From Clostridiales bacterium (GTDB lineage: Bacteria; Bacillota; Clostridia; Christensenellales; Aristaeellaceae): a stretch of DNA of 64,000 bases. The notes under the pieces are model-generated. The model was not told the DNA's origin and ran no database searches. It was given only the letters and a program-made list of their open reading frames with translations. The DNA is taken from contig SFNY01000009.1 in the NCBI GenBank assembly GCA_004554085.1, positions 14,060 through 78,059 on the forward strand, given 5' to 3'. Positions 1 to 64,000 of the stretch are shown one piece after another; the stretch's first letter is position 1, and each line of letters begins with the position of its first letter. Made by a program: the position numbers and the translations under genes.

Positions 1-869
1 TCGTGATGATCGACGTCAACACCAAGAAGGCGCTGGGCGAGGCCATGGACATCCGTCAGGGCACGCCGTTTATGCAGCCCTGCAAGATCTACGCAGGCAG
101 CTATGAGGACGCGGCGGGTTCCGACATCGTCATCGTCACGTCCGGCATCGCCCGCAAGCCCGGCCAGACCCGCCTGGAGCTGTGCCAGATCAACGTCAAC
201 ATTCTCAAGTCCATTACGCCCCAGATCGTGAAGTACGCGCCGGACGCGCTGTACGTGTTCGTCAGCAACCCGGTGGACGTGCTGACCTACGCCTTCAACC
301 GCATCTCCGGCATACCGGAGAGCCGCATCATCGGCTCCGGCACGCTGCTGGACAGCGCGCGCCTGCGCACCCGCATCGCCGAGTGCCTGTCCATCAGCCA
401 CAAGGATGTGCACGCCTTCGTGCTGGGTGAGCACGGCGACAGCTCCTTTGTGCCGTGGAACTCCGTGCGCATCTCCTCGGTGAGCCTTGCCGACTACCGC
501 AAGCACCTGAACTACCGCGAGGACTTCGCCGCGGAGCTGAACCTGGATGAGATCGAGAACTACATCCGCACCTCCGGCGGCAAGATCATCCAGCGCAAGG
601 GCGCGACCTTCTATGCCATCGCCGTGTCCGTGTGCGACATCGTCAAGACCCTGCTCAACGGCAGCGACTCCGTGCTCTGCGTCTCCAGCATGATGCACGG
701 CGAATTCGGCATCGAGGACGTGTGCCTGAGCATTCCCACCATCGTCAACGGCCAGGGCATCAAGGGCACGCTGCTGCCGGATCTCACGCCGGACGAGGTC
801 GCACAGCTCCAGCACAGCGCCGAGGTGCTCAAGGGCGTCATCTCCCAGATCGACTACAGCCAGAACTGA
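1..869 (+). CDS. ldh: L-lactate dehydrogenase (NAD-dependent), 5' end cut by window edge
   Basis: ORF 3..869. LDH signatures 'GIARKPGQTRLEL' (substrate loop) and 'GEHGDSSFVPWN' (catalytic His region). The N-terminal Rossmann segment is missing because the window starts inside the gene. Confidence 0.85.
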   Translation, partial: VMIDVNTKKALGEAMDIRQGTPFMQPCKIYAGSYEDAAGSDIVIVTSGIARKPGQTRLELCQINVNILKSITPQIVKYAPDALYVFVSNPVDVLTYAFNRISGIPESRIIGSGTLLDSARLRTRIAECLSISHKDVHAFVLGEHGDSSFVPWNSVRISSVSLADYRKHLNYREDFAAELNLDEIENYIRTSGGKIIQRKGATFYAIAVSVCDIVKTLLNGSDSVLCVSSMMHGEFGIEDVCLSIPTIVNGQGIKGTLLPDLTPDEVAQLQHSAEVLKGVISQIDYSQN

Positions 870-933
870 TTCCCGGCGGACATTCGGGCCGCTGAACTCC
901 AACGACGATGGTTTTGAGGAGCGATGAACAGAC

Positions 934-1725
934 ATGATTTACAGCTATTATCCCGGTTGCACGCTGAGCACCAAGGCGAAGGAGCTGGACCGCTGCGGTC
1001 GGCTCGCCGCGCAGGCGCTGGGCGTTGAGCTGGAGGAAATCGAGAACTGGCAGTGCTGCGGCGCGGTCTACCCCCAGGCCGAGGATGAGATCGCGACCAA
1101 GCTGTCGGCGGTGCGCGCGCTGAACGCGGCGAAGGAGAAGAACCAGCCTCTGCTCACACTCTGCTCCGCCTGCCATCACGTGATTAAGCGCGTGAACGAC
1201 GACATGGCGAACAACGAGTACATCCGCACCCGCGCGAACAACTACCTGAAGCTGGACGCGCCTTATGCGGGCGAGACCAATGTGGTGCACTACCTCGAGA
1301 TGCTGCGCGACGCGGTGGGCTTTGACAAGATCAAGGCAGCGGTTAAGAAGCCGCTCAAGGGCGTGAAGATCGCCGCCTACTACGGCTGCTTGCTGCTGCG
1401 CCCCAGCGGCGTGATGGCCTTCGACGATCCGGAGAACCCGCAGATCATCGAGGACTTCATCCGCGCCATCGGCGCGACTCCGGTGATTTACAGCCAGCGC
1501 AACGAGTGCTGCGGCGGCTACATGGCCATGGAGGACGAGGGCTACGCACGCAGGCGCGTGGAGCGCATCCTTGCCTCCGCTGCCGAGGCTGGCGCGGAGG
1601 AGATCATCACCGCATGCCCGCTGTGCATGTACAATCTGGCGCACAACGCCGGAGATACAAAGCTTCCGGTGAAGTACTTCACGGAGCTTCTGTATCAGGC
1701 GCTGGGTCTTGGAGAGGAGGCGTAA
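934..1725 (+). CDS. hdrB: Heterodisulfide reductase subunit B-like protein (two CCG domains)
   Basis: 263 aa with GAGGAG RBS upstream. Two CCG-type Cys patterns: PGC..QCCG..CSAC and YGC..ECCGG..CPLC. Confidence 0.85.
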   Translation: MIYSYYPGCTLSTKAKELDRCGRLAAQALGVELEEIENWQCCGAVYPQAEDEIATKLSAVRALNAAKEKNQPLLTLCSACHHVIKRVNDDMANNEYIRTRANNYLKLDAPYAGETNVVHYLEMLRDAVGFDKIKAAVKKPLKGVKIAAYYGCLLLRPSGVMAFDDPENPQIIEDFIRAIGATPVIYSQRNECCGGYMAMEDEGYARRRVERILASAAEAGAEEIITACPLCMYNLAHNAGDTKLPVKYFTELLYQALGLGEEA

Positions 1726-1728
1726 TGA

Positions 1729-2115
1729 ATGGAAGATAAGTACCTTTCCGAACAGATTCTGCGCATGAGCGGCGTAAATCCGAAGAAGTGCATGAAGTGT
1801 GGCAAGTGCTCCGCCACCTGCCCGGCCTACGACGAGATGGAGTACCATCCCCATCAGTTCGTCACCATGGTGCAGAAGGGGCGGATCGAGGAGCTGATGA
1901 ACTCCAAGTCCATCTACATGTGCCTGAGCTGCTTTGCGTGCCTGGAACGCTGCCCGCGCAACGTGGAGCCGGCGAAGCTGATCGAGGCCGTGCGCCTGGC
2001 GGTGGTGCGCCAGCAGGGCATGAACCATATGAAGCCGGACGATGTGCCCGCACTCTTGAACAGCGACCTTCCGCAGCAGGCCATCGTCACGGCCATGCGC
2101 AAGTACAACAAGTGA
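1729..2115 (+). CDS. hdrC: Heterodisulfide reductase subunit C-like 2x[4Fe-4S] protein
   Basis: 128 aa, starting 3 nt after the hdrB stop. Motifs 'CMKCGKCSATCP' and 'CLSCFACLERCP'. Confidence 0.85.
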   Translation: MEDKYLSEQILRMSGVNPKKCMKCGKCSATCPAYDEMEYHPHQFVTMVQKGRIEELMNSKSIYMCLSCFACLERCPRNVEPAKLIEAVRLAVVRQQGMNHMKPDDVPALLNSDLPQQAIVTAMRKYNK

Positions 2116-2130
2116 TAGGAGACAACGATC

Positions 2131-4122
2131 ATGCATAAGATTGGCGTTTTTGTATGCTGGTGCGGAAGCAACATCGCCGCGACCGTGGACGTCAAGCGCG
2201 TCGCGGAGGCGGTGAAGTCGGAACCCGGCGTTGTCTTCAGCACGGATTATCAGTACATGTGCTCCGAGAATGGTCAGGCCACGATTCGCAATGCCATCAA
2301 AGAGTACAAGCTCGACGGCATCGTGGTCTGCTCCTGTTCGCCGCGCATGCACGAGGCCACCTTCCGCAAGACGGCGCTGACCGCGGGGCTGAATCCCTAC
2401 ATGGTGGAGATCGCCAACATCCGCGAGCAGTGCTCCTGGATTCACAAGGACATGCCCGAGGGCACCGAGAAGGCCATCATCCTGGCCCGTGCCGCCATCG
2501 CCAAGGTGCAGCGCAACGCGCCCCTGGTTGCGGGCAGCAGCCCGGTCACCAAGCGCGCGCTGGTCATCGGCGGCGGCATCGCCGGCATTCAGACCGCGCT
2601 GGACGTGGCCGAGGCGGGCTATGAGGTGGATATCGTAGAAAAGTCGCCCACCATCGGCGGACGCATGGCCCAGCTGGACAAAACCTTCCCGACGCTGGAC
2701 TGCGCGGCCTGCATCCTGACCCCCAAGATGGTGGACGCGTCCCAGAACGAAAAGATCAACCTGATCACCTACGCCGAGCTGGAGAGCGTGAGCGGCTTCG
2801 TGGGCAACTTCACCGCGAAGATTCGCAAGAAGGCGCGGTATGTGGACGAGGACAAGTGCACGGGCTGCGGCGTGTGCACCGAGAAGTGCCCCTCCCGCAA
2901 GGGCCTCAACGAGTTCAACATGGGCCTGAACACCCGCGGTGCGGTGTACATTCCCTTCGCCCAGGCGATTCCCAACGTGGCGGTGATCGACAAGAGCCAG
3001 TGCCTGCACTTCAGAACCGGCAAGTGCGGCCTGTGCGAGAAGAACTGCTCCGCCGGGGCCATCAAGTTTGACCAGACCGAGGAGATCCTGGAGCGCAAGT
3101 ACGGCGCGATCATCGTGGCCACGGGCTTTAAGCCCATTGACGCTTCCGCCTTCGACGAGTACGCCTACTGTCAGTCGAAGGACGTGGTGACGAGCCTCGA
3201 GTTCGAGCGACTGATGAACGCCGCAGGCCCCAGCAAGGGAACGCTGGTGTGCCCCAGCGATGGCCGCCATCCCAAGGAGATTGTGTTCGTGCAGTGCGTG
3301 GGCTCCCGCTGCAGCTCTGACGCCAGCAAGGGCAAGGAGTACTGCTCCAAGATCTGCTGCATGTACACCGCCAAGCACGCCATGCTGGTGCGCGAGAAGT
3401 ACCCGGACGTGAAGGTGCACGTGTTCTACATCGACGTGCGCACCCCGGGCAAGAACTTCGATGAATTCTACCGCCGCGCTGTGGAGCAGTACGACGTGGA
3501 CTACATCAAGGGCCAGGTGGGCAAGGTGAGCGTCGAGAACGGCCGCCTGCACGTGCAGGGCAGCAACCTGATCGACAACGAGCAGGTGCACATCGACTGC
3601 GACATGGTGGTGCTGGCCACCGCCATCGAGCCCGATCCCACTGCGCGCGCCATCGGCACCATGCTGACCGCCAGCATGGACACCAACGACTTCTTCACCG
3701 AGGCCCATCCCAAGCTGCGCCCGGTGGAGAGCCCCACCGCCGGTGTGTTCCTCTCCGGCGTGTGCCAGGGCCCCAAGGACATCCCCGAGACCGTGGCCCA
3801 GGCCAGCGCCGCCGCGGCGAAGGTCATCGGCCTGCTCTCCAAGGACAGCCTGACCTGCAATCCCTGCGTGGCGAGCGCCAATCCGCTGCTGTGCAACGGC
3901 TGCTCCCAGTGCGAGAACGTATGTCCCTACGGCGCCATCAGTTACGAGGACAGGGAGGTTCGCGGGCCGGAGTTCCGCGGCGTGAAGCGCGTGGCCGTGG
4001 TCAATGAGGCCGTGTGCCAGGGCTGCGGCGCATGCACCGTCACCTGCCCGTCCACCGCGATGGATTTGAAGGGCTTCTCCAACGAACAGATCATGTCGGA
4101 GGTGGATGCGATATGCCGGTAA
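2131..4122 (+). CDS. hdrA: Heterodisulfide reductase subunit A-like FAD/FeS flavoprotein
   Basis: 663 aa. N-terminal 'VCWCGSNIA', FAD motif 'VIGGGIAGIQTA', and ferredoxin motifs 'CTGCGVCTEKCP', 'CNGCSQCENVCP', 'CQGCGACTVTCP'. Confidence 0.9.
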   Translation: MHKIGVFVCWCGSNIAATVDVKRVAEAVKSEPGVVFSTDYQYMCSENGQATIRNAIKEYKLDGIVVCSCSPRMHEATFRKTALTAGLNPYMVEIANIREQCSWIHKDMPEGTEKAIILARAAIAKVQRNAPLVAGSSPVTKRALVIGGGIAGIQTALDVAEAGYEVDIVEKSPTIGGRMAQLDKTFPTLDCAACILTPKMVDASQNEKINLITYAELESVSGFVGNFTAKIRKKARYVDEDKCTGCGVCTEKCPSRKGLNEFNMGLNTRGAVYIPFAQAIPNVAVIDKSQCLHFRTGKCGLCEKNCSAGAIKFDQTEEILERKYGAIIVATGFKPIDASAFDEYAYCQSKDVVTSLEFERLMNAAGPSKGTLVCPSDGRHPKEIVFVQCVGSRCSSDASKGKEYCSKICCMYTAKHAMLVREKYPDVKVHVFYIDVRTPGKNFDEFYRRAVEQYDVDYIKGQVGKVSVENGRLHVQGSNLIDNEQVHIDCDMVVLATAIEPDPTARAIGTMLTASMDTNDFFTEAHPKLRPVESPTAGVFLSGVCQGPKDIPETVAQASAAAAKVIGLLSKDSLTCNPCVASANPLLCNGCSQCENVCPYGAISYEDREVRGPEFRGVKRVAVVNEAVCQGCGACTVTCPSTAMDLKGFSNEQIMSEVDAICR

Positions 4123-4553
4123 AGAATGAGAATTGGACGCCCACCATCGTTGCCTTCTGCTGCAACTGGTGCTCCTATGCGGGTGCGGATCTGGCGGGTT
4201 CCAGCCGCCTGAGCTATCCGGCGAACGTGAAGATCATCCGCATTCCCTGCTCCTGCCGCCTCAATCCGCTGTTTGTGCTGCGCGCCTTCCAGCGGGGTGC
4301 GGACGGCGTGATCCTCTGCGGCTGCCATCCGGGTGACTGCCACTACACCACCGGCAACTACTACGCCCGCCGCCGCATGACGCTGCTGTTCTCCATGCTG
4401 GACTACCTGGGCATCGACCGCCGCCGCACCCGCGTGGAGTGGGTGTCCGCAGCGGAGGGTGCGAAGTTCTCCGCAACCATGAACGACTTCGCCAAGACCA
4501 TCACGGAGCTGGGCGAAAACAAGAAACTGGGGGATCTCAGATGCAAAGAATGA
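4113..4553 (+). CDS. mvhD: MvhD/FlpD (FlxD)-type 2Fe-2S electron-transfer protein
   Basis: Internal ATG at 4113 of ORF 4014..4553, overlapping the hdrA stop by 10 nt. 'FCCNWCSYAGADLAG..IRIPCSCRLNP..ILCGCHPGDCHY' is the MvhD signature. Confidence 0.85.
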   Translation: MPVKNENWTPTIVAFCCNWCSYAGADLAGSSRLSYPANVKIIRIPCSCRLNPLFVLRAFQRGADGVILCGCHPGDCHYTTGNYYARRRMTLLFSMLDYLGIDRRRTRVEWVSAAEGAKFSATMNDFAKTITELGENKKLGDLRCKE

Positions 4554-5512
4554 TGATTGACAGGGCGAAGGAACTCCTCGCCAGCGGTCAGGTCAACCGC
4601 GTCCTCGGCTGGGAGCAGGGCGAGCATTCCTGGGATCGCACGCCCGCGTTCTTTGACGAGGGGAACATCGAAAACCTCAAGTACGACGGCTTCTGTGGGC
4701 CGAACGTGAGCAAATATCTGGTGGGCGAGGCCGCCAAGGACGGCGCGGTGCTGGCCTTCCTCAAGCCCTGCGACAGCTGGAGCTTCAACCAGCTGGCCAC
4801 CGAGCACCGCATCAACACTGAAAAGATCTACGCAATCGGCGTGGGCTGCCGGGGCAAGATCGACGTGGAGAAGGTTCGTGCCAAGGGGATCAAGGGCATC
4901 CTCGACATTGCGGAGGACGGCGATACCCTTAAGGTACACACCCTCTACGGCGACAGCACCGTCGAGCGCAGGGAAGTTCTGCTGGACAAGTGCCTCTCCT
5001 GCAAGGGCAAGGAGCACAAGGCAGGTGCGGAATTCATCGGCGAGTCTGAGGAGACCAGCGTGGGCGACAAGTTTGAGCTGGTCGCAAAGCTCGAAGCCAT
5101 GACTCCGGACGAGCGCTTCGCCTTCTGGAGGAGCGAGCTTTCCAAGTGCATCCGCTGCAACGCCTGCCGCAACGTCTGCCCGGCGTGCAGCTGCATCAAG
5201 TGTGTGTTTGACAATCCCCACACGGGCGTTCAGAACAAGGCCGCTGCGGACGACTTCGAGGAGAACCTCTTCCACATCATCCGCGCCTTCCACGTGGCCG
5301 GACGCTGCACCGACTGCGGCGAGTGCAGCCGCGTGTGCCCTCAGGGCATTCCGCTGCACCTGCTGAACCGCAAGTTCATCAAGGATATCGACGAGCTCTA
5401 CGGCGAGTATCGCGCGGGTGCGGAGATCGGCCAGCGCCACCCGCTGGAGAACTTCGACAAGGGCGACTGTGAGCCCAGCATCGTGCACGAGAGGGGAGGG
5501 AGCGCCCAATGA
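4541..5512 (+). CDS. FlxC-like iron-sulfur protein (4Fe-4S dicluster; F420-hydrogenase-beta/AsrA-related)
   Basis: ATG at 4541 inside ORF 4439..5512, overlapping the mvhD stop by 13 nt. Motifs 'CIRCNACRNVCPACSC' and 'CTDCGECSRVCP'. Size and position match FlxC of Flx-Hdr clusters. Confidence 0.7.
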   Translation: MQRMMIDRAKELLASGQVNRVLGWEQGEHSWDRTPAFFDEGNIENLKYDGFCGPNVSKYLVGEAAKDGAVLAFLKPCDSWSFNQLATEHRINTEKIYAIGVGCRGKIDVEKVRAKGIKGILDIAEDGDTLKVHTLYGDSTVERREVLLDKCLSCKGKEHKAGAEFIGESEETSVGDKFELVAKLEAMTPDERFAFWRSELSKCIRCNACRNVCPACSCIKCVFDNPHTGVQNKAAADDFEENLFHIIRAFHVAGRCTDCGECSRVCPQGIPLHLLNRKFIKDIDELYGEYRAGAEIGQRHPLENFDKGDCEPSIVHERGGSAQ

Positions 5513-6522
5513 AGAAGATCGCAATGGCGTCCCTGAACGCTCTGTTTGCAAGGATTGCGACGGACAAGAAGCTCTATCTGCCCATCGAGAAGGCGGGCAA
5601 GGTGGACTTCTACGAGTGGAGCGAGGGCGAAAATGTGCGCCTGGACGCGCTCAAGACCGTGAAGTCCGCCAAGGACGTGTTCTTCCCGCAGGTGGAGAAC
5701 CTGCTGAAGTTCCGCGTGGAGGGCAAGTCCATCGAGATCAATCAGGCCCCGCTGTGCGAGGAGGACTTCGTGATCTTCGGCGTGCGCGGCTGCGACGCGA
5801 AGAGCTTCGAGATTCTGGATCGCGTGTTCCTGGTGGATCCCCGCGATGAATTCTACGCATCCCGCCGCGCCCACGGCATCGTGGTCACGCTGGCCTGCGG
5901 CGAGCCCGAGGAGAGCTGCTTCTGCACAAATTTCGGCGTGAATCCCGCCAATCCCGGCGGCGACGTGACCGCCTGGATCGTGGGCGAGGAAATGCTGCTC
6001 CAGGCCAATACTGAAAAGGGCGAAAAGCTGATCGCGGAGCTGGACGAGGCAAATGCGAAGGCGGCTGCGGATGAGCAGGCGCGCATCTCCGAAATCGTTG
6101 AGAAGCTGCCGCTGAACGGCCTCAATCTGGAGGGCTTTGACGGCGAGCACCTGATGGAGAAGTTCAACGATCCCAAGTGGGAGGGCCTCTCCCGGGCGTG
6201 CCTGGGCTGCGGCACCTGCACCTTCGTGTGCCCCACCTGCCAGTGCTACGACATCCGCGACTTCGACAACGGCAAGTCTGTCACCCGCTACCGCTGCTGG
6301 GACAGCTGCATGTACTCCGATTTCACGCTGATGGCTGCCGAAAACAGCCGTCACACCCAGCTGCAGCGCTACCGCCAGCGCTTCATGCACAAGCTGGTGT
6401 ACTTCCCGGCGAACAACGAGGGCGTCTACTCCTGCGTGGGCTGTGGCCGCTGCGTGGAGAAGTGCCCGCAGGGACTCAACATCGTGCGGGTCATCAAGGC
6501 ACTGGGGGTGAATGAGAAATGA
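5509..6522 (+). CDS. FlxB-like iron-sulfur protein (AsrA / sulfhydrogenase-beta family)
   Basis: 337 aa with a 4-nt ATGA overlap with the upstream gene. Motifs 'CLGCGTCTFVCPTCQCYD' and 'CVGCGRCVEKCP'. Confidence 0.75.
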   Translation: MKKIAMASLNALFARIATDKKLYLPIEKAGKVDFYEWSEGENVRLDALKTVKSAKDVFFPQVENLLKFRVEGKSIEINQAPLCEEDFVIFGVRGCDAKSFEILDRVFLVDPRDEFYASRRAHGIVVTLACGEPEESCFCTNFGVNPANPGGDVTAWIVGEEMLLQANTEKGEKLIAELDEANAKAAADEQARISEIVEKLPLNGLNLEGFDGEHLMEKFNDPKWEGLSRACLGCGTCTFVCPTCQCYDIRDFDNGKSVTRYRCWDSCMYSDFTLMAAENSRHTQLQRYRQRFMHKLVYFPANNEGVYSCVGCGRCVEKCPQGLNIVRVIKALGVNEK

Positions 6523-7346
6523 CGAACAACCTGATTCCGATGCTGGGCGTCGTCACCGACATCCGCGTCGACACCCCGGACATCAAGACCTTCCGCGTGG
6601 AGAAGATCGGCGGCGGCAAGTGCTTCGAGCACCAGCCCGGCCAGTGCGCCATGCTGTCCATTCCCGGCGTGGGAGAGGCCATGTTCTCCATCACCTCATC
6701 TCCCACGCTGAAGGAGTACCAGGAGTTTTCCATTAAAAAGTGCGGCTGCCTCACCAGCTGGCTGCACCTGATGGACGTGGGCCAGCAGATCACCATCCGC
6801 GGACCCTACGGCAATCCCTTCCCGGTGGACACCGAGCTCAAGGGCAAGGATCTGCTGTTCATCGCCGGCGGCGTGGGCCTGGCTCCGCTGCACTCGGTCA
6901 TCAACTACTGCCTGGCCAAGCGCGAGAACTACGGCAAGATCGACGTGGTCTACGGCTCCCGCTCCAAGGACGACCTGCTGGACCTTCATGAGATTCAGAC
7001 CGAGTGGATGAAGCCGGAGAACGACCTGAGCGTGCACCTGACCATCGACCGCGCCCAGGAGGGCTGGGACGGCCACGTGGCCTTCGTGCCCACCTACGTC
7101 AAGGAGCTGGGCTTCGATCCCAACAAGACGGTGCTGGTCTGCGGCCCGCCGATCATGATCAAGTTCGTGCTTCAGGCGCTGGAGGAGCTGGGCTTCAAGC
7201 GCAATCAGATCTACACCACCATGGAGCTGCGCATGAAGTGCGGCATCGGCAAGTGCGGAAGGTGCAACATCGGCGACAAGTACGTCTGCAAGGACGGCCC
7301 GGTATTCCGCTTCGACCAGCTGGGCGAGCTGCCCAACGAGTATTGA
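6519..7346 (+). CDS. FlxA-like FAD/NAD(P)H-binding oxidoreductase with C-terminal 2Fe-2S (AsrB/HydG/PyrK family)
   Basis: 275 aa with a 4-nt overlap with the upstream gene. Ferredoxin-reductase fold ('LFIAGGVGLAPL') and terminal 'CGIGKCGRCNIG'. Confidence 0.8.
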   Translation: MTNNLIPMLGVVTDIRVDTPDIKTFRVEKIGGGKCFEHQPGQCAMLSIPGVGEAMFSITSSPTLKEYQEFSIKKCGCLTSWLHLMDVGQQITIRGPYGNPFPVDTELKGKDLLFIAGGVGLAPLHSVINYCLAKRENYGKIDVVYGSRSKDDLLDLHEIQTEWMKPENDLSVHLTIDRAQEGWDGHVAFVPTYVKELGFDPNKTVLVCGPPIMIKFVLQALEELGFKRNQIYTTMELRMKCGIGKCGRCNIGDKYVCKDGPVFRFDQLGELPNEY

Positions 7347-7362
7347 TTCGGAGGCGATCACA

Positions 7363-8037
7363 ATGGCAGAATTGGTCAATGTTTTTCTGTACGGCAAGAA
7401 ATATGAGGTTCCCTCCGATCTGACGATCATGGAGGCAATGGAATACGCCGGCTACAAGCTGGTGCGCGGCTGCGGCTGCCGCAACGGCTTCTGCGGCGCG
7501 TGCGCCACGGTGTACCGCATCAAGGGCGACCGCGAGCTGAAGGCCTGCCTGGCCTGCTCCACCCAGGTGCAGGACAACATGTACGTGGCGACGCTGCCCT
7601 TCTTCCCGCTCATCAAGGAGGGCTACGACATCGAGAAGGTTCCCACGGACGAGTCCATTATGATGCAGCTCTATCCGGAGATCTACGCCTGCGTGGGCTG
7701 CAACGCCTGCACCAACGCCTGCTCCCAGGGCCTGAACGTGATGCAGTACATCGCTTACGCCCAGCGCGGCGACTACAAGAAGTGCGCGGAGCTGTCCTTC
7801 GACTGCGTGATGTGCGGCATCTGCTCCTCCCGCTGCCCGGCGGGCATCTCCCATCCTCAGGTGGCCATGCTGGCCCGGCGCATCAACGGAAAGTACATCG
7901 CGCCGGAGTCCAAGCACCTCACCGAGCGCGTGAAGGAGATTCAGGACGGCCTGTGCGCGGAGGCGCTGGAGGCCATCATGGCAAAGCCCGTCGAGGAGCT
8001 CAAGGAGCTCTATAACCACCGCGACATCGAGAAGTGA
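7363..8037 (+). CDS. Succinate dehydrogenase/fumarate reductase iron-sulfur subunit-like protein
   Basis: 224 aa. N-terminal 2Fe-2S pattern 'CGCRNGFCGAC..C', then 'CVGCNACTNAC' and 'CVMCGICSSRCP', arranged as in SdhB/FrdB. Confidence 0.7.
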   Translation: MAELVNVFLYGKKYEVPSDLTIMEAMEYAGYKLVRGCGCRNGFCGACATVYRIKGDRELKACLACSTQVQDNMYVATLPFFPLIKEGYDIEKVPTDESIMMQLYPEIYACVGCNACTNACSQGLNVMQYIAYAQRGDYKKCAELSFDCVMCGICSSRCPAGISHPQVAMLARRINGKYIAPESKHLTERVKEIQDGLCAEALEAIMAKPVEELKELYNHRDIEK

Positions 8038-8050
8038 GGAGGGCGGCAGT

Positions 8051-9652
8051 ATGATTTTCACCGAGGAAATGCTTGCATCCATGAAAAAGGTTGAGGCTGC
8101 CCGCGAAGCAAACATTGCGCTGGAGCCCCGCCGCATGACCGCCGAGGAGAAGGAAAAGCTGCTGGCGGACTATCATCCGGACTACAAGGACGACGGCTTC
8201 ACCACCATCCGCATCGGCGGCAACAAGGGCCAGAAGTGCCCGGTTGAGCTCAACGAGATGCTGGAGGGTCGCAGCCGCGTGCTGGACATGAAGGTGGACC
8301 TGGATAAGGTCGATTACGACGTGGACGTGCTGGTCATCGGCGGCGGCGGCGCGGGTTCCTCCGCGGCCATCGAGGCCCATGCGGCTGGTGCGAACGTGAT
8401 GATCGTCACCAAGCTGCGCATCGGCGACGCCAACACCATGATGGCTGAGGGCGGCATTCAGGCCGCCGACAAGCCCGGCGACTCCCCGGCGCAGCACTAT
8501 CTGGACGTGATGGGCGGCGGACACTACTGCAACCGCCCCGAGCTGGTCAAGAAGTTGGTCAACGACGGCCCCGAGGCCATTCAGTGGCTGAATCGGCTGG
8601 GCGTGGAGTTTGACAAGGCCGAGGACGGCACCATGATCACCACCCACGGCGGCGGCACCAGCCGCAAGCGCATGCACGCGGCGGCGGATTACTCCGGCGC
8701 GGAGATCATGCGCACGCTGCGCGACGAGGTGCTCAACCGGGGCATTCCGGTGGTGGACTTCACCGCGGCCATCGAGTTGATTCTGGACGAGAACGGCCAT
8801 GCCGCAGGCGCGGTGCTGCTGAACATGGAGACGGGCGAGGTGCGCGTTGCGCGCGCGAAGTGCGTGATCCTGGCCACCGGCGGCGCGGGCCGCATGCACT
8901 ACCAGGGCTTCCCGACCTCCAACCACTACGGCGCGACGGCGGACGGCCTGGTGCTGGCCTATCGTGCGGGCGCAAAGCTGCTGTATCAGGACACCCTGCA
9001 GTACCATCCCACCGGCGTGGCGTTCCCGAAGCAGATCTACGGCGCGCTGGTCACCGAGAAGGTGCGCTCCATGGGCGCGAAGCTGGTCAACAGCGAGGGC
9101 GAGGTCTACGTGCATCCGCTGGAGACCCGCGACGTGAATGCTGCGGCCCTGATTCGCGAGTGCTCCACCAACGGCAAGGGCGTTCCGACCCCCGACGGCG
9201 GACGCGCCGTGTGGCTGGACACCCCCATGATCGATATGATTCACGGCGAGGGCACGCTGGAGAAGCGCCTGCCGGCCATGCTGCGCATGTATCTGAAGTT
9301 CGGCATCGACATGCGCAAGACCCCGATCCTGGTGTATCCCACGCTGCACTATCAGAACGGCGGCATCGAGATTACCGTGGACGGTCAGAGCGGCGTGGAG
9401 AACCTCTTCGTTGCGGGCGAGGCCGTCGGCGGCATCCACGGGCGCAACCGCCTGATGGGCAACAGCCTGCTGGACATCATCGTGTTCGGCCGCAACGCCG
9501 GTCAGCAGGCCGCGAAGAAGGCCAGAGGCGTGACCGTGGGCAAGCTGAGCCTGGAGCATGTGAACAGGTACGAGGCGGAGCTGGAGGCACTGGGCGTGAA
9601 GGATCAGGCCGCGTCTCCCAAGCTGCTGCCGGACTACACCCGCAAGTTTTAA
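8051..9652 (+). CDS. Soluble FAD-dependent oxidoreductase of the fumarate reductase/succinate dehydrogenase/L-aspartate oxidase flavoprotein family
   Basis: 533 aa. 'VLVIGGGGAGSSAA' dinucleotide fold, 'LQYHPTG', 'ETRDV', 'HYQNGGI', 'GEAVGGIHGRNRLMGNSLLD'. No His at the covalent-FAD position ('DANTMMAEGG'). Confidence 0.75.
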   Translation: MIFTEEMLASMKKVEAAREANIALEPRRMTAEEKEKLLADYHPDYKDDGFTTIRIGGNKGQKCPVELNEMLEGRSRVLDMKVDLDKVDYDVDVLVIGGGGAGSSAAIEAHAAGANVMIVTKLRIGDANTMMAEGGIQAADKPGDSPAQHYLDVMGGGHYCNRPELVKKLVNDGPEAIQWLNRLGVEFDKAEDGTMITTHGGGTSRKRMHAAADYSGAEIMRTLRDEVLNRGIPVVDFTAAIELILDENGHAAGAVLLNMETGEVRVARAKCVILATGGAGRMHYQGFPTSNHYGATADGLVLAYRAGAKLLYQDTLQYHPTGVAFPKQIYGALVTEKVRSMGAKLVNSEGEVYVHPLETRDVNAAALIRECSTNGKGVPTPDGGRAVWLDTPMIDMIHGEGTLEKRLPAMLRMYLKFGIDMRKTPILVYPTLHYQNGGIEITVDGQSGVENLFVAGEAVGGIHGRNRLMGNSLLDIIVFGRNAGQQAAKKARGVTVGKLSLEHVNRYEAELEALGVKDQAASPKLLPDYTRKF

Positions 9653-9747
9653 TTTCTGATTTTCGTTTCGCCGCCATGCAGGAAAGCGGCTGTGTGGCGG
9701 CGAATTCAGCAATGGAGTTGAATGACTGAGATAGGAGGCGCCGGTTC

Positions 9748-10872
9748 ATGAATTCGCTGCTCGCAGTGTTCCTGATCGCTGCCCTGGGTTACTTCATCGG
9801 CGGCATTCGCATCAAGGGAATTGAATTGGGCACGGCCGGCGTGCTGCTGGTTGCCCTGGTATTCGGCCATTTCGGCGTGGAGATTCCCTCCATCATCCGA
9901 AATTTCGGCCTTGCACTGTTCGTCTGCTCGGTGGGCTTCATCGCCGGGCCGAAGTTTTTCCGCGACTTCAAGAGCAACGCCGCGAGTTACATCCTGCTGG
10001 GCTTTCTCATCATCCTGTCCGGCGGAATCTGCGCGGTGCTGGTCTCGCTGATCGGCGGCATCCGCCCGGAGCTGTCCGTGGGCCTGCTCACCGGCGCGCT
10101 CACCAGCACGCCCGGCCTGGCTGCGGCGCAGGAGGCGGCGGGGGAGCTTGCGGATCTTGCCACCACCGGCTACGCCATCGCCTATCCCTTCGGCGTGATC
10201 GGCGTGGTGCTGTTCGTGCAGCTCGTGCCGCGCATCATGAAGGTGGACATGGCGGAGGAGCGCGCCCACTTCGAGGCTGCGCACACCGCCAAGATCAAGA
10301 GATACGACGGCTGGCTGTTCAAGTTTGACCAGGGCGGCTTCTTCGCGTTCATGATTGCGGTCGTGCTGGGCATCCTGCTGGGCAATGTGCATGTGCCGCT
10401 GCCCGGCGGCGCAAGCTTCTCGCTGGGCACCACCGGCGGCCCGCTGATCATGGGCCTGCTGTTCGGCCACTTCGCCCACGTGGGCCATCTGGATCTCACG
10501 GTTCCGGTGGAGGAGCTCAAGACCTTCCGCGAGCTGGGCCTGATGCTGTTCCTCATCGGCGCTGGCGTAAGCGGCGGCGCGGGCTTCGTGGATACGCTGA
10601 AGAAGGAGGGCGTGATCCTCTTCGTGTACGGCGCGATCATGACCCTGGTTCCGATGTTCGTGGGCTTCTTTGTGGCGAAAAAGGTGCTGAAGCTGCGGCT
10701 GCTGAACAACCTCGGCTCCATCACCGGCGGCATGACCTCCACGCCCGCGCTGGGCACGCTCATCAGCGTGGCCAAGACGGACGACGTGGCCTCTGCCTAT
10801 GCGGCGACCTATCCCATCGCGCTGGTGGCGGTCGTGCTCTGTGCACAGTTTATTGTGATCCTGCTTGGATGA
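9748..10872 (+). CDS. AspT/YidE/YbjL (AAEx) family transporter, short form without TrkA-C domains
   Basis: 374 aa polytopic membrane protein. The two halves share the family motif ('GALTSTPGLAAA' and 'GGMTSTPALGTL'). Confidence 0.7.
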   Translation: MNSLLAVFLIAALGYFIGGIRIKGIELGTAGVLLVALVFGHFGVEIPSIIRNFGLALFVCSVGFIAGPKFFRDFKSNAASYILLGFLIILSGGICAVLVSLIGGIRPELSVGLLTGALTSTPGLAAAQEAAGELADLATTGYAIAYPFGVIGVVLFVQLVPRIMKVDMAEERAHFEAAHTAKIKRYDGWLFKFDQGGFFAFMIAVVLGILLGNVHVPLPGGASFSLGTTGGPLIMGLLFGHFAHVGHLDLTVPVEELKTFRELGLMLFLIGAGVSGGAGFVDTLKKEGVILFVYGAIMTLVPMFVGFFVAKKVLKLRLLNNLGSITGGMTSTPALGTLISVAKTDDVASAYAATYPIALVAVVLCAQFIVILLG

Positions 10873-10921
10873 GGCCGGAGGGGATTTCCCGGCCCATTCT
10901 GACGAAATAGGAGGTACGGAT

Positions 10922-11161
10922 ATGAAGATTCAGATTTGCGTTGGCAGCACCTGCCATCTTTGCGGTTCCAAGAAGGTCGTCACCCGCTTCCAGGAGCTGG
11001 TTGCGGAGAACAATCTGCAGGCGGAGGTCGAACTGTCCGGCAAGTTCTGCATGGGCAAGTGCGGCGAGGGCGTGAGCGTCATGATCGGCGACACCGTGTA
11101 TTCCGTAAAGCCGGAGGAAGTGGACGAGTTCTTCAAGAACGAGGTTCTGGCAAAGATCTAA
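10922..11161 (+). CDS. Thioredoxin-like [2Fe-2S] ferredoxin (NuoE/HydC-like small subunit)
   Basis: ATG at 10922 with AGGAGG RBS inside ORF 10865..11161. Motifs 'CVGSTCHLCG' and 'CMGKCGEG'. Confidence 0.75.
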   Translation: MKIQICVGSTCHLCGSKKVVTRFQELVAENNLQAEVELSGKFCMGKCGEGVSVMIGDTVYSVKPEEVDEFFKNEVLAKI

Positions 11162-11245
11162 AGAAAAGGTGCGCAAGACCGGCGGCTCCGATCGGGGGCT
11201 GCCGGTCTGTGCAATCCGCGCGGACTGCGCATACGGGAGGTAAAC

Positions 11246-12595
11246 ATGAACCAGATCATCCGACTCAGCAATGTGGAGTGCAAGGACTGCTACAAGTGCA
11301 TCCGCAATTGCCCGGTGAAGGCCATCCGTTACAGCGACGGCCACGCGGCCATCGTCCAGGCGGAGTGCATCCTCTGTGGCGAATGCGTGGTCACCTGCCC
11401 GCAACGGGGCGACTTCGTCGCCAGCCAGACGGAGGAGATTCGTTCGATCATCCGCAGCGGACGGAGGGTGGTGGCCAGCGTCGCGCCCTCCTTCATCTCG
11501 GATCTGCCCGTGGGTTCCATCGAGGGCATGCGCGCGACGCTTCAGAAGCTCGGCTTCTACGACGCACAGGAGACCTCGCTGGGCGCGGAGATCGTCTCCC
11601 GGGAGTACGAGCGCATCATGCAGGAGAACGAGATGGACCTGCTGATTTCCAGCTGCTGCACCTCCGTGGTCATGCTGATCCAGCGCTACTATCCGGATGT
11701 GCTGCCGTACCTCGCCCCGGTCAAGAGTCCGATGCAGCTTCACTGCGAGATGCTCAAGCAGCAGTACCCCGACGCCTACACCGTGTTCATCGGCCCCTGC
11801 TACGCCAAGAAGGGCGAGGCGGAGCTGAGCGAGAGCGTGGACATGGGCATCACCTTCTACGAGCTGCGGGAGTGGATGCGCGAGGAAGGCGTGGAGCCGG
11901 TGCACATCGAGAACCACGACACCGGCAAGCGCGCGCGCCGCTATCCGCGTCAGGACGGCCTGGTGAAGTCCATGACCCCGGTGAAGGGCTGGAACCGCGT
12001 GGCCATCGACGGTGTGAACGACTGCATCGCGGCCCTCAGCGAGATTCGCCACGGCGGCGTGGAAAAGACCTTCCTGGAGATGACCGCCTGCGAGGGCAGC
12101 TGCGTCAACGGCCCCGCCATCCGCAAGAACCGCTACGAGAACCGCATTCGCGGCACCGTGGCGGTGAACGAGTACTCCGGAAACGACGACTTTGGCGTGA
12201 CCACCGACATCCCGCTGCGCATCTATCACGACCCCGAGCCGGTGATGCGCCGCATCCCCACAGAGGACGAGATTCAGGCGGTGCTGAAGAAGCTGGGGAA
12301 GGACACCCGCAAGACGGCCATCAACTGCGGCTGCTGCGGCTATCCAACCTGCCGCAAGATGGCCATCGCCATCTGCCGCGACATGGCCCAGCTGGACATG
12401 TGCCTGCCCTACGTGCGCGAGAAGGCGGAGTTCCACTCCCGCGAGATCATCGACAGCACGCTGGAGGCGGCGGACCAGCTGATCGACAAGCAAATGCGCG
12501 TGGTGCAGAACATCGCCTCGATTCTGGGCGAGAGCACCGCAGAGACCAAGGTGATGCTGACAAAACTGAAGGAAGCGGTACAGAGCGATGCATGA
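11246..12595 (+). CDS. [FeFe]-hydrogenase-like protein, putative sensory (group C type), no PAS domain
   Basis: 449 aa. N-terminal 2x[4Fe-4S] ('CYKCIRNCP', 'CILCGECVVTCP'). H-cluster motifs are present but altered: 'SSCCTS', 'GPCYAKKGE', 'EMTACEGSCVNG'. C-terminal 'CGCCGYPTC' FeS motif. Confidence 0.8.
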   Translation: MNQIIRLSNVECKDCYKCIRNCPVKAIRYSDGHAAIVQAECILCGECVVTCPQRGDFVASQTEEIRSIIRSGRRVVASVAPSFISDLPVGSIEGMRATLQKLGFYDAQETSLGAEIVSREYERIMQENEMDLLISSCCTSVVMLIQRYYPDVLPYLAPVKSPMQLHCEMLKQQYPDAYTVFIGPCYAKKGEAELSESVDMGITFYELREWMREEGVEPVHIENHDTGKRARRYPRQDGLVKSMTPVKGWNRVAIDGVNDCIAALSEIRHGGVEKTFLEMTACEGSCVNGPAIRKNRYENRIRGTVAVNEYSGNDDFGVTTDIPLRIYHDPEPVMRRIPTEDEIQAVLKKLGKDTRKTAINCGCCGYPTCRKMAIAICRDMAQLDMCLPYVREKAEFHSREIIDSTLEAADQLIDKQMRVVQNIASILGESTAETKVMLTKLKEAVQSDA

Positions 12596-13757
12596 ACTCT
12601 ACACCGATACCGGCTGCATGACCCTGACCAAGTTCGGCGAGCAGCTCTGCGGGGACCACATCGAGTTCCGGCTGGATGACCACGTCTCCATCTGCGTGCT
12701 GGCCGACGGCCTGGGCAGCGGCGTCAAGGCAAATATTCTGGCCACGCTCACGTCCCAGATTCTGGCGACGATGAGCGTTGGCGGCATGTCCATCGAGGAC
12801 TGCGTGGACACCATCGTCCGCACCCTGCCCCAGTGCAGCGTGCGCCACGTCAACTACTCTACTTTCACCATCGTCAAGATTCGCGACCAGAAGTACGTGG
12901 AGCTGACCCGCTTCGACAATCCCCACACGGTGGTGTTGCGCGACGGCAAGAACTACGAATTCAAGTACCACTCCCGCATGATCGAGGACAAGCGCATCTT
13001 CTTCTCCAGCTTCGAGGCCCAGGAGAACGATGTGATCGTGGTCATGAGCGACGGCGCGATCTTTGCGGGCCTGGGCGGACAGTACCCCTTCGGCTGGGGT
13101 CGCGACAAGATCATCGAATACCTGGAGGAGCACTACCGCTCGGACATGACCGCCAAGGGCGTGGCCATGCTGCTGGCCCGGGAGTGCAACCGACTCTACG
13201 AGGGCAAGCCGGGGGACGACACCTCCTTCGCGGTGATGCGCGTCTGCGCCCGCGAGGCGGTGAACCTGATGATCGGCCCGCCCTCCGCCATGAACCTGGA
13301 CACCGAGATGGTCAGCCAGTTCTTCGCCTCCGAGGGCATGCACATCGTCTGCGGCGGCTCCACCAACCGCATCGCGGCGCGCTATCTGGGCAAGGAGGTG
13401 CACGCCAGCCTGAACTACGGCGAGAGCGACCTCCCGCCGATCTATTCGCTGGAGGGCGTTGACCTCGCCACCGAGGGCGTGGTGACCATCTCCAAGGTAC
13501 TGGAGTACGCCCAGGAGTACCTGGACGGCACCCAGCTCAACCCCGTGTGGAAGCTCAACAGCGACGGCGCGGCCTGCATCGCCCACGCGCTGTTTGAGTA
13601 CGCCACCGACGTGCACTTCTTCGTGGGCTGCGCCATCAACCCGGCCCATCAGAATCCCAGCCTGCCCATCGCCTTCGGCGCGAAGTTCCAGCTGATCGAC
13701 CAGCTGAGCAAGTGCCTGGAGAAGATGGGAAAGAAGGTCACGGTGCGCTTCTTCTGA
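12588..13757 (+). CDS. PP2C/SpoIIE-family serine phosphatase with an uncharacterised C-terminal domain
   Basis: 389 aa, overlapping the hydrogenase gene by 8 nt. Motifs 'CGDHIEF..VLADGLGSGVKA' and 'MSDGA..GDDTSF' fit PP2C metal-binding patterns. Confidence 0.75.
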   Translation: MHELYTDTGCMTLTKFGEQLCGDHIEFRLDDHVSICVLADGLGSGVKANILATLTSQILATMSVGGMSIEDCVDTIVRTLPQCSVRHVNYSTFTIVKIRDQKYVELTRFDNPHTVVLRDGKNYEFKYHSRMIEDKRIFFSSFEAQENDVIVVMSDGAIFAGLGGQYPFGWGRDKIIEYLEEHYRSDMTAKGVAMLLARECNRLYEGKPGDDTSFAVMRVCAREAVNLMIGPPSAMNLDTEMVSQFFASEGMHIVCGGSTNRIAARYLGKEVHASLNYGESDLPPIYSLEGVDLATEGVVTISKVLEYAQEYLDGTQLNPVWKLNSDGAACIAHALFEYATDVHFFVGCAINPAHQNPSLPIAFGAKFQLIDQLSKCLEKMGKKVTVRFF

Positions 13758-13780
13758 AACGAACTCCGGCCGGGCAACGA

Positions 13781-13842
13781 AAAGCTCCCTTCGCGCGAGA
13801 CAGTCGATCAACAGGGCTGTCCGTGAGAAGGGAGCTTTTTTA
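13781..13842 (+). terminator. Rho-independent terminator after the hydrogenase/phosphatase operon
   Basis: Stem AAAGCTCCCTTC (13781..13792) pairs with GAAGGGAGCTTT (13827..13838). There is an inner GACAG/CTGTC stem, and a T-run follows. Confidence 0.7.
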
Positions 13843-13906
13843 TGTCCGCGGGAGACGCGGGGCGTAGTTCTTCGGCAACTTTTTTCTGCGAATCGTAATA
13901 AAATGC

Positions 13907-13954
13907 TTGACAAATCTCAGAAACAAGAATATTATTAGTATTGATAATGATAAT
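13907..13954 (+). promoter_or_regulatory. Sigma-A-type promoter plus AT-rich imperfect palindrome (candidate operator) upstream of the ArsR gene
   Basis: TTGACA (13907..13912), 17-nt spacer, TATTAT (13930..13935). The imperfect palindrome ATTATTAGTATTGATAATGATAAT overlaps the -10. Confidence 0.55.
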
Positions 13955-13966
13955 GGAGGCGAAACC

Positions 13967-14500
13967 ATGGGCAGGGACTTTGCAGACGTGATCATGAATC
14001 CGGTGCGGCAGCGCATCGCCCAGTATCTGATTCTGCACAGGACGGGAACGGTCAATGAGATTGCCGCCGCGCTCAGCGACGTGCCGCGGCCCAGCCTGTA
14101 CCGGCACATGAACGTGCTGCTGGAGGCGGGCTGCATCGAGGTGGTCGCGCAGAAGAGCGTGCGCGGTGCGGTGGAGCGCACCTATGCGCTGGTGGAGCAG
14201 CCGATGGGCAATCCCAGCCAGCAGGAGGTGGCAGGGCTGATCCACGGGGTGCTGACCTCCGTGATGGCCAGCTTTGCGCGCTACTTCTCCCACGGGGACG
14301 TGGATCCGCAGAGGGATCTGCTGAGCGTGTCCTCGTCCACGCTGATGCTCTCCGACGGGGAGATGCTGGAGATGCTCCAGCGCATCGGCACCGTGTTCAA
14401 CGACTACATTCAGGATCAACCCGGCGGGGAGCGCAAGCCCCGCAACATTGTATTCATTTCGGCCCCGGTGGAGGGGGAGAGGGAGTTGAAATCATGCTGA
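13967..14500 (+). CDS. ArsR-family winged-helix transcriptional regulator
   Basis: ATG at 13967 with GGAGG RBS inside ORF 13907..14500. The HTH region is 'TVNEIAAALSDVPRPSLYRHMNVLLEAGCIEV'. Confidence 0.75.
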   Translation: MGRDFADVIMNPVRQRIAQYLILHRTGTVNEIAAALSDVPRPSLYRHMNVLLEAGCIEVVAQKSVRGAVERTYALVEQPMGNPSQQEVAGLIHGVLTSVMASFARYFSHGDVDPQRDLLSVSSSTLMLSDGEMLEMLQRIGTVFNDYIQDQPGGERKPRNIVFISAPVEGERELKSC

Positions 14501-15216
14501 AGATCGATCATCTGAGCAAGACCTATCCCGGCGGCAAGCGGGCGGTGCAGGATCTGAGCCTGCACATCGAGCCGGGCGACATCTACGGCTTCATCGGCCA
14601 CAACGGCGCGGGCAAGACCACCACGCTGCGCTGCGTGGCAGGCATCATCGGATTCGACGGCGGCGAGATCCGCGTGGACGGGCACAGCGTGGCAAGCGAG
14701 CCGCTGGCCTGCAAGCGCAGCATGGCCTACGTGCCGGACAACCCGGATCTGTACGAATACCTGACGGGCATCCAGTACCTGAACTTCATCGCGGACGTGT
14801 TTGGCGTGCCGGAGGCGGAGCGCACCGCAGCGTTCAAAAAGTACGGCGACCTGTTTGAGCTCACGGAGAACCTGGGCGACCTGATCTCCAGCTACTCCCA
14901 CGGTATGAAGCAGAAGCTGACGCTGATCGCGGCGCTGTGCCACAATCCGCGGCTGCTGGTGCTGGACGAGCCCTTTGTGGGCCTGGATCCGCTGGCGGCG
15001 CGCATGCTGAAGGACGTGATGCACGAGCTGTGCGAATCCGGCGGCGCGATCTTCTTCTCCACCCACGTGCTGGACGTGGCGGAGAAGCTGTGCAACAAGG
15101 TCGCCATCATCCGCGAGGGCAAGCTGGTTGCCTCCGGCGAGACGAGGGCGCTGACGGGCGGTCGCTCCCTGGAGGAGCTTTTCCTGGAGGTGGTGGAGCA
15201 TGCTCCGGCAGATTAA
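14494..15216 (+). CDS. ABC transporter ATP-binding protein
   Basis: 240 aa. Walker A 'GHNGAGKTT', signature 'YSHGMKQKL', Walker B 'LLVLDEP'. Overlaps the regulator gene by 7 nt. Confidence 0.9.
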   Translation: MLKIDHLSKTYPGGKRAVQDLSLHIEPGDIYGFIGHNGAGKTTTLRCVAGIIGFDGGEIRVDGHSVASEPLACKRSMAYVPDNPDLYEYLTGIQYLNFIADVFGVPEAERTAAFKKYGDLFELTENLGDLISSYSHGMKQKLTLIAALCHNPRLLVLDEPFVGLDPLAARMLKDVMHELCESGGAIFFSTHVLDVAEKLCNKVAIIREGKLVASGETRALTGGRSLEELFLEVVEHAPAD

Positions 15217-16789
15217 GCTGCTGCTGCGGGTGCAGACCTGCAACCTGTTCGGCATAAACGAGGCGCGCTACGGCAAAAGGGGCAAGCAGCGCGGCGCGCG
15301 CATCGCGCTGATGTTCGCGATGGCGCTGGTGACGCTGGTGCTCTGCGGCTATGTGGCGGGGCTGTGCTATGCGCTCTGCGTCATCGGCGCGGGGGAGAGC
15401 ATTCCCATGCTGCTGGCGCTGGTGACCGGCGTGGTGGTACTGATGCTGACCATGTTCCGCGCGGGCCCAGTGATCTTCGACCTGCACAGTTACGAGCAGC
15501 TGATTTCGCTGCCGCTGCGGCCCACGGCCATCGTGATCAGCCGCTTTCTGCGCATGTATCTCTCCAACGCAGCGATGGCGCTGGCGGTGCTGCTGCCGGG
15601 CATGATCGTGGTCGTGGCAATGCTGCATCCGGGCGCTGCCTACTGCGTCATGATGCTGCTGGGTGCGCTGGTGCTGCCGCTGATTCCCATGACCATCGCA
15701 ATGCTGCTGGGCGCGCTGGTGTACGCGATTTCCGCGCGAATGCGCAGGCGCAGTCTGGCGGTGATCGTGCTGACGCTGCTGATGACGCTGCTGCTGATCG
15801 CAGGCGCGATGCTGCTGTCCACGGTGGACGACATGGACGATGCGCGGGTGCTGGGGCTGATCACCGCGCTGGTGAACCGCATCGGCAGCTTCTATCCGCC
15901 CGCACAGTGGTTCGGGCGCTGCGTGGCGGGCGGCAGCATCTCAGGCTTCCTCGCGCTGGCGGCAGGCTCCCTGGCCTTCTTCGCGCTGGTGGCCAGTGTG
16001 ATCGGTGCGAACTTCCACCGCATCTGCGCGGCCCTGAGCACACGGGCGACCCGGGGACACTACGCGATGTCCGCCCAGCGGCAGAGCACGGCCTTCGCCG
16101 CGCTGTACCGCCGGGAGCTGCGCCGCTACGCCGCCTCGCCGGTGTACGTGATGAACACGCTCATCGGCGGCCTGATTGCGGTGCTGATGGGCGTGGGCGC
16201 GCTGGTCGCGATGAGGCGTGTTCCGCTGCTGCCTGAGCTGTTCTCCGAGATGGGCGCGCTCCCGGCGATTCCCTTCGTGGTGGCCTTCATGTTTGTTATT
16301 GCGCCCAGCACCAGCTGCTCCATCTCCCTGGAGGGACGGCAGTGGTGGCAGATCAAGTGCCTGCCTGTGTCGGATCGCCAGATTCTCGACGCGAAATTTG
16401 CGCTCTATCTGACGCTTACGCTGCCATGCTGGGCGGCGGCGGTGCTGCTGCTGGCGGCGGCGCTGCGTCCGTCGGGCGTGGAGCTTATGTGGCTGCTGCT
16501 GGTTCCGCTTTGCTACATCCTGTTCTCCGGCGCGCTGGGCATGCGCATGAACCTGGCGCTGCCCTCGTTCAATTGGGAGAACGAGAACCAACCGGTGAAG
16601 CAGAGCCGGGCGGTGGGCTTTACCATGCTGCTGGGCTTTGCGGCCTCGGCGCTGCCCGCTGCGGGCGCGATTGTTCTGCCGGAGGAAGTGGGCCGCTGGC
16701 TCCCCGCCGTTGCGGCGGTCGCTCTGCTTGCCGGAGCGCTGCTGCTGTACCGAAGCTGCATGCGTGTCCGGCTGCGGGAGCTGAACTGA
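15200..16789 (+). CDS. ABC exporter permease (multi-pass membrane protein)
   Basis: 529 aa and very hydrophobic throughout. Overlaps the ATPase gene by 17 nt. Confidence 0.7.
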   Translation: MLRQIKLLLRVQTCNLFGINEARYGKRGKQRGARIALMFAMALVTLVLCGYVAGLCYALCVIGAGESIPMLLALVTGVVVLMLTMFRAGPVIFDLHSYEQLISLPLRPTAIVISRFLRMYLSNAAMALAVLLPGMIVVVAMLHPGAAYCVMMLLGALVLPLIPMTIAMLLGALVYAISARMRRRSLAVIVLTLLMTLLLIAGAMLLSTVDDMDDARVLGLITALVNRIGSFYPPAQWFGRCVAGGSISGFLALAAGSLAFFALVASVIGANFHRICAALSTRATRGHYAMSAQRQSTAFAALYRRELRRYAASPVYVMNTLIGGLIAVLMGVGALVAMRRVPLLPELFSEMGALPAIPFVVAFMFVIAPSTSCSISLEGRQWWQIKCLPVSDRQILDAKFALYLTLTLPCWAAAVLLLAAALRPSGVELMWLLLVPLCYILFSGALGMRMNLALPSFNWENENQPVKQSRAVGFTMLLGFAASALPAAGAIVLPEEVGRWLPAVAAVALLAGALLLYRSCMRVRLRELN

Positions 16790-16917
16790 GCTTAGACAGA
16801 ACTTGAATTGTGTATTTTTATTGAGTAGATGTAAATTTCGTTGAAAACTGTTTGTTTCTGTTTGGGTTTGTTGTATAATGATACTATCCGGAGGATAATA
16901 CAAGGAGGTTTACCAGC

Positions 16918-17559
16918 GTGATTGTATCGAAGAGAAAGCCCGTTGAAGAAGTGCTGGCCATGCTCGAAGGCGTGAAGAAGGTCGCAATTGTCGGCTGCCA
17001 CGAGTGTGCACTGGCTTGCAAGGTTGGCGGCGACGACGAGGTCGCCGAATGGAAGCAGCTGCTGGAGTCCAAGGGTTATCAGGTCACCGCGACCGCAATG
17101 CCTACGGAGAGCTGCCTGAACTTCCACGTCCGCAAGGCAGCCAAGGAGCTGCTGAAGGGTCAGCCCGAGGCGATTCTGTCCCTGGCCTGCGGCTCCGGCG
17201 TGCAGACTGTTGCGCAGAACGTGAAGAACATTCCGGTCTATCCCGGCAGCAACACCATGTTCATCGGCCAGGTCGAGCGCGTCGGCCACTTCAATGAGAT
17301 GTGCCGCATGTGCGGCGACTGCGTGCTGGGCCAGACCGGCGCGATCTGCCCCGTCACCAAGTGCGCCAAGTCCCTGGTCAACGGCCCCTGCGGCGGCGCG
17401 AAGAACGGCAAGTGCGAAGTGAACCCCGAGAACGATTGTGCGTGGATCATGATCTACAACAAGCTCGAGGCCATGGGTCAGCTGGACAAGCTGGCTGTGG
17501 ACATCGAGGACAAGGATTATGACGGCAAGAGCTGGCCGCGCAGCGTCGAAGTGAAGTAA
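16918..17559 (+). CDS. metV: Methylenetetrahydrofolate reductase small subunit MetV (MTHFR C-terminal-domain FeS protein)
   Basis: GTG start at 16918 with AAGGAGG RBS. Motifs 'VGCHECALAC' and 'CPVTKCAKSLVNGPCGGAKNGKCEV'. Confidence 0.85.
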   Translation: MIVSKRKPVEEVLAMLEGVKKVAIVGCHECALACKVGGDDEVAEWKQLLESKGYQVTATAMPTESCLNFHVRKAAKELLKGQPEAILSLACGSGVQTVAQNVKNIPVYPGSNTMFIGQVERVGHFNEMCRMCGDCVLGQTGAICPVTKCAKSLVNGPCGGAKNGKCEVNPENDCAWIMIYNKLEAMGQLDKLAVDIEDKDYDGKSWPRSVEVK

Positions 17560-17575
17560 GAAGGAGGGCGAAGCA

Positions 17576-18496
17576 ATGAGCGTACTGGAGCAGGCCCTGG
17601 AAAATGGCGTATTTGGCATCACCGCTGAAATGGCCCCCCCGAAGGGCTACGATTTTACCGAGGAAATGAAAGTCGCCGAGTGCCTGAAGGGCATTGTGCA
17701 CGGCGTGAACGTGACGGACATGCAGTCCGCGTCCCTGAAGGCCTCCTCGCTGGGCTTCTGCATCGCGCTGAAGCAGCACGGCCTGGAGCCCATCATCCAG
17801 ATGACCGGTCGCGATCGCTCCCGCATGGCGATCATGGGCGACATGCTCTCCGCAGCGGCCTTCGGCATCGACACCATGCTGGCCCTGACCGGCGACCACA
17901 CCACCGTGGGCGACTGCAAGGCCTCCAAGCCCGTGTTCGATCTGGACTCCGTGGGCATCCTGAAGATGCTCTCCAAGATGGAAGCCACCGGCAAGGACTG
18001 CGGCGGCAACGAGCTGACCTCCACGCCCCACTTCTACAAGGGCGCGGCCGTCACCCCCGTGTATGAGCCCATCTTCCTTCAGATCAACAAGCTGAAGAAG
18101 AAGGTGGACGCGGGCGCGAAGTATGTCCAGACCCAGGGCATCTTCACCGTCGAGGCGCTGGAGACCTTCATGGAGCAGGTCGCCAAGGCCAACATCAAGG
18201 TGCACGTCATGGCCGGCATCATCCCGCTGAAGGCCGCTGGCATGGCAAAGTACATGAACGCCAACGTGCCGGGCATCGCCGTTCCGGACGACCAGATCGA
18301 AAAGCTGGCCGCTGCGGCTGCCGAGGGCAAGGAGAAGGGCGTGAAGGGTCTGCCGATGCAGGCGGGCATCGAGATGGCCGCGAACCTCTGCCGCGAGATC
18401 AAGGAGCGCAAGCTCTGCGACGGCATCCATCTGATGACCATCGGTGCGGAGAAGAACATCCCCACCATCCTGGAGAAGGCTGGCATCGCCATCTGA
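17576..18496 (+). CDS. metF: 5,10-methylenetetrahydrofolate reductase
   Basis: 306 aa with an MTHFR-family TIM-barrel sequence. Starts 16 nt after metV. Confidence 0.85.
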   Translation: MSVLEQALENGVFGITAEMAPPKGYDFTEEMKVAECLKGIVHGVNVTDMQSASLKASSLGFCIALKQHGLEPIIQMTGRDRSRMAIMGDMLSAAAFGIDTMLALTGDHTTVGDCKASKPVFDLDSVGILKMLSKMEATGKDCGGNELTSTPHFYKGAAVTPVYEPIFLQINKLKKKVDAGAKYVQTQGIFTVEALETFMEQVAKANIKVHVMAGIIPLKAAGMAKYMNANVPGIAVPDDQIEKLAAAAAEGKEKGVKGLPMQAGIEMAANLCREIKERKLCDGIHLMTIGAEKNIPTILEKAGIAI

Positions 18497-18575
18497 TTCC
18501 ATTGAACCACACATCCCCGCGCCCGGATCGGGTGCGGGGATTTCTGATATAATCTTCAAATAGGGAGGCGGAAGC

Positions 18576-19565
18576 ATGTACCAGCCCTCGGAACAGCGAT
18601 ACGACGAGATGACCTACAAGCGCTGCGGCAACAGCGGACTCAAGCTGCCCCGGCTGTCCATCGGCCTGTGGCACAACTTCGGAAGCATCACGCCCTTCGG
18701 CACCCAGCAGGCGATCCTGCGCACTGCGTTTGATAACGGCGTCACCCACTTCGATCTGGCGGACAACTATGGTCCGCCCTACGGCGAGGCGGAGCGCAAT
18801 TTCGGCATCCATATGGATCGGGACTGGCGGCCCCACCGCGACGAGCTGGTGATCTCCACCAAGGCGGGCTACGACATGTGGGCGGGGCCCTACGGCAACT
18901 ATGGCAGCCGCAAGCACCTGATCGCCGGTCTGGACGCGAGCCTGAAGCGCATGCATCTGGACTACGTGGACGTCTTCTACCACCACCGCCCCGACCCGGA
19001 GACGCCGCTGGAGGAGACCATGGGCGCGCTGGATTCCATCGTGCGCAGCGGCAAGGCGCTGTACGTGGGCATCTCCAACTATCCGGCGGAGCGCACAGCC
19101 GAGGCGGTCCGCATCCTGCGCGAACTGGGAACGCCGCTGCTGATCCATCAGGCGAAGTATTCCATGTTCGTGCGCACGCCCGAGGAGGGCCTGCTGGACG
19201 TGCTGCGCCGGGAGGGCGTGGGCATGATCGCCTTCTCGCCGCTGAACAACGGTGTGCTGACGGACAAGTATCTGCACGGTATCCCGGCGGATTCCCGGGC
19301 GGGTCACGACCCGCGCTACCTGAAGCCGGAGATGATCACACCGGAGAAGCTGCGCAAGGTGGAGCAGCTCAACGAAATGGCACAAGCGCGGGGACAGAGT
19401 CTTGCGCAGATGGCGCTGCGCTGGGAGCTGCGGGATCCGGTGGTAACCTCCGCGCTGATCGGCGCGAGTCGCCCGGAGCAGATTCTGGAGAACCTGCGCG
19501 CCTTCGATGCGCCGGAGCTGAGCACAGACGAGCTTGCGGCCATCGATGCAATTCTGAACAGCTAA
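18576..19565 (+). CDS. Aldo/keto reductase (YghZ/Tas-like)
   Basis: 329 aa. Motifs 'GVTHFDLADNYG', 'ISTKAG', 'YVDVFYHHRPD', 'GISNY'. Confidence 0.85.
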   Translation: MYQPSEQRYDEMTYKRCGNSGLKLPRLSIGLWHNFGSITPFGTQQAILRTAFDNGVTHFDLADNYGPPYGEAERNFGIHMDRDWRPHRDELVISTKAGYDMWAGPYGNYGSRKHLIAGLDASLKRMHLDYVDVFYHHRPDPETPLEETMGALDSIVRSGKALYVGISNYPAERTAEAVRILRELGTPLLIHQAKYSMFVRTPEEGLLDVLRREGVGMIAFSPLNNGVLTDKYLHGIPADSRAGHDPRYLKPEMITPEKLRKVEQLNEMAQARGQSLAQMALRWELRDPVVTSALIGASRPEQILENLRAFDAPELSTDELAAIDAILNS

Positions 19566-20476
19566 ATATGTATACCGGACGCGCCGGAGCGCGACGGCGG
19601 GGGCAGGCGGTAGGCCTTCAGCTCCCCGAGCGTCGCCTCCGGCGCGCCGCCGTCGATCAGGTGGCGCAGTATGCTGTTTTCGTCTACCAGCGCGCGGGGG
19701 AGGTTCCTGTCGGTGAGCAGGAACCAGCAGCGCTCTCGGGGCCGTAGAAGCTCCAGCGCCCGCTGTACGGGCGTTTCTGCGGGGAGCTGGGTGATGCGCA
19801 CGCGCCGGATAGAGGCGTTCTCCAGCGCGTCTCCGAGCCGCTGCGCGCGGGCTCTGGCCCAGGCGGCGGATTCGTCCGGGCCGGACGCGAGCAGGAACAC
19901 GGCGGCGAGGATCAGCGTGAGGTTCCACCTGCCGCTGCGTATGCCCAAAAGAACTGCGACGGCGATTAGCACGGCGGCGAGGGCGCGGCTCAGCCAGATT
20001 CCCAGGCGCAGCGCGCGGGATTCGCCCAGCGGACGCTGGAGCAGGGCGTAGAGTGCGCGCCCGCCGTCCAGGGGGAGGGCGGGCAGCAGGTTGAACAGCA
20101 TCAGCGTCAGGTTCAGCTGAAACAGCGCCGCAGCGGCGGAGGCCTGCACCAGACCCCACTGGGTCAGCGCCGCGCAGAGCACGATGAGCACAAGGTTGGC
20201 GGCGGGTCCTGCGAGGGCCACGGCGACCAGCCGCGCGGGGGGAATGCGGTAGGGATTTTCCATCTTTGCGCTGCCGCCGAAGGGCAGAAGCTGAATCTCG
20301 GCGATCTTCACGCCCGCAAGGCGCGCCGCCAGCAGGTGGGCAAGCTCGTGGGCACTCAGGGCGATGGCCATGGCGGGAAGATCGGCGCGCATGCCCAGGC
20401 GTGCGGCCAGAAGCGGCGTCAGCAGCGCAAGCAGCGGCAGTCTGAATTGCACGCCGAGGGCGCGAAAGCGGATCAA
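19562..20476 (-). CDS. spoIVFB: Site-2 (M50) intramembrane metalloprotease with C-terminal CBS-like region, SpoIVFB-like
   Basis: 304 aa. Motifs 'HELAHLLAA' (HExxH) and 'NLLPALPLDGG'. Overlaps the upstream gene by 4 nt. Confidence 0.8.
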   Translation of the reverse strand: MIRFRALGVQFRLPLLALLTPLLAARLGMRADLPAMAIALSAHELAHLLAARLAGVKIAEIQLLPFGGSAKMENPYRIPPARLVAVALAGPAANLVLIVLCAALTQWGLVQASAAAALFQLNLTLMLFNLLPALPLDGGRALYALLQRPLGESRALRLGIWLSRALAAVLIAVAVLLGIRSGRWNLTLILAAVFLLASGPDESAAWARARAQRLGDALENASIRRVRITQLPAETPVQRALELLRPRERCWFLLTDRNLPRALVDENSILRHLIDGGAPEATLGELKAYRLPPPSRSGASGIHI

Positions 20477-21159
20477 AGGCCCATGGCCTCCGTGGGATCG
20501 GCGCTCTCGCCGCCCTGGCGAAGCTCGAAGTAGACGCTGTCCCCGGCGAAGCCGAGTTGCGCGCCGCGCATGAGCTTATCTCCGCTCTGCACCGCGACCT
20601 CGATCAGGCAAGCGGTGACGCTCTCGCGGCCCTCGCCGTGGTCGATCAGCACGCCGTAGCTGCCGTCAGAGAGCCGGCTGATAGCGGAGACGGTGCCGTC
20701 GGCCACCGCACAGACTCCTTCTCCGGCCTCCGTATCGAACATCAGCCAGGGCTGAGAGGTCGTGTAGGCGTGGGTCAGCTCGCCCTGCACCGGCTGGAGC
20801 AGCTCATGGTCGCCGGAGAGGTTGAAGAATACCAGCGCGGACTCGGGCATCAGATTCCGCACGAAGCTAAGCTGGCCGAGGGACTCGTCCAGATCGATCT
20901 TCATGGTCAGCGCCTGCTCGATGCCGTCCGCAGCCTTTTTGGCCCAGGGCTGTTCCAGATTTCCCAGTGCGAGGACGCCCAGCAGCACTGCGCAGGCCAG
21001 AAAGCAGTTGCGCAGCAGCCGCTCCTGAAAGCTCAAACCCGGGCGAAGGCGGGTTCTGCGGCGGGTTTGGGTGCGAAAGCGGCGACCGGGTGCAGGCTCC
21101 GGCGCGGATTCGGGCTTGCTTGCGGTATGAATGGACAGTTTCAGATCGTTTGAAGCCAT
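20473..21159 (-). CDS. SpoIVFA-like membrane protein with a degenerate LytM/M23 domain
   Basis: 228 aa with one TM segment. The M23-like core 'GVLIDHGEG..' lacks the HxH catalytic pair. Translationally coupled to the M50 protease gene. Confidence 0.6.
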   Translation of the reverse strand: MASNDLKLSIHTASKPESAPEPAPGRRFRTQTRRRTRLRPGLSFQERLLRNCFLACAVLLGVLALGNLEQPWAKKAADGIEQALTMKIDLDESLGQLSFVRNLMPESALVFFNLSGDHELLQPVQGELTHAYTTSQPWLMFDTEAGEGVCAVADGTVSAISRLSDGSYGVLIDHGEGRESVTACLIEVAVQSGDKLMRGAQLGFAGDSVYFELRQGGESADPTEAMGL

Positions 21160-21213
21160 GAAAAATCCCTCCTGTCACGAAAGCATATGCGGACAGGAGG
21201 GATTTTTTGCGCG

Positions 21214-22449
21214 TCAGAGCTTGCGGACGCGCACGTTGCGCACGCGGCGGTGGCTCTCCTTCTGGCGGGCGCGCATGATGACGTTCTCAGCCAGACCGAT
21301 GGCCATCATATTGGTCAGCATGTTGGAGCCGCCGTAGCTCATGAACGGCAGGGGGATGCCGGTGACCGGCAGCAGGCCGATGACCATGCCGATGTTTTCC
21401 ACTACGTGGAACAGCATCATGGCGAACACGCCGACGACCACGTAGGAGCCGAAGGGATCCTCAATGCGCATGCTCTGGTACAGCAGACGGCCCAGCAGCA
21501 GCACGTATCCCAGCACCAGCAGGCACGCGCCCACCAGGCCGAAGGATTCGCCCACGATGGAGAAGATGAAGTCGGTGTGGTCGTCCGAGATGTAGCCCAG
21601 GGAGGCGAAGCTGCCGGGGGAGACCAGGCCCTTGCCGAACAGGCCACCGGAGCCCAGGGCGATCTGGCCGTTGATGACCTGGCGCGCCTCATCCGGGTAG
21701 GACTCGGGGTCCAGCCAGATCAGGATGCGGGTCAGGCGGAAGTTGTCCGCGCTGGAGTTGTTCAGGAAGTACCACACGGGGATGAAGATCAGCACCGCGC
21801 AGGCGACGACGCTGGCGATCAGCTTCCAGTTCGTGCCGGAGACCCACACCATGACGCAGAATACGGCCATGTACACCAGCGCCGTGCCCACGTCCGGCTG
21901 CGCAAGGATCAGCACCATCGGCAGTGCCATGAACAGCACCAGCGGGATGATGTCCCGCATGTGCATGACCGGCTTCATGCGCACGGAGAAGGCCTTGGCG
22001 AAGCAGATAATCATGATGACCTTGCCCAGCTCCGAGGGCTGGAAGCCGCGGTCGCTGCCCCAGGTGAAGAAGGCGCTCATGCCGCCGCGACCGGCCTCCA
22101 CGCCCAGAACGAACAGCAGCATCAGCAGGTTGATGACGTAGAGGGTGTTGGCGTACTTGCCGTAGAGCTCGTAGTTGAAGTAGATGATGACGAACATGGC
22201 CACCACGCCGGCGACGATCCAGATCAACTGCAGACGCGGGTAGGTCAGCGACTGGGTGCGCAGCATCTCCATGATCGTGGCGGGCTTTTCGGTGACCTCC
22301 GAGCTGGTGGCGCTGAAGATGGTGACGACGCCGAACAGCGAAATCGCCAGCACGTTGAGAAACAGGGGCCAATCGAAGTAGCGCATCAGGCTTCGGTCGA
22401 ACTGGCCCTCGCGCAGACCCTTGAAAAACGCGACGATTCTTGAGAACAT
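21214..22449 (-). CDS. rodA: SEDS-family peptidoglycan glycosyltransferase (RodA/FtsW/SpoVE)
   Basis: 411 aa polytopic protein. C-terminal 'LPVTGIPLPFMSYGGS' SEDS signature. Lies next to mrdA. Confidence 0.85.
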   Translation of the reverse strand: MFSRIVAFFKGLREGQFDRSLMRYFDWPLFLNVLAISLFGVVTIFSATSSEVTEKPATIMEMLRTQSLTYPRLQLIWIVAGVVAMFVIIYFNYELYGKYANTLYVINLLMLLFVLGVEAGRGGMSAFFTWGSDRGFQPSELGKVIMIICFAKAFSVRMKPVMHMRDIIPLVLFMALPMVLILAQPDVGTALVYMAVFCVMVWVSGTNWKLIASVVACAVLIFIPVWYFLNNSSADNFRLTRILIWLDPESYPDEARQVINGQIALGSGGLFGKGLVSPGSFASLGYISDDHTDFIFSIVGESFGLVGACLLVLGYVLLLGRLLYQSMRIEDPFGSYVVVGVFAMMLFHVVENIGMVIGLLPVTGIPLPFMSYGGSNMLTNMMAIGLAENVIMRARQKESHRRVRNVRVRKL

Positions 22450-22465
22450 CTTTGACTCCTTTGGA

Positions 22466-24922
22466 TCAGTCGGCGATGGAGTATTCCGCGCCGACTGCGG
22501 TGTTTTCCGTGCCCTTCAGGCCGTCCAGATAGGCTTCGATGACGGCGATCAGCGCAGGGGAGGCCTGCGCACCGGCGTAACCGTTCTGAATGTAGACGAC
22601 GACCACGATCTGAGGATTGTCCGCAGGCGCGTAGCCCACGATCCAGGCGTTGTTTTCCACGTCCAGCTCGGTTCTCTGGGAGGTTCCGGTCTTGGCAGCA
22701 ATGGAGTACTCGGTATTCTGGAAGTATTTACCTGCGGTTCCGCCGTCCTCCATGCTGGTCACGTCCTTCATGCCCTCCTGAATCAGCGCAAAGTAGTAGG
22801 GATCGGTGGTGATCTGGTTGGCGATCACCGGCTCCTTCTCCAGCACCACGGTGCCGTCGGCGGCGATGATCTTGTCCACGATCTGCGCGTCGTACACGGT
22901 GCCGCCGTTGGCGATGGCGGATACGTAGCGTGCGACGGCGATAGGGGTCAGCTGGGTGATGGACTGGCCGATGCCCAGCATGATCGTCTCATTGGGCGTC
23001 CAGAATATATCCTGCAGGTAGGTGACGAACTCGTTGACCAGGAAGTTGTTCGTGATGTAGCTGGAGGGGATGCCCAGGTCGTACTGGAGCACCTCGCGGA
23101 TGGGGGCGAGCCAGTCGTTCTTGGTGTCGTAGGAGACGGAGATCTTCAGCAGGGACGTGACGGCGCTCTCCACGACCTCCTCGCTCAGATCCATGCCGCG
23201 CGCGTCGGAGATCTCATAGATGCGCTCCCGGATCGCCTTGGCCGCCAGCAGGGGCTTCGCGGTGTACTGGTTGTTGACGGCGTAGTTGGGATCGTAGAGC
23301 ATGTCCTGGTTGCCCACGAAGCTGGTGGTCTCGCCGGGCAGCTCAATGTTGGTCTTGGTGGTCAGTCCCAGCCTGGCAGCCCACTCGTAGAGCTTGGTCA
23401 CGCCCAGGCGGTAGCTGGTTTCGTAGAAGTAGTAGTTGCAGGAGTTTTTGATGGCCTCCATGACGGTCTGGTTCGTGTGCTTGTAGCGCTGTGACGAGGC
23501 AATCCAGCATTTCGCGGGGTTGTAGGTGTTGGTCTTGGTGAAGGCGCCGATGTCGTCGATGGTCTCGCTGGGGGTAATGGCGCCTTCTGCGAGGCCCGCC
23601 AGCGCGGTGCACAGCTTGAAGATGGAACCGGGGGTGTCGCCGGTGGAGATGGCGCGGTTGTACAGGGGATCGTTGAGCTCCAGCACGGCGTTCCACTTGG
23701 CATTGTCCACCGTACCGCCGTTAAACATGGACAGGTCGTACTCAGGGTAGCTGATCATGCCCAGCACCCGGCCGGAGTTGGGATCCATGGCGACGATTGC
23801 GCCGGATTCCGCCAGCGCGATCTCACGCTCGGCCTCTTCATACTGGGCCAGAATCTCTGCGTTGTCCTTCTGCCAGGACTCCTTGGCAATCAGCTCCACC
23901 TGGGTCTCGCGGATGCTTGCGATGGTGTCCACCAGCGCGTCGGTCATGGCCTTTTCCAGATCCACGTCGATGGTCAGCACCACGGAGTTGCCGTCGGTGG
24001 GGGCGGTGTAGTTCAGCTCGCGCACGACCTTGCCGCGGGTGTTGCGCTCCACCTCGCGGCTGCCCTGGCGGTAGGAGACGTAGGGGGAGAGCTGATCCTC
24101 CAGCGAGTATTCGATGCCCGCCGCGCCGATGAAGGCGTCGTTGGGGTAGCCCTTGCTCTGGTAGCTCTCCAGCTGAGTGGCCGAGATCTTGCTGATGTAG
24201 CCCACCTCGTGGCAGGCCACGGTTCCCTGGGGATAGACGCGGGTGGAGGATTCACTGATGTCCACGCCGTCCAGCTCCATGGACTTGGATTCGATCTCGG
24301 AGACGGTCTCGAAGCCCACGTCGTAGGCGATGGTGACGGGCAGGGAGTTGAAGGAGTTCATGCGGGACTCCTGCCACAGCGACAGCACCTTCACGATCAT
24401 GTCCTCGTCCAGATCCTTGGGGATGCAGTACTTCTCCAGCAGCGTGTCGAAGAGCTCCTCCTCGGGGACGTTGGTCATGTAGAAGTTGGCGCGCCACTGG
24501 CGCTCGCGCGAGGCCTCCACGGTCTCGCTGCTGGAGCCGGAGTTGAAGCGCCACGCGCCGGTCTCGTCCTTCTTCAGCCAGAAGCTGTTGACGGTGGTCT
24601 TGCCGTTGGATTCGATCAGGCGGATCACGTCGATGAGCACCTGGGTGTAGTTTGCGCGATCCGCCTCGGTGGACTTGGTGGGGTCGCGGTAGAAGGTGAC
24701 GTTGTAGCTGGTCTCGTCATAGGCCAGCGGAACCATGTTGGTATCGTAGATGGTGCCGCGCTTGCCGTAGACCGTGATGGTCTTGGTGGACTTGGTGGAA
24801 GCGCGGGCCACGTAGCTTTCGGAATTGGAGACGATCATGCTGTACAGCCGGACGAACATCGCACCGAACACGAATACCAGTATGGCCGCCATAATCAGAA
24901 TTCGACCTTTGTAGGGCTTCAA
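22466..24922 (-). CDS. mrdA: Penicillin-binding protein 2 (class B transpeptidase)
   Basis: 818 aa. Motifs 'PGSIFK' (SxxK) and 'KTGT', N-terminal TM anchor. Overlaps mreD by 4 nt. Confidence 0.85.
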   Translation of the reverse strand: MKPYKGRILIMAAILVFVFGAMFVRLYSMIVSNSESYVARASTKSTKTITVYGKRGTIYDTNMVPLAYDETSYNVTFYRDPTKSTEADRANYTQVLIDVIRLIESNGKTTVNSFWLKKDETGAWRFNSGSSSETVEASRERQWRANFYMTNVPEEELFDTLLEKYCIPKDLDEDMIVKVLSLWQESRMNSFNSLPVTIAYDVGFETVSEIESKSMELDGVDISESSTRVYPQGTVACHEVGYISKISATQLESYQSKGYPNDAFIGAAGIEYSLEDQLSPYVSYRQGSREVERNTRGKVVRELNYTAPTDGNSVVLTIDVDLEKAMTDALVDTIASIRETQVELIAKESWQKDNAEILAQYEEAEREIALAESGAIVAMDPNSGRVLGMISYPEYDLSMFNGGTVDNAKWNAVLELNDPLYNRAISTGDTPGSIFKLCTALAGLAEGAITPSETIDDIGAFTKTNTYNPAKCWIASSQRYKHTNQTVMEAIKNSCNYYFYETSYRLGVTKLYEWAARLGLTTKTNIELPGETTSFVGNQDMLYDPNYAVNNQYTAKPLLAAKAIRERIYEISDARGMDLSEEVVESAVTSLLKISVSYDTKNDWLAPIREVLQYDLGIPSSYITNNFLVNEFVTYLQDIFWTPNETIMLGIGQSITQLTPIAVARYVSAIANGGTVYDAQIVDKIIAADGTVVLEKEPVIANQITTDPYYFALIQEGMKDVTSMEDGGTAGKYFQNTEYSIAAKTGTSQRTELDVENNAWIVGYAPADNPQIVVVVYIQNGYAGAQASPALIAVIEAYLDGLKGTENTAVGAEYSIAD

Positions 24923-25473
24923 AAGTGTTTCACCTCCCGGGTGGATCGCCCTCCGCCGCCCCTGCTGGCCTTGCCGGCGTACAGGCGATGGAAGACGGGA
25001 TGCAGAAGCTGGGTCAGCACGGTGATGAGCGCCACGCGGATGGCGAGGTTGCCCACGTAGACCCAGGTGAATACGGCCGTGGAGAAGTATTGCAGCAGGA
25101 GCATGACCACCTCGTACACGGCGACCAGGACGGCGATCCAGATCATGCGGATGGCGAGGATGTTCAGACGCTCGATGCGATCCATGCTGCGGTCGATCTC
25201 CGGCTGCTGATCCAGCAGAAAGCCGATCAGAAAGCCGATGGCGATGTAGGGGAACAGCTTCATGCCCAGCGTTCCGGCGGTCACGTCCAGCAGAAGGCCG
25301 GCGATCGTGCCGTAGAGCAGGCCGTAGGTGCGGCCCAGCTGCACGCCGATCAGGATCACCACGATCAGCGACAGCGGCAGCGCGAAGCGCCCGCAGTAGA
25401 ACACGGGGATGACCGCGGTGTCCAGCAGCACGCTCAGCAGCACGGTCAGAAGCGGCGCAATTCGTTTCAGCAA
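24919..25473 (-). CDS. mreD: Rod shape-determining protein MreD
   Basis: 184 aa hydrophobic protein located between mreC and mrdA. Confidence 0.75.
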   Translation of the reverse strand: MLKRIAPLLTVLLSVLLDTAVIPVFYCGRFALPLSLIVVILIGVQLGRTYGLLYGTIAGLLLDVTAGTLGMKLFPYIAIGFLIGFLLDQQPEIDRSMDRIERLNILAIRMIWIAVLVAVYEVVMLLLQYFSTAVFTWVYVGNLAIRVALITVLTQLLHPVFHRLYAGKASRGGGGRSTREVKHF

Positions 25474-25501
25474 GGCAGAAACCTCCGTTCAGGCAGGGTT
25501 G

Positions 25502-26623
25502 TTAGTCCCCAGCAGCCCACTCATCCTCAAACAGGCTAGTGATGCGGCTGCTCTCGGGCGCGTCGGTGGTATCCGGGATGGGCGTGGGGCGCGTCCAGTA
25601 GTCGATGGCCTGGGTGGGCTCGGGCGTGGGTGTGGCGGCGGCGTTGGGCCTGGGGGTCGGCGTGGCGCCGTAGGCCTCGGTGGTCTGGAGCGTGCGCACG
25701 TCGGGCAGGTTCTCGTCGGAGTCGGTCTCGATGACCGTGCGCAGGATGAAGACCTCCTCGATGCGCTGGAAGTCCACCGAGGGCGTGACCACCGCGTAGG
25801 TGCCCTCGGAGCCCGCGTCCAGGCTCAGGGCTGTGACGGTGCCGATCTTGAGTCCCTTGGGATAGGTGGAGTCCGTGCCGGAGGTGATCACCGTGTCGCC
25901 GGGGGAGATGCTGTTGATGTTGGGCAGGTAGTAGACGAAGCACTCGGCGGTGTCGTCGTCGGAGGAAACCTGGCCGCGCATGATGCCGTTGTCGCGGGTG
26001 CGCTGCATCAGGCAGGCCACCGAGCTGCGGGAATCGATGATGGAGATGACCTTGGAATAGTTCAGGCCCACCTCGTACACGCGGCCGATCAGACCGTCGC
26101 CGTTGACCACGGCCATGCCGGTGGTTACGCCGCTGTTGGAGCCGCGATTGACGGAGAATGTCTCAAACCAGGGGCCTGCGTCCCGCGCGATCACCTTGGC
26201 GTAGACGGGTTCAAGGGAGGTATATGTATCCCTTGCGTCGAGCAGGGTCTTGAGGTTCTCGTTCTCCCGCACGGCCTCCTCGGCCTCCTGAAGCTCCATG
26301 CGCAGCTGTTCGTTCTCAAAGGAGAGCGCGTCGTATGCCTGCTGAAGCTCAGTCAGACTCTTGCGGTCGGTGAAGAAGTCCTTGACGCCGGTGGTGACGC
26401 TGCGGAAGGCGTTCTGCACCGGCGTGACCAGCGTGCCGACTGCGTTTTCAAAGATGGAGATTTGGCCGCTGCTGCGGATCACCAGGAAGAAGATGACGGC
26501 GGCGACGACCAGAACGACCAGCGTGGTGAACAGGATGCGGCGCAGCTTGCGAAGGCGGGTGCTCTGCACCTCGGGATTTCGCTTGGTGGAATAGCGCTTG
26601 CCGCGCGACTTTTTCTTAGCCAT
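25502..26623 (-). CDS. mreC: Rod shape-determining protein MreC (with Pro/Thr-rich C-terminal tail)
   Basis: 373 aa with N-terminal TM, coiled coil and MreC beta-barrel region ('GLIGRV', 'VITSG'). Confidence 0.85.
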   Translation of the reverse strand: MAKKKSRGKRYSTKRNPEVQSTRLRKLRRILFTTLVVLVVAAVIFFLVIRSSGQISIFENAVGTLVTPVQNAFRSVTTGVKDFFTDRKSLTELQQAYDALSFENEQLRMELQEAEEAVRENENLKTLLDARDTYTSLEPVYAKVIARDAGPWFETFSVNRGSNSGVTTGMAVVNGDGLIGRVYEVGLNYSKVISIIDSRSSVACLMQRTRDNGIMRGQVSSDDDTAECFVYYLPNINSISPGDTVITSGTDSTYPKGLKIGTVTALSLDAGSEGTYAVVTPSVDFQRIEEVFILRTVIETDSDENLPDVRTLQTTEAYGATPTPRPNAAATPTPEPTQAIDYWTRPTPIPDTTDAPESSRITSLFEDEWAAGD

Positions 26624-26653
26624 TTATGTTGCTCCTTCGGATGGGAGTTGGGA

Positions 26654-27694
26654 TCAGACTTCGAGCAGGCAGCCGGTGAGCTGGAGCTTCTGGTAGATTT
26701 TGTCGTCGGAGGCGGCGATGCACGCGCCGCGGGCGACCTCGTCCTGGGGATTTTCGCTGATGTTCACGGGGATGTTCAGCATCGCTGCGAGGCGCTCCCG
26801 CAGGCCCTCCAGCAGCGCGCCGCCGCCGGAGAGGTGGATGCCGTTGGTCAGCAGGTCCTCCGCCAGCTCCGCAGGGGTGTTCTCAAAGGCCTCGCGGATG
26901 CTCTCCAGCAGATTGTCCAGCGCGGGCAGGATCGCGCGCTGCACGTCCAGCGCATTGATCTCTGCGGTGGCGGGCTTGCCGGTGCGCGCGTCGCGGCCGC
27001 GCAGGGTCACGTTCTCCACCTCGGTCATGGGAATCTCCAGCGCCGTGGCCAGGTCGATCTTCAGATCCTCTGCGGTGCGCTGGCCGATGATCAGGCCCTT
27101 CTCCCGGCGAATGTAGCGCATGATGGCCTCGTCCAGGGCAAGGCTGCCGGTGCGGGTGGTGCGCGCGGCGACCACGCCGTTCATGGACAGCACGGCCACC
27201 TCCGTGGTGGAGCCGCCGATGAGCACCACCATCACGCCTCTGGCCTCCTCAATGGACAGCCCTGCGCCCAGTGCGGCGGCGATGCTGGCGCGGATCAGCG
27301 CGGCCTTCTTTGCGCCGCTTGCGCGCACGGCGCTCTGCGCCGCAGCGTGCTCCACGCGGGTTGCGCCGGTGGCCATGGAAACCACCAGCCGGTTTTTCTC
27401 CAGCGCGCGGCGCTTGCCCAGCGCCTTCTCCGCCAGGGACTTCATCAGCAGCGTGGCCTGCTCCACATCCGCCACCGCGCCGTCCATCACCGGGGACAGC
27501 AGCGCCACGTCCTTGGGGGTGCGGCCCAGCATCTGGCGCGCATCCCGGCCCACGCCGAGCACCTCGTCGGGGTCGTCGCGCAGGGTGAGCACGTAGCTGG
27601 GCTCGCGCAGCACCACGCCTTCGTTCTCTAGGCAGATGGTCACGTTGGCGGAGCCCAGATCCAGGCCCACGCCGCCGGTAGAAAACACGCCCAT
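26654..27694 (-). CDS. mreB: Rod shape-determining actin homologue MreB
   Basis: 346 aa. Motifs 'GLDLGSANV', 'IGGSTTEVAV', 'LSGGGALL'. Confidence 0.9.
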   Translation of the reverse strand: MGVFSTGGVGLDLGSANVTICLENEGVVLREPSYVLTLRDDPDEVLGVGRDARQMLGRTPKDVALLSPVMDGAVADVEQATLLMKSLAEKALGKRRALEKNRLVVSMATGATRVEHAAAQSAVRASGAKKAALIRASIAAALGAGLSIEEARGVMVVLIGGSTTEVAVLSMNGVVAARTTRTGSLALDEAIMRYIRREKGLIIGQRTAEDLKIDLATALEIPMTEVENVTLRGRDARTGKPATAEINALDVQRAILPALDNLLESIREAFENTPAELAEDLLTNGIHLSGGGALLEGLRERLAAMLNIPVNISENPQDEVARGACIAASDDKIYQKLQLTGCLLEV

Positions 27695-27714
27695 ATCGAT
27701 AACCTCCCGTTCGG

Positions 27715-28308
27715 TCAGCAGGTGAAATCCTTCAGCATCTCCCGGATGTCGTCCACCGGGAAGCCGATCACGTTCTCATAGGAGCCGTCGAAGCCCTCCA
27801 CAAAGCCGTGGGCGCCGCCCTGAATGGCGTAGGCGCCGGCCTTGTCCATGGGTTCGCCGGTGGCGATGTAGCGGTCGATCTCCTGATCGCTCAGCTCGCG
27901 GAAGCGCACGCCCGTGCGCACAGCGCGGGTTTCACTGCGACCGCTGGCCGCGTCGATGATCGTCACGCCGGTGAAAACCTCGTGGGTGCGCCCGGAGAGC
28001 GCCGCGAGCATGCGGTGCGCATCAGCAGCGTCCCGAGGCTTGCCCAGTGCCGCGCCGTCCAGGGAAACCAGCGTGTCCGACGCAATGATTATGCCCTCTG
28101 TGCGGGTGGAGGCCACGGCCTCGGCCTTGCGGCGGGAGAGGATGGCGACCACGTCGCGGGCGTGTCCGGTGACGTTCTCGTCCACGTCCGGAACCTGTAT
28201 CTCAAAGGTATAGCCCATCTGCGCAAGCAGCTCCCGGCGGCGGGGGGAGCCGGAGGCCAGAATCAGGCGGAAAGATTGCGTGCTTTTTTCGTTTGCATTG
28301 GAAATCAT
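27715..28308 (-). CDS. maf: Maf-family nucleoside triphosphate pyrophosphatase
   Basis: 'LILASGSPRRRELL' and 'DKAGAYAIQG'. The start at 28308 was chosen for its GGAG RBS; the ORF extends to 28359. Confidence 0.85.
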   Translation of the reverse strand: MISNANEKSTQSFRLILASGSPRRRELLAQMGYTFEIQVPDVDENVTGHARDVVAILSRRKAEAVASTRTEGIIIASDTLVSLDGAALGKPRDAADAHRMLAALSGRTHEVFTGVTIIDAASGRSETRAVRTGVRFRELSDQEIDRYIATGEPMDKAGAYAIQGGAHGFVEGFDGSYENVIGFPVDDIREMLKDFTC

Positions 28309-28467
28309 GGTACACTTCTCCATATTGATCGAAACTAACCACCCTATATTATAGCACACAAACGTGAGGTTTCAAAGCGTTTGCGGGCTTCGTACCCATT
28401 TTGTCACGAACATATTACACTTTTCCCGGGATCGCAGAGCGAATGCCGGAGCCCTGCACGTCTTGGG

Positions 28468-28506
28468 TACAACAAAGCGAACCGAAGCGTTTGCGCTTCG
28501 GTTCGC
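28468..28506 (-). terminator. Rho-independent terminator downstream of the Nudix-like gene
   Basis: Perfect 13-bp stem GCGAACCGAAGCG / CGCTTCGGTTCGC with a TTTG loop, followed on the minus strand by TTTGTTGT. Confidence 0.7.
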
Positions 28507-28519
28507 ACATTTGTCGGGA

Positions 28520-28954
28520 TCAGGCAGGGGTACCTTCCTTGCATTCCGTATAGATTTGATAGGCTGTGTCCAGAATCTGACGGTCGCAATCGTGGCTCAG
28601 CATCTCGCGCGCCTTCTGAACCGGGTAGTAGCCGCCGTTTAGAAATCCCTGGTCGAAGGAGATGTGATAGCTGTCGTCGTCCGCGATCATCGCGAACCAC
28701 TGGATTCGGTTGCTTACGTCCTTGCCGCGACTCTCCGAAAAGAAGTCGTAGCGGGTATTGCCGGCAATGCCGATGATGCGCGCATGAATCCCGGCTTCGT
28801 CCTCGACGCGCCAGAGCGCCACATCGTTGGAATGATTGCGGTTGCGGATCACGCCCTTCGGCATCACCCATTCGCCGCGATCGCTCATCAAAAGAAAAAC
28901 CTGTTCATCGCAGAAAACAACGCCTCCCGCACAGCTGCGAATTGCACTTGCCAT
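28520..28954 (-). CDS. Nudix-fold hydrolase-like protein (degenerate Nudix box)
   Basis: 144 aa. 'PKGVIRNRNHSNDVALWRVEDEAGI' resembles GX5EX7REUXEEXGU but lacks the first Glu. Confidence 0.5.
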   Translation of the reverse strand: MASAIRSCAGGVVFCDEQVFLLMSDRGEWVMPKGVIRNRNHSNDVALWRVEDEAGIHARIIGIAGNTRYDFFSESRGKDVSNRIQWFAMIADDDSYHISFDQGFLNGGYYPVQKAREMLSHDCDRQILDTAYQIYTECKEGTPA

Positions 28955-29111
28955 AGCTTAAACACCTTCCTTTTTACGGCTAATGTTCATGATAGCACAA
29001 AAACGGGTAAATTACAATGATAAAAACGGGAAAAAAGCTGGGCAAGAAACATCGCTTGTGGACATGTTGCAAATTTAATGCTAAAATAATGGATGAAAGG
29101 AAGGGACCATT

Positions 29112-29831
29112 ATGAAGGAAGCCCTGGAGACGCTGAAGCAGTGGGTGCGGGAGTCCAAACGCATCGTTTTCTTCGGCGGCGCGGGCGTCAGCACGGAGTC
29201 GGGCATCCCGGATTTCCGCGGCGTGGACGGCCTGTACCGGCAGAAGTACGCCTATCCCCCGGAGACGATCCTCAGTCACGATTTCTTTGTGCGCAGAACG
29301 GAGGAGTTCTACCGCTTCTACCGGGATAAGATGCTCATCACGGACGCGCTTCCCAACGCGGCGCACAAAAAGCTGGCCCAGTGGGAACAGGAGGGCAAGC
29401 TCAGCGCTGTGGTGACGCAGAACATCGATGGCCTGCACCAGGCGGCGGGCTCAAAGAAGGTCTATGAACTGCACGGCTGCATCCTGCGGAATTACTGCAT
29501 GGACTGCGGCAAGTTCTACGATGCACAGTACATCAAGGAGAGCGCCGGCGTGCCCAAGTGCAGCTGCGGCGGCGTCATCAAGCCGGACGTGGTGCTCTAC
29601 CAGGAGTCGCTGGATCAGGACTGCATCATGGGCGCGATCCATGCCATCGCCAACGCCGACCTGCTAATCATCGGCGGCACCTCGCTGAGCGTCTATCCGG
29701 CGGCCAGCTTCATCGACGACTATCGCGGCGACCGCATGGTGTTGGTGAACAAGACCGCCACGCCCCGGGACGACCGGGCCGATCTCATTCTGCGCGATCC
29801 CATCGGCCAGGTGTTCGCCCAGCTTCCCTGA
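29112..29831 (+). CDS. cobB: NAD-dependent protein deacylase (Sir2 family)
   Basis: 239 aa. 'GAGVSTESGIPDFRG', 'TQNIDGLH', zinc ribbon 'CMDCG..CSCGG'. Confidence 0.9.
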   Translation: MKEALETLKQWVRESKRIVFFGGAGVSTESGIPDFRGVDGLYRQKYAYPPETILSHDFFVRRTEEFYRFYRDKMLITDALPNAAHKKLAQWEQEGKLSAVVTQNIDGLHQAAGSKKVYELHGCILRNYCMDCGKFYDAQYIKESAGVPKCSCGGVIKPDVVLYQESLDQDCIMGAIHAIANADLLIIGGTSLSVYPAASFIDDYRGDRMVLVNKTATPRDDRADLILRDPIGQVFAQLP

Positions 29832-29834
29832 TCC

Positions 29835-30344
29835 ATGGCAGAGCGCATCTACGGCTTCGGGCCGGTGTGGCGGGCGGACGCGCGTATGCTGATCCTCGGC
29901 TCCATGCCCAGCGTGGAGTCGCTGCACCAGAGCTTCTACTACGCTCATCCCCGCAACGCCTTCTGGCCGATGATGGCGGAGATTCTGGGCGAAGCAAGCC
30001 CGGAAACCATCGAGGAAAAGAAGGCCATGCTGCTGCGGCACCGCATCGCCCTGTGGGACACGGTGGGCAGCTGCGAGCGCGCGGGTTCGCTGGACAGCGC
30101 CATCCGCGATCCGCAGCCCAACGACTTTGAAGCGCTGTTCCGAAACTGCCCGAACATCAAACACATCTTTTTCAACGGCGCGACGGCGCATCAGCTCTAT
30201 CTCAGGCTGGTGGCGAGGGGGGATGCGATGCGGAGCTACCACCGCATGCCCTCCACCAGCCCGGCCTACACCCTGAAATATGAAATCAAGAAAGCGCGCT
30301 GGCAGGCAGCGCTGAAGGAGGCTTTTCCAGATGAACCCCTGTGA
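29835..30344 (+). CDS. DNA-deoxyinosine (hypoxanthine) glycosylase, UDG superfamily
   Basis: 169 aa. Motifs 'LILGSMPSVESL..FYYAHPRNAFW' and 'NGATAH'. Confidence 0.75.
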   Translation: MAERIYGFGPVWRADARMLILGSMPSVESLHQSFYYAHPRNAFWPMMAEILGEASPETIEEKKAMLLRHRIALWDTVGSCERAGSLDSAIRDPQPNDFEALFRNCPNIKHIFFNGATAHQLYLRLVARGDAMRSYHRMPSTSPAYTLKYEIKKARWQAALKEAFPDEPL

Positions 30345-31635
30345 CATCATTCGCAAAAAGCGCTTCGGCGGCGAATTAAATGAGGCGGAGATTCGCGCCT
30401 TTGTGGACGGCGTGGTGGACGGCAGCTTTGCCGATTATCAGGCATCCGCACTGCTGATGGCGATCTGCATCAACGGCATGACGGACCGGGAGACGCTGGC
30501 GCTGACGCTGGCGATGGCGAAGTCCGGCGAGACGCTGGATCTCAGCGACATCCCCGGCATCAAGGCCGACAAGCACTCCACCGGCGGCGTGGGCGACACC
30601 ACCTCGCTGGTGCTGGTTCCGCTGGTGGCGGCCTGCGGCGTGAAGATGGCGAAGATGTCCGGCCGCGGCCTGGGCTTCACCGGCGGCACGCTGGACAAGA
30701 TGGAGTCCATCCCGGGCATGTCCATCGATATGGACGTGGACGCCTTCAAGCGGCAGGTGACGGACATCGGCTGCGCCATCATCGGCCAGACGGCGGAGCT
30801 GGCCCCGGCGGACAAGGTGCTCTACGCCCTGCGGGACGTGACCGCCACGGTGGACTGCATGCCGTTGGTGGTGTCGTCGATCCTGTCCAAGAAGCTGGCG
30901 GCGGGCTGCGACGTGGTGGTGCTGGACGTGAAGAGCGGCAGCGGTGCGATCATGGACACGCCGGAGAAGTCGCGCAAGCTGGCGGAGATGATGGTGCGCA
31001 TCGGCAACCTCAGCGGCAAGCGCTTCTCCGCGCTGATCACCGACATGGATCAGCCGCTGGGCAACTACATCGGCAACGCGCTGGAGGTGGAGGAGGCCAT
31101 CGACATCCTCGCTGGACGCACCCAGGGCGCGTTGAAGGACGTGGCGCTGGAGCTGGGCGCGCACATCCTGCGCAATGCGGGCGCTGTCGGAACGGTTCCC
31201 GAGGGCATAAAGCTGTTGGATTCCAAGATTCGCAGCGGCGAGGGCCTCAAAAAGCTGGCGGAGATGATCGCGGCACAGGGCGGCGATCCCCGGGTGTGCG
31301 AGGACACCGGCCTGCTGCCCAAGGCAAAGACGCTGATCGACATCAAGGCCGACCGCGCGGGTTACGTATCCTCCATGGTCACCAGCGACATCGGCAACGC
31401 TGCCAAGCTGCTGGGCGCGGGCCGCGAGCGCAAGACCGATGCGCTGGACCTGTCCGTGGGCATCGTGATGAAGGTGCGCGTGGGCGACCGCGTGAAGAAG
31501 GGCGACGTGCTCTGCACACTGCACGCCGGCGAGAAGTCCGACCGCACCGGCGCGTACAACCTGATGAAGCGCTCCATAACCATCTCCGACGAGAAGCCCG
31601 AGCCGCGGCCGCTGATTCAGGCCGTGGTGGAGTGA
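30331..31635 (+). CDS. pdp: Pyrimidine-nucleoside (thymidine) phosphorylase
   Basis: 434 aa. Motifs 'DKHSTGGVGD', 'SGRGLGFTGGTLDK', 'DVKSGSGA'. Confidence 0.9.
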   Translation: MNPCDIIRKKRFGGELNEAEIRAFVDGVVDGSFADYQASALLMAICINGMTDRETLALTLAMAKSGETLDLSDIPGIKADKHSTGGVGDTTSLVLVPLVAACGVKMAKMSGRGLGFTGGTLDKMESIPGMSIDMDVDAFKRQVTDIGCAIIGQTAELAPADKVLYALRDVTATVDCMPLVVSSILSKKLAAGCDVVVLDVKSGSGAIMDTPEKSRKLAEMMVRIGNLSGKRFSALITDMDQPLGNYIGNALEVEEAIDILAGRTQGALKDVALELGAHILRNAGAVGTVPEGIKLLDSKIRSGEGLKKLAEMIAAQGGDPRVCEDTGLLPKAKTLIDIKADRAGYVSSMVTSDIGNAAKLLGAGRERKTDALDLSVGIVMKVRVGDRVKKGDVLCTLHAGEKSDRTGAYNLMKRSITISDEKPEPRPLIQAVVE

Positions 31636-31644
31636 GGAGGCGGC

Positions 31645-32619
31645 ATGGCATTACGAAAGAAAAAGACCCGCGCCGAGCTGCGGCGCGAGGATCGGGCGCA
31701 TTCGCCCGATGAAAGAGCGCACGGCGATCTGGTGCGCAATAAGGACGGCCACGTGCACCTGATCTGGCTGTGGCTGATCGGCTTTCTGGTGTACTTCGGC
31801 TGGAACTGGGGCGTGGAGGCGGTCTTTTCCGCCACGCTGGGCCAGCTGCACATGCACGCGATGAACCTAGGCTACGGCGACATTCTGCAGGCCCCGCTGT
31901 GGGCCACGGTGGTGCTCCACGGATACGACCCGCTGATGTCTGTGGTGGAGAGCCTGGGCACAGCGGTCATCTTCCTGGTGCTGGCGAAGCTCTTGCACAA
32001 CAAGGGCGACCACGAGGGCTTCGAGCTGCCCGGCCTGGGCAAGTGGCTGGCCGTGGGCCTGGTTGCCGCACTGGCGGGCGTTGCGCTGTGCCTGCTCACG
32101 GATTCGCTGCGGCTGGCCGCGCCGCTGAGCGAACCAAAGTTCAGCCTGTCCACGCTCATCGCCGCGCCGGTGTGCTTCCTGTCCACGCTGGCGGGCGAGG
32201 TGTTCATGATGGACTACCTCTACGAGTCCGCCCGCGCCCATCTCAAGCGCCTGCCCAGCATGGTTCTATTGTTGGCGGTGGAGTTCATCGCCGAGGGCGG
32301 CTGGCACCTGAGCTGGATCGGCATGGCGAACGTGGCGCTGCAGGTGCTGCTGTGCTGCATGCTGCACGACCGCTACGGACTCGCGGCCCCCACGGGGCTG
32401 TTCACCGGCTGGAGCTTCGTGCACACCGCGCTGTTCGTCAACCTCAGCGCAGGCGCTGCGGACGGCGTGTGGTCGGTCTTCCATGTCTCCGAGGCCTGGC
32501 TCACCGGCGGCAGCCACGGCCTGTTCAACGGCGTGTACATGACGTTCTTCCTGCTGGCGGTGCTGCTGGGCGTGCACTTCCTGCACAAATACCGCGCGCC
32601 GGGAACGGAAGCGGCCTAA
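31645..32619 (+). CDS. Polytopic membrane protein of unknown function (weak CPBP/CAAX-protease-like features)
   Basis: 324 aa. Basic N-terminal tail followed by about 7 hydrophobic helices. The CPBP motifs are only loosely matched. Confidence 0.4.
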   Translation: MALRKKKTRAELRREDRAHSPDERAHGDLVRNKDGHVHLIWLWLIGFLVYFGWNWGVEAVFSATLGQLHMHAMNLGYGDILQAPLWATVVLHGYDPLMSVVESLGTAVIFLVLAKLLHNKGDHEGFELPGLGKWLAVGLVAALAGVALCLLTDSLRLAAPLSEPKFSLSTLIAAPVCFLSTLAGEVFMMDYLYESARAHLKRLPSMVLLLAVEFIAEGGWHLSWIGMANVALQVLLCCMLHDRYGLAAPTGLFTGWSFVHTALFVNLSAGAADGVWSVFHVSEAWLTGGSHGLFNGVYMTFFLLAVLLGVHFLHKYRAPGTEAA

Positions 32620-32678
32620 TACATACAAAAACAGATGCATCGAAACGGTGCATCTGTTTTTTGCGTTCTATGAACCTG

Positions 32679-33266
32679 TTATCCTTCAGCGTGAAACTGG
32701 GCGGCGGAGGGCTCGACCAGGCGCAGCTCGTCCGCGCAGATCACCCGATCCACGGGGATGTCGTGCTCCTCCACCTCCAGATGCTCAAACATCTGGAAGG
32801 GATAGCACAGCGCCACCAGCCTGTGGCCGGGGTGTGCTTCCAGATACTTGTCGTAGAAGCCGCCGCCGTAGCCCACGCGATGCCCCTCCGGATCGAAGGC
32901 CAGGCCGGGCATCAGCACCAGTGCGGTCTCATCCTCGGCCACGGGCGCGTCGAAGGTGGGCTCGGGGATGTTCCAGCCGCCGGGAGCGATCTGTGTGAAG
33001 TCCTCGAGCCACAGAAAGCGCATCTCGTCGCCGTAGACCTTGGGCACCGCGACCCGCTTGCCATCCTTCCAGGCGCGCTCCACGATCTCCCAGGTGCGCA
33101 CCTCCTGATTGTAGGGCAGGTAGGCATAGATGGCCCGGGCCTGCTTATATTCCTCCGTCTCGTACAGCTTTTCCGCCAGATTACGGCTGTACGCGGCGAT
33201 CTCCGCCGCCGCCATGGCGCGCTTCTTCTGACCGATCTCCCTGCGGAGCGCTTTCTTGTCAAGCAT
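32679..33266 (-). CDS. 5-formyltetrahydrofolate cyclo-ligase
   Basis: ATG at 33266 within ORF 32679..33281. Motifs 'VAVPKV', 'LVLMPGLAFDPEGHRVGYGGGFYD'. Confidence 0.85.
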   Translation of the reverse strand: MLDKKALRREIGQKKRAMAAAEIAAYSRNLAEKLYETEEYKQARAIYAYLPYNQEVRTWEIVERAWKDGKRVAVPKVYGDEMRFLWLEDFTQIAPGGWNIPEPTFDAPVAEDETALVLMPGLAFDPEGHRVGYGGGFYDKYLEAHPGHRLVALCYPFQMFEHLEVEEHDIPVDRVICADELRLVEPSAAQFHAEG

Positions 33267-33507
33267 AGTATCACCTTGCAAAAAAGGGAGAGGAACGCGC
33301 CTCTCCCAAAATAGGAGTCCGGTTCACTTGCGACCGGATGAATTTACCCTTACTGTTGAAAAAGCTGTGCAGGACAGCCTGTAAAATCGGAAGTGACGGC
33401 GTGTACGTCACTTCCGGCATTTTTCGGGAGCGTTAGCGGAGAAAAATGCATTCCCGTTCCGGTTGCCGCCCGGAAATTCCGCAGAATTTCAGGCAACCGG
33501 CCCAACG

Positions 33508-33565
33508 CATTGAAAAACATCAGTTTTTCAATGCAAAGAGTGAAGGGGGATGTTTCCCCCTTCAC
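33508..33565 (-). terminator. Tandem hairpin terminator downstream of acsB
   Basis: Hairpins GTGAAGGGGGA-TGTT-TCCCCCTTCAC (33540..33565) and GCATTGAAAAAC-ATCA-GTTTTTCAATGC (33508..33535), starting 10 nt after the acsB stop. Confidence 0.6.
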
Positions 33566-33575
33566 AGAAGTGCAA

Positions 33576-35705
33576 TTACATCAGAGGCTCCATGCCGAGC
33601 ACCGGATGGCCCTTCTCGGTCAGGAAGGCGTAGAGCTCTTCCATATCCTCGGTGATGGTCTCATCGGCGATCATGTCGGTGAAGTTGTCGATGCCGTACA
33701 GCTCCTTGGCGGTCTCGTTCAGGTTGTCGGCGACCTGATCCTTCAGCGCCTTCGGCAGCCAGACGATGCGGCCCGGGCCGCCCTCAGCCTTCATGAACTT
33801 CTTGGAGGAGATGAAGTGCTTGCCGTGGCCCATGAAGCCGGGGGTCTGCACGCCGCCGCCGGTCATGGAGGCCATCTCGGAGAAGCTCATGCCCAGAGGC
33901 GTCATGCCGGCATGCTCGCGGTTGACAATGACCACGCCGTTGGACAGGGGCTCGATGCCGCAGATGCACTCGAAGCAGCCGCAGGAGGTCATCGGGTCCT
34001 CCATGATGGAGTACAGGGTGACGTGCTCCAGCGCGCCGTGAGAGTACTGGTTCACGGCCTCGTCCACGTCCTCGTAGCGGCCGACGCGCTCGTCGATCGG
34101 GCGGGACTTGGGAACGATCTGGCAGGGACCCTGGGGATCCAGCTCGTTGGTCGCCTTGGCGTCCAGCCAGGAGACCGCGCCGCACAGGCCCAGACGCTCG
34201 GGGGTGACGATGCACACGTGAGACGGGGAGAAGGCCTGGCACAGGATGCAGGTGTAGAACACGTCGACGGACTCGTCGGTGAGGGTCTTGAGGCGCTCGT
34301 CGCGCTTGTCGAAGACGTGGTTGCCCATCTCGCGCATCTCCTTGACCTTCTCGGGATCGGTGTAGATGCGAACCTGGCACTTGTCGACGACGGCGTCGAA
34401 GTCGCTCTTGATCTTGGCGTAGAGCACCTCGCCGATGTGGCGGGCGCGGAAGCCGGCCTCGTAGGCGGCGTCGCTGACGCGGATGCGGATCATGTCGCGC
34501 TGACCGGTGTGCATGACGCCCTCAATGCAGTTCAGCCAGGAGTGGAACTTACGCTCCATGACGCCCTCGAAGTCGGTCTGCATGTTCTTGCCGGCGACGT
34601 CCACGATGTAGGCGATCGGAATCTTGGAGCCGAACTCGAACGCGTCGAAGTCGGGGCCTTCCACGGTGATCTTGTGATCCTCGATCTCGTGGGCATCCTT
34701 GGTCTGCACCAGCTCGATGCAGTCCACGCGGGAGCCGTCCATCTCGATCTGCATGGCCTTGCGGCGGATGATCTCGCCCTCGAACGCGGAGGAGAAGGCC
34801 ACGGGGATGTCGATGTTGGTGACCTTGATCTTGATGCCGCGGGCCTCAAGGGAGGTCTCGATCCAATCCTTGGTGTTGGTGTTGATGATCAGGGACTTCG
34901 GAACGGCCCACATATCCTCGGTATCGTTGGTGATGACCGGGAAGCCCAGCTTGATGGCGCCGGCGCCGCAGGCGACGGTGATGTCATTGACCGGTGCGTA
35001 GGCGTTGACGAAGGCGTTGATGCGGTCGAAGGTGTAGCGATGGAAGGCGTCCGCGTCGCCGGGCTCGGTGGCGCCGAAGATCATCGTTGCACGGGTGACC
35101 AGGGAGATGACGTGGCCGACGGACCAGATGTCATCGCCGACGGGAACCACGCGCACCGGGAAGCCGGTGGCCACGCCCGCAGCGTGAATCTGATCGATGA
35201 TGCCGCCGATCATGAATACGAAGATACCACGGGACTGATAGCCCTTGACCAGCTCAACGGCTTCCTCCTGGGAGGGAGCGGGGCCGATGATGACCACGAA
35301 GCCGGGGATGTCCTTGGTGACCAGCGGAACGCCCAGCTCGCGCACCTCGGCGTCGGAGAAGTGGCCGTGGTACTGGGTTCCCTCGTAGGGAGCGGGATTG
35401 CGGGCGTATTTGCAGGCCTCGATGACCTCAGCGCAGCATGCGGTGGCAACGCCGGAGTCGAAGATGGACTTGGTGCGATACTCGCGGCCCATCATGGCGC
35501 GCAGCTGCGCCAGAGCTTCCTTCAGCTCGCCCAGGGTGGTGACCTTCTTGCCCAGGTAGGCATAGATGCAAGCGAGGAAATACGCGGTGTCGGGCATCGT
35601 CATGGGGGCGCTCTCGCCCAGCTCAGCAATAACCTGATTCAGCTCCGATTCAGCCTTGAAATACATCTCATCGGAACCGCGGAATACTCTGTCAAACAGA
35701 CCCAT
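33576..35705 (-). CDS. acsB: Acetyl-CoA synthase catalytic subunit of CODH/ACS
   Basis: 709 aa, full-length ACS-type sequence. A-cluster Cys region 'CILCQAFSPSHVC' .. 'CGCFEC'. Confidence 0.9.
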   Translation of the reverse strand: MGLFDRVFRGSDEMYFKAESELNQVIAELGESAPMTMPDTAYFLACIYAYLGKKVTTLGELKEALAQLRAMMGREYRTKSIFDSGVATACCAEVIEACKYARNPAPYEGTQYHGHFSDAEVRELGVPLVTKDIPGFVVIIGPAPSQEEAVELVKGYQSRGIFVFMIGGIIDQIHAAGVATGFPVRVVPVGDDIWSVGHVISLVTRATMIFGATEPGDADAFHRYTFDRINAFVNAYAPVNDITVACGAGAIKLGFPVITNDTEDMWAVPKSLIINTNTKDWIETSLEARGIKIKVTNIDIPVAFSSAFEGEIIRRKAMQIEMDGSRVDCIELVQTKDAHEIEDHKITVEGPDFDAFEFGSKIPIAYIVDVAGKNMQTDFEGVMERKFHSWLNCIEGVMHTGQRDMIRIRVSDAAYEAGFRARHIGEVLYAKIKSDFDAVVDKCQVRIYTDPEKVKEMREMGNHVFDKRDERLKTLTDESVDVFYTCILCQAFSPSHVCIVTPERLGLCGAVSWLDAKATNELDPQGPCQIVPKSRPIDERVGRYEDVDEAVNQYSHGALEHVTLYSIMEDPMTSCGCFECICGIEPLSNGVVIVNREHAGMTPLGMSFSEMASMTGGGVQTPGFMGHGKHFISSKKFMKAEGGPGRIVWLPKALKDQVADNLNETAKELYGIDNFTDMIADETITEDMEELYAFLTEKGHPVLGMEPLM

Positions 35706-35729
35706 CTATGTTCTCATTCCTTTCATGTA

Positions 35730-36500
35730 TCATTTCTTCTCGTTGTCGATGCGATCCTTGATCGCCCGAATTTCTTCAACGGCCTTCGCGCTCACATCGA
35801 AGGGGGAGACGCCGCGGCGGTCCGCGTCGATCACCTCTGCGTTGTAGTGAATCATGCCCAGCAGCGCGTCCTCGGGGATGCGGCTGCGGAGGAAGGCCTC
35901 GTCGTCCTCGTCGCGAACCTTGTTGGCCACCACGCGCACGCGGGTGATGCCAAGATCGGCGGCCAGCTGCTTGACCTTTTCATAGGTCTGAATGCTGCGC
36001 GCACCGGGTTCGATGACGACGATGAACTGATCCATCATGCTCGCGGTGCCGCGGCCCAGGTGCTCCAGACCCGCCTCCATGTCCATGATGACCACATCGT
36101 CCTTGCGGAAGATGAGGCTGGACAGGATGGCCTTGAGCATCACGTGCTCGGGGCACACACAGCCGGAACCGCCGGTTTCGACCGTGCCCATCACCAGCAG
36201 CTTTACGCCGTTGATCTCCTTGGCGTAGGCGTCCGGGATGTCGCTCACCTGAGGGTTGAGCTTGAAGAACTTGTTCAGGCTGTTTGCACCCGTGCGCTCC
36301 TCAACCAGCTTGCGCATCTTGGAGATCGGAACGATGGAGTTGACCTCCTCCTCCGTAAATCCCAGCGCGAGGCCGAGGTTGGCGTCCGGATCGACGTCCG
36401 CCGCCAGCACGGTGCGTCCTTCGCTTGCGTACAGTCGAGCGAGGGTGGAGGCAAATGTGGTCTTGCCCACGCCGCCCTTGCCTGTAATCGCAACTTTCAT
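35730..36500 (-). CDS. cooC: CODH nickel-insertion accessory ATPase CooC (MinD/ParA fold)
   Basis: 256 aa. P-loop 'GKGGVGKTT' and 'GGSGCVCPE' metal-binding CxC motif. Confidence 0.85.
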   Translation of the reverse strand: MKVAITGKGGVGKTTFASTLARLYASEGRTVLAADVDPDANLGLALGFTEEEVNSIVPISKMRKLVEERTGANSLNKFFKLNPQVSDIPDAYAKEINGVKLLVMGTVETGGSGCVCPEHVMLKAILSSLIFRKDDVVIMDMEAGLEHLGRGTASMMDQFIVVIEPGARSIQTYEKVKQLAADLGITRVRVVANKVRDEDDEAFLRSRIPEDALLGMIHYNAEVIDADRRGVSPFDVSAKAVEEIRAIKDRIDNEKK

Positions 36501-36533
36501 AGTGCAAAGATCCTTTCAGCTTTGATTCGGGGA

Positions 36534-38429
36534 TCAGATGCCCAGCGCAGCGCGCTTGGCTTCGATCGTTTCGATCATGCGATCGCCCAGCTTTTCGATG
36601 TCCAGCTCGACGACGAACTTCGCGCCGACCCAGTCTGCGACCTCGCCCTGCAGGAGGTTGACGACCTCGGAGCCGCCCTTGGTGTAGGGATCGACGCCCA
36701 GGAAGGTCTCGATGCCGGTGGCGACGACGTAGTTGCCGATGGAGACTGCCTTCTCAGACATGTACTCCGGCGCGCAGCCGACGACCGGAACCTGAGGAAT
36801 GTCGACGCCCCAGTCCTTGGCGATGTCGGAGGCGAGAATCATCATACGGGAAATATCAACACAGGAGCCCATGTGCAGGATCGGCGGGATGTCGACCAGC
36901 TCGCACACGCGCTTGAGGCCCTCGCCGCACAGCTCCTTGGCTTCCTTGCTCAAGAGACCTGCCTTGGCGGCAGCCTGGGCGGAACAGCCGGAGACGATGA
37001 CGATGATGTCGTTGGCAATGAGCTTCTTCATCAGCTCGATGTGGGCGGTGTCGGGGCGAACCTTCGGGTTGTTGCAGCCGACCATGGCGACCGCGCCGCG
37101 CAGCACGCCGGACTTGACGCACTCGATCAGGGGCTTGGTGGTGCCGGTCTCGTCCACGTGGGAGTTGGTGACGCCGTCCAGGCACTTCTTGATGGCTTCG
37201 ACGGAGTAGCCCACGGTGGCGTTGGTCTTGAGCTGCGGGATGTTCACCAGCTCCGGCTTGCGGTTCTTGAAGTTGCGGACGGCCATCTCCACGATCTTCT
37301 TCGCGTTCTCGCCGGCGGTGTCCTCATGGAACTCGATGAAATCGGAGTCGGGCATGCGGGCGATGGGGGAGGTGGTCACGAACTTGGTGTGGAAGCATTT
37401 GGACAGCGGGCCAAGGGCGGGGAAGATGCACTGCACGTCCACGACGATGGCTTCGCAGGCACCGGTCAGAACCACGTTCTCCTGGGAGAGGAAGTTGCCG
37501 GCCATGGGGATGCCGTGACGCATGGCGACCTCGTTGGAGGTGCAGCACACGCCGGCGATGTTGATGCCCTTCGCGCCCATCTCCTTGGCCAGAGCGACCA
37601 TCTCAGGATCCTGGGCGTAGAACACGATCATTTCAGACAGCGACGGGTCGTGGCCGTGGACGATGATGTTGACCATGTCCTCTTCCATGACGCCGATGTT
37701 GGCGGTGGTGTCCACCGGCTTCGGGGTGCCGAACAGCACGTCAGAGAACTCGGTGCCCATCATGGATCCGCCCCAGCCGTCGGACAGGCCGGCGCGCAGG
37801 GACTGGCGAACCAGCGCCTCAGGCAGGGAGGAGCAGCCCATGTGGGTCATGTGCATGGACTGGGAGACCTCGCGGTCGATGGCGCGGGGCTCGATACCCT
37901 CGTTCGCCCAGATCTTCTGGCGGGATTCGGGCGCGCGCTTGAGGAAGCGCTGGACGCCGAAAGGCTTGCCGTACTCCATCAGGCCGGTCTCGGCGACCTC
38001 GTGGGCGACGTCGTAGATGTCGCGGCCCTCGGTCTCAATGCCCCATTCCTTTGCGATGCGGCAGAGCTTCTCGGGATCCTTCACCTGGTAGTTGCCGCCC
38101 TCCTTGGAGGCGTACAGGGTGTGGCAGATGCTGCGGCCGTGGTCGGAGTGGGTGGCGGCGCCGCCGGCGGTGAAGCGCAGGTAGTTGCGGGCGACGATGC
38201 CGTTGGCGTCGCAGCCGCAGATGCCGCGGGGGGACTTCGGAGTGATGCGGCAGGGGCCCATCGTACAGATGCGGCAGCAGATGCCCTCCTCGCCGAACTT
38301 GCAGTGGGGAGTCTGGTTCTTCACGCGCTGCTGCCAAGTGTCAGCTCCAACCTTCTTTGCCGTTTCCAGCAAAGCGTCGGTTGCCGCTTCCATCTGCTCA
38401 ATCGTGATAAAGGTCTTATTCATTTCCAT
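36534..38429 (-). CDS. cooS: Anaerobic Ni-dependent carbon-monoxide dehydrogenase catalytic subunit
   Basis: Start at 38429 with GGGAGG RBS; the ORF extends to 38501. N-terminal 'CKFGEEGICCRICTMGPCRI' B/D-cluster Cys motif. Full-length CooS/AcsA similarity. Confidence 0.9.
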   Translation of the reverse strand: MEMNKTFITIEQMEAATDALLETAKKVGADTWQQRVKNQTPHCKFGEEGICCRICTMGPCRITPKSPRGICGCDANGIVARNYLRFTAGGAATHSDHGRSICHTLYASKEGGNYQVKDPEKLCRIAKEWGIETEGRDIYDVAHEVAETGLMEYGKPFGVQRFLKRAPESRQKIWANEGIEPRAIDREVSQSMHMTHMGCSSLPEALVRQSLRAGLSDGWGGSMMGTEFSDVLFGTPKPVDTTANIGVMEEDMVNIIVHGHDPSLSEMIVFYAQDPEMVALAKEMGAKGINIAGVCCTSNEVAMRHGIPMAGNFLSQENVVLTGACEAIVVDVQCIFPALGPLSKCFHTKFVTTSPIARMPDSDFIEFHEDTAGENAKKIVEMAVRNFKNRKPELVNIPQLKTNATVGYSVEAIKKCLDGVTNSHVDETGTTKPLIECVKSGVLRGAVAMVGCNNPKVRPDTAHIELMKKLIANDIIVIVSGCSAQAAAKAGLLSKEAKELCGEGLKRVCELVDIPPILHMGSCVDISRMMILASDIAKDWGVDIPQVPVVGCAPEYMSEKAVSIGNYVVATGIETFLGVDPYTKGGSEVVNLLQGEVADWVGAKFVVELDIEKLGDRMIETIEAKRAALGI

Positions 38430-38588
38430 CAGAGCTTCTTCCTCCCAAAGATTATTTGGTGAAACAAATGCCAGCCGTGTATCGCTTCGGAGCGGACGCA
38501 TGCATCCCGCGGAGCTACCCTTCCGCAGAAATGCGCCCGAACCACACGGGTTCTGACACGGCGCAAAAACCCGATCATGGATACTATT

Positions 38589-38617
38589 ATTTTATCAAAT
38601 GTAAACAACAAAGTCAA
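38589..38617 (-). promoter_or_regulatory. Candidate sigma-A promoter for cooS-cooC-acsB
   Basis: Minus strand: TTGACT (38617..38612), 17-nt spacer, TAAAAT (38594..38589). This implies a leader of about 150 nt. Confidence 0.45.
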
Positions 38618-38764
38618 TGGCATATCCCAGTGGGGGGCTTTTTTAACAACAGAATTTGCAGGAAAGATTTCACAATTCCAACATATTTCTTCGCGGAAAA
38701 CGCTTTCCGTTCTCCGGGCACGTGCTCAAATTGATTTTTTGCGACATTTTTCATAAATGATGCA

Positions 38765-38793
38765 TTTACATTTCACGCCCGGGCGTGTATAAT
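38765..38793 (+). promoter_or_regulatory. Candidate sigma-A promoter for the ferredoxin gene
   Basis: TTTACA (38765..38770), 17-nt spacer, TATAAT (38788..38793). Confidence 0.5.
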
Positions 38794-38826
38794 AACAGCA
38801 GAGCATAGAATTGCGGAGGTTATGAA

Positions 38827-39213
38827 ATGAAAAAGCTGTCTGTTAAGAAGGATGTTCGCTGCATGGCGTGCCTGAGCTGTGTGCTGGCTTGCTCCGAGGC
38901 GTTTTATAAGGTGCGCGATCCGCGCAAGTCCTGCATCCAGATCGTGGAGAAGAACGGCGAGCCCAAGGTCAACTCCTGCCTGCAGTGCGGCAAGTGCATG
39001 CGCACCTGTGAGCACGAGGCCATCACCAGGAACCCCAAGGGCGTGTACATGATCAACAAGAAGAAGTGCGTCGGCTGCGGCAAGTGCGTCGAGGCCTGCC
39101 CGATGAAGGTCATGGTGCTGGAGAACGACACTGCCTCCAAGTGCATCGCCTGCGGCATCTGCGCCAAGGCGTGCCCGATGGAAGTGCTCGAGGTCATTGA
39201 GAACGACAAGTAA
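38827..39213 (+). CDS. Polyferredoxin (four CxxCxxCxxxC motifs), CooF-like electron carrier
   Basis: 128 aa. Motifs 'CMACLSCVLAC', 'CLQCGKCMRTC', 'CVGCGKCVEACP', 'CIACGICAKACP'. Divergent from cooS. Confidence 0.8.
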   Translation: MKKLSVKKDVRCMACLSCVLACSEAFYKVRDPRKSCIQIVEKNGEPKVNSCLQCGKCMRTCEHEAITRNPKGVYMINKKKCVGCGKCVEACPMKVMVLENDTASKCIACGICAKACPMEVLEVIENDK

Positions 39214-39225
39214 GTCCATCGAACC

Positions 39226-39320
39226 AAAGGGGAGAGGATCGGCTTCATTGCGAAGTTGATCCTTTCTCTTTCTGATATAGCAGCAGCGCCCTCTGATCTT
39301 CAGAGAGCGCTGTGTTTGTA
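39226..39320. terminator. Two hairpins between convergent genes (terminators for the ferredoxin gene and the PT-linker gene)
   Basis: AAAGGGGAGAGGATC..GATCCTTTCTCTTT (39226..39271) and CAGCGCCCTCTGA-TCTT-CAGAGAGCGCTG (39284..39312), the latter followed by TGTTTGT. Confidence 0.55.
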
Positions 39321-39332
39321 TGTGCAGATCGA

Positions 39333-40373
39333 TTAGCCGACGGTCGTGCCGGTAAAGGTTTCAACGGCAGTGTCCGCCGCCGCACTGTCGTCCAGGGCTG
39401 CGCCGAGATCGAAGCTCTGGAACTCCTCGTCGGTCTGGGCCTCGTCCGCAGCATCGGCCTCGTTGGCCGCATCAAAGGCGGTGTTGGCCGCAGATGCGAA
39501 GGGATCGGCCTCGGATACGGTGGAAACCTTGCCGTCAGTCACGGTGAAGCGGTCGCCGAGCTCGTGATAGGAGTAGGCGGTGCCGTCCGCAGTCTTGTAG
39601 TAGATGATCAGGCCCAGGCTGTAATCGCCGTCGGCGAACTTCGCCACGCTGAAGATGGTGGAGAAGTCGGTGTTGGCGGCGTTCTTGCAGATGGCGTCAC
39701 TGTGTTCCACGCCGCTGACGCCGGCCTCCATGGTGCCCTTGTAGGCGCGCTGCTTGCCGCTGGCGTCGTTGGTGACGATGACGAAGATGGTGGCGTCGGC
39801 GCCGTCAAAGCTCGCGTCGTTGAGGTAGCCATAGCCGTCCAGACGCACAACCTGGCGGTTGTTGGGCTCGGAGACGTAGAAGTTCGTGATTTCCACCGTG
39901 CCGTTCGTGGAGGGCTCGGGTACATTGAAGCCCTTTGTCTTGAAGTCGGAATAGGCCTTGGTCGCGATCTTCGTGGGCTCCGGCGTGGGAGTCGGGGTGG
40001 GCGTGGGCTCCGGTGTGGGGGTCGGGATCGGCGTAGGCGAGGGCGTCGGCGTGGGGGTCGGGGTTGCCGTGGGGGTCGGCGTGGGCGTGTTGGTCAGATC
40101 CATAACGCCGCTCACATCACCCTGGTTGTCCGGCTCGGACACAAAGAGGGAGGTCGGGCCGTCCGCACCGCCGATGATGGCAACGTTCTCCGGCGCGGCG
40201 GTCATCTCCACATAGGCGCGCATCGTCGCGTCTGGATTGGCCAGCTTGTCGGAGTAATCCACCTTGCCGAGGAAGAAATAGAGGGCGCACATCAGTATGG
40301 CGACGATAATCAGGCCGATGAAGAAGTGGAGCACGGCCATGCCCTTACCGTTACGCTTATAGCCTTTTTGCAT
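39333..40373 (-). CDS. Membrane-anchored extracytoplasmic protein with Pro/Thr linker, unknown function
   Basis: 346 aa with AGGAGG RBS. N-terminal TM 'VLHFFIGLIIVAILMCALYFFLG', a 39-aa (T/S/E/I/A)P linker, and an acidic C-terminus. Confidence 0.6.
   Translation of the reverse strand: MQKGYKRNGKGMAVLHFFIGLIIVAILMCALYFFLGKVDYSDKLANPDATMRAYVEMTAAPENVAIIGGADGPTSLFVSEPDNQGDVSGVMDLTNTPTPTPTATPTPTPTPSPTPIPTPTPEPTPTPTPTPEPTKIATKAYSDFKTKGFNVPEPSTNGTVEITNFYVSEPNNRQVVRLDGYGYLNDASFDGADATIFVIVTNDASGKQRAYKGTMEAGVSGVEHSDAICKNAANTDFSTIFSVAKFADGDYSLGLIIYYKTADGTAYSYHELGDRFTVTDGKVSTVSEADPFASAANTAFDAANEADAADEAQTDEEFQSFDLGAALDDSAAADTAVETFTGTTVG
39972..40088 (-). repeat. Low-complexity (ACN-CCN)n tract encoding the Thr-Pro linker
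   Basis: Codes for 'TPTPTPTATPTPTPTPSPTPIPTPTPEPTPTPTPTPEPT' (aa 96-134 of the 39333..40373 product). Confidence 0.8.
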
Positions 40374-40538
40374 AAAAATGCCTCCTGTAATTCCATTTCA
40401 GGGATATACTTTCATCTTAAAGAGTTGCCTTTTAAAAGTCAAGCAGGAAGCGAAGCTTTTGAAAAATTGTCACAAATGGTCCCGAAATTGGTCATAAAGA
40501 GACCGTCCCGCAACGCTATGCAGGACGGTCGTGCTGCC

Positions 40539-43308
<2,770 letters not shown>

Positions 43309-43347
43309 TTTCGGGGTTCCTCCTGCGAAGGTTTCGCTTGATGATGT

Positions 43348-45357
43348 TTATGCCTTTGTGCGCTTTCTGCGCTTCTGACGGCTCTGCTCGCCGCTGGACA
43401 TGGGCCTTTCGCCGCGCAGCTCCAGCATCTGGTCGCGGAGCTTTGCTGCCTTCTCGAAGTCCAGATTGTTGGCGGCCTCCAGCATGCGCTCCTCCAGGTG
43501 CTCGATGGCCAGCTGGCGCTCGGCGTCATCCAGGGCCTTGCCCGCGTCCTTGTCCGGCACGCGCGTGACCTCCATCAGGCTGCGGATGGCGCTGCGCACG
43601 CTGCGGGGCGTGATGTTGTGCTCCTGATTGTACTGCTGCTGAATCTCGCGCCTGCGGTTCGTCTCGGAGATGGCGCGGTTCATGGAGTCGGTGAGCGTGT
43701 CGGCGTACATGATGACCCGGCCCTCCACGTTGCGCGCGGCGCGGCCGATGGTCTGGATCAGCGACTTCTCGGAGCGCAGAAAGCCCTCCTTGTCCGCGTC
43801 CAGGATCGCCACCAGCGCGACCTCGGGAAGGTCCAGGCCCTCGCGCAACAGGTTGATGCCCACCAGCACGTCGAATTCGCCGGTGCGCAGCCCCTTGATC
43901 AGCTCGATGCGGTCCAGCGTATCCACGTCGGAGTGCAGGTACTCCACCTTCACGTCCATCTCCCGCAGGTACTCGGTCAGGCTCTCGGCCATGCGCTTGG
44001 TGAGGGTGGTCACCAGCACGCGCCCGCCCTTGGCCGTGACGCTGCGGATCTCGCCCAGCAGATCGTCCACCTGATCCCGCGCCGGGCGCACGATGATCTC
44101 CGGGTCGATAAGTCCCGTGGGGCGGATGATCTGCTCCACGACCTGCTCCGTGCGCTCCAGCTCGTAGGGGCCGGGGGTGGCGGAGACGTAGATGATCTGG
44201 TTCACCTTCTGCTCGAACTCGTAGAACTTCAGCGGGCGGTTGTCGTAGGCGGCGGGCAGGCGAAAGCCGTAGTCCACCAGCGTCTGCTTGCGGGCGAAGT
44301 CGCCGTTGTACATGGCGCGAATCTGCGGGATGGTCATGTGGCTCTCGTCCACCAGAATCAGCAGGTCCTTGGGGAAGTAGTCCAGCAGCGTGAACGGCGG
44401 CTCGCCGCTCTGGCGGCCGTCAAAGTAGCGGGAGTAGTTTTCGATGCCGTTGCAGTAGCCGATCTCCCGCAGCATTTCGATGTCGTAGCGCGTGCGCTGC
44501 TCCAGGCGCTGGGCCTCAAGCAGGCGGTCGTTGGCCTTGAGGTCTGCAAGGCGGTCGCGCAGATCGTTTTCGATCTGGGCGATGCAGCCCTCCAGCTTGT
44601 CCTTGGAAATGGCGTAGTGGCTGGCGGGGAAGAGGATGACGTGGGCCATGTGCCGCAGCACCCGCCCGGAGACGATCTCGATCTCGGAGATGCGCTCGAT
44701 TTCGTCGCCGAAGAACTCCACGCGCACCGCCTTTTCCTGGCTGGCGGCGGGGATGATCTCCACCACGTCGCCCCGGACGTGGAAGGTGCCGCGCTCGGAT
44801 TCGAAGTCGTTGCGGCTGTACTGGATCTCCACCAAGCGGTGCAGCAGCTCCTCGATCTCCAGCTGCATGCCCTCGCGCAGGGACACGGACAGATCCTCGT
44901 ACTCCGAGGGGTCGCCCAGGCCGTAGATGCAGCTGACCGAGGCCACGATGACCACGTCCCGCCGCTCCGCCAGCCAGCTGGTGGCGCTGTGGCGCATGCG
45001 GTCGATCTCGTCGTTGACGGCGCTGTCCTTCTCGATGAAGGTGTCCGTGGAGGGAATGTAGGCCTCGGGCTGGTAGTAGTCGTAGTAGGACACGAAGTAG
45101 CCCACGGCGTTGTCCGGGAAGAACTCCTGGAACTCGCCCGCCAGCTGGGCCGCCAGCGTCTTGTTGTGGGCGATCACCAGCGTGGGCCGGTTGGCCTTGG
45201 CGATGATGTTGGCCATGGTGAAGGTCTTGCCCGAACCGGTGACGCCCAGCAGCACCTGATGCTTCATGCCCTTCTTCAGCCCCTCCGTCAGGGCCTCGAT
45301 GGCCTGGGGCTGGTCGCCGGTGGGCGCGTAATCGGAGTGCAGATGGAATATGGACAT
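43348..45357 (-). CDS. uvrB: Excinuclease ABC subunit B
   Basis: 669 aa. Motifs 'GVTGSGKTF', 'DESH', and the C-terminal UVR domain. Confidence 0.95.
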
Positions 45358-45412
45358 GAAAAGACCCTCCCCGGATTCTTCCGCAATGCAAATGAGACAG
45401 CTATCTCATGCT

Positions 45413-45421
45413 ATTATAGCA
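45413..45421 (-). promoter_or_regulatory. Extended -10 element (TGCTATAAT) upstream of uvrB
   Basis: The minus strand reads TGTGCTATAATAGC, 56 nt upstream of the uvrB ATG. Confidence 0.45.
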
Positions 45422-45456
45422 CATATGCGGAAAAATGAAACGGGGGAGGGGAAACT

Positions 45457-45470
45457 TAAACGTGTGTTCG
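45457..45470 (-). promoter_or_regulatory. LexA (SOS) box-like site upstream of uvrBA
   Basis: The minus strand reads CGAACACACGTTTA, matching the Firmicute consensus CGAACRNRYGTTYC at 13 of 14 positions. Confidence 0.5.
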
Positions 45471-45471
45471 A

Positions 45472-45789
45472 TTACGCCTTGACCCGACTGTGGCGCTTCG
45501 GACTGAGGTTGGCGCGCACCGCGCCCGTGACCGCGCCCACGGCGCTGCCCAGCAGCATCTCGCCCAGCATGTTGCCCACGGCGAAGCTGCCGCCGCCCAG
45601 CAGTACATACAGGCCGTAGCCCAGCGCCATGTATACAAGGGCGATTTCCACGCCGGTCAGGAAGCCGCGGGAGCCGCCCCGGGGCACGGCGGCGCAGGTT
45701 CCCAGCGCGATGGCGAGGAGCTTCACGACCTGGTTGAGCACGGTCAGCAGGCGGTCGCTCATCTGAAGGTACACCAGCGCAGCGGCCAT
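45472..45789 (-). CDS. Small membrane protein (three hydrophobic segments), unknown function
   Basis: 105 aa, Gly/Ala/Leu-rich hydrophobic segments, basic C-terminus. No motif recognised. Confidence 0.4.
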   Translation of the reverse strand: MAAALVYLQMSDRLLTVLNQVVKLLAIALGTCAAVPRGGSRGFLTGVEIALVYMALGYGLYVLLGGGSFAVGNMLGEMLLGSAVGAVTGAVRANLSPKRHSRVKA

Positions 45790-45931
45790 GTTTTCGGCAT
45801 GGAAATCCCTCCTGAATTGAGATTCTGCTGCATCCTATGCCGTCCAATATGGAATTCATGCGGAAAAGGCCGTCCGCCGGGGACAAAAGAATCCCCGGAC
45901 TCGCACGGAGGCCGGGGACGATGGCAAAGCG

Positions 45932-48260
45932 TCATCTGCACTGGGTGCATACGCCGATGCCGGCGGAATACTCATTGGTGGAAGCGCCGTAGAAGTAGCC
46001 CTGCACGGCGTCCATGTCGGAGGCATAGCGCAGGGGATGCCCCTCCGGAATGTAGATGATGCCCACGACCATGGTGTTGCGGCAGTCGTCCGAGGCGACC
46101 ATGCCGCTCTTGCGGCAGACCGTCACCGCGCGGTGCATGTTGCAGTAGGGCGGTGGGCAGCATGCCGGACACGCCGCACACCGTCTCCACGAACAGGCCG
46201 TAGTCGGCGGCGGAGCCGGACAGTATGGCGCGGTCCACGGTGCAGCCGGTGAGAGAATGCACCTGCTGCATCATTGCGGCCCACAGCGGCGCGGCGGCGG
46301 TGGAGCCGGTGGCGCTGGACTCCAGCGGCTTGTAGTAGTCCGAACCGATCCAGATCGCCCCGGCGTAGTAGCCGGTCATGCCGGCGAAGGTGACGCCGAT
46401 GTTGTTGGAGTTGGTGCCGGTCTTGCCCGCGACGGTGATATCGGAGAACCTCGCGCGGGAGCCGGTGCCCTCCTCGGACACGCAGCCGATCAGGCAGTCC
46501 ACCAGCTGGTAGGCGGTGGAGGGCTTGAACACCTGGCGGGTCTGCTGCACCTCGGTCACATCGATGTACACCGTGCCGTCGGGGTTGAGCACCTGCGTGA
46601 AGGCGTAGGACTCCAGATAGGTGCCGTTGTTGGCGACCGCGCCGTAGGCGGTGGCCAGCTCGATCATCGATACGCCCGAGGAGCCCAGCGCGAGGCCCGC
46701 GCCGGTGGCCAGGATGTGGTCGGGATCAATGCCCAGCTTCAGCAGGTAGGTGACGGAGTTCTGTATGCCCACATAGTCCATCAGCGCGTGGGCGGTGGAA
46801 GTGTTGTGGGATTTGTTGATGGCCACGCGCATGGATTCCACGCCGGTGAAGGAGTCGCCGGTGAAGTTGTTGGGATAGCCGTTTTCGCTGTTCCAGCCCT
46901 CGATTTCAATGGGCAGGTTCAGCACCGGCGTACCCGGCGAATAGCCCAGATCGAAGGCCGGGCCGTAGACAGACAGCGGCTTGAGCGAGGAACCCACCGG
47001 CATCTCCAGCTGGTAGGCGCGGTTGAGCTGCTTCTTCTGCACGGGCTCGCTGCGCCCGCCCACCACGGCGACCAGCTCGCCGGTGTGCCAGTTGATCACC
47101 GCCGCAGCGGCCTGGGGCTGCACAACGGTCAGGTACTCGCCGCCGCCCAGCGAGGACTGGGTGGAGGAGTCGTTGGCGTAGCGCATCGCCGGATACTGGG
47201 TCCAGTTGGTGATGGTGTCCTGCACGGCGGACTGCACCTCGGGATCCAGGGAGGTGTAGATGATGTAGCCGCCATTGCGCAGCTTGGTCTCCATGCTGCT
47301 GCGGTTGGAGGAGGTGTCCTCCAGACCCTCGACGCGCAGCATCTTGGTCACCACGTCGTAGATGGAGTATTCCACGTAGTAGGCGTTGTCGTACATCGCG
47401 TCGGAGGAGGCGGTGGAGGTCTGAAGCACGTGGAGCGGCTCCGCCTTGGCGGCGCTGCACTCCTCCTCGCTGATCAGGCCCTGATCCAGCATCTCCTCGA
47501 GCACGTAGTTGGTGCGCTTGTCGATCAGCTCGGAGCTCTCGTAGACGTAGTAGTTTCTGCGGGGGTTGTAGCGGTAGGGGTTGCGGATGATGGCCGCGAT
47601 GCAGGCGCACTCGCGCAGGGTCAGCTCGCTGAGATCCTTGCCGAAGTAGTCCTGGGCCGCGATCTTCACGCCGTAGTTTGCACCGCCCAGGTAGATCACG
47701 TTCAGATAGGCCTCCAGGATCTCCTCCTTCGACAGCTGTTCCTCCACCTGAAGCGCCAGATAGGCCTCCTGCACCTTGCGCTTGTAGTTCTGGTCGGAAT
47801 TGAGCAGCGTCAGCTTGACCAGCTGACAGGTGATGGTGGACGCGCCCTGCAGGCTGCCGCCCATGACGTTGTTCAGCATTGCGCCGGCCATGCGCTTGAT
47901 GTCCACGCCGTTGTGCTCCCGGAAGCGCGCGTCCTCGATGGCGATGACCGCGTTGATGAGCTGCTCGGGAATCTCCTCATAGTCCACATAGATGCGGTTC
48001 TCGGAGCCCTTGAACTCGGTGACCAGGTTGCCGTTCTTGTCGTAGATGAAGGAGGTGAGGGACTGCGCGCCGATCTTTTCGATGTCCAGCTCCGGGCAGG
48101 TGTCCACCCAGGCCTTCGCCACGCCGCTCACCAGGCCTGCTGCGGCCAGCGAGATCAGCAGCACGGCGAACACCAGCATCTTCGCCGTCATCAGAAACAC
48201 CGAAATCAGGAAATTCCGGTCGGATTCCCGGGGCTTGAAAAGTGCATATTTGAAACTCAT
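45932..48260 (-). CDS. Class A penicillin-binding protein (glycosyltransferase + transpeptidase), reading frame broken near the C-terminus
   Basis: ORF 45972..48260 has the GT51 motifs ('AIEDARF', 'GASTITCQL') and TP motifs ('SSLKP', 'KTGT'). The Cys-rich tail continues in ORF 45932..46138. The frame change lies in a C-run at about 46154..46158. Confidence 0.8.
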
Positions 48261-48296
48261 ATGTCCTCCGAGTGTATTTCATGGTATAGCAATGTT

Positions 48297-48305
48297 ATTA
48301 TAGCA
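48297..48305 (-). promoter_or_regulatory. Extended -10 element (TGCTATAAT) upstream of the PBP gene
   Basis: The minus strand reads TGTGCTATAATAAC, 37 nt upstream of the PBP ATG. Confidence 0.4.
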
Positions 48306-48450
48306 CAGAAATTGGATGCGTGCAGTGCATTTTGTTGGCATTTTGATGACCTGGACGATTTTTTGCAGTTAAAAACTTCCTCCGGCAGGATGGACGGCCC
48401 TGTGGATGCGCAAAATGACGGGAGAGGAAGCGGAGCGTCTTTGCAATTCG

Positions 48451-49508
48451 TGTAGGTTTGTCAATGATCTTGGAGAGAAAAAGAAGATAAGAAATCTCTG
48501 GGAGAGAACCAAGCAAGAGGACGCATGGGGCGGGAGTTACTGCGACTTTGGTGGGCAGCTAGCTGCCCACCGAAGTCGACGAGGGACCAGAAGCGATGAG
48601 ATGCATAGAAAGGTTTCTGGTCTTCCCGATGGCTGCGCTCGACCTTGCCGTTGTGACGCGGGGTGTAGGGACGAATGAGCTTGTGACGAATGCCAAGCTC
48701 GGCGGCGGTGGATTCAAATAGCGTCGGGATGTCGCGTTTGGAATTGGAGAAACGGTTGGTAAACTCAAATCCGTTGTCCGTCTGAATACATTCCACGATC
48801 ACGCCTTTTCTGCGAAAGGCTTCAACAACGCGCCGCAGGAAATGTGCAGAAGAATAGGTACTCTGTTCGGGGTAAGCTCCCAGAATGCGGTATCGGGAGT
48901 ATTGATCGATCGCCGTATATTGATAGAGCTTCAGTTCCGGATCTGCGATGCAGGATCTGGGCACGACCTTTACGTCAATCTGGACGCGCTGGCCGGGGTA
49001 CTGCATCTGTTCATATGGCTTAGGCGTGTATTTTTTTCGGGGTTTTTCCTTCTCCGCCAGTCCTTCGCGTCTGAGAACACGCCATAGACTTTCGAGGCAG
49101 CGGCTGTATCCCCGCTTGCGCAGTCGGCTCCAGAGTTCCACGATGCCGAGCTTGGGATTGCGCCGGTGCATGTCCCGGATGAGCTTCAGCTCAGCTTCGG
49201 TATGCTGGTTCGGATGGCTGTGGGGTCGCCGTGACCTGCATGCCAGCGATTCTATGCTGCCGTCATATCTTGCCTTCCAGAAGTAGATGTAGGATGCCCC
49301 TTTGTTATACTTCCGGCTGGCTCGGGTCACACCATATTTTTCCGCATATTTCATCAGGGAGTAGCGAAATTTCATATCTTGTGTTATACTGTTCATGAGA
49401 TTTGAGCTTCCTTTCCGTTAGTTTTGTGTCGTAACTCTACTATATCAGATTGGTTCTCAAATCTCATCCTTTTTGGGCTTCTTTTTCCAAGATGTATTGT
49501 AGCTCCAC
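48451..49508 (-). mobile_element. IS481-family insertion sequence
   Basis: Lower-GC block. Imperfect terminal inverted repeats TGTAGGTTTGTCAATGATCTTGGAGAGAAAAAGAAG (left) versus the reverse complement of CTTCTTTTTCCAAGATGTATTGTAGCTCCACA (right), with TGT..ACA termini. Carries a single DDE transposase gene. Confidence 0.75.
48461..49396 (-). CDS. IS481-family DDE transposase (rve integrase core)
   Basis: 311 aa. N-terminal HTH, 'RVQIDVKVVP', 'IQTDNGFEF', 'RPYTPRHNGKVER'. The stop codon lies inside the left inverted repeat. Confidence 0.85.
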   Translation of the reverse strand: MNSITQDMKFRYSLMKYAEKYGVTRASRKYNKGASYIYFWKARYDGSIESLACRSRRPHSHPNQHTEAELKLIRDMHRRNPKLGIVELWSRLRKRGYSRCLESLWRVLRREGLAEKEKPRKKYTPKPYEQMQYPGQRVQIDVKVVPRSCIADPELKLYQYTAIDQYSRYRILGAYPEQSTYSSAHFLRRVVEAFRRKGVIVECIQTDNGFEFTNRFSNSKRDIPTLFESTAAELGIRHKLIRPYTPRHNGKVERSHREDQKPFYASHRFWSLVDFGGQLAAHQSRSNSRPMRPLAWFSPRDFLSSFSLQDH

Positions 49509-49540
49509 AGGAGCTGGAGCGACGCCCTCGTTCACAAATC

Positions 49541-49569
49541 TTGACAGGATTCTGCGCATATACTATAAT
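49541..49569 (+). promoter_or_regulatory. Consensus sigma-A promoter upstream of glmS
   Basis: TTGACA (49541..49546), 17-nt spacer, TATAAT (49564..49569). Located 33 nt beyond the right IS end. Confidence 0.6.
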
Positions 49570-49691
49570 ATCCTTGGAGTAGCATAGGCTTATTCCGAAT
49601 GAATTCTGGAATCGGACTTCGATGGGGAATCCATGCGCCTGCAGCCTGTCAGGGGTGCGGCGCAGATTTCCGAAGATGGAGGTTGGTACAT

Positions 49692-51530
49692 ATGTGCGGA
49701 ATTGTTGGATACATTGGAAACGAGCTGGCAGCGCCGATCCTGCTGGACGGCCTGTCCAAGCTGGAGTACCGCGGCTATGATTCCGCGGGCCTCGCGGTGC
49801 GCGACGGCGACAGGCCTGTCGAGATCGTGAAGGCGAAGGGCCGCCTGAAGGAGCTGAAGGAAAAGACCGACGGCGGAAGGGCGCTCAAGGGCAGCTGCGG
49901 CATCGGCCACACCCGCTGGGCGACCCACGGCGAGCCGTCCACAGAGAACGCTCATCCCCACCACAGCGACGACAACACCGTGGTGCTGGTGCACAACGGC
50001 ATCATTGAAAACTATCAGTTTCTGCGGGATAAGCTGGTGAAGAACGGCTACACCTTCTACAGCCAGACGGATACCGAGGTCGCCACCAAGCTGATCGACT
50101 ACTACTACAAGAAGTACAAGGGAGGCCCGGTGGAGGCCATCGCCCGCAGCATGATGCGCATTCGCGGCTCCTACGCGCTGGCGATCATGTTCAAGGACTA
50201 CCCGGGCGAGATCTTTGCCACCCGCCGCGACAGCCCGATGATCATCGGCGTGGAGGGGGACGCGGCCTATCTGGCCTCGGACGTTCCGGCGATCCTGAAG
50301 TACACCCGCAGCGTCTACTACATCGACAACATGGAGATCGCCCGGCTGGGCAAGGGCACGGTGCGCTTCTGCACCGTGGACCAGGAGCCCATCGACAAGC
50401 AGCCCGTGCAGATTACCTGGGATGCGGAGTCCGCCGAAAAGGCCGGCTTCGAGCACTTCATGATGAAGGAGATCCATGAGCAGCCCCGGGTTGTGACGGA
50501 CACCATCAATTCCATCGTGCGCGACGGGCGCGTGGATCTGAGCGAGGCGGGTGTCACCGAGGAGATGCTGCGCAGCTTCAGCCAGGTGCACATCGTGGCC
50601 TGCGGATCGGCCTACCACGTGGGCGTGGTCACGCAGTACGTAATGGAGGATCTGGCGCGGATCCCGGTGCGGGTGGACATCGCCTCGGAGTTCCGCTATC
50701 GCAAGCCGCTGCTCACGCCCGATTCCCTGGTGATCATCATCAGCCAGAGCGGCGAGACCGCCGACAGTCTGGCTGCGCTTCGCGAGGCGAAGAGCCAGGG
50801 TGTGCAGACCCTCGCCATCGTCAACGTCGTGGGCTCCTCCATCGCCCGCGAGGCCGATCATGTGATCTACACCTACGCCGGCCCGGAGATTGCCGTGGCC
50901 ACCACCAAGGCATACAGCACCCAGCTGATCGTGGGCTACCTGGTTTCCATTGCAATGGCGGAGGCGCGGGGCATGATCGATGCGGCCGAGCATGACCGCC
51001 TGCTGACGGAGCTGCACGCCATCCCGGAGAAGATCGAGCGCGTGATCGAGGACAAGGAGCGCATTCAGTGGTTCGCGGCCAAGTTCTCCAACGCCCGGGA
51101 GGCCTTCTTCATCGGTCGCGGCATCGACTATGCCATCAGCCTGGAGGGCAGCCTGAAGATGAAGGAGATCAGCTACGTGCACTCCGAGGCCTACGCCGCC
51201 GGCGAGCTCAAGCACGGCACGATCAGCCTCATCGAAGATGGCACGCTGGTGATCGGCATCCTCACCCAGGAGGCGCTCTACGAGAAGATGATCAGCAACA
51301 TGGCCGAGTGCAAGAGCCGCGGCGCGTACCTGATGGGCATCACCAACTACGGCAACTACAACACCGAGGACACGGCGGACTTCACCGTGTACATCCCCAA
51401 GACGGATCCCCACTTCACCGCCAGCCTCGCGGTCATTCCGCTGCAGCTGCTCGGCTACTACCTGAGCATCACCAAGGGCCTGGATGTGGATAAGCCCCGC
51501 AACCTGGCCAAGAGCGTGACGGTGGAATAA
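49692..51530 (+). CDS. glmS: Glutamine--fructose-6-phosphate aminotransferase
   Basis: ATG at 49692 with GGAGG RBS inside ORF 49599..51530. 'MCGIVGY' Ntn nucleophile, two SIS domains, C-terminal 'KSVTVE'. Confidence 0.95.
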   Translation: MCGIVGYIGNELAAPILLDGLSKLEYRGYDSAGLAVRDGDRPVEIVKAKGRLKELKEKTDGGRALKGSCGIGHTRWATHGEPSTENAHPHHSDDNTVVLVHNGIIENYQFLRDKLVKNGYTFYSQTDTEVATKLIDYYYKKYKGGPVEAIARSMMRIRGSYALAIMFKDYPGEIFATRRDSPMIIGVEGDAAYLASDVPAILKYTRSVYYIDNMEIARLGKGTVRFCTVDQEPIDKQPVQITWDAESAEKAGFEHFMMKEIHEQPRVVTDTINSIVRDGRVDLSEAGVTEEMLRSFSQVHIVACGSAYHVGVVTQYVMEDLARIPVRVDIASEFRYRKPLLTPDSLVIIISQSGETADSLAALREAKSQGVQTLAIVNVVGSSIAREADHVIYTYAGPEIAVATTKAYSTQLIVGYLVSIAMAEARGMIDAAEHDRLLTELHAIPEKIERVIEDKERIQWFAAKFSNAREAFFIGRGIDYAISLEGSLKMKEISYVHSEAYAAGELKHGTISLIEDGTLVIGILTQEALYEKMISNMAECKSRGAYLMGITNYGNYNTEDTADFTVYIPKTDPHFTASLAVIPLQLLGYYLSITKGLDVDKPRNLAKSVTVE

Positions 51531-51600
51531 TCCGGCGAAATGACGTGGAGCTGCTCAATGCGACAAGTAGGGCGGGGTGCCTGCACCCCGCCGCATAGCG

Positions 51601-51651
51601 AAAAAGAAGCTGTCTCAAGACGCGGAGAACGTTTTGAAACAGCTTCTTTTC
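51601..51651. terminator. Bidirectional terminator between glmS and bcp
   Basis: AAAGAAGCTGT..ACAGCTTCTTT stem flanked by an A-run and a T-run. A GC hairpin at 51571..51592 precedes it. Confidence 0.7.
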
Positions 51652-51661
51652 GTATGTCCAC

Positions 51662-52120
51662 TTAGCCCCGCAGGTACTCCAGAATCTCGGCGGCGTTGGT
51701 GTCGGGCTTGACCTTGGGCATCACCTTTTCGATGCGGCCGTCGGGGCCGATGACGTAGGTGCAGCGCACGGTGCCCATGCTCACCTTGCCGTAGTTCTTC
51801 TTCTCCTGCCACGCGCCGTAGGCTTCGATCACCGCGTGCTCCGGGTCGGAGAGCAGAATGAAGGGCAGATTGTACTTCTCGGCAAAGCGCTGGTGGGAGG
51901 CGACGGAGTCCTTGCTCACGCCGATGACCACCGCGTCGAGCTCGCGGAAGCCGTCGTATGCGGCCGCGAAGGCGCAGGCCTGGCGGGTGCAGCCGGGGGT
52001 GTTGTCCCGGGGGTAGAAGTAGAGCACGACCCGCTTTCCGGCGAAGTCGGACAGGCGCACGTCGTTGCCGTCCTTGTCCTGAAGGCTGAAGTCCGGGGCG
52101 ATGGAATTGATTTCAAGCAT
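51662..52120 (-). CDS. bcp: Thiol peroxidase / peroxiredoxin, Bcp type
   Basis: 152 aa. Contains 'FYPRDNTPGCTRQAC' with the peroxidatic Cys. Confidence 0.9.
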   Translation of the reverse strand: MLEINSIAPDFSLQDKDGNDVRLSDFAGKRVVLYFYPRDNTPGCTRQACAFAAAYDGFRELDAVVIGVSKDSVASHQRFAEKYNLPFILLSDPEHAVIEAYGAWQEKKNYGKVSMGTVRCTYVIGPDGRIEKVMPKVKPDTNAAEILEYLRG

Positions 52121-52210
52121 AGCTGATGACCTTCCTTTTGTGAGAATCTGTCTATATATCCACCAAAACGGGATTGCAGAAACGCTGACCCGAAGAAAAA
52201 GGCGGGGATT

Positions 52211-53089
52211 TTACAGATTGCTTTCCTTGCGGCTCACGTTTCTGCGCAGGGCGTTTCCGAGGTTGGTGATGCACAGCATGGTGACCACCAGGAATGCGCC
52301 GGGGGTGAGGATGATCCACCACGCACCGGAGCTGAGTGCCTTCTCGGACAGGGACAGCATGCTGCCCCAGCTGATGACCTCCAGCGGAAGTCCGATGCCC
52401 ATGAAGCTGAGCGTGGATTCCGCGACGATGGCGCTGCGCACGTTCATGATGACCATGAACATGATGGAGGAGAAGAAGTTCGGCGCAAGGTGCTTCCACA
52501 GGACGCGGAAGAAGCCCGCGCCCATGCAGCGCGCGGCGATCACGTGTTCGCTGTTGCGGATGCGCCGCACCTCCGTGCGCACGACCTTGGCGATGCTCGT
52601 CCAGCCCGTCACGCCGATGACCAGCGAGATGCTCAAGACGTTCGCCTTGCCCAGGATTGCCTGAATCAGCACCACCAGCAAGAGGCTCGGGATGCTCAGC
52701 ACGATCTCGGTAAAGCGCATCATCAGATCGTCCAGCCACTTCGGAGCCAGGCCGCTCACGGAGCCGAACACCACGGCGATGGCCGTGGAGATCAGCGTGG
52801 CCAGAAAGCCGATGCACAGCGAGATGCGCCCGCCGTACCAGATCATCGAAAACACGTCCCGGCCCATGGTGTCGGTACCGAACCAGAACTCGGAATTGGG
52901 GGCCTGGGTGTAGTGGAACAGATCCATGTAACTGGGATCCTTCGGGATGAACAGCTCGCAGCACAGGCAGCCCAGCACGATTACGGCCAGCAGGATCAGC
53001 GACGGCAGCGGCAGCTTGCGGCGCTTCCTGCGCTCAATCTGGGCTGCGGGGGCGCTGCGGACGCCCACCATGGCAAACCTATCTTCCAA
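52211..53089 (-). CDS. Peptide/nickel-type ABC transporter permease (OppC/DppC-like)
   Basis: 292 aa with BPD-transporter fold. Overlaps the upstream permease gene by 11 nt. Confidence 0.85.
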   Translation of the reverse strand: MEDRFAMVGVRSAPAAQIERRKRRKLPLPSLILLAVIVLGCLCCELFIPKDPSYMDLFHYTQAPNSEFWFGTDTMGRDVFSMIWYGGRISLCIGFLATLISTAIAVVFGSVSGLAPKWLDDLMMRFTEIVLSIPSLLLVVLIQAILGKANVLSISLVIGVTGWTSIAKVVRTEVRRIRNSEHVIAARCMGAGFFRVLWKHLAPNFFSSIMFMVIMNVRSAIVAESTLSFMGIGLPLEVISWGSMLSLSEKALSSGAWWIILTPGAFLVVTMLCITNLGNALRRNVSRKESNL

Positions 53090-54092
53090 CTTCCGTCACC
53101 TCCGAGGTCTCCACGAGCTCATTCTCCTTCATGCGCGGGTCGATGCGCTCGTTGATGATCTGCGCCGCCAGGTTGAACAGGATCACGATGGCTCCCGAGA
53201 GGATGCACAGCACCATCAGCAGGTTGTAGTCCTGATAGCGGGCGCTCTCGTAGGACAGCGTGCCGATGCCGGGGTAGGAGAACACCGTTTCGATGATGTA
53301 GGTGCCGCCGAGGATGTGGGGCACGGAGATGGCCATGATGCTCAGGTAGGACGGGATGATGTTGCGCAGGCAGTGCCTGAACATCACCTGACGCCTGTTC
53401 AGTCCCTTGGACTTGGCCAGCAGCACGTACTCCGCGCGGATCTCCTCCAGCAGCTTGTTGCGGATCATGTAGGCGTAGTACCACAGGTGGTTGAGCACCG
53501 CCACCGTCAGCGGCAGGATCAGGTGCAGGATGCGGTCGCCAATGTCGCCCGCATTGCCCACTGAATACGCGCCGCTGCTGGGCAACCAGCGCAGGTTGAC
53601 TGCAAACACCAGGATCAGCACCAGCGACAGCCAGAATTCCGGGATGCAGCTGACAACGGTGCCGACCTTGCACAGAATCCGGTCGGGCCAGCGGTCCTCG
53701 AACCAGGCGCAGAGGATGCCCAGTCCCAGTGCAAGCGAGAAGATCAGTATGAAGCCGACACCGCCCAGGATCAGCGTGTTCACCGCGCGGCCGCCGATCA
53801 CCTCCAGCACGTCAGTCTTGTACTTGTAGGAGATACCGAAGTCGCCGCGCAGCGCACCCTGAAGCCAGCGCACATACTGCACGTGGATGGGCTGGTTCAG
53901 GCCCAGCTTCTCCTCGGCCCAGGCACGCTCCTCGGGCTTCATCTTTTCCACCCGGTCGCCGTAGTAGGAGACGAGGGGGTCGCCGGGAGCGAGGCGGGCG
54001 ATGTAGAAGGTGATCACGGAGAGCAGCAGTACGCTGAGCAGGAAGACCAGCAGCTTCTGCCCGTAGTAGAGCCAGGGATTCTTGCGCATCAT
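53079..54092 (-). CDS. Peptide/nickel-type ABC transporter permease (OppB/DppB-like)
   Basis: 337 aa. 'GDFGISY' and the EAA-loop region are typical of OppB/DppB. Confidence 0.85.
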   Translation of the reverse strand: MMRKNPWLYYGQKLLVFLLSVLLLSVITFYIARLAPGDPLVSYYGDRVEKMKPEERAWAEEKLGLNQPIHVQYVRWLQGALRGDFGISYKYKTDVLEVIGGRAVNTLILGGVGFILIFSLALGLGILCAWFEDRWPDRILCKVGTVVSCIPEFWLSLVLILVFAVNLRWLPSSGAYSVGNAGDIGDRILHLILPLTVAVLNHLWYYAYMIRNKLLEEIRAEYVLLAKSKGLNRRQVMFRHCLRNIIPSYLSIMAISVPHILGGTYIIETVFSYPGIGTLSYESARYQDYNLLMVLCILSGAIVILFNLAAQIINERIDPRMKENELVETSEVTEVGR

Positions 54093-54997
54093 GCGCCGCC
54101 TCCCCTCTGAAAGACGTAGTGGTCGGGCGCGACCTCGACGAGCGTTCCCTCCCGGTCGAACTGCGCCGGATCGAAGCTGTGCAGCGTCCGGGCGCGCTCC
54201 CTGCGGGGATCGGGAATGGGAATCGCCGAGAGCAGCGAGCGGGTGTAGGGGTGGCGCGGATCATCGAACAGCGCCTGCGTGGGGGCCAGCTCCACCAGCT
54301 TTCCGCGGTACATCACGCCCACGCGGTCGCAGAGGTAGCGCACCACCGCCAGATCGTGTGCGATGAACAGGAAGGAGAAGCCGTGCTCGTCCTGCAGGTG
54401 CTTGAACAGGTTGATGATCTGCGCCTGGATGGACACGTCCAGCGACGCGATGGGCTCGTCCGCCACCAGCAGCTCCGGCTCCATGGACAGCGCCCGTGCG
54501 ATGGCCACGCGCTGGCGCATACCGCCGGACAGCTCCGGGGGATACTTGTCCAGATACGTGGGGTCGAGGCCCACGTACTTCAGCTGGAACTCGGCCTCGG
54601 CGCGCAGGGTGCCGCGCTTTGGGCGGATGTGGTGGATGGCCATGGGCTCGGCGATGATGTCCGCCACGGTCATGTGCTGGTTCAGGCTCGAGGTGGAGTC
54701 CTGGAAGATCAGCTGCCGGGTGGTCTGGAGCATCTTCCGGTTTGCGCGGAACTGCTTCGGATCGCACACGTCCACGCCCTTGTAAAGAATCCTGCCCTCC
54801 GTGGGCTTCAGCACGTTCATGGCGCAGCGGGCCACCGTGGACTTTCCCGAGCCGGACTCGCCCACCAGGCCGAGGATCTCGCCCCGGCGGAGCTGGAAGC
54901 TCACGTCGTCCACCGCACGGATGGCGGCGCTGCGGGAGAGCTTGAAGCAGTGGGTCAGGTGCTGCACGTCCAATAGAATTTCAGCCATGGAAGCCAC
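54089..54997 (-). CDS. Peptide ABC transporter ATP-binding protein (OppF/DppF-like)
   Basis: 302 aa. 'GESGSGKST', 'LSGGMRQR', 'LLVADEP', and the C-terminal oligopeptide-ATPase extension. Confidence 0.9.
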   Translation of the reverse strand: MASMAEILLDVQHLTHCFKLSRSAAIRAVDDVSFQLRRGEILGLVGESGSGKSTVARCAMNVLKPTEGRILYKGVDVCDPKQFRANRKMLQTTRQLIFQDSTSSLNQHMTVADIIAEPMAIHHIRPKRGTLRAEAEFQLKYVGLDPTYLDKYPPELSGGMRQRVAIARALSMEPELLVADEPIASLDVSIQAQIINLFKHLQDEHGFSFLFIAHDLAVVRYLCDRVGVMYRGKLVELAPTQALFDDPRHPYTRSLLSAIPIPDPRRERARTLHSFDPAQFDREGTLVEVAPDHYVFQRGGGA

Positions 54998-55994
54998 CTC
55001 CCACGGGGGGCTCGACCTTCGGCGCGCGCTTATCCAGCAGCCAGGTCGCGGCGAAGTGGGTGGGGGAGAGCTGGAACATCGGCGGTTCCTCCTCGTAATC
55101 GATGGCCAGCGCGTACTCGTTGCGGCATGCGAAGGCGTCGCCCGCCGGGGGATCGATCAGCGACGGCGGCATGCCGGGGATGGTGTAGAGGGGTTCGCCC
55201 CGCTGGGCATAGGCCGGCAGCGAGCGCATCAGGCCCCAGGTGTAGGGGTGGCGCGGGTCGTAGAAGATTTCCTCGGTGGTGCCGATCTCCACGATGCGCC
55301 CGGCGTACATCACCGCCACGCGGTCGGCCACGCGGGCAACCACGCCCAGATCGTGGGAGACCAGCACCGTGGCCGTGTTAAGCTTCCTCTGTACGTCCCG
55401 CAAAAGATCCAGAATCTGCGCCTGAATGGTCACGTCCAGCGCCGTGGTGGGTTCGTCCGCGAACAGGATGCGGGGGTTGGAGGCCAGTGCGATGGCCAGC
55501 ACGCTGCGCTGGCGCATGCCGCCGGAAAAGTTGTAGGGGTACAGTCCATAGCGCTGCTCCGGCTGGTCGATGCCCACCAGCTCCATCAGCTCGATGACCC
55601 TCCGATGCACTTGATCGCGGCTGAGCCTGCGGTTGTGCGCCCGCACGGCCTCGGCGATCTGTTCACCGATGGCAATGGTGGGGTTCAGGCTGGTCATGGG
55701 ATCCTGAAACACCATGGAGAACAGCTTGCCCCGCAGGCGCTCCATGTCCCGGGGACGATAGTTCGTGATGTCCACGCCGTCCACTAGGATGCTGCCGCCC
55801 TTGATGCGCGCGTCCGTGCGCAAGAGCTTCATGATTGCCTTGCACAGCACGCTCTTGCCCGAGCCGGACTCGCCCACGACGGCCAGCACCTCGCCCTCGT
55901 GCAGGGTGAAGGACACGTCCCGCACGGCCTGCAATTCGCCCCGGGGCGTGTCAAAGCTGACGCTGAGATTTCTGACTTCCAACAATTCTGCCAT
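54981..55994 (-). CDS. Peptide ABC transporter ATP-binding protein (OppD/DppD-like)
   Basis: ATG at 55994 ('[12 protein letters not shown]') inside ORF 54981..56246. Motifs 'GESGSGKS', 'FSGGMRQR', 'ILFADEP'. Confidence 0.9.
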
Positions 55995-56073
55995 AGTGCT
56001 CCTCGATACAGGAAGGCCCGCGACCGTCTCCGATCGCGGGGATTCCGTGATTTCATGGTTCGGATGCGAAGAT

Positions 56074-57600
56074 TCAGCCCTCCAGCGTCCATTCGGCCAC
56101 GTTCCAGAAGATGCCCACGCCGTGGTGGCCCAGAATCGTGTTGGGATCGATGCCCTTGAGCCGGGAGGTGGCCACGTAGTCCGCGTCGATGTAGCAGATG
56201 AAGGCGTAGGCGGGGTCGTTGGCCAGCGCAATCTGGAAGTTTGCATAGGCCTCGGCGCGCACCGCCGGGTCGTCGCTCTCCCGGGCCTCGATCAGGTACT
56301 GATCCACCAGCGCGTTGGAGTAACCGGAGTAGTTCGCGCCCTTGTCGGTGCCGAAGACCTTGTAGGTGTGGTCGTCCGCATCGAAGGGACTGCCCCAGCC
56401 GATGAGGTAGGCCATCTGTCCGCCCCAGTCCACCTTCTCGGGGATTTCGACGGAGCAGTTGATGCCCACCTGACGCAGCATCTGCGCCGCAGCCTGGGCA
56501 ATGTCCACGCGCACCTGATCGCCTGCGCCGACGCTGATGACGAAGCCGATCTCCGCACCATTGCGCTCGTAGAAGCCGCTTTTGTTCAGCGTGCAGCCGG
56601 CCTCCTCCAGTATGGCGCGCGCGCGGTCGGGGTCGTAGTCGTAGTGTTCGAAGTCCGCATAGTTGTATTCGTTGCGCTGCAGCGGGCCGTAGGCCACGAT
56701 GCCGTGCCCCAGCAGCACCGCGTCCACGATGGCCTGACGGTCGATGGCGCAGCAGATCGCCGGGATGATGTCCTTGTTCTCTGTCCAGTAGGGATTCCAG
56801 AAGTTGAACAGGATGCCGCGATAGTCGCTGGTCTCCATGCGGTAGACCGTGTAGCTTTCGTCACTTGCGAAGTTCTCCGCGTCCTTGGGGGTCAGCAGCG
56901 CCAGATCCAGCTCGCCGGTCTTCATCTGCATGGCCTGGGCGTTGTCGTCGGGCACGATCTTGAAGATGATGCGCTCGATGTTGGCCGGGCCCTTGAAGTA
57001 GTCCTCGTTGCGGGCGAGAATGACGGCCTGGCCCTCGTCCCAGCTCTCCAGCCTGTAGGGGCCGGTGCCGACGGGATTGCGGAAGAACGCGGAGGACTGC
57101 ATGTCCTCGCCCTCCAGCAGATGCTTCGGTAGGATCGCCATGGTCATGTAGTCCAGGAAGGCGGCGTTGGGCGCGGTCAGGCGGAAGGCGACGGTGTGCT
57201 CGTCGATCACTGTGATCTCCGCCACGTCCTCGTAGTTAGGGGCGTTTTCGGAGCCGTTCTCCGGATCAATGATCGCCTCGATGGTGAACTTCACGTCCTC
57301 GGCGGTGAAGGCTTCGCCGTCGTGCCACTTCACGTTCTCCTCCAGATGGAAGGTGTAGGTGAAGCTCTCTTCATCGTAGTCCCAGGACTTCGCCAGGCAG
57401 GGTACCACCTGATTGTCGCCGTCGTGGGCGGTCAGGCCGTTGAAGATCAGGATGTTGATCTCGCCGTGCTCGTCCATGGCCGGGTTGATGCGGGTGTAGT
57501 CGCCGGACGCGTAGGTCAGTGTATTGTTGCTCGTCTCCGCCAGCGCCGCATATGCAAGCGTCAGCGCAAGGATCAGCAGCAGACTCAAAAATCTCTTCAT
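56074..57600 (-). CDS. Family-5 extracellular solute-binding protein (peptide/nickel type)
   Basis: ATG at 57600 with GGAGGG RBS. Signal peptide 'MKRFLSLLLILALTLAYAALA'. SBP_bac_5-like sequence. Confidence 0.85.
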   Translation of the reverse strand: MKRFLSLLLILALTLAYAALAETSNNTLTYASGDYTRINPAMDEHGEINILIFNGLTAHDGDNQVVPCLAKSWDYDEESFTYTFHLEENVKWHDGEAFTAEDVKFTIEAIIDPENGSENAPNYEDVAEITVIDEHTVAFRLTAPNAAFLDYMTMAILPKHLLEGEDMQSSAFFRNPVGTGPYRLESWDEGQAVILARNEDYFKGPANIERIIFKIVPDDNAQAMQMKTGELDLALLTPKDAENFASDESYTVYRMETSDYRGILFNFWNPYWTENKDIIPAICCAIDRQAIVDAVLLGHGIVAYGPLQRNEYNYADFEHYDYDPDRARAILEEAGCTLNKSGFYERNGAEIGFVISVGAGDQVRVDIAQAAAQMLRQVGINCSVEIPEKVDWGGQMAYLIGWGSPFDADDHTYKVFGTDKGANYSGYSNALVDQYLIEARESDDPAVRAEAYANFQIALANDPAYAFICYIDADYVATSRLKGIDPNTILGHHGVGIFWNVAEWTLEG

Positions 57601-57734
57601 TTGAATGCCCTCCGTGTGTGTTTCAGTTTGTAAGGGCATTGTAGCAGATTCAAGGAGGCTCCACAAGCTGGGCGGGGGGATGCAAAGCGCATGTTTTCAC
57701 ATTCAATTAACAAATGGATGCGATATGCATGGGA

Positions 57735-57764
57735 AAAGCCCCGCAGAAAATCCGCAGGGCTTTT
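57735..57764 (-). terminator. Terminator downstream of aspS
   Basis: Minus strand: AAAAGCCCTGCGG..CTGCGGGGCTTTT imperfect stem followed by a T-run. Located 18 nt after the aspS stop. Confidence 0.6.
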
Positions 57765-57781
57765 GCAGGTGGTACCGGCGC

Positions 57782-59566
57782 TTATTCCTCCGCAGGCAGG
57801 TCGACCTTGATCTTCAGGGTCTCCAGCTGATCCGGTCGCACGTCGGCGGGGGTCTCCATCATCAGGCAGTTGGCGCTGGTGGCCTTGGGGAAGGCGATGA
57901 TGTCGCGCAGGCTGTCGCTGCCGGTGAGCAGCATCACCAGGCGGTCGATGCCGAAGGCCAGACCGCCGTGCGGCGGCGCGCCGTACTTGAACGCGTCGAG
58001 CAGGAAGCCGAAGCGGTGGTGGGCTTCCTCGTCGGACAGGCCGATCATCTCGAACATCTGGGCCTGCAGGTCGGCGCGGTGGATGCGGATGGAGCCGGAG
58101 GCCAGCTCGATGCCGTTCATCACCAGGTCGTAGGCGCGGGAGCGGATCTTCTCCTTGTCGCCGTCCATGTGGCAGTTGTCCTCCGCATACCAGCTGGTGA
58201 AGGGATGGTGGGCGGCCACATAGCGCTGCTCCTCCTCGCTGTACTCAAACAGCGGGAACTCGGTGACCCAGAACAGGTTGTACTTGCCCTCGTCGATCAG
58301 GCCCTTGCGCTTGGCGATCTCGCAGCGCAGCGCGCCCAGGCTCTGCCAGACGACGGCCTTCTTGTCCGCGCCGAAGAACACGATGTCGCCCGGCTCGGCG
58401 TTCATCTCCGTGCGCACGGTCTCGATCATCTCGGGGGTCATGAACTTGTTGAAGGAGGACTTCACGTTGCCGTCGGCGGTGAAGGTCATGTAGGGCAGGC
58501 CCTTGGCGCGGTAGGTCTTGACGAACTCGGCCAGAGAATCGATCTCCTTACGGGTCATGGAGGCCAGACCCTTGGCGTTGATGGCCTCCACGCGGCCGCC
58601 CTCGGCGATGGCGTTATCGAACACCACGAAGCCGCTGTTTGCCAGCTTGTCCGTCAGGTTCTTCAGGCGCATCTCGAAGCGGGTGTCGGGCTTGTCGGAG
58701 CCGTAGTTCTCCATGGCGTAGTCCCAGGTCATGCGGGGCAGGGGCAGCTGAAGCTCCACGCCCTTGACCTCCCGGAAGATGCGGGCGAACACGCCCTCGA
58801 CCACGGCGTAGATGTCCTCCTCATCGATGAAGGACATCTCGATGTCGCACTGGGTGAACTCGGGCTGACGGTCGGCGCGGTTGTCCTCGTCGCGGAAGCA
58901 GCGGGCGATCTGATAGTACTTGTCAAAGCCTGCGAGCATCAGCAGCTGCTTGTAGATCTGGGGGCTCTGGGGCAGGGCGTAGAAGGTGCCGGGATGCAGG
59001 CGGCTGGGCACCAGGAAGTCGCGCGCGCCCTCGGGCGTGGACTTGGACAGGATGGGGGTCTCCACCTCGGTGAAGCCCTGCTCGTCCAGCGCGCGGCGGA
59101 TGCAGGACACCACCTTGGAGCGCACGCGCAGCTTCTCCTGCATGGAGGGGCGGCGCAGGTCCAGATAGCGGTACTTCAGGCGCACCAGCTCGTTTTCGTC
59201 GGCCTTGTCGTCGATGTAGATCGGCGGGGTCTCGCTCTTGTTGAGCAGCACCGCGTCGCGCACCACGACCTCGATCTCGCCGGTCCTGAGCTCGCGGTTG
59301 ATGGCGCTCTCGTCGCGCAGGCGAACCTCGCCCTGCACAGTCAGCACGTACTCGCTTCTCAGGCTCTGGGCCAGATTAAGCAGCTCGGGGGAGCAGTCGT
59401 TTCCGTCAAAGACCAGCTGCACCAGACCCTCGCGGTCACGCAGCCAGACGAACACCAGTCCGCCCAGGTCGCGGGTGCGCTGCACCCAGCCGGAGAGATG
59501 CACGGTCTGACCGGCCATTTCACGGGTCAGCAGGCCGCAGTAATGATCGCGCTTGTGGGAAAGCAT
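57782..59566 (-). CDS. aspS: Aspartate--tRNA ligase
   Basis: 594 aa. Class II motifs, 'FRDEDLRADRQPEFTQ'-type region ('FRDEDNRADRQPEFTQCD'), 'GGLAFGIDR'. Confidence 0.95.
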   Translation of the reverse strand: MLSHKRDHYCGLLTREMAGQTVHLSGWVQRTRDLGGLVFVWLRDREGLVQLVFDGNDCSPELLNLAQSLRSEYVLTVQGEVRLRDESAINRELRTGEIEVVVRDAVLLNKSETPPIYIDDKADENELVRLKYRYLDLRRPSMQEKLRVRSKVVSCIRRALDEQGFTEVETPILSKSTPEGARDFLVPSRLHPGTFYALPQSPQIYKQLLMLAGFDKYYQIARCFRDEDNRADRQPEFTQCDIEMSFIDEEDIYAVVEGVFARIFREVKGVELQLPLPRMTWDYAMENYGSDKPDTRFEMRLKNLTDKLANSGFVVFDNAIAEGGRVEAINAKGLASMTRKEIDSLAEFVKTYRAKGLPYMTFTADGNVKSSFNKFMTPEMIETVRTEMNAEPGDIVFFGADKKAVVWQSLGALRCEIAKRKGLIDEGKYNLFWVTEFPLFEYSEEEQRYVAAHHPFTSWYAEDNCHMDGDKEKIRSRAYDLVMNGIELASGSIRIHRADLQAQMFEMIGLSDEEAHHRFGFLLDAFKYGAPPHGGLAFGIDRLVMLLTGSDSLRDIIAFPKATSANCLMMETPADVRPDQLETLKIKVDLPAEE

Positions 59567-59602
59567 AATCGATTCCTCCTATATAATCAGTGAATGTTGA
59601 TT

Positions 59603-60850
59603 TTACTTCGTCAGGCGTGCGACGATTTCATCGCGCGCAATTTCTTCCTCGGTGCTGTTTGCCATGTCGCGCAGCTTGACCACGCCCTTCTCAAGCTCGT
59701 CGCCGGCCAGCACGATGACCTTCTTCACGCCCAGCTTGTTGGCGTACTTGAACTGGGCCTTCATGCTGCGTGCGGCGTGATCCAGATCGGCCTTGAGACC
59801 CGCGTCGCGCAGCTCACGCACCAGCTTTACGCCCTCGAGCCGCGCCTCGTCGCCCAGCGTGACCACGAACGCGTCGTAGAGATCGGGCGCTGCGGGGGCG
59901 ATGCCGCGCAGATCCTGCACCATCAGCATGCGCTCGATGCCCATGCCGAAGCCCATGCCGGGGGTGTCGGGGCCGCCCAGCTCCTTCACCAGACCGTCGT
60001 AGCGGCCGCCGCCACAGACGGTGAGATTTCCCTGGGGGGTCTCGGTGATGATCTCGAACACGGTCTTGGTGTAGTAGTCCAGGCCGCGCACGATGCGGGG
60101 GTCGATCTCGTAGGCGATGCCCAGCGCCTCCAGGTACTTCTTCAGCCTCTCGAAGTGCTCCGCGCAGTCCGGGCAGAGGTTGTCCAGCATGGCGGGGGCG
60201 TCGGTCAACTTGTCCGCGTCCTCCTTGCAGTCCAGGATGCGCAGCGGATTGCGCTCGTACCGCTCCTGACAGGTCTTGCACAGCGTGGACAGCTTGGGCG
60301 CAAGGTAGGCCTTCAGCTTCTCATGGTAGGCCTTGCGGCACTCCGGGCAGCCGATGGAGTTGATGCTCAGCTTCAGATCGCCGATGCCGTTGGCCTCAAG
60401 CATGCGGATGGCCATCTGGATGATCTCCGCGTCCAGGGAAGCGTCCTTCGCGCCAAAGACCTCGATGCCGTTCTGGTGGAACTGGCGCAGGCGGCCGGAC
60501 TGGGGCTTCTCGTAGCGGAAGCAGGGGCAGGCGGCGTAGTAGAGCTTGCAGGGCAGGCTCTCGTTCAGGTGGCCCTCGATGAAGGCGCGCACTGCGCCCG
60601 CGGTGCCCTCGGGCTTCAAGGTGATGGAGCGGTGGCCCTTGTCCTCGAAGGTATACATCTCCTTCTGCACTACGTCGGTGGTGTCGCCAACGCCGCGCTG
60701 GAACAGCTCGGTGTGCTCGAAGATGGGCGTGCGGATCTCCCGGTAGCCCGCCTCGGCGCAGATGCGGCGCATGTTTTCATCGATGATCTGCCATCTGTAA
60801 GCGTCCTGGGGCAGCATGTCCAGCGTGCCCTTGGGTGCCTGGGTCAGCAT
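59603..60850 (-). CDS. hisS: Histidine--tRNA ligase
   Basis: ATG at 60850 ('MLTQAPKGTLDMLP') inside ORF 59603..60943. 'FRYEKPQSGRLRQFHQ' and 'GGGRYDGL' HisRS motifs. Confidence 0.95.
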   Translation of the reverse strand: MLTQAPKGTLDMLPQDAYRWQIIDENMRRICAEAGYREIRTPIFEHTELFQRGVGDTTDVVQKEMYTFEDKGHRSITLKPEGTAGAVRAFIEGHLNESLPCKLYYAACPCFRYEKPQSGRLRQFHQNGIEVFGAKDASLDAEIIQMAIRMLEANGIGDLKLSINSIGCPECRKAYHEKLKAYLAPKLSTLCKTCQERYERNPLRILDCKEDADKLTDAPAMLDNLCPDCAEHFERLKKYLEALGIAYEIDPRIVRGLDYYTKTVFEIITETPQGNLTVCGGGRYDGLVKELGGPDTPGMGFGMGIERMLMVQDLRGIAPAAPDLYDAFVVTLGDEARLEGVKLVRELRDAGLKADLDHAARSMKAQFKYANKLGVKKVIVLAGDELEKGVVKLRDMANSTEEEIARDEIVARLTK

Positions 60851-60854
60851 AGTC

Positions 60855-61100
60855 TTATCCCTCCCGATCAAAATAAAAAAGACCCCGTCCCAATGTAGGG
60901 GCGAAGGTTTCGCGGTGCCACCCTGCTTGGACATGCGCTGCATGTCCCACTCGATGCCGGTAACGCGGGCCGCGCCGCAGATGCGGATGCTCCGGGGTGT
61001 CCTTCACCAGCCCTCCGTGCGAGCGCTCCCAGCCAACGGCGCTCTTCTCTTTGGCACGTTTGGATCGGCTACTCTTCCCATCATCGCAAATCCATTTGTT
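60855..61100 (-). ncRNA. T-box leader (tRNA-sensing riboswitch) of the hisS-aspS operon
   Basis: Minus strand: GA/K-turn 'TGCGATGATGGGAAGAGTAG', 'AGAGA' box, F-box-like 'GCGTTACC', conserved T-box 'AGGGTGGCACCGCGAAA' (60911..60924 region), then 'GGGACGGGGTCTTTTTT' just before the RBS. Confidence 0.75.
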
Positions 61101-61106
61101 ACTGCC

Positions 61107-61135
61107 ATTATACGGCGCGCGGTCAGGAATGTCAA
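61107..61135 (-). promoter_or_regulatory. Consensus sigma-A promoter driving the T-box/hisS-aspS transcript
   Basis: Minus strand: TTGACA (61135..61130), 17-nt spacer, TATAAT (61112..61107). Confidence 0.6.
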
Positions 61136-61232
61136 GAAAATCGGAGAAACTTAAAACATGCGCGGTAATGCGGCGGAGACACTTGTGTTTTTCGACGTTT
61201 TCCGCTATGATAACATCGGAGCGTGATATAAC

Positions 61233-62438
61233 ATGACCGAGAGACTCTATTACGACGATTCCTATCTGACCGAATTCGACGCGGAGGTCGTGCGCGCGGA
61301 GCTGCGAAACGGCAAAAACATCGTGGCGCTGAACCGATCCGCGTTCTATCCCACCTCCGGCGGTCAGCCCTACGACACCGGAACGATCAACGATGCGCAT
61401 GTGACGGACGTGTTCGTGGACGCGGACGGCGAGGTCTGGCACGAGGTGGACGCGCCGCTGCGCGTGGGTGAAACCGTGCACGGGCGCATCGACTGGCCCC
61501 GGCGCTGGGATCACATGCAGCAGCACGGCGGAGAGCACATGATCGCCGGGGCGGTGTACAAGCTGACCGGGGGTATGACCATCGGCCTGCACCTGGGCGC
61601 GGAGGTCTCCAGCATCGACGTGCAGTTTGCCGATGGCGCGACCCACATGAGCGCGGAGATGATCGCGCGCATCGAGGACTATGTCAACGAGCGCATTCAG
61701 ATGGACGCGCCCATCCGCTGCTGGTTCCCGGACGCGCAGGAGCTGGCGGCCCTCCCGCTGCGCAAGAAGCCCACGGTGAAGGAGCACGTGCGCATCGTGG
61801 CCATGGGCGATTTCGAGATGGTGGCCTGCGGCGGCACGCACCCCAGCTCCACCGGGCAGATCGGGCTGGTGAAGATCGTTTCCGCAGCGCCGGAGCGCGG
61901 CAAGCTGCGGCTGAGCTTCGTCTGCGGCATGCGGGCGTACCGGGACTACCGCCAGAATTACAACTGCGCCTGGGCGGCGGCGAACCTGCTGAGCACCCGG
62001 CCGGAGAAGCTGCCGGAGCTGCTGGAGAGCACGCTTCAGCGCCTGAAGGATGCGGAGCGTGAGCTGAATCGGCTGCGCAGGGAGCGCCTGCTGGAGAGCA
62101 TCCCTGCAATGCTGGAGCGCGCGGAGGCGCTGCCGTGCGGCGGGAAGCTGGTGTGCACGCTTGCAGACTGCGACCCTGCGGCGCTGAAGGAGCTTGCGTC
62201 GAAGCTGATCGAAGAAGACGGCGTTGTGGCGCTGCTGGGCGCGAAAAATGGAGAGAAGTGCAATTTCGTGTTCGCCCGGAGCGCAAATATCGGTTTGCAG
62301 ATGGGCAGGCTGCTGTCCGAGGCGGCGAAGCCGCTGGGCGGTAAGGGCGGCGGACGGCCGGACTTCGCCCAGGGCGGCGGCCCTGCGGAGGTGCTGGACG
62401 CGGCGCGGGCGATGCTGATGAAGGGAGCGGAGACATGA
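61233..62438 (+). CDS. alaX: AlaX-L type alanyl-tRNA editing protein (AlaRS second-additional domain + DHHA1)
   Basis: 401 aa. 'HMQQHGGEH' and 'CGGTH' zinc motifs of the AlaRS editing domain. C-terminal 'GGKGGGRPDFAQGG' DHHA1 signature. Confidence 0.8.
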   Translation: MTERLYYDDSYLTEFDAEVVRAELRNGKNIVALNRSAFYPTSGGQPYDTGTINDAHVTDVFVDADGEVWHEVDAPLRVGETVHGRIDWPRRWDHMQQHGGEHMIAGAVYKLTGGMTIGLHLGAEVSSIDVQFADGATHMSAEMIARIEDYVNERIQMDAPIRCWFPDAQELAALPLRKKPTVKEHVRIVAMGDFEMVACGGTHPSSTGQIGLVKIVSAAPERGKLRLSFVCGMRAYRDYRQNYNCAWAAANLLSTRPEKLPELLESTLQRLKDAERELNRLRRERLLESIPAMLERAEALPCGGKLVCTLADCDPAALKELASKLIEEDGVVALLGAKNGEKCNFVFARSANIGLQMGRLLSEAAKPLGGKGGGRPDFAQGGGPAEVLDAARAMLMKGAET

Positions 62439-63118
62439 TTCCGAAATTCAAGGCGGCGCTGTTCGACATGGACGGCACGCTGCTGTGCACCATGCGCTAC
62501 TGGCGCTTCACGACGCTGGAGGTGCTGCTGGCCCACGACATCATCCCCACGGCGGAGCAGCTGGCCCAGATGTATTCCACGTCGAGCCGCAGGCTGTGCA
62601 TGCAGATTCTCGCAGAGCGCGGCCTGGAGCTGGATCAGAAGGATGTCATCCGGGAGATGGAGGGCTACATGCACCGGCACTACCTGCACGACGCCCACGC
62701 GAAGCCGAGGGTGGGGGAGTATCTCGCGAAGCTGCGCCGTGCGGGCATTCCCATGTGCGTGGCCACCGGTTCGCCCCGGGAGTATGCCCGGGACGGCCTT
62801 GCGCGCCAGGGCCTTGCGCAGCACTTCGAGTTCATCACCGACGGCTACGAGTTCGGCATGGACAAGCACGATCCGGCCTTCTTCCGCCTGATGGCGGAGA
62901 AGCTGGGCGTGGAGACGGGGGAGATGTGCGTGTTCGAGGACGCGCTCTACTCCATCAAGTCCGCGAAGGAGGCAGGCTGTCCGGTCATGGCCATCCTGGA
63001 CCCGGCGTATCAACACGACTGGGAGGAGATCAAGGCGCTCTCCGATTATTGGTTCACGGACTACGGCGAGTTGCTGCAGACCGCTGACAAAGCCCGCAAA
63101 CGCAAAAATGCCGAATGA
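62435..63118 (+). CDS. HAD-superfamily phosphatase (subfamily IA)
   Basis: 227 aa. 'ALFDMDGTL' motif I, 'VATGS' motif II, 'VFEDALYSIKSAKEAG' motif III/IV. Overlaps alaX by 4 nt. Confidence 0.85.
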   Translation: MIPKFKAALFDMDGTLLCTMRYWRFTTLEVLLAHDIIPTAEQLAQMYSTSSRRLCMQILAERGLELDQKDVIREMEGYMHRHYLHDAHAKPRVGEYLAKLRRAGIPMCVATGSPREYARDGLARQGLAQHFEFITDGYEFGMDKHDPAFFRLMAEKLGVETGEMCVFEDALYSIKSAKEAGCPVMAILDPAYQHDWEEIKALSDYWFTDYGELLQTADKARKRKNAE

Positions 63119-63146
63119 GATAACGAAAATAGTTGGCATTTTTGCT
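63104..63146 (+). terminator. Candidate terminator overlapping the HAD gene stop codon
   Basis: AAAAATGCC..GGCATTTTT stem (63104..63112 with 63135..63143), a 22-nt loop, then a T-run. Confidence 0.45.
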
Positions 63147-63490
63147 TACTGCGTCAGCTGCAGCTGCAAATTGCGGTCACTTACGTCTATGTAAGCTCCC
63201 TTATTTGCAGCCTTGCTTCCTTGTCTTGAACGCACCGAAACCGTAGCGCTTGCGCGCAGGTTTCGGCAGTGCGCCGAGGGAATTGAAAATTCCCCGGCGG
63301 TTGGTCGCGCTTGCGCAAAAGCAGTCGCTCCATGCAAAGCATGTAGCGACCTGCCCACTGCGATTCTCCGAATCCAGCAGTGGGTAGCCCGTCACCGCAC
63401 AAGCGGGGACGGGTGCATAAAGCGCAGTAGTGCGACTGCTGCCAGGCTTTCTCAGCGTCTGCAAATCGTTGACTTTGTCAACATTTGGAA

Positions 63491-63515
63491 ACCCCGGCTG
63501 CATTCGCAGTCGGGG
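63491..63515 (-). terminator. Candidate terminator downstream of the CNNM/CorC gene
   Basis: ACCCCGGCTGC-ATTC-GCAGTCGGGGT hairpin, 17 nt after the stop. The trailing T-run is weak. Confidence 0.45.
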
Positions 63516-63531
63516 TCAATGTATGCATTCA

Positions 63532-64000
63532 TCAGGCCTGCTCGGCGTCCTCCTCGGCGGGCTTGGGTACCACGCGAACCTCGGTTGCGCGGCGCTTCTC
63601 CGCCTTCTCCACGGTCACGATCAGATTGTCGCACTCGAAGCTGTCGCCGGCCTTGGGGAAGCGTCCCAGCTCCTCCCGCACCCAGCCGTTGACCGTCACC
63701 GGATCGTACTCCTTGTGGATGTCGAACAGCTCCAGCATGTCGTCCAGGTTCGCGCCGCCGTCCACCAGATAGCCGCCGTCCGGCAGCGCCCGGTACTCTT
63801 CCACGACCTCGTCGTGCTCGTCCCAGATCTCGCCGACCAGCTCCTCGAGGATGTCCTCCATGGTCACGATGCCCTGCACGCCGTCGTACTCGTCCACGAC
63901 CACGGCCATGTGGCTCTTGGTCTTTTGCAGCAGCTTCAGCAGGTCGGAGACCTTGGTGTTCTGCATCACGTAGGTGGGGGTGCTCATCAATTCGCGCACC
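63532..64000 (-). CDS. CNNM/HlyC/CorC-family protein (CBS pair + CorC_HlyC transporter-associated domain), 5' part outside the window
   Basis: ORF 63532..63999. CBS-type '[30 protein letters not shown]', then the CorC_HlyC C-terminal domain. The gene runs off the window end. Confidence 0.8.

What the first reader, a model, noticed from the sequence alone, without database searches (positions are those of the whole stretch)
1..9652. ldh-hdrBCA-mvhD-flxCBA-like-frdBA-like: a ten-gene soluble redox cluster that may be an electron-bifurcating complex with fumarate (or an unknown disulfide) as high-potential acceptor
What the sequence shows:
- Nine same-strand ORFs (934..9652) are packed with gaps of 16 nt or less, or with overlaps. 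hdrA/mvhD overlap by 10 nt, mvhD and the next gene by 13 nt, and there are ATGA overlaps at 5509 and 6519.
- ldh ends only 64 nt upstream, with no terminator-like T-run between.
- HdrB keeps both CCG Cys motifs, so a thiol/disulfide site looks intact.
- HdrA has the FAD fold plus several ferredoxin motifs.
- The three genes after mvhD match FlxC, FlxB and FlxA in size and Cys patterns.

Established knowledge:
- FlxABCD-HdrABC is a proposed flavin-based electron-bifurcating NADH oxidoreductase in Desulfovibrio. Its disulfide acceptor outside sulfate reducers is unknown.
- Methanogen thiol:fumarate reductase links thiol oxidation to fumarate reduction.

Inference: the direct fusion of an Hdr-Flx operon to an SdhB/SdhA-like pair is not an arrangement I recognise as characterised. 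It could be (a) an NADH + ferredoxin : fumarate bifurcating or confurcating enzyme, or (b) a thiol/disulfide shuttle between Hdr and a thiol:fumarate-reductase-like module. The adjacent ldh could supply or consume the NADH.
Basis: partly seen in the sequence, partly recalled or inferred. Interest (0 to 1): 0.78.

Follow-up and report, generated by a model that had tools for sequence, protein, structure and literature searches.

The report
Hdr-Flx-linked soluble fumarate reductase operon
This gut Clostridia gene cluster most likely encodes a soluble, quinone-independent enzyme complex that reduces fumarate to succinate with NADH and probably reduces ferredoxin at the same time; the arrangement has been proposed in the literature but never shown biochemically.

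Summary
Ten same-strand genes (3-9652) are packed as described, and an eleventh gene, a membrane transporter (9748-10872), follows.

- **Linkage:** the nine-gene block hdrBCA-mvhD-flxCBA-frdBA is present in 53 of 53 related genomes that have enough flanking DNA.
- **The "ldh":** it carries Arg at the Gln102 position that defines lactate dehydrogenases, so it is probably a malate dehydrogenase.
- **Fumarase:** in 44 related loci a class II fumarase sits between this gene and hdrB. It is absent from this window.
- **Flavoprotein:** it keeps the fumarate-binding His/Arg set. It lacks the His for covalent FAD and the C-terminal domain, and it has a conserved ~90-residue N-terminal extension.
- **Distant relatives:** family members in Asgard and other archaeal MAGs sit beside hdrCB with Mvh hydrogenase or FrhB-like genes where Flx sits here. 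In a sulfur-oxidiser gammaproteobacterial contig the pair sits in a reductive-TCA cluster.

Best reading: an oxaloacetate-to-succinate operon built around an NADH:fumarate(+ferredoxin) oxidoreductase.

The idea is not new. It was proposed for Pseudoclostridium thermosuccinogenes (2019/2020) and for tubeworm symbionts (2019). I found no biochemical proof in the paper library searched. This is a new member of a known, uncharacterised kind.

The parts
3..869 (+). LDH/MDH-family dehydrogenase, cut at the window edge (about 28 N-terminal residues missing). Predicted NAD-dependent malate dehydrogenase, not a lactate dehydrogenase.
   Evidence: Ldh_1_N and Ldh_1_C domains. TIGR01771 L-LDH scores 308.9 bits, just above its 303.55 cutoff. 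The substrate-discriminating position 102 is Arg (..SGIARKPGQTR..), whereas true LDHs in PDB alignments have Gln. Arg is invariant in all 46 motif matches found in the related loci. The Q102 rule is used in PMC13147460.
934..1725 (+). HdrB-like subunit with two complete CCG motifs, which bind non-cubane [4Fe-4S] clusters in methanogen HdrB.
   Evidence: PF02754 CCG, two stretches. Full-length match to methanogen HdrB structures 8rvv_B and 5odc_B, E=4e-35. The best NCBIfam hit is SdhE of methylmenaquinol:fumarate reductase at 159.8 bits, then HdrB at 145.3 bits. Cysteines read directly from the translation: C8, C40C41, C77xxC80 and C152, C183C184, C219xxC222.
1729..2115 (+). HdrC-like subunit with two [4Fe-4S] motifs.
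   Evidence: Fer4_8 and Fer4_17. TIGR03290 HdrC 68 bits, QmoC 60.6 bits.
2131..4122 (+). HdrA, an FAD plus multi-[4Fe-4S] subunit homologous over its full length to the electron-bifurcating subunit of methanogen Hdr.
   Evidence: NF040770 HdrA2 795.7 bits. 5odc_A E=1e-195 over residues 3-661.
4113..4553 (+). MvhD/FlxD-type [2Fe-2S] connector subunit.
   Evidence: PF02662 FlpD 182 bits. Matches the C-terminal MvhD part of HdrA2 and VhuD. Overlaps hdrA by 10 nt.
4541..5512 (+). FlxC-like Fe-S protein.
   Evidence: Fer4_8 and Fer4_9 at residues 199-270. Weak AsrA and HydB matches. 17 Cys. Conserved in position in all related loci.
5509..6522 (+). FlxB-like Fe-S protein, homologous to the sulfhydrogenase beta subunit and AsrA.
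   Evidence: Fer4_22 106 bits. ShyB 178.9, HydB 163.9 and AsrA 143.3 bits. PDB 9nez_B sulfhydrogenase beta, E=1.6e-42.
6519..7346 (+). FlxA-like NAD(P)H-binding flavoprotein with a C-terminal [2Fe-2S] site. Predicted entry point for NADH.
   Evidence: NAD_binding_1 and DHODB_Fe-S_bind. HydG, ShyC, AsrB and PRK08345 hits at 170-222 bits. Flx subunits are defined as homologues of Pyrococcus soluble hydrogenase subunits (PMC10084766).
7363..8037 (+). SdhB/TfrB-N-terminal-like Fe-S subunit with predicted 1x[2Fe-2S] and 2x[4Fe-4S]. It has no CCG domain.
   Evidence: Fer2_4, Fer2, Fer2_3 plus Fer4_9 and Fer4_8. TfrB residues 18-148 and dhsB matches. Cysteines read directly from the translation: C39x4C44x2C47x14C62; C110xxC113xxC116xxxC120; C148xxC151xxC154xxxC158P. 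A natural FrdB-FrdA fusion exists (P0152).
8051..9652 (+). Fumarate-reductase-type flavoprotein of a distinct subfamily: ~90-residue N-terminal extension, non-covalent FAD, no C-terminal Sdh/Frd domain.
   Evidence: FAD_binding_2 230.6 bits at residues 92-473, with no PF02910. TfrA 337.7 bits, ahead of Sdh/Frd 280.6 and NadB 275.5, all below their cutoffs. H319, T335/E336, R360, H433 and R467 align with catalytic and dicarboxylate-binding residues as I recall them for E. coli SdhA. The covalent-FAD His is replaced by N128. These residues are invariant in close relatives (A1); in distant relatives (A2) all but T335 (Ser in some) and N128 are invariant.
9748..10872 (+). Membrane transporter of the Asp-Al_Ex (AAE) family. 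Putative succinate or C4-dicarboxylate exporter.
   Evidence: PF06826, two stretches, 249.7 bits. 75 strongly hydrophobic 19-residue windows, against none in the ten redox proteins. Present within 2.5 kb downstream of frdA in 36 of 62 related loci. The P. thermosuccinogenes operon ends with a putative succinate transporter.

Best explanation
The cluster is the core of an oxaloacetate-to-succinate ('succinate') operon.

Pathway (inferred):
- The first gene is probably an NADH-dependent malate dehydrogenase.
- Fumarase is encoded inside the operon in most relatives but lies elsewhere in this genome.
- The last gene probably exports succinate.

The nine genes in between encode one soluble complex with no quinone-binding anchor. 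The proposed electron path is inferred from homology, not shown:
1. NADH enters at FlxA (FAD, 2Fe-2S).
2. Electrons pass through the FlxB and FlxC Fe-S clusters and the MvhD-like FlxD to the FAD of HdrA.
3. At HdrA the electron pair is split. The low-potential electron leaves through the HdrA ferredoxin-like domains to ferredoxin.
4. The high-potential electron runs through HdrC to the HdrB CCG clusters, then the FrdB clusters (2Fe-2S plus two 4Fe-4S), then the non-covalently bound FAD of FrdA, and finally to fumarate.

Net reaction: 2 NADH + fumarate + 2 Fd(ox) -> 2 NAD+ + succinate + 2 Fd(red).

In this view HdrB plus FrdB together are a split equivalent of methanogen TfrB. The HdrB clusters act as a wire to FrdB and do not reduce a free disulfide. 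Reduced ferredoxin would then be used by hydrogenase, Rnf or CO2-reducing enzymes. This lets a quinone-free fermenter conserve energy from fumarate reduction.
For: Shown here:
1. All nine proteins have the expected domains and cofactor motifs.
2. The nine genes are translationally coupled and lack internal terminators.
3. The block is present in 53 of 53 related Clostridia loci with enough DNA.
4. Pathway neighbours point to fumarate. An Arg102 MDH-type gene lies upstream in 44 of 49 loci. Class II fumarase lies between it and hdrB in 44 loci. An AAE transporter lies downstream in 36 of 62.
5. The flavoprotein keeps the full fumarate-binding and catalytic residue set and lacks the covalent-FAD His. 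From established knowledge of E. coli FrdA His44 mutants, non-covalent FAD favours fumarate reduction over succinate oxidation.
6. None of the ten redox proteins has a transmembrane-like segment, and there is no SdhC/D.
7. The frdBA pair recurs next to hdrC-hdrB across large distances with different input modules:
   - an Asgard MAG has hdrA-mvhDGA-hdrCB-frdBA;
   - an unnamed contig (L083) has an hdrA/mvhD fusion next to hdrCB-frdBA;
   - a contig labelled Halobacteria archaeon (L084) has hdrCBA plus mvhD plus an FrhB-like gene plus frdBA;
   - a Bathyarchaeota genome has malic enzyme, fumarase alpha/beta and frdBA;
   - a gammaproteobacterial sulfur-oxidiser-type contig has mdh-frdBA-korAB.

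Thermodynamics: NADH + fumarate gives -58 kJ/mol (table in PMC13147460). From standard potentials, reducing 2 ferredoxin with NADH costs about +19 to +35 kJ.

Literature: in P. thermosuccinogenes the equivalent operon is co-regulated, about 4-fold up under CO2 limitation, and H2 addition abolishes succinate formation (PMC7282089).
Against: - No enzymology exists for any member of this family in the library searched.
- Bifurcation by Flx-Hdr is itself only 'proposed' in Desulfovibrio.
- HdrB keeps both complete CCG motifs, so a thiol/disulfide intermediate is not excluded.
- Fumarase is absent from this window, so the pathway is not complete locally.
- The ldh-like protein passes the NCBIfam L-LDH cutoff.
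- Subunit contacts between HdrB and FrdB could not be modelled, and my AlphaFold model of FrdA was poor (pLDDT 56.8).
- Sequence-level orthology to the P. thermosuccinogenes genes was not tested.
Confidence: 0.6

Rival explanations
1. Non-bifurcating soluble NADH:fumarate reductase. The same eleven genes and complex, but HdrA serves only as an electron wire and no ferredoxin is reduced. This would resemble the five-subunit soluble NADH-dependent fumarate reductase of Hydrogenobacter thermophilus.
For: A multi-subunit soluble NADH-FRD is an established enzyme type (Miura 2008, as summarised in PMC13147460). Nothing in the sequence proves that ferredoxin is a substrate.
Against: HdrA is a full-length homologue of the bifurcating subunit and includes its ferredoxin-like domains (655 bits to 5odc_A). 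Keeping seven extra Fe-S and flavin subunits to run a reaction that releases 58 kJ/mol without coupling seems wasteful. In archaeal relatives the same HdrCB-FrdBA unit pairs with Mvh, the classic bifurcating partner. H2 inhibits succinate formation in P. thermosuccinogenes.
Confidence: 0.2
2. Thiol/disulfide shuttle. [quoted passage not shown] A separate thiol:fumarate reductase activity of FrdBA then reoxidises the thiol.
For: Both CCG motifs of HdrB are intact. The flavoprotein's best model is methanogen TfrA. Rubin-Blum et al. call the symbiont genes tfrAB.
Against: FrdB has no CCG domain, which is the thiol-handling part of TfrB; it matches only TfrB residues 18-148. I saw no thiol-carrier gene such as DsrC in the window genes I scanned. 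CCG proteins also serve as partner subunits of Sdh/Frd-type enzymes, as the SdhE best hit indicates. The tight hdrCB-frdBA adjacency, conserved from Clostridia to Asgard MAGs, fits a physical complex better than a diffusible shuttle.
Confidence: 0.12
3. The flavoprotein is not a fumarate reductase. It would be an L-aspartate oxidase-like enzyme or another enoate reductase that uses Hdr-Flx as its redox partner.
For: NadB models score nearly as well as Sdh/Frd models (275 against 281 bits). Several relatives are annotated 'L-aspartate oxidase' in public sources.
Against: All NadB cutoffs are missed. NadB has no Fe-S partner, whereas this protein is always paired with, and once fused to, an SdhB-like subunit. 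The neighbours are MDH, fumarase, malic enzyme and the OGOR genes korAB, not nadA or nadC.
Confidence: 0.04
4. The Hdr-Flx module serves, or also serves, the MetFV methylene-tetrahydrofolate reductase encoded 7 kb downstream. This would resemble the HdrCBA-MvhD-MetVF gene cluster I recall from Moorella.
For: MetV (16918-17559) and MetF (17576-18496) lie in the window without hdr genes of their own, and CODH/ACS genes are also present.
Against: metVF is not linked to the cluster in any of the 80 related loci. Six genes separate it from the cluster here: a transporter, a Trx-like [2Fe-2S] protein, a hydrogenase-like sensor, a PP2C phosphatase, a regulator and ABC transporter genes.
Confidence: 0.05

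Closest known systems
'Succinate operon' of Pseudoclostridium thermosuccinogenes: fumarate hydratase, Flx-Hdr (7 genes), fumarate reductase (2 genes), putative succinate transporter (Koendjbiharie & van Kranenburg 2019 preprint; PMC7282089)
   Same: Same gene content and order as the related loci here: fumarase, seven hdr/flx genes, two frd genes, transporter. Same proposed function, NADH-driven fumarate reduction coupled to ferredoxin reduction.
   Different: This window lacks the fumarase gene and starts with an Arg102 LDH-family (MDH-type) gene. The host is a mesophilic gut Aristaeellaceae-type MAG.
tfrAB / korABCD interspersed with flxABCD-hdrABC in tubeworm symbionts and Thioflavicoccus (Rubin-Blum 2019, PMC6315080; Mitchell 2024)
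   Same: Same flavoprotein subfamily. The gammaproteobacterial sulfur-oxidiser branch is 47% identical and shares the N-terminal extension. Same idea of an Flx-Hdr-coupled fumarate reductase.
   Different: There it serves an autotrophic reductive TCA cycle and is linked to 2-oxoglutarate:ferredoxin oxidoreductase. Here it sits in a fermentative reductive branch with an exporter.
FlxABCD-HdrABC of Desulfovibrio vulgaris (Ramos 2015)
   Same: Same seven subunit types. Flx subunits are homologous to Pyrococcus sulfhydrogenase subunits.
   Different: The gene order is reversed (hdrBCA-flxDCBA). The proposed high-potential acceptor in Desulfovibrio is DsrC disulfide. Here FrdBA replaces it and no DsrC was seen.
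Methanogen thiol:fumarate reductase TfrAB
   Same: It is the best-scoring curated model for the flavoprotein. FrdB resembles the N-terminal half of TfrB, and HdrB resembles its CCG half.
   Different: The TfrA cutoff is missed (338 against 718 bits). The CCG domain is on a separate protein. There is an extra N-terminal extension and the C-terminal domain is missing. The organism is not a methanogen, so a CoM/CoB thiol pair is not expected (not tested).
Mvh-Hdr and HdrA2B2C2 of methanogens (structures 5odc, 7bkb, 8rvu)
   Same: HdrA, HdrB, HdrC and MvhD are full-length homologues.
   Different: The electron donor is NADH through Flx, not H2, formate or F420H2. The acceptor is fumarate through FrdBA, not CoM-S-S-CoB.
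Five-subunit soluble NADH-dependent fumarate reductase of Hydrogenobacter thermophilus (Miura 2008)
   Same: A soluble, multi-subunit, NADH-linked, quinone-independent fumarate reductase.
   Different: Different subunit set and scattered genes. No bifurcation has been reported. No sequence comparison was made here.

Membership tests
FlxABCD-HdrABC NADH dehydrogenase/heterodisulfide reductase | HdrA with FAD fold and multiple [4Fe-4S] motifs | tested here: met
   HdrA2 model 795.7 bits. 5odc_A E=1e-195 over the full length.
FlxABCD-HdrABC NADH dehydrogenase/heterodisulfide reductase | HdrB with two CCG motifs, and HdrC with two [4Fe-4S] motifs | tested here: met
   PF02754 two stretches. All ten Cys of the two CCG motifs read directly from the sequence and aligned to HdrB structures. 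HdrC TIGR03290 68 bits.
FlxABCD-HdrABC NADH dehydrogenase/heterodisulfide reductase | FlxD is an MvhD-like protein. FlxA, FlxB and FlxC are homologues of Pyrococcus soluble-hydrogenase subunits without a catalytic subunit. | tested here: met
   FlpD 182 bits. FlxA-like matches HydG/ShyC at 170-190 bits. FlxB-like matches ShyB/HydB at 164-179 bits and 9nez_B at 1.6e-42. FlxC-like matches only weakly. Definition taken from PMC10084766. No direct comparison with D. vulgaris sequences was made.
FlxABCD-HdrABC NADH dehydrogenase/heterodisulfide reductase | NADH-dependent bifurcation to ferredoxin and a disulfide | not testable with these tools
   Requires enzymology.
Sdh/Frd flavoprotein (SdhA/FrdA) | FAD_binding_2 fold with catalytic His/Thr-Glu/Arg/His/Arg | tested here: met
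   PF00890 230.6 bits. H319, T335, E336, R360, H433 and R467 align with E. coli SdhA residues H242, T254, E255, R286, H354 and R399 (alignment; SdhA numbering recalled from memory). All six are invariant in A1; all but T335, which is Ser in some distant relatives, are invariant in A2.
Sdh/Frd flavoprotein (SdhA/FrdA) | His for covalent FAD attachment, and the C-terminal domain PF02910 | tested here: not met
   His is replaced by N128 (DANT), which is invariant among close relatives. There is no PF02910 hit and the protein ends 22 residues after the TfrA match. Curated Sdh/Frd cutoffs are missed (280.6 against 567.3 bits).
Thiol:fumarate reductase TfrAB | TfrA equivalog score, and TfrB as an SdhB-like plus CCG fusion | tested here: not met
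   TfrA 337.7 bits against a cutoff of 718. FrdB matches only TfrB residues 18-148 and has no CCG domain.
L-aspartate oxidase (NadB) | NadB equivalog score, stand-alone flavoprotein, nadA/nadC context | tested here: not met
   TIGR00551 272.8 bits against a cutoff of 452.75. The protein is always paired with an Fe-S subunit. No NAD-biosynthesis family appeared in the Pfam scans of the window genes.
L-lactate dehydrogenase (for gene 3-869) | Gln at position 102 (pyruvate specificity) | tested here: not met
   Arg here and in all 46 motif matches in the related loci. Rule as used in PMC13147460. TIGR01771 is nevertheless just above its cutoff (308.9 against 303.55 bits), so the lineage is LDH-like while the predicted substrate is oxaloacetate.
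Flx-Hdr-linked fumarate reductase ('succinate operon' type) | Co-linear fumarase/MDH, hdr-flx (7 genes), frdBA, transporter | tested here: met
   53 of 53 loci hold the nine genes, 44 of 49 have the upstream MDH-like gene, 44 loci have fumC, and 36 of 62 have the transporter. This window lacks fumC.
Flx-Hdr-linked fumarate reductase ('succinate operon' type) | Sequence orthology to P. thermosuccinogenes CDQ83_RS03315-03365 | not tested

The most novel reading that the evidence does not exclude
HdrCB-FrdBA may be an old, portable fumarate-reducing output module of Hdr-type bifurcating complexes. In it the CCG clusters of HdrB wire electrons straight into an SdhB-like subunit and do not reduce a disulfide. 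The input module would be interchangeable: Flx for NADH in gut Clostridia and sulfur-oxidising Gammaproteobacteria, Mvh [NiFe] hydrogenase for H2 in Asgard archaea, and an FrhB-like subunit in other archaea. That would define a new class of flavin-based electron-bifurcating enzymes with fumarate as the high-potential acceptor. It would be present in hundreds of gut and rumen species and would give quinone-free fermenters an energy-conserving route to succinate.
Probability: 0.4. Interest if true: 0.75.

Novelty: new member of a known kind. Interest (0 to 1): 0.5.

Why it matters
If the complex works as proposed, fumarate joins crotonyl-CoA, caffeyl-CoA and heterodisulfide as a high-potential acceptor that drives ferredoxin reduction by flavin-based bifurcation. 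This would explain how strictly fermentative Clostridia without quinones or cytochromes can gain energy from making succinate.

The family is widespread. The 80 best loci kept are mostly from human, ruminant and poultry gut Clostridia. It could therefore bear on gut succinate and hydrogen budgets.

It also offers a cultured entry point for biochemistry, Christensenella tenuis NSJ-35. In addition, it flags a systematic annotation problem: MDH-type enzymes are called L-LDH, and the flavoprotein is called 'FAD-dependent oxidoreductase' or 'aspartate oxidase'.

Tried and rejected
1. **AlphaFold2 model of the flavoprotein.** Built from 20 close homologues, it gave mean pLDDT 56.8. It was too poor for fold search or for judging the N-terminal extension, so I did not use it. 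Only close homologues could be supplied to the job.
2. **Fumarase in the window.** tblastn with the fumC of L012 found nothing in the 64 kb.
3. **Linkage of metVF, the HTH regulator or the ABC genes to the cluster.** Absent from all 80 loci, so I rejected these as part of the system.
4. **The H2-sensor-like module downstream** (Trx-like 2Fe-2S, HydS-like protein, PP2C). The Trx-like gene is found in 9 related loci, and the full set with good identity only in L008. It is not a conserved part.
5. **Seven literature searches for a biochemically proven bifurcating fumarate reductase**. They returned only proposals.
6. **Taillefer 2015** (PMC4357940, C. thermocellum MDH) is not held in the library. 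I therefore could not check whether PDB 1y6j, which also has Arg102, is the characterised MDH.
7. **Promoter and terminator scans** were uninformative. Counts equalled those in shuffled sequence. The hairpin at 9669-9702 has no T-run.
8. **A proper phylogeny against named TfrA, NadB, SdhA and AprA sequences** was not possible because no named sequence set could be imported. I used HMM bit-score ranking and signature residues as a proxy.

Full report
**Observation**

- hdrB-like 934-1725.
- hdrC-like 1729-2115.
- hdrA 2131-4122.
- mvhD/flxD 4113-4553, overlapping hdrA by 10 nt.
- flxC-like 4541-5512, overlapping by 13 nt.
- flxB-like 5509-6522 and flxA-like 6519-7346, both with ATGA overlaps.
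- An SdhB-like gene at 7363-8037.
- A 533-residue flavoprotein gene at 8051-9652.
- The ldh-like gene (3-869, cut by the window edge) ends 64 nt before hdrB, with no T-run in between.

Terminator-like sites are no more frequent than in shuffled sequence, and none falls in an intergenic gap of the cluster.

Pfam and NCBIfam confirm every domain assignment. HdrA and HdrB are full-length homologues of the structurally solved methanogen subunits. HdrA matches 5odc_A at E=1e-195 and HdrB matches 8rvv_B at E=4e-35.

None of the ten proteins has a transmembrane-like segment. The next gene (9748-10872) is a two-domain Asp-Al_Ex membrane transporter. The unit therefore has eleven genes, not ten.

**Is the linkage real?**

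I kept the best 80 loci, at 70-83% identity. Nearly all are gut or rumen Clostridia MAGs, plus the cultured Christensenella tenuis NSJ-35.
- Every one of the 53 loci with at least 7.25 kb upstream of frdA carries all nine hdr-flx-frd genes. In 52 they are colinear on one strand.
- In loci cut short by contig ends, no gene expected from the available DNA is missing.
- The linkage is therefore a fixed feature of this protein family in Clostridia.

The exact proteins of the window occur on a 188,765-bp contig. Near-identical cluster mates are labelled Aristaeellaceae bacterium.

**What the neighbours say**

In 44 of 49 loci with enough DNA, an ldh-like gene lies upstream of hdrB. In 44 loci a 454-residue class II fumarase (MEYRIEHDSMGE...) sits between the two genes. 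In this window, and in L006, L062, L064 and L070, the fumarase is missing and the ldh-like gene abuts hdrB. No fumC is found anywhere in the 64 kb.

The ldh-like protein reads ..SGIARKPGQTR.. and so has Arg at the position that is Gln102 in lactate dehydrogenases:
- PDB alignments show Gln in bona fide LDHs (4m1q, 8ab2).
- Arg is invariant in all 46 motif matches found in the related loci.
- Gln102 is the criterion used to separate LDH from MDH (PMC13147460, citing Brochier-Armanet and Madern 2021).
- The protein nevertheless scores just above the NCBIfam L-LDH cutoff (308.9 against 303.55 bits).

It therefore belongs to an LDH-like lineage but is predicted to act on oxaloacetate. This is an inference, not an assay.

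A transporter of the Asp-Al_Ex family lies within 2.5 kb downstream in 36 of 62 loci. From memory, this family includes the Corynebacterium succinate exporter SucE.

Taken together, the conserved order is MDH, fumarase, nine redox genes, exporter. That is the reductive branch from oxaloacetate to exported succinate.

**The flavoprotein and its Fe-S partner**

The flavoprotein scores best against methanogen TfrA (337.7 bits), then Sdh/Frd (280.6) and NadB (275.5). All are below their curated cutoffs.

Alignment to E. coli SdhA shows:
- H319, T335/E336, R360, H433 and R467 at the positions of the catalytic and dicarboxylate-binding residues. The SdhA residue numbering I used is from memory.
- N128 (DANT) in place of the His that carries covalent FAD.
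- These residues are invariant among close relatives. Among distant relatives all but T335 (Ser in some) and N128 are invariant, and every extension-bearing relative still lacks the His.

The protein also has a conserved ~90-residue N-terminal extension, with an HPDY motif and no Cys. It lacks the C-terminal Sdh/Frd domain.

A search of 1.84 billion cluster representatives shows that only a handful of 50%-identity clusters share the extension, at 41-56% identity. The ordinary Sdh/Frd/NadB-like hits start at query residue ~89. Of the three aligned, two have the covalent-FAD His and all three have the C-terminal domain. One extension-bearing relative, P0152, is a natural FrdB-FrdA fusion.

FrdB has an SdhB-type [2Fe-2S] motif and two complete CxxCxxCxxxC motifs, so two [4Fe-4S] clusters are predicted. 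It has no CCG domain (and direct reading of the sequence).

**Deep relatives**

The 56%-identity branch comes from archaeal MAGs labelled Bathyarchaeota, Asgardarchaeia and one Halobacteria. The 47% branch comes from gammaproteobacterial sulfur oxidisers. These include the Ridgeia tubeworm endosymbiont, Sedimenticola and Thiorhodococcus.

Their contexts are telling:
- An Asgard contig has hdrA, mvhD, mvhG, mvhA, hycI, hdrC, hdrB, frdB, frdA.
- An unnamed contig (L083) has an hdrA/mvhD fusion next to hdrC-hdrB-frdB-frdA.
- A contig labelled Halobacteria archaeon (L084) has hdrC, hdrB, hdrA, a 977-residue flavo-Fe-S protein, mvhD, an FrhB-like gene, frdB, frdA.
- A Bathyarchaeota genome has malic enzyme, fumarase alpha and beta, frdB, frdA.
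- The gammaproteobacterial contig has mdh-like, frdB, frdA, a NuoF-like gene and 2-oxoglutarate:ferredoxin oxidoreductase genes.

The constant core is frdBA, mostly with hdrCB, next to C4-dicarboxylate enzymes. The electron-input module varies.

**Mechanism**

The homology and linkage described above are shown. The rest of this section is inferred.
1. NADH enters at FlxA.
2. Electrons travel through FlxB, FlxC and FlxD to the HdrA flavin, which bifurcates.
3. One electron goes to ferredoxin.
4. The other passes through HdrC and the HdrB CCG clusters into FrdB and the FrdA flavin, and then to fumarate.

Supporting points:
- HdrB's best curated match is SdhE, the CCG subunit of a methylmenaquinol:fumarate reductase. 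This shows that CCG proteins already serve as partners of Sdh/Frd-type enzymes.
- HdrB plus FrdB together resemble a split TfrB.
- The energetics allow it. NADH plus fumarate releases about 58 kJ/mol. From standard potentials, reducing two ferredoxins with NADH costs about 19-35 kJ/mol.
- From established knowledge of FrdA His44 mutants, non-covalent FAD favours the reductive direction.

I put 0.6 on the bifurcating version and 0.2 on a non-bifurcating NADH:fumarate reductase. A thiol-shuttle version gets 0.12. Another substrate, or service to the nearby MetFV, gets about 0.05 each.

**Comparison with what is known**

The idea is already in print:
- Koendjbiharie and co-workers describe a 'succinate operon' in P. 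thermosuccinogenes: fumarate hydratase, a seven-gene Flx-Hdr complex, a two-gene fumarate reductase and a putative succinate transporter.
  - It rises about 4-fold under CO2 limitation.
  - They note that H2 abolishes succinate formation (PMC7282089).
- Rubin-Blum et al. proposed the same coupling for tfrAB, korABCD and flxABCD-hdrABC in tubeworm symbionts (PMC6315080).
- A 2026 review still calls it a suggestion, supported by co-expression (PMC13147460).

Seven literature searches found no enzymological proof.

The window therefore holds a new member of a known but uncharacterised kind. What this analysis adds:
- The strict conservation of the nine-gene block across gut Clostridia.
- The signature of the flavoprotein subfamily.
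- The MDH reinterpretation of the 'ldh'.
- The observation that archaeal relatives carry Mvh or FrhB-like genes where Flx sits here. I did not check whether this last point has been published.

**Limits**
- There is no biochemistry and no multimer model.
- The single-chain AlphaFold model was poor.
- Orthology to the P. thermosuccinogenes genes rests on matching gene order, not on sequence comparison.
- The fumarase of this genome was not located.

Noticed in passing
window 10865-13757: Directly after the transporter lie a thioredoxin-like [2Fe-2S] protein (98 aa), a HydS-like [FeFe]-hydrogenase-domain protein with a C-terminal 'FeS' domain (449 aa) and a PP2C/SpoIIE phosphatase (389 aa). From memory, this resembles hfs-type H2-sensing regulatory modules. 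An H2 sensor beside a ferredoxin-producing fumarate reductase would fit the reported H2 inhibition of succinate formation. However, the full set with good identity recurs only in L008, and the Trx-like gene recurs in 9 loci.
   Followed up: partly
window 16918-18496: MetV (DUF5981) and MetF (MTHFR) genes lie here without adjacent hdr or mvhD genes, 7 kb from the hdr-flx cluster. The proximity is not conserved in any of the 80 related loci.
   Followed up: yes
window 32679-39213: Wood-Ljungdahl pathway genes on the minus strand: 5-formyl-THF cyclo-ligase, acetyl-CoA synthase (709 aa), CooC and CODH (655 aa), with a multi-[4Fe-4S] ferredoxin-like gene (128 aa) on the plus strand. The organism may use CO2 reduction as a sink for reduced ferredoxin, which could link to the proposed ferredoxin output of the fumarate reductase.
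   Followed up: no
L082 4141-4143: In the Asgard MAG locus, hdrA is interrupted by an in-frame TGA, after which the HdrA sequence continues (..KIANI*KISHDTWGFLKEVHPKLRPVESPT..). This is possibly a selenocysteine codon and not a pseudogene. The gene caller left the region uncalled.
   Followed up: partly
window 3-869 and PDB 1y6j: The closest solved structure, 1y6j, is deposited as Clostridium thermocellum 'L-lactate dehydrogenase'. It also has Arg at position 102 (ANRKPGETR), so it may be a malate dehydrogenase. The NCBIfam L-LDH model would name this whole Arg102 group as LDH.
   Followed up: partly
P0152: A 727-residue metagenomic protein is a natural fusion of the FrdB-like Fe-S subunit to the FrdA-like flavoprotein. 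This supports the view that the two form one enzyme.
   Followed up: yes
L057, L065, L073: Three related loci are filed under Treponema sp., Bacteroidaceae and Bacteroides uniformis MAGs. Their genes are about 72-75% identical to the Clostridia versions in the same order, so mis-binned contigs seem more likely than transfer.
   Followed up: no
window 9669-9702: An inverted repeat (CGCCGCCA...TGGCGGCG, 18-nt loop) lies between frdA and the transporter gene, with no following T-run. It could be an mRNA processing or stability element, or chance.
   Followed up: no
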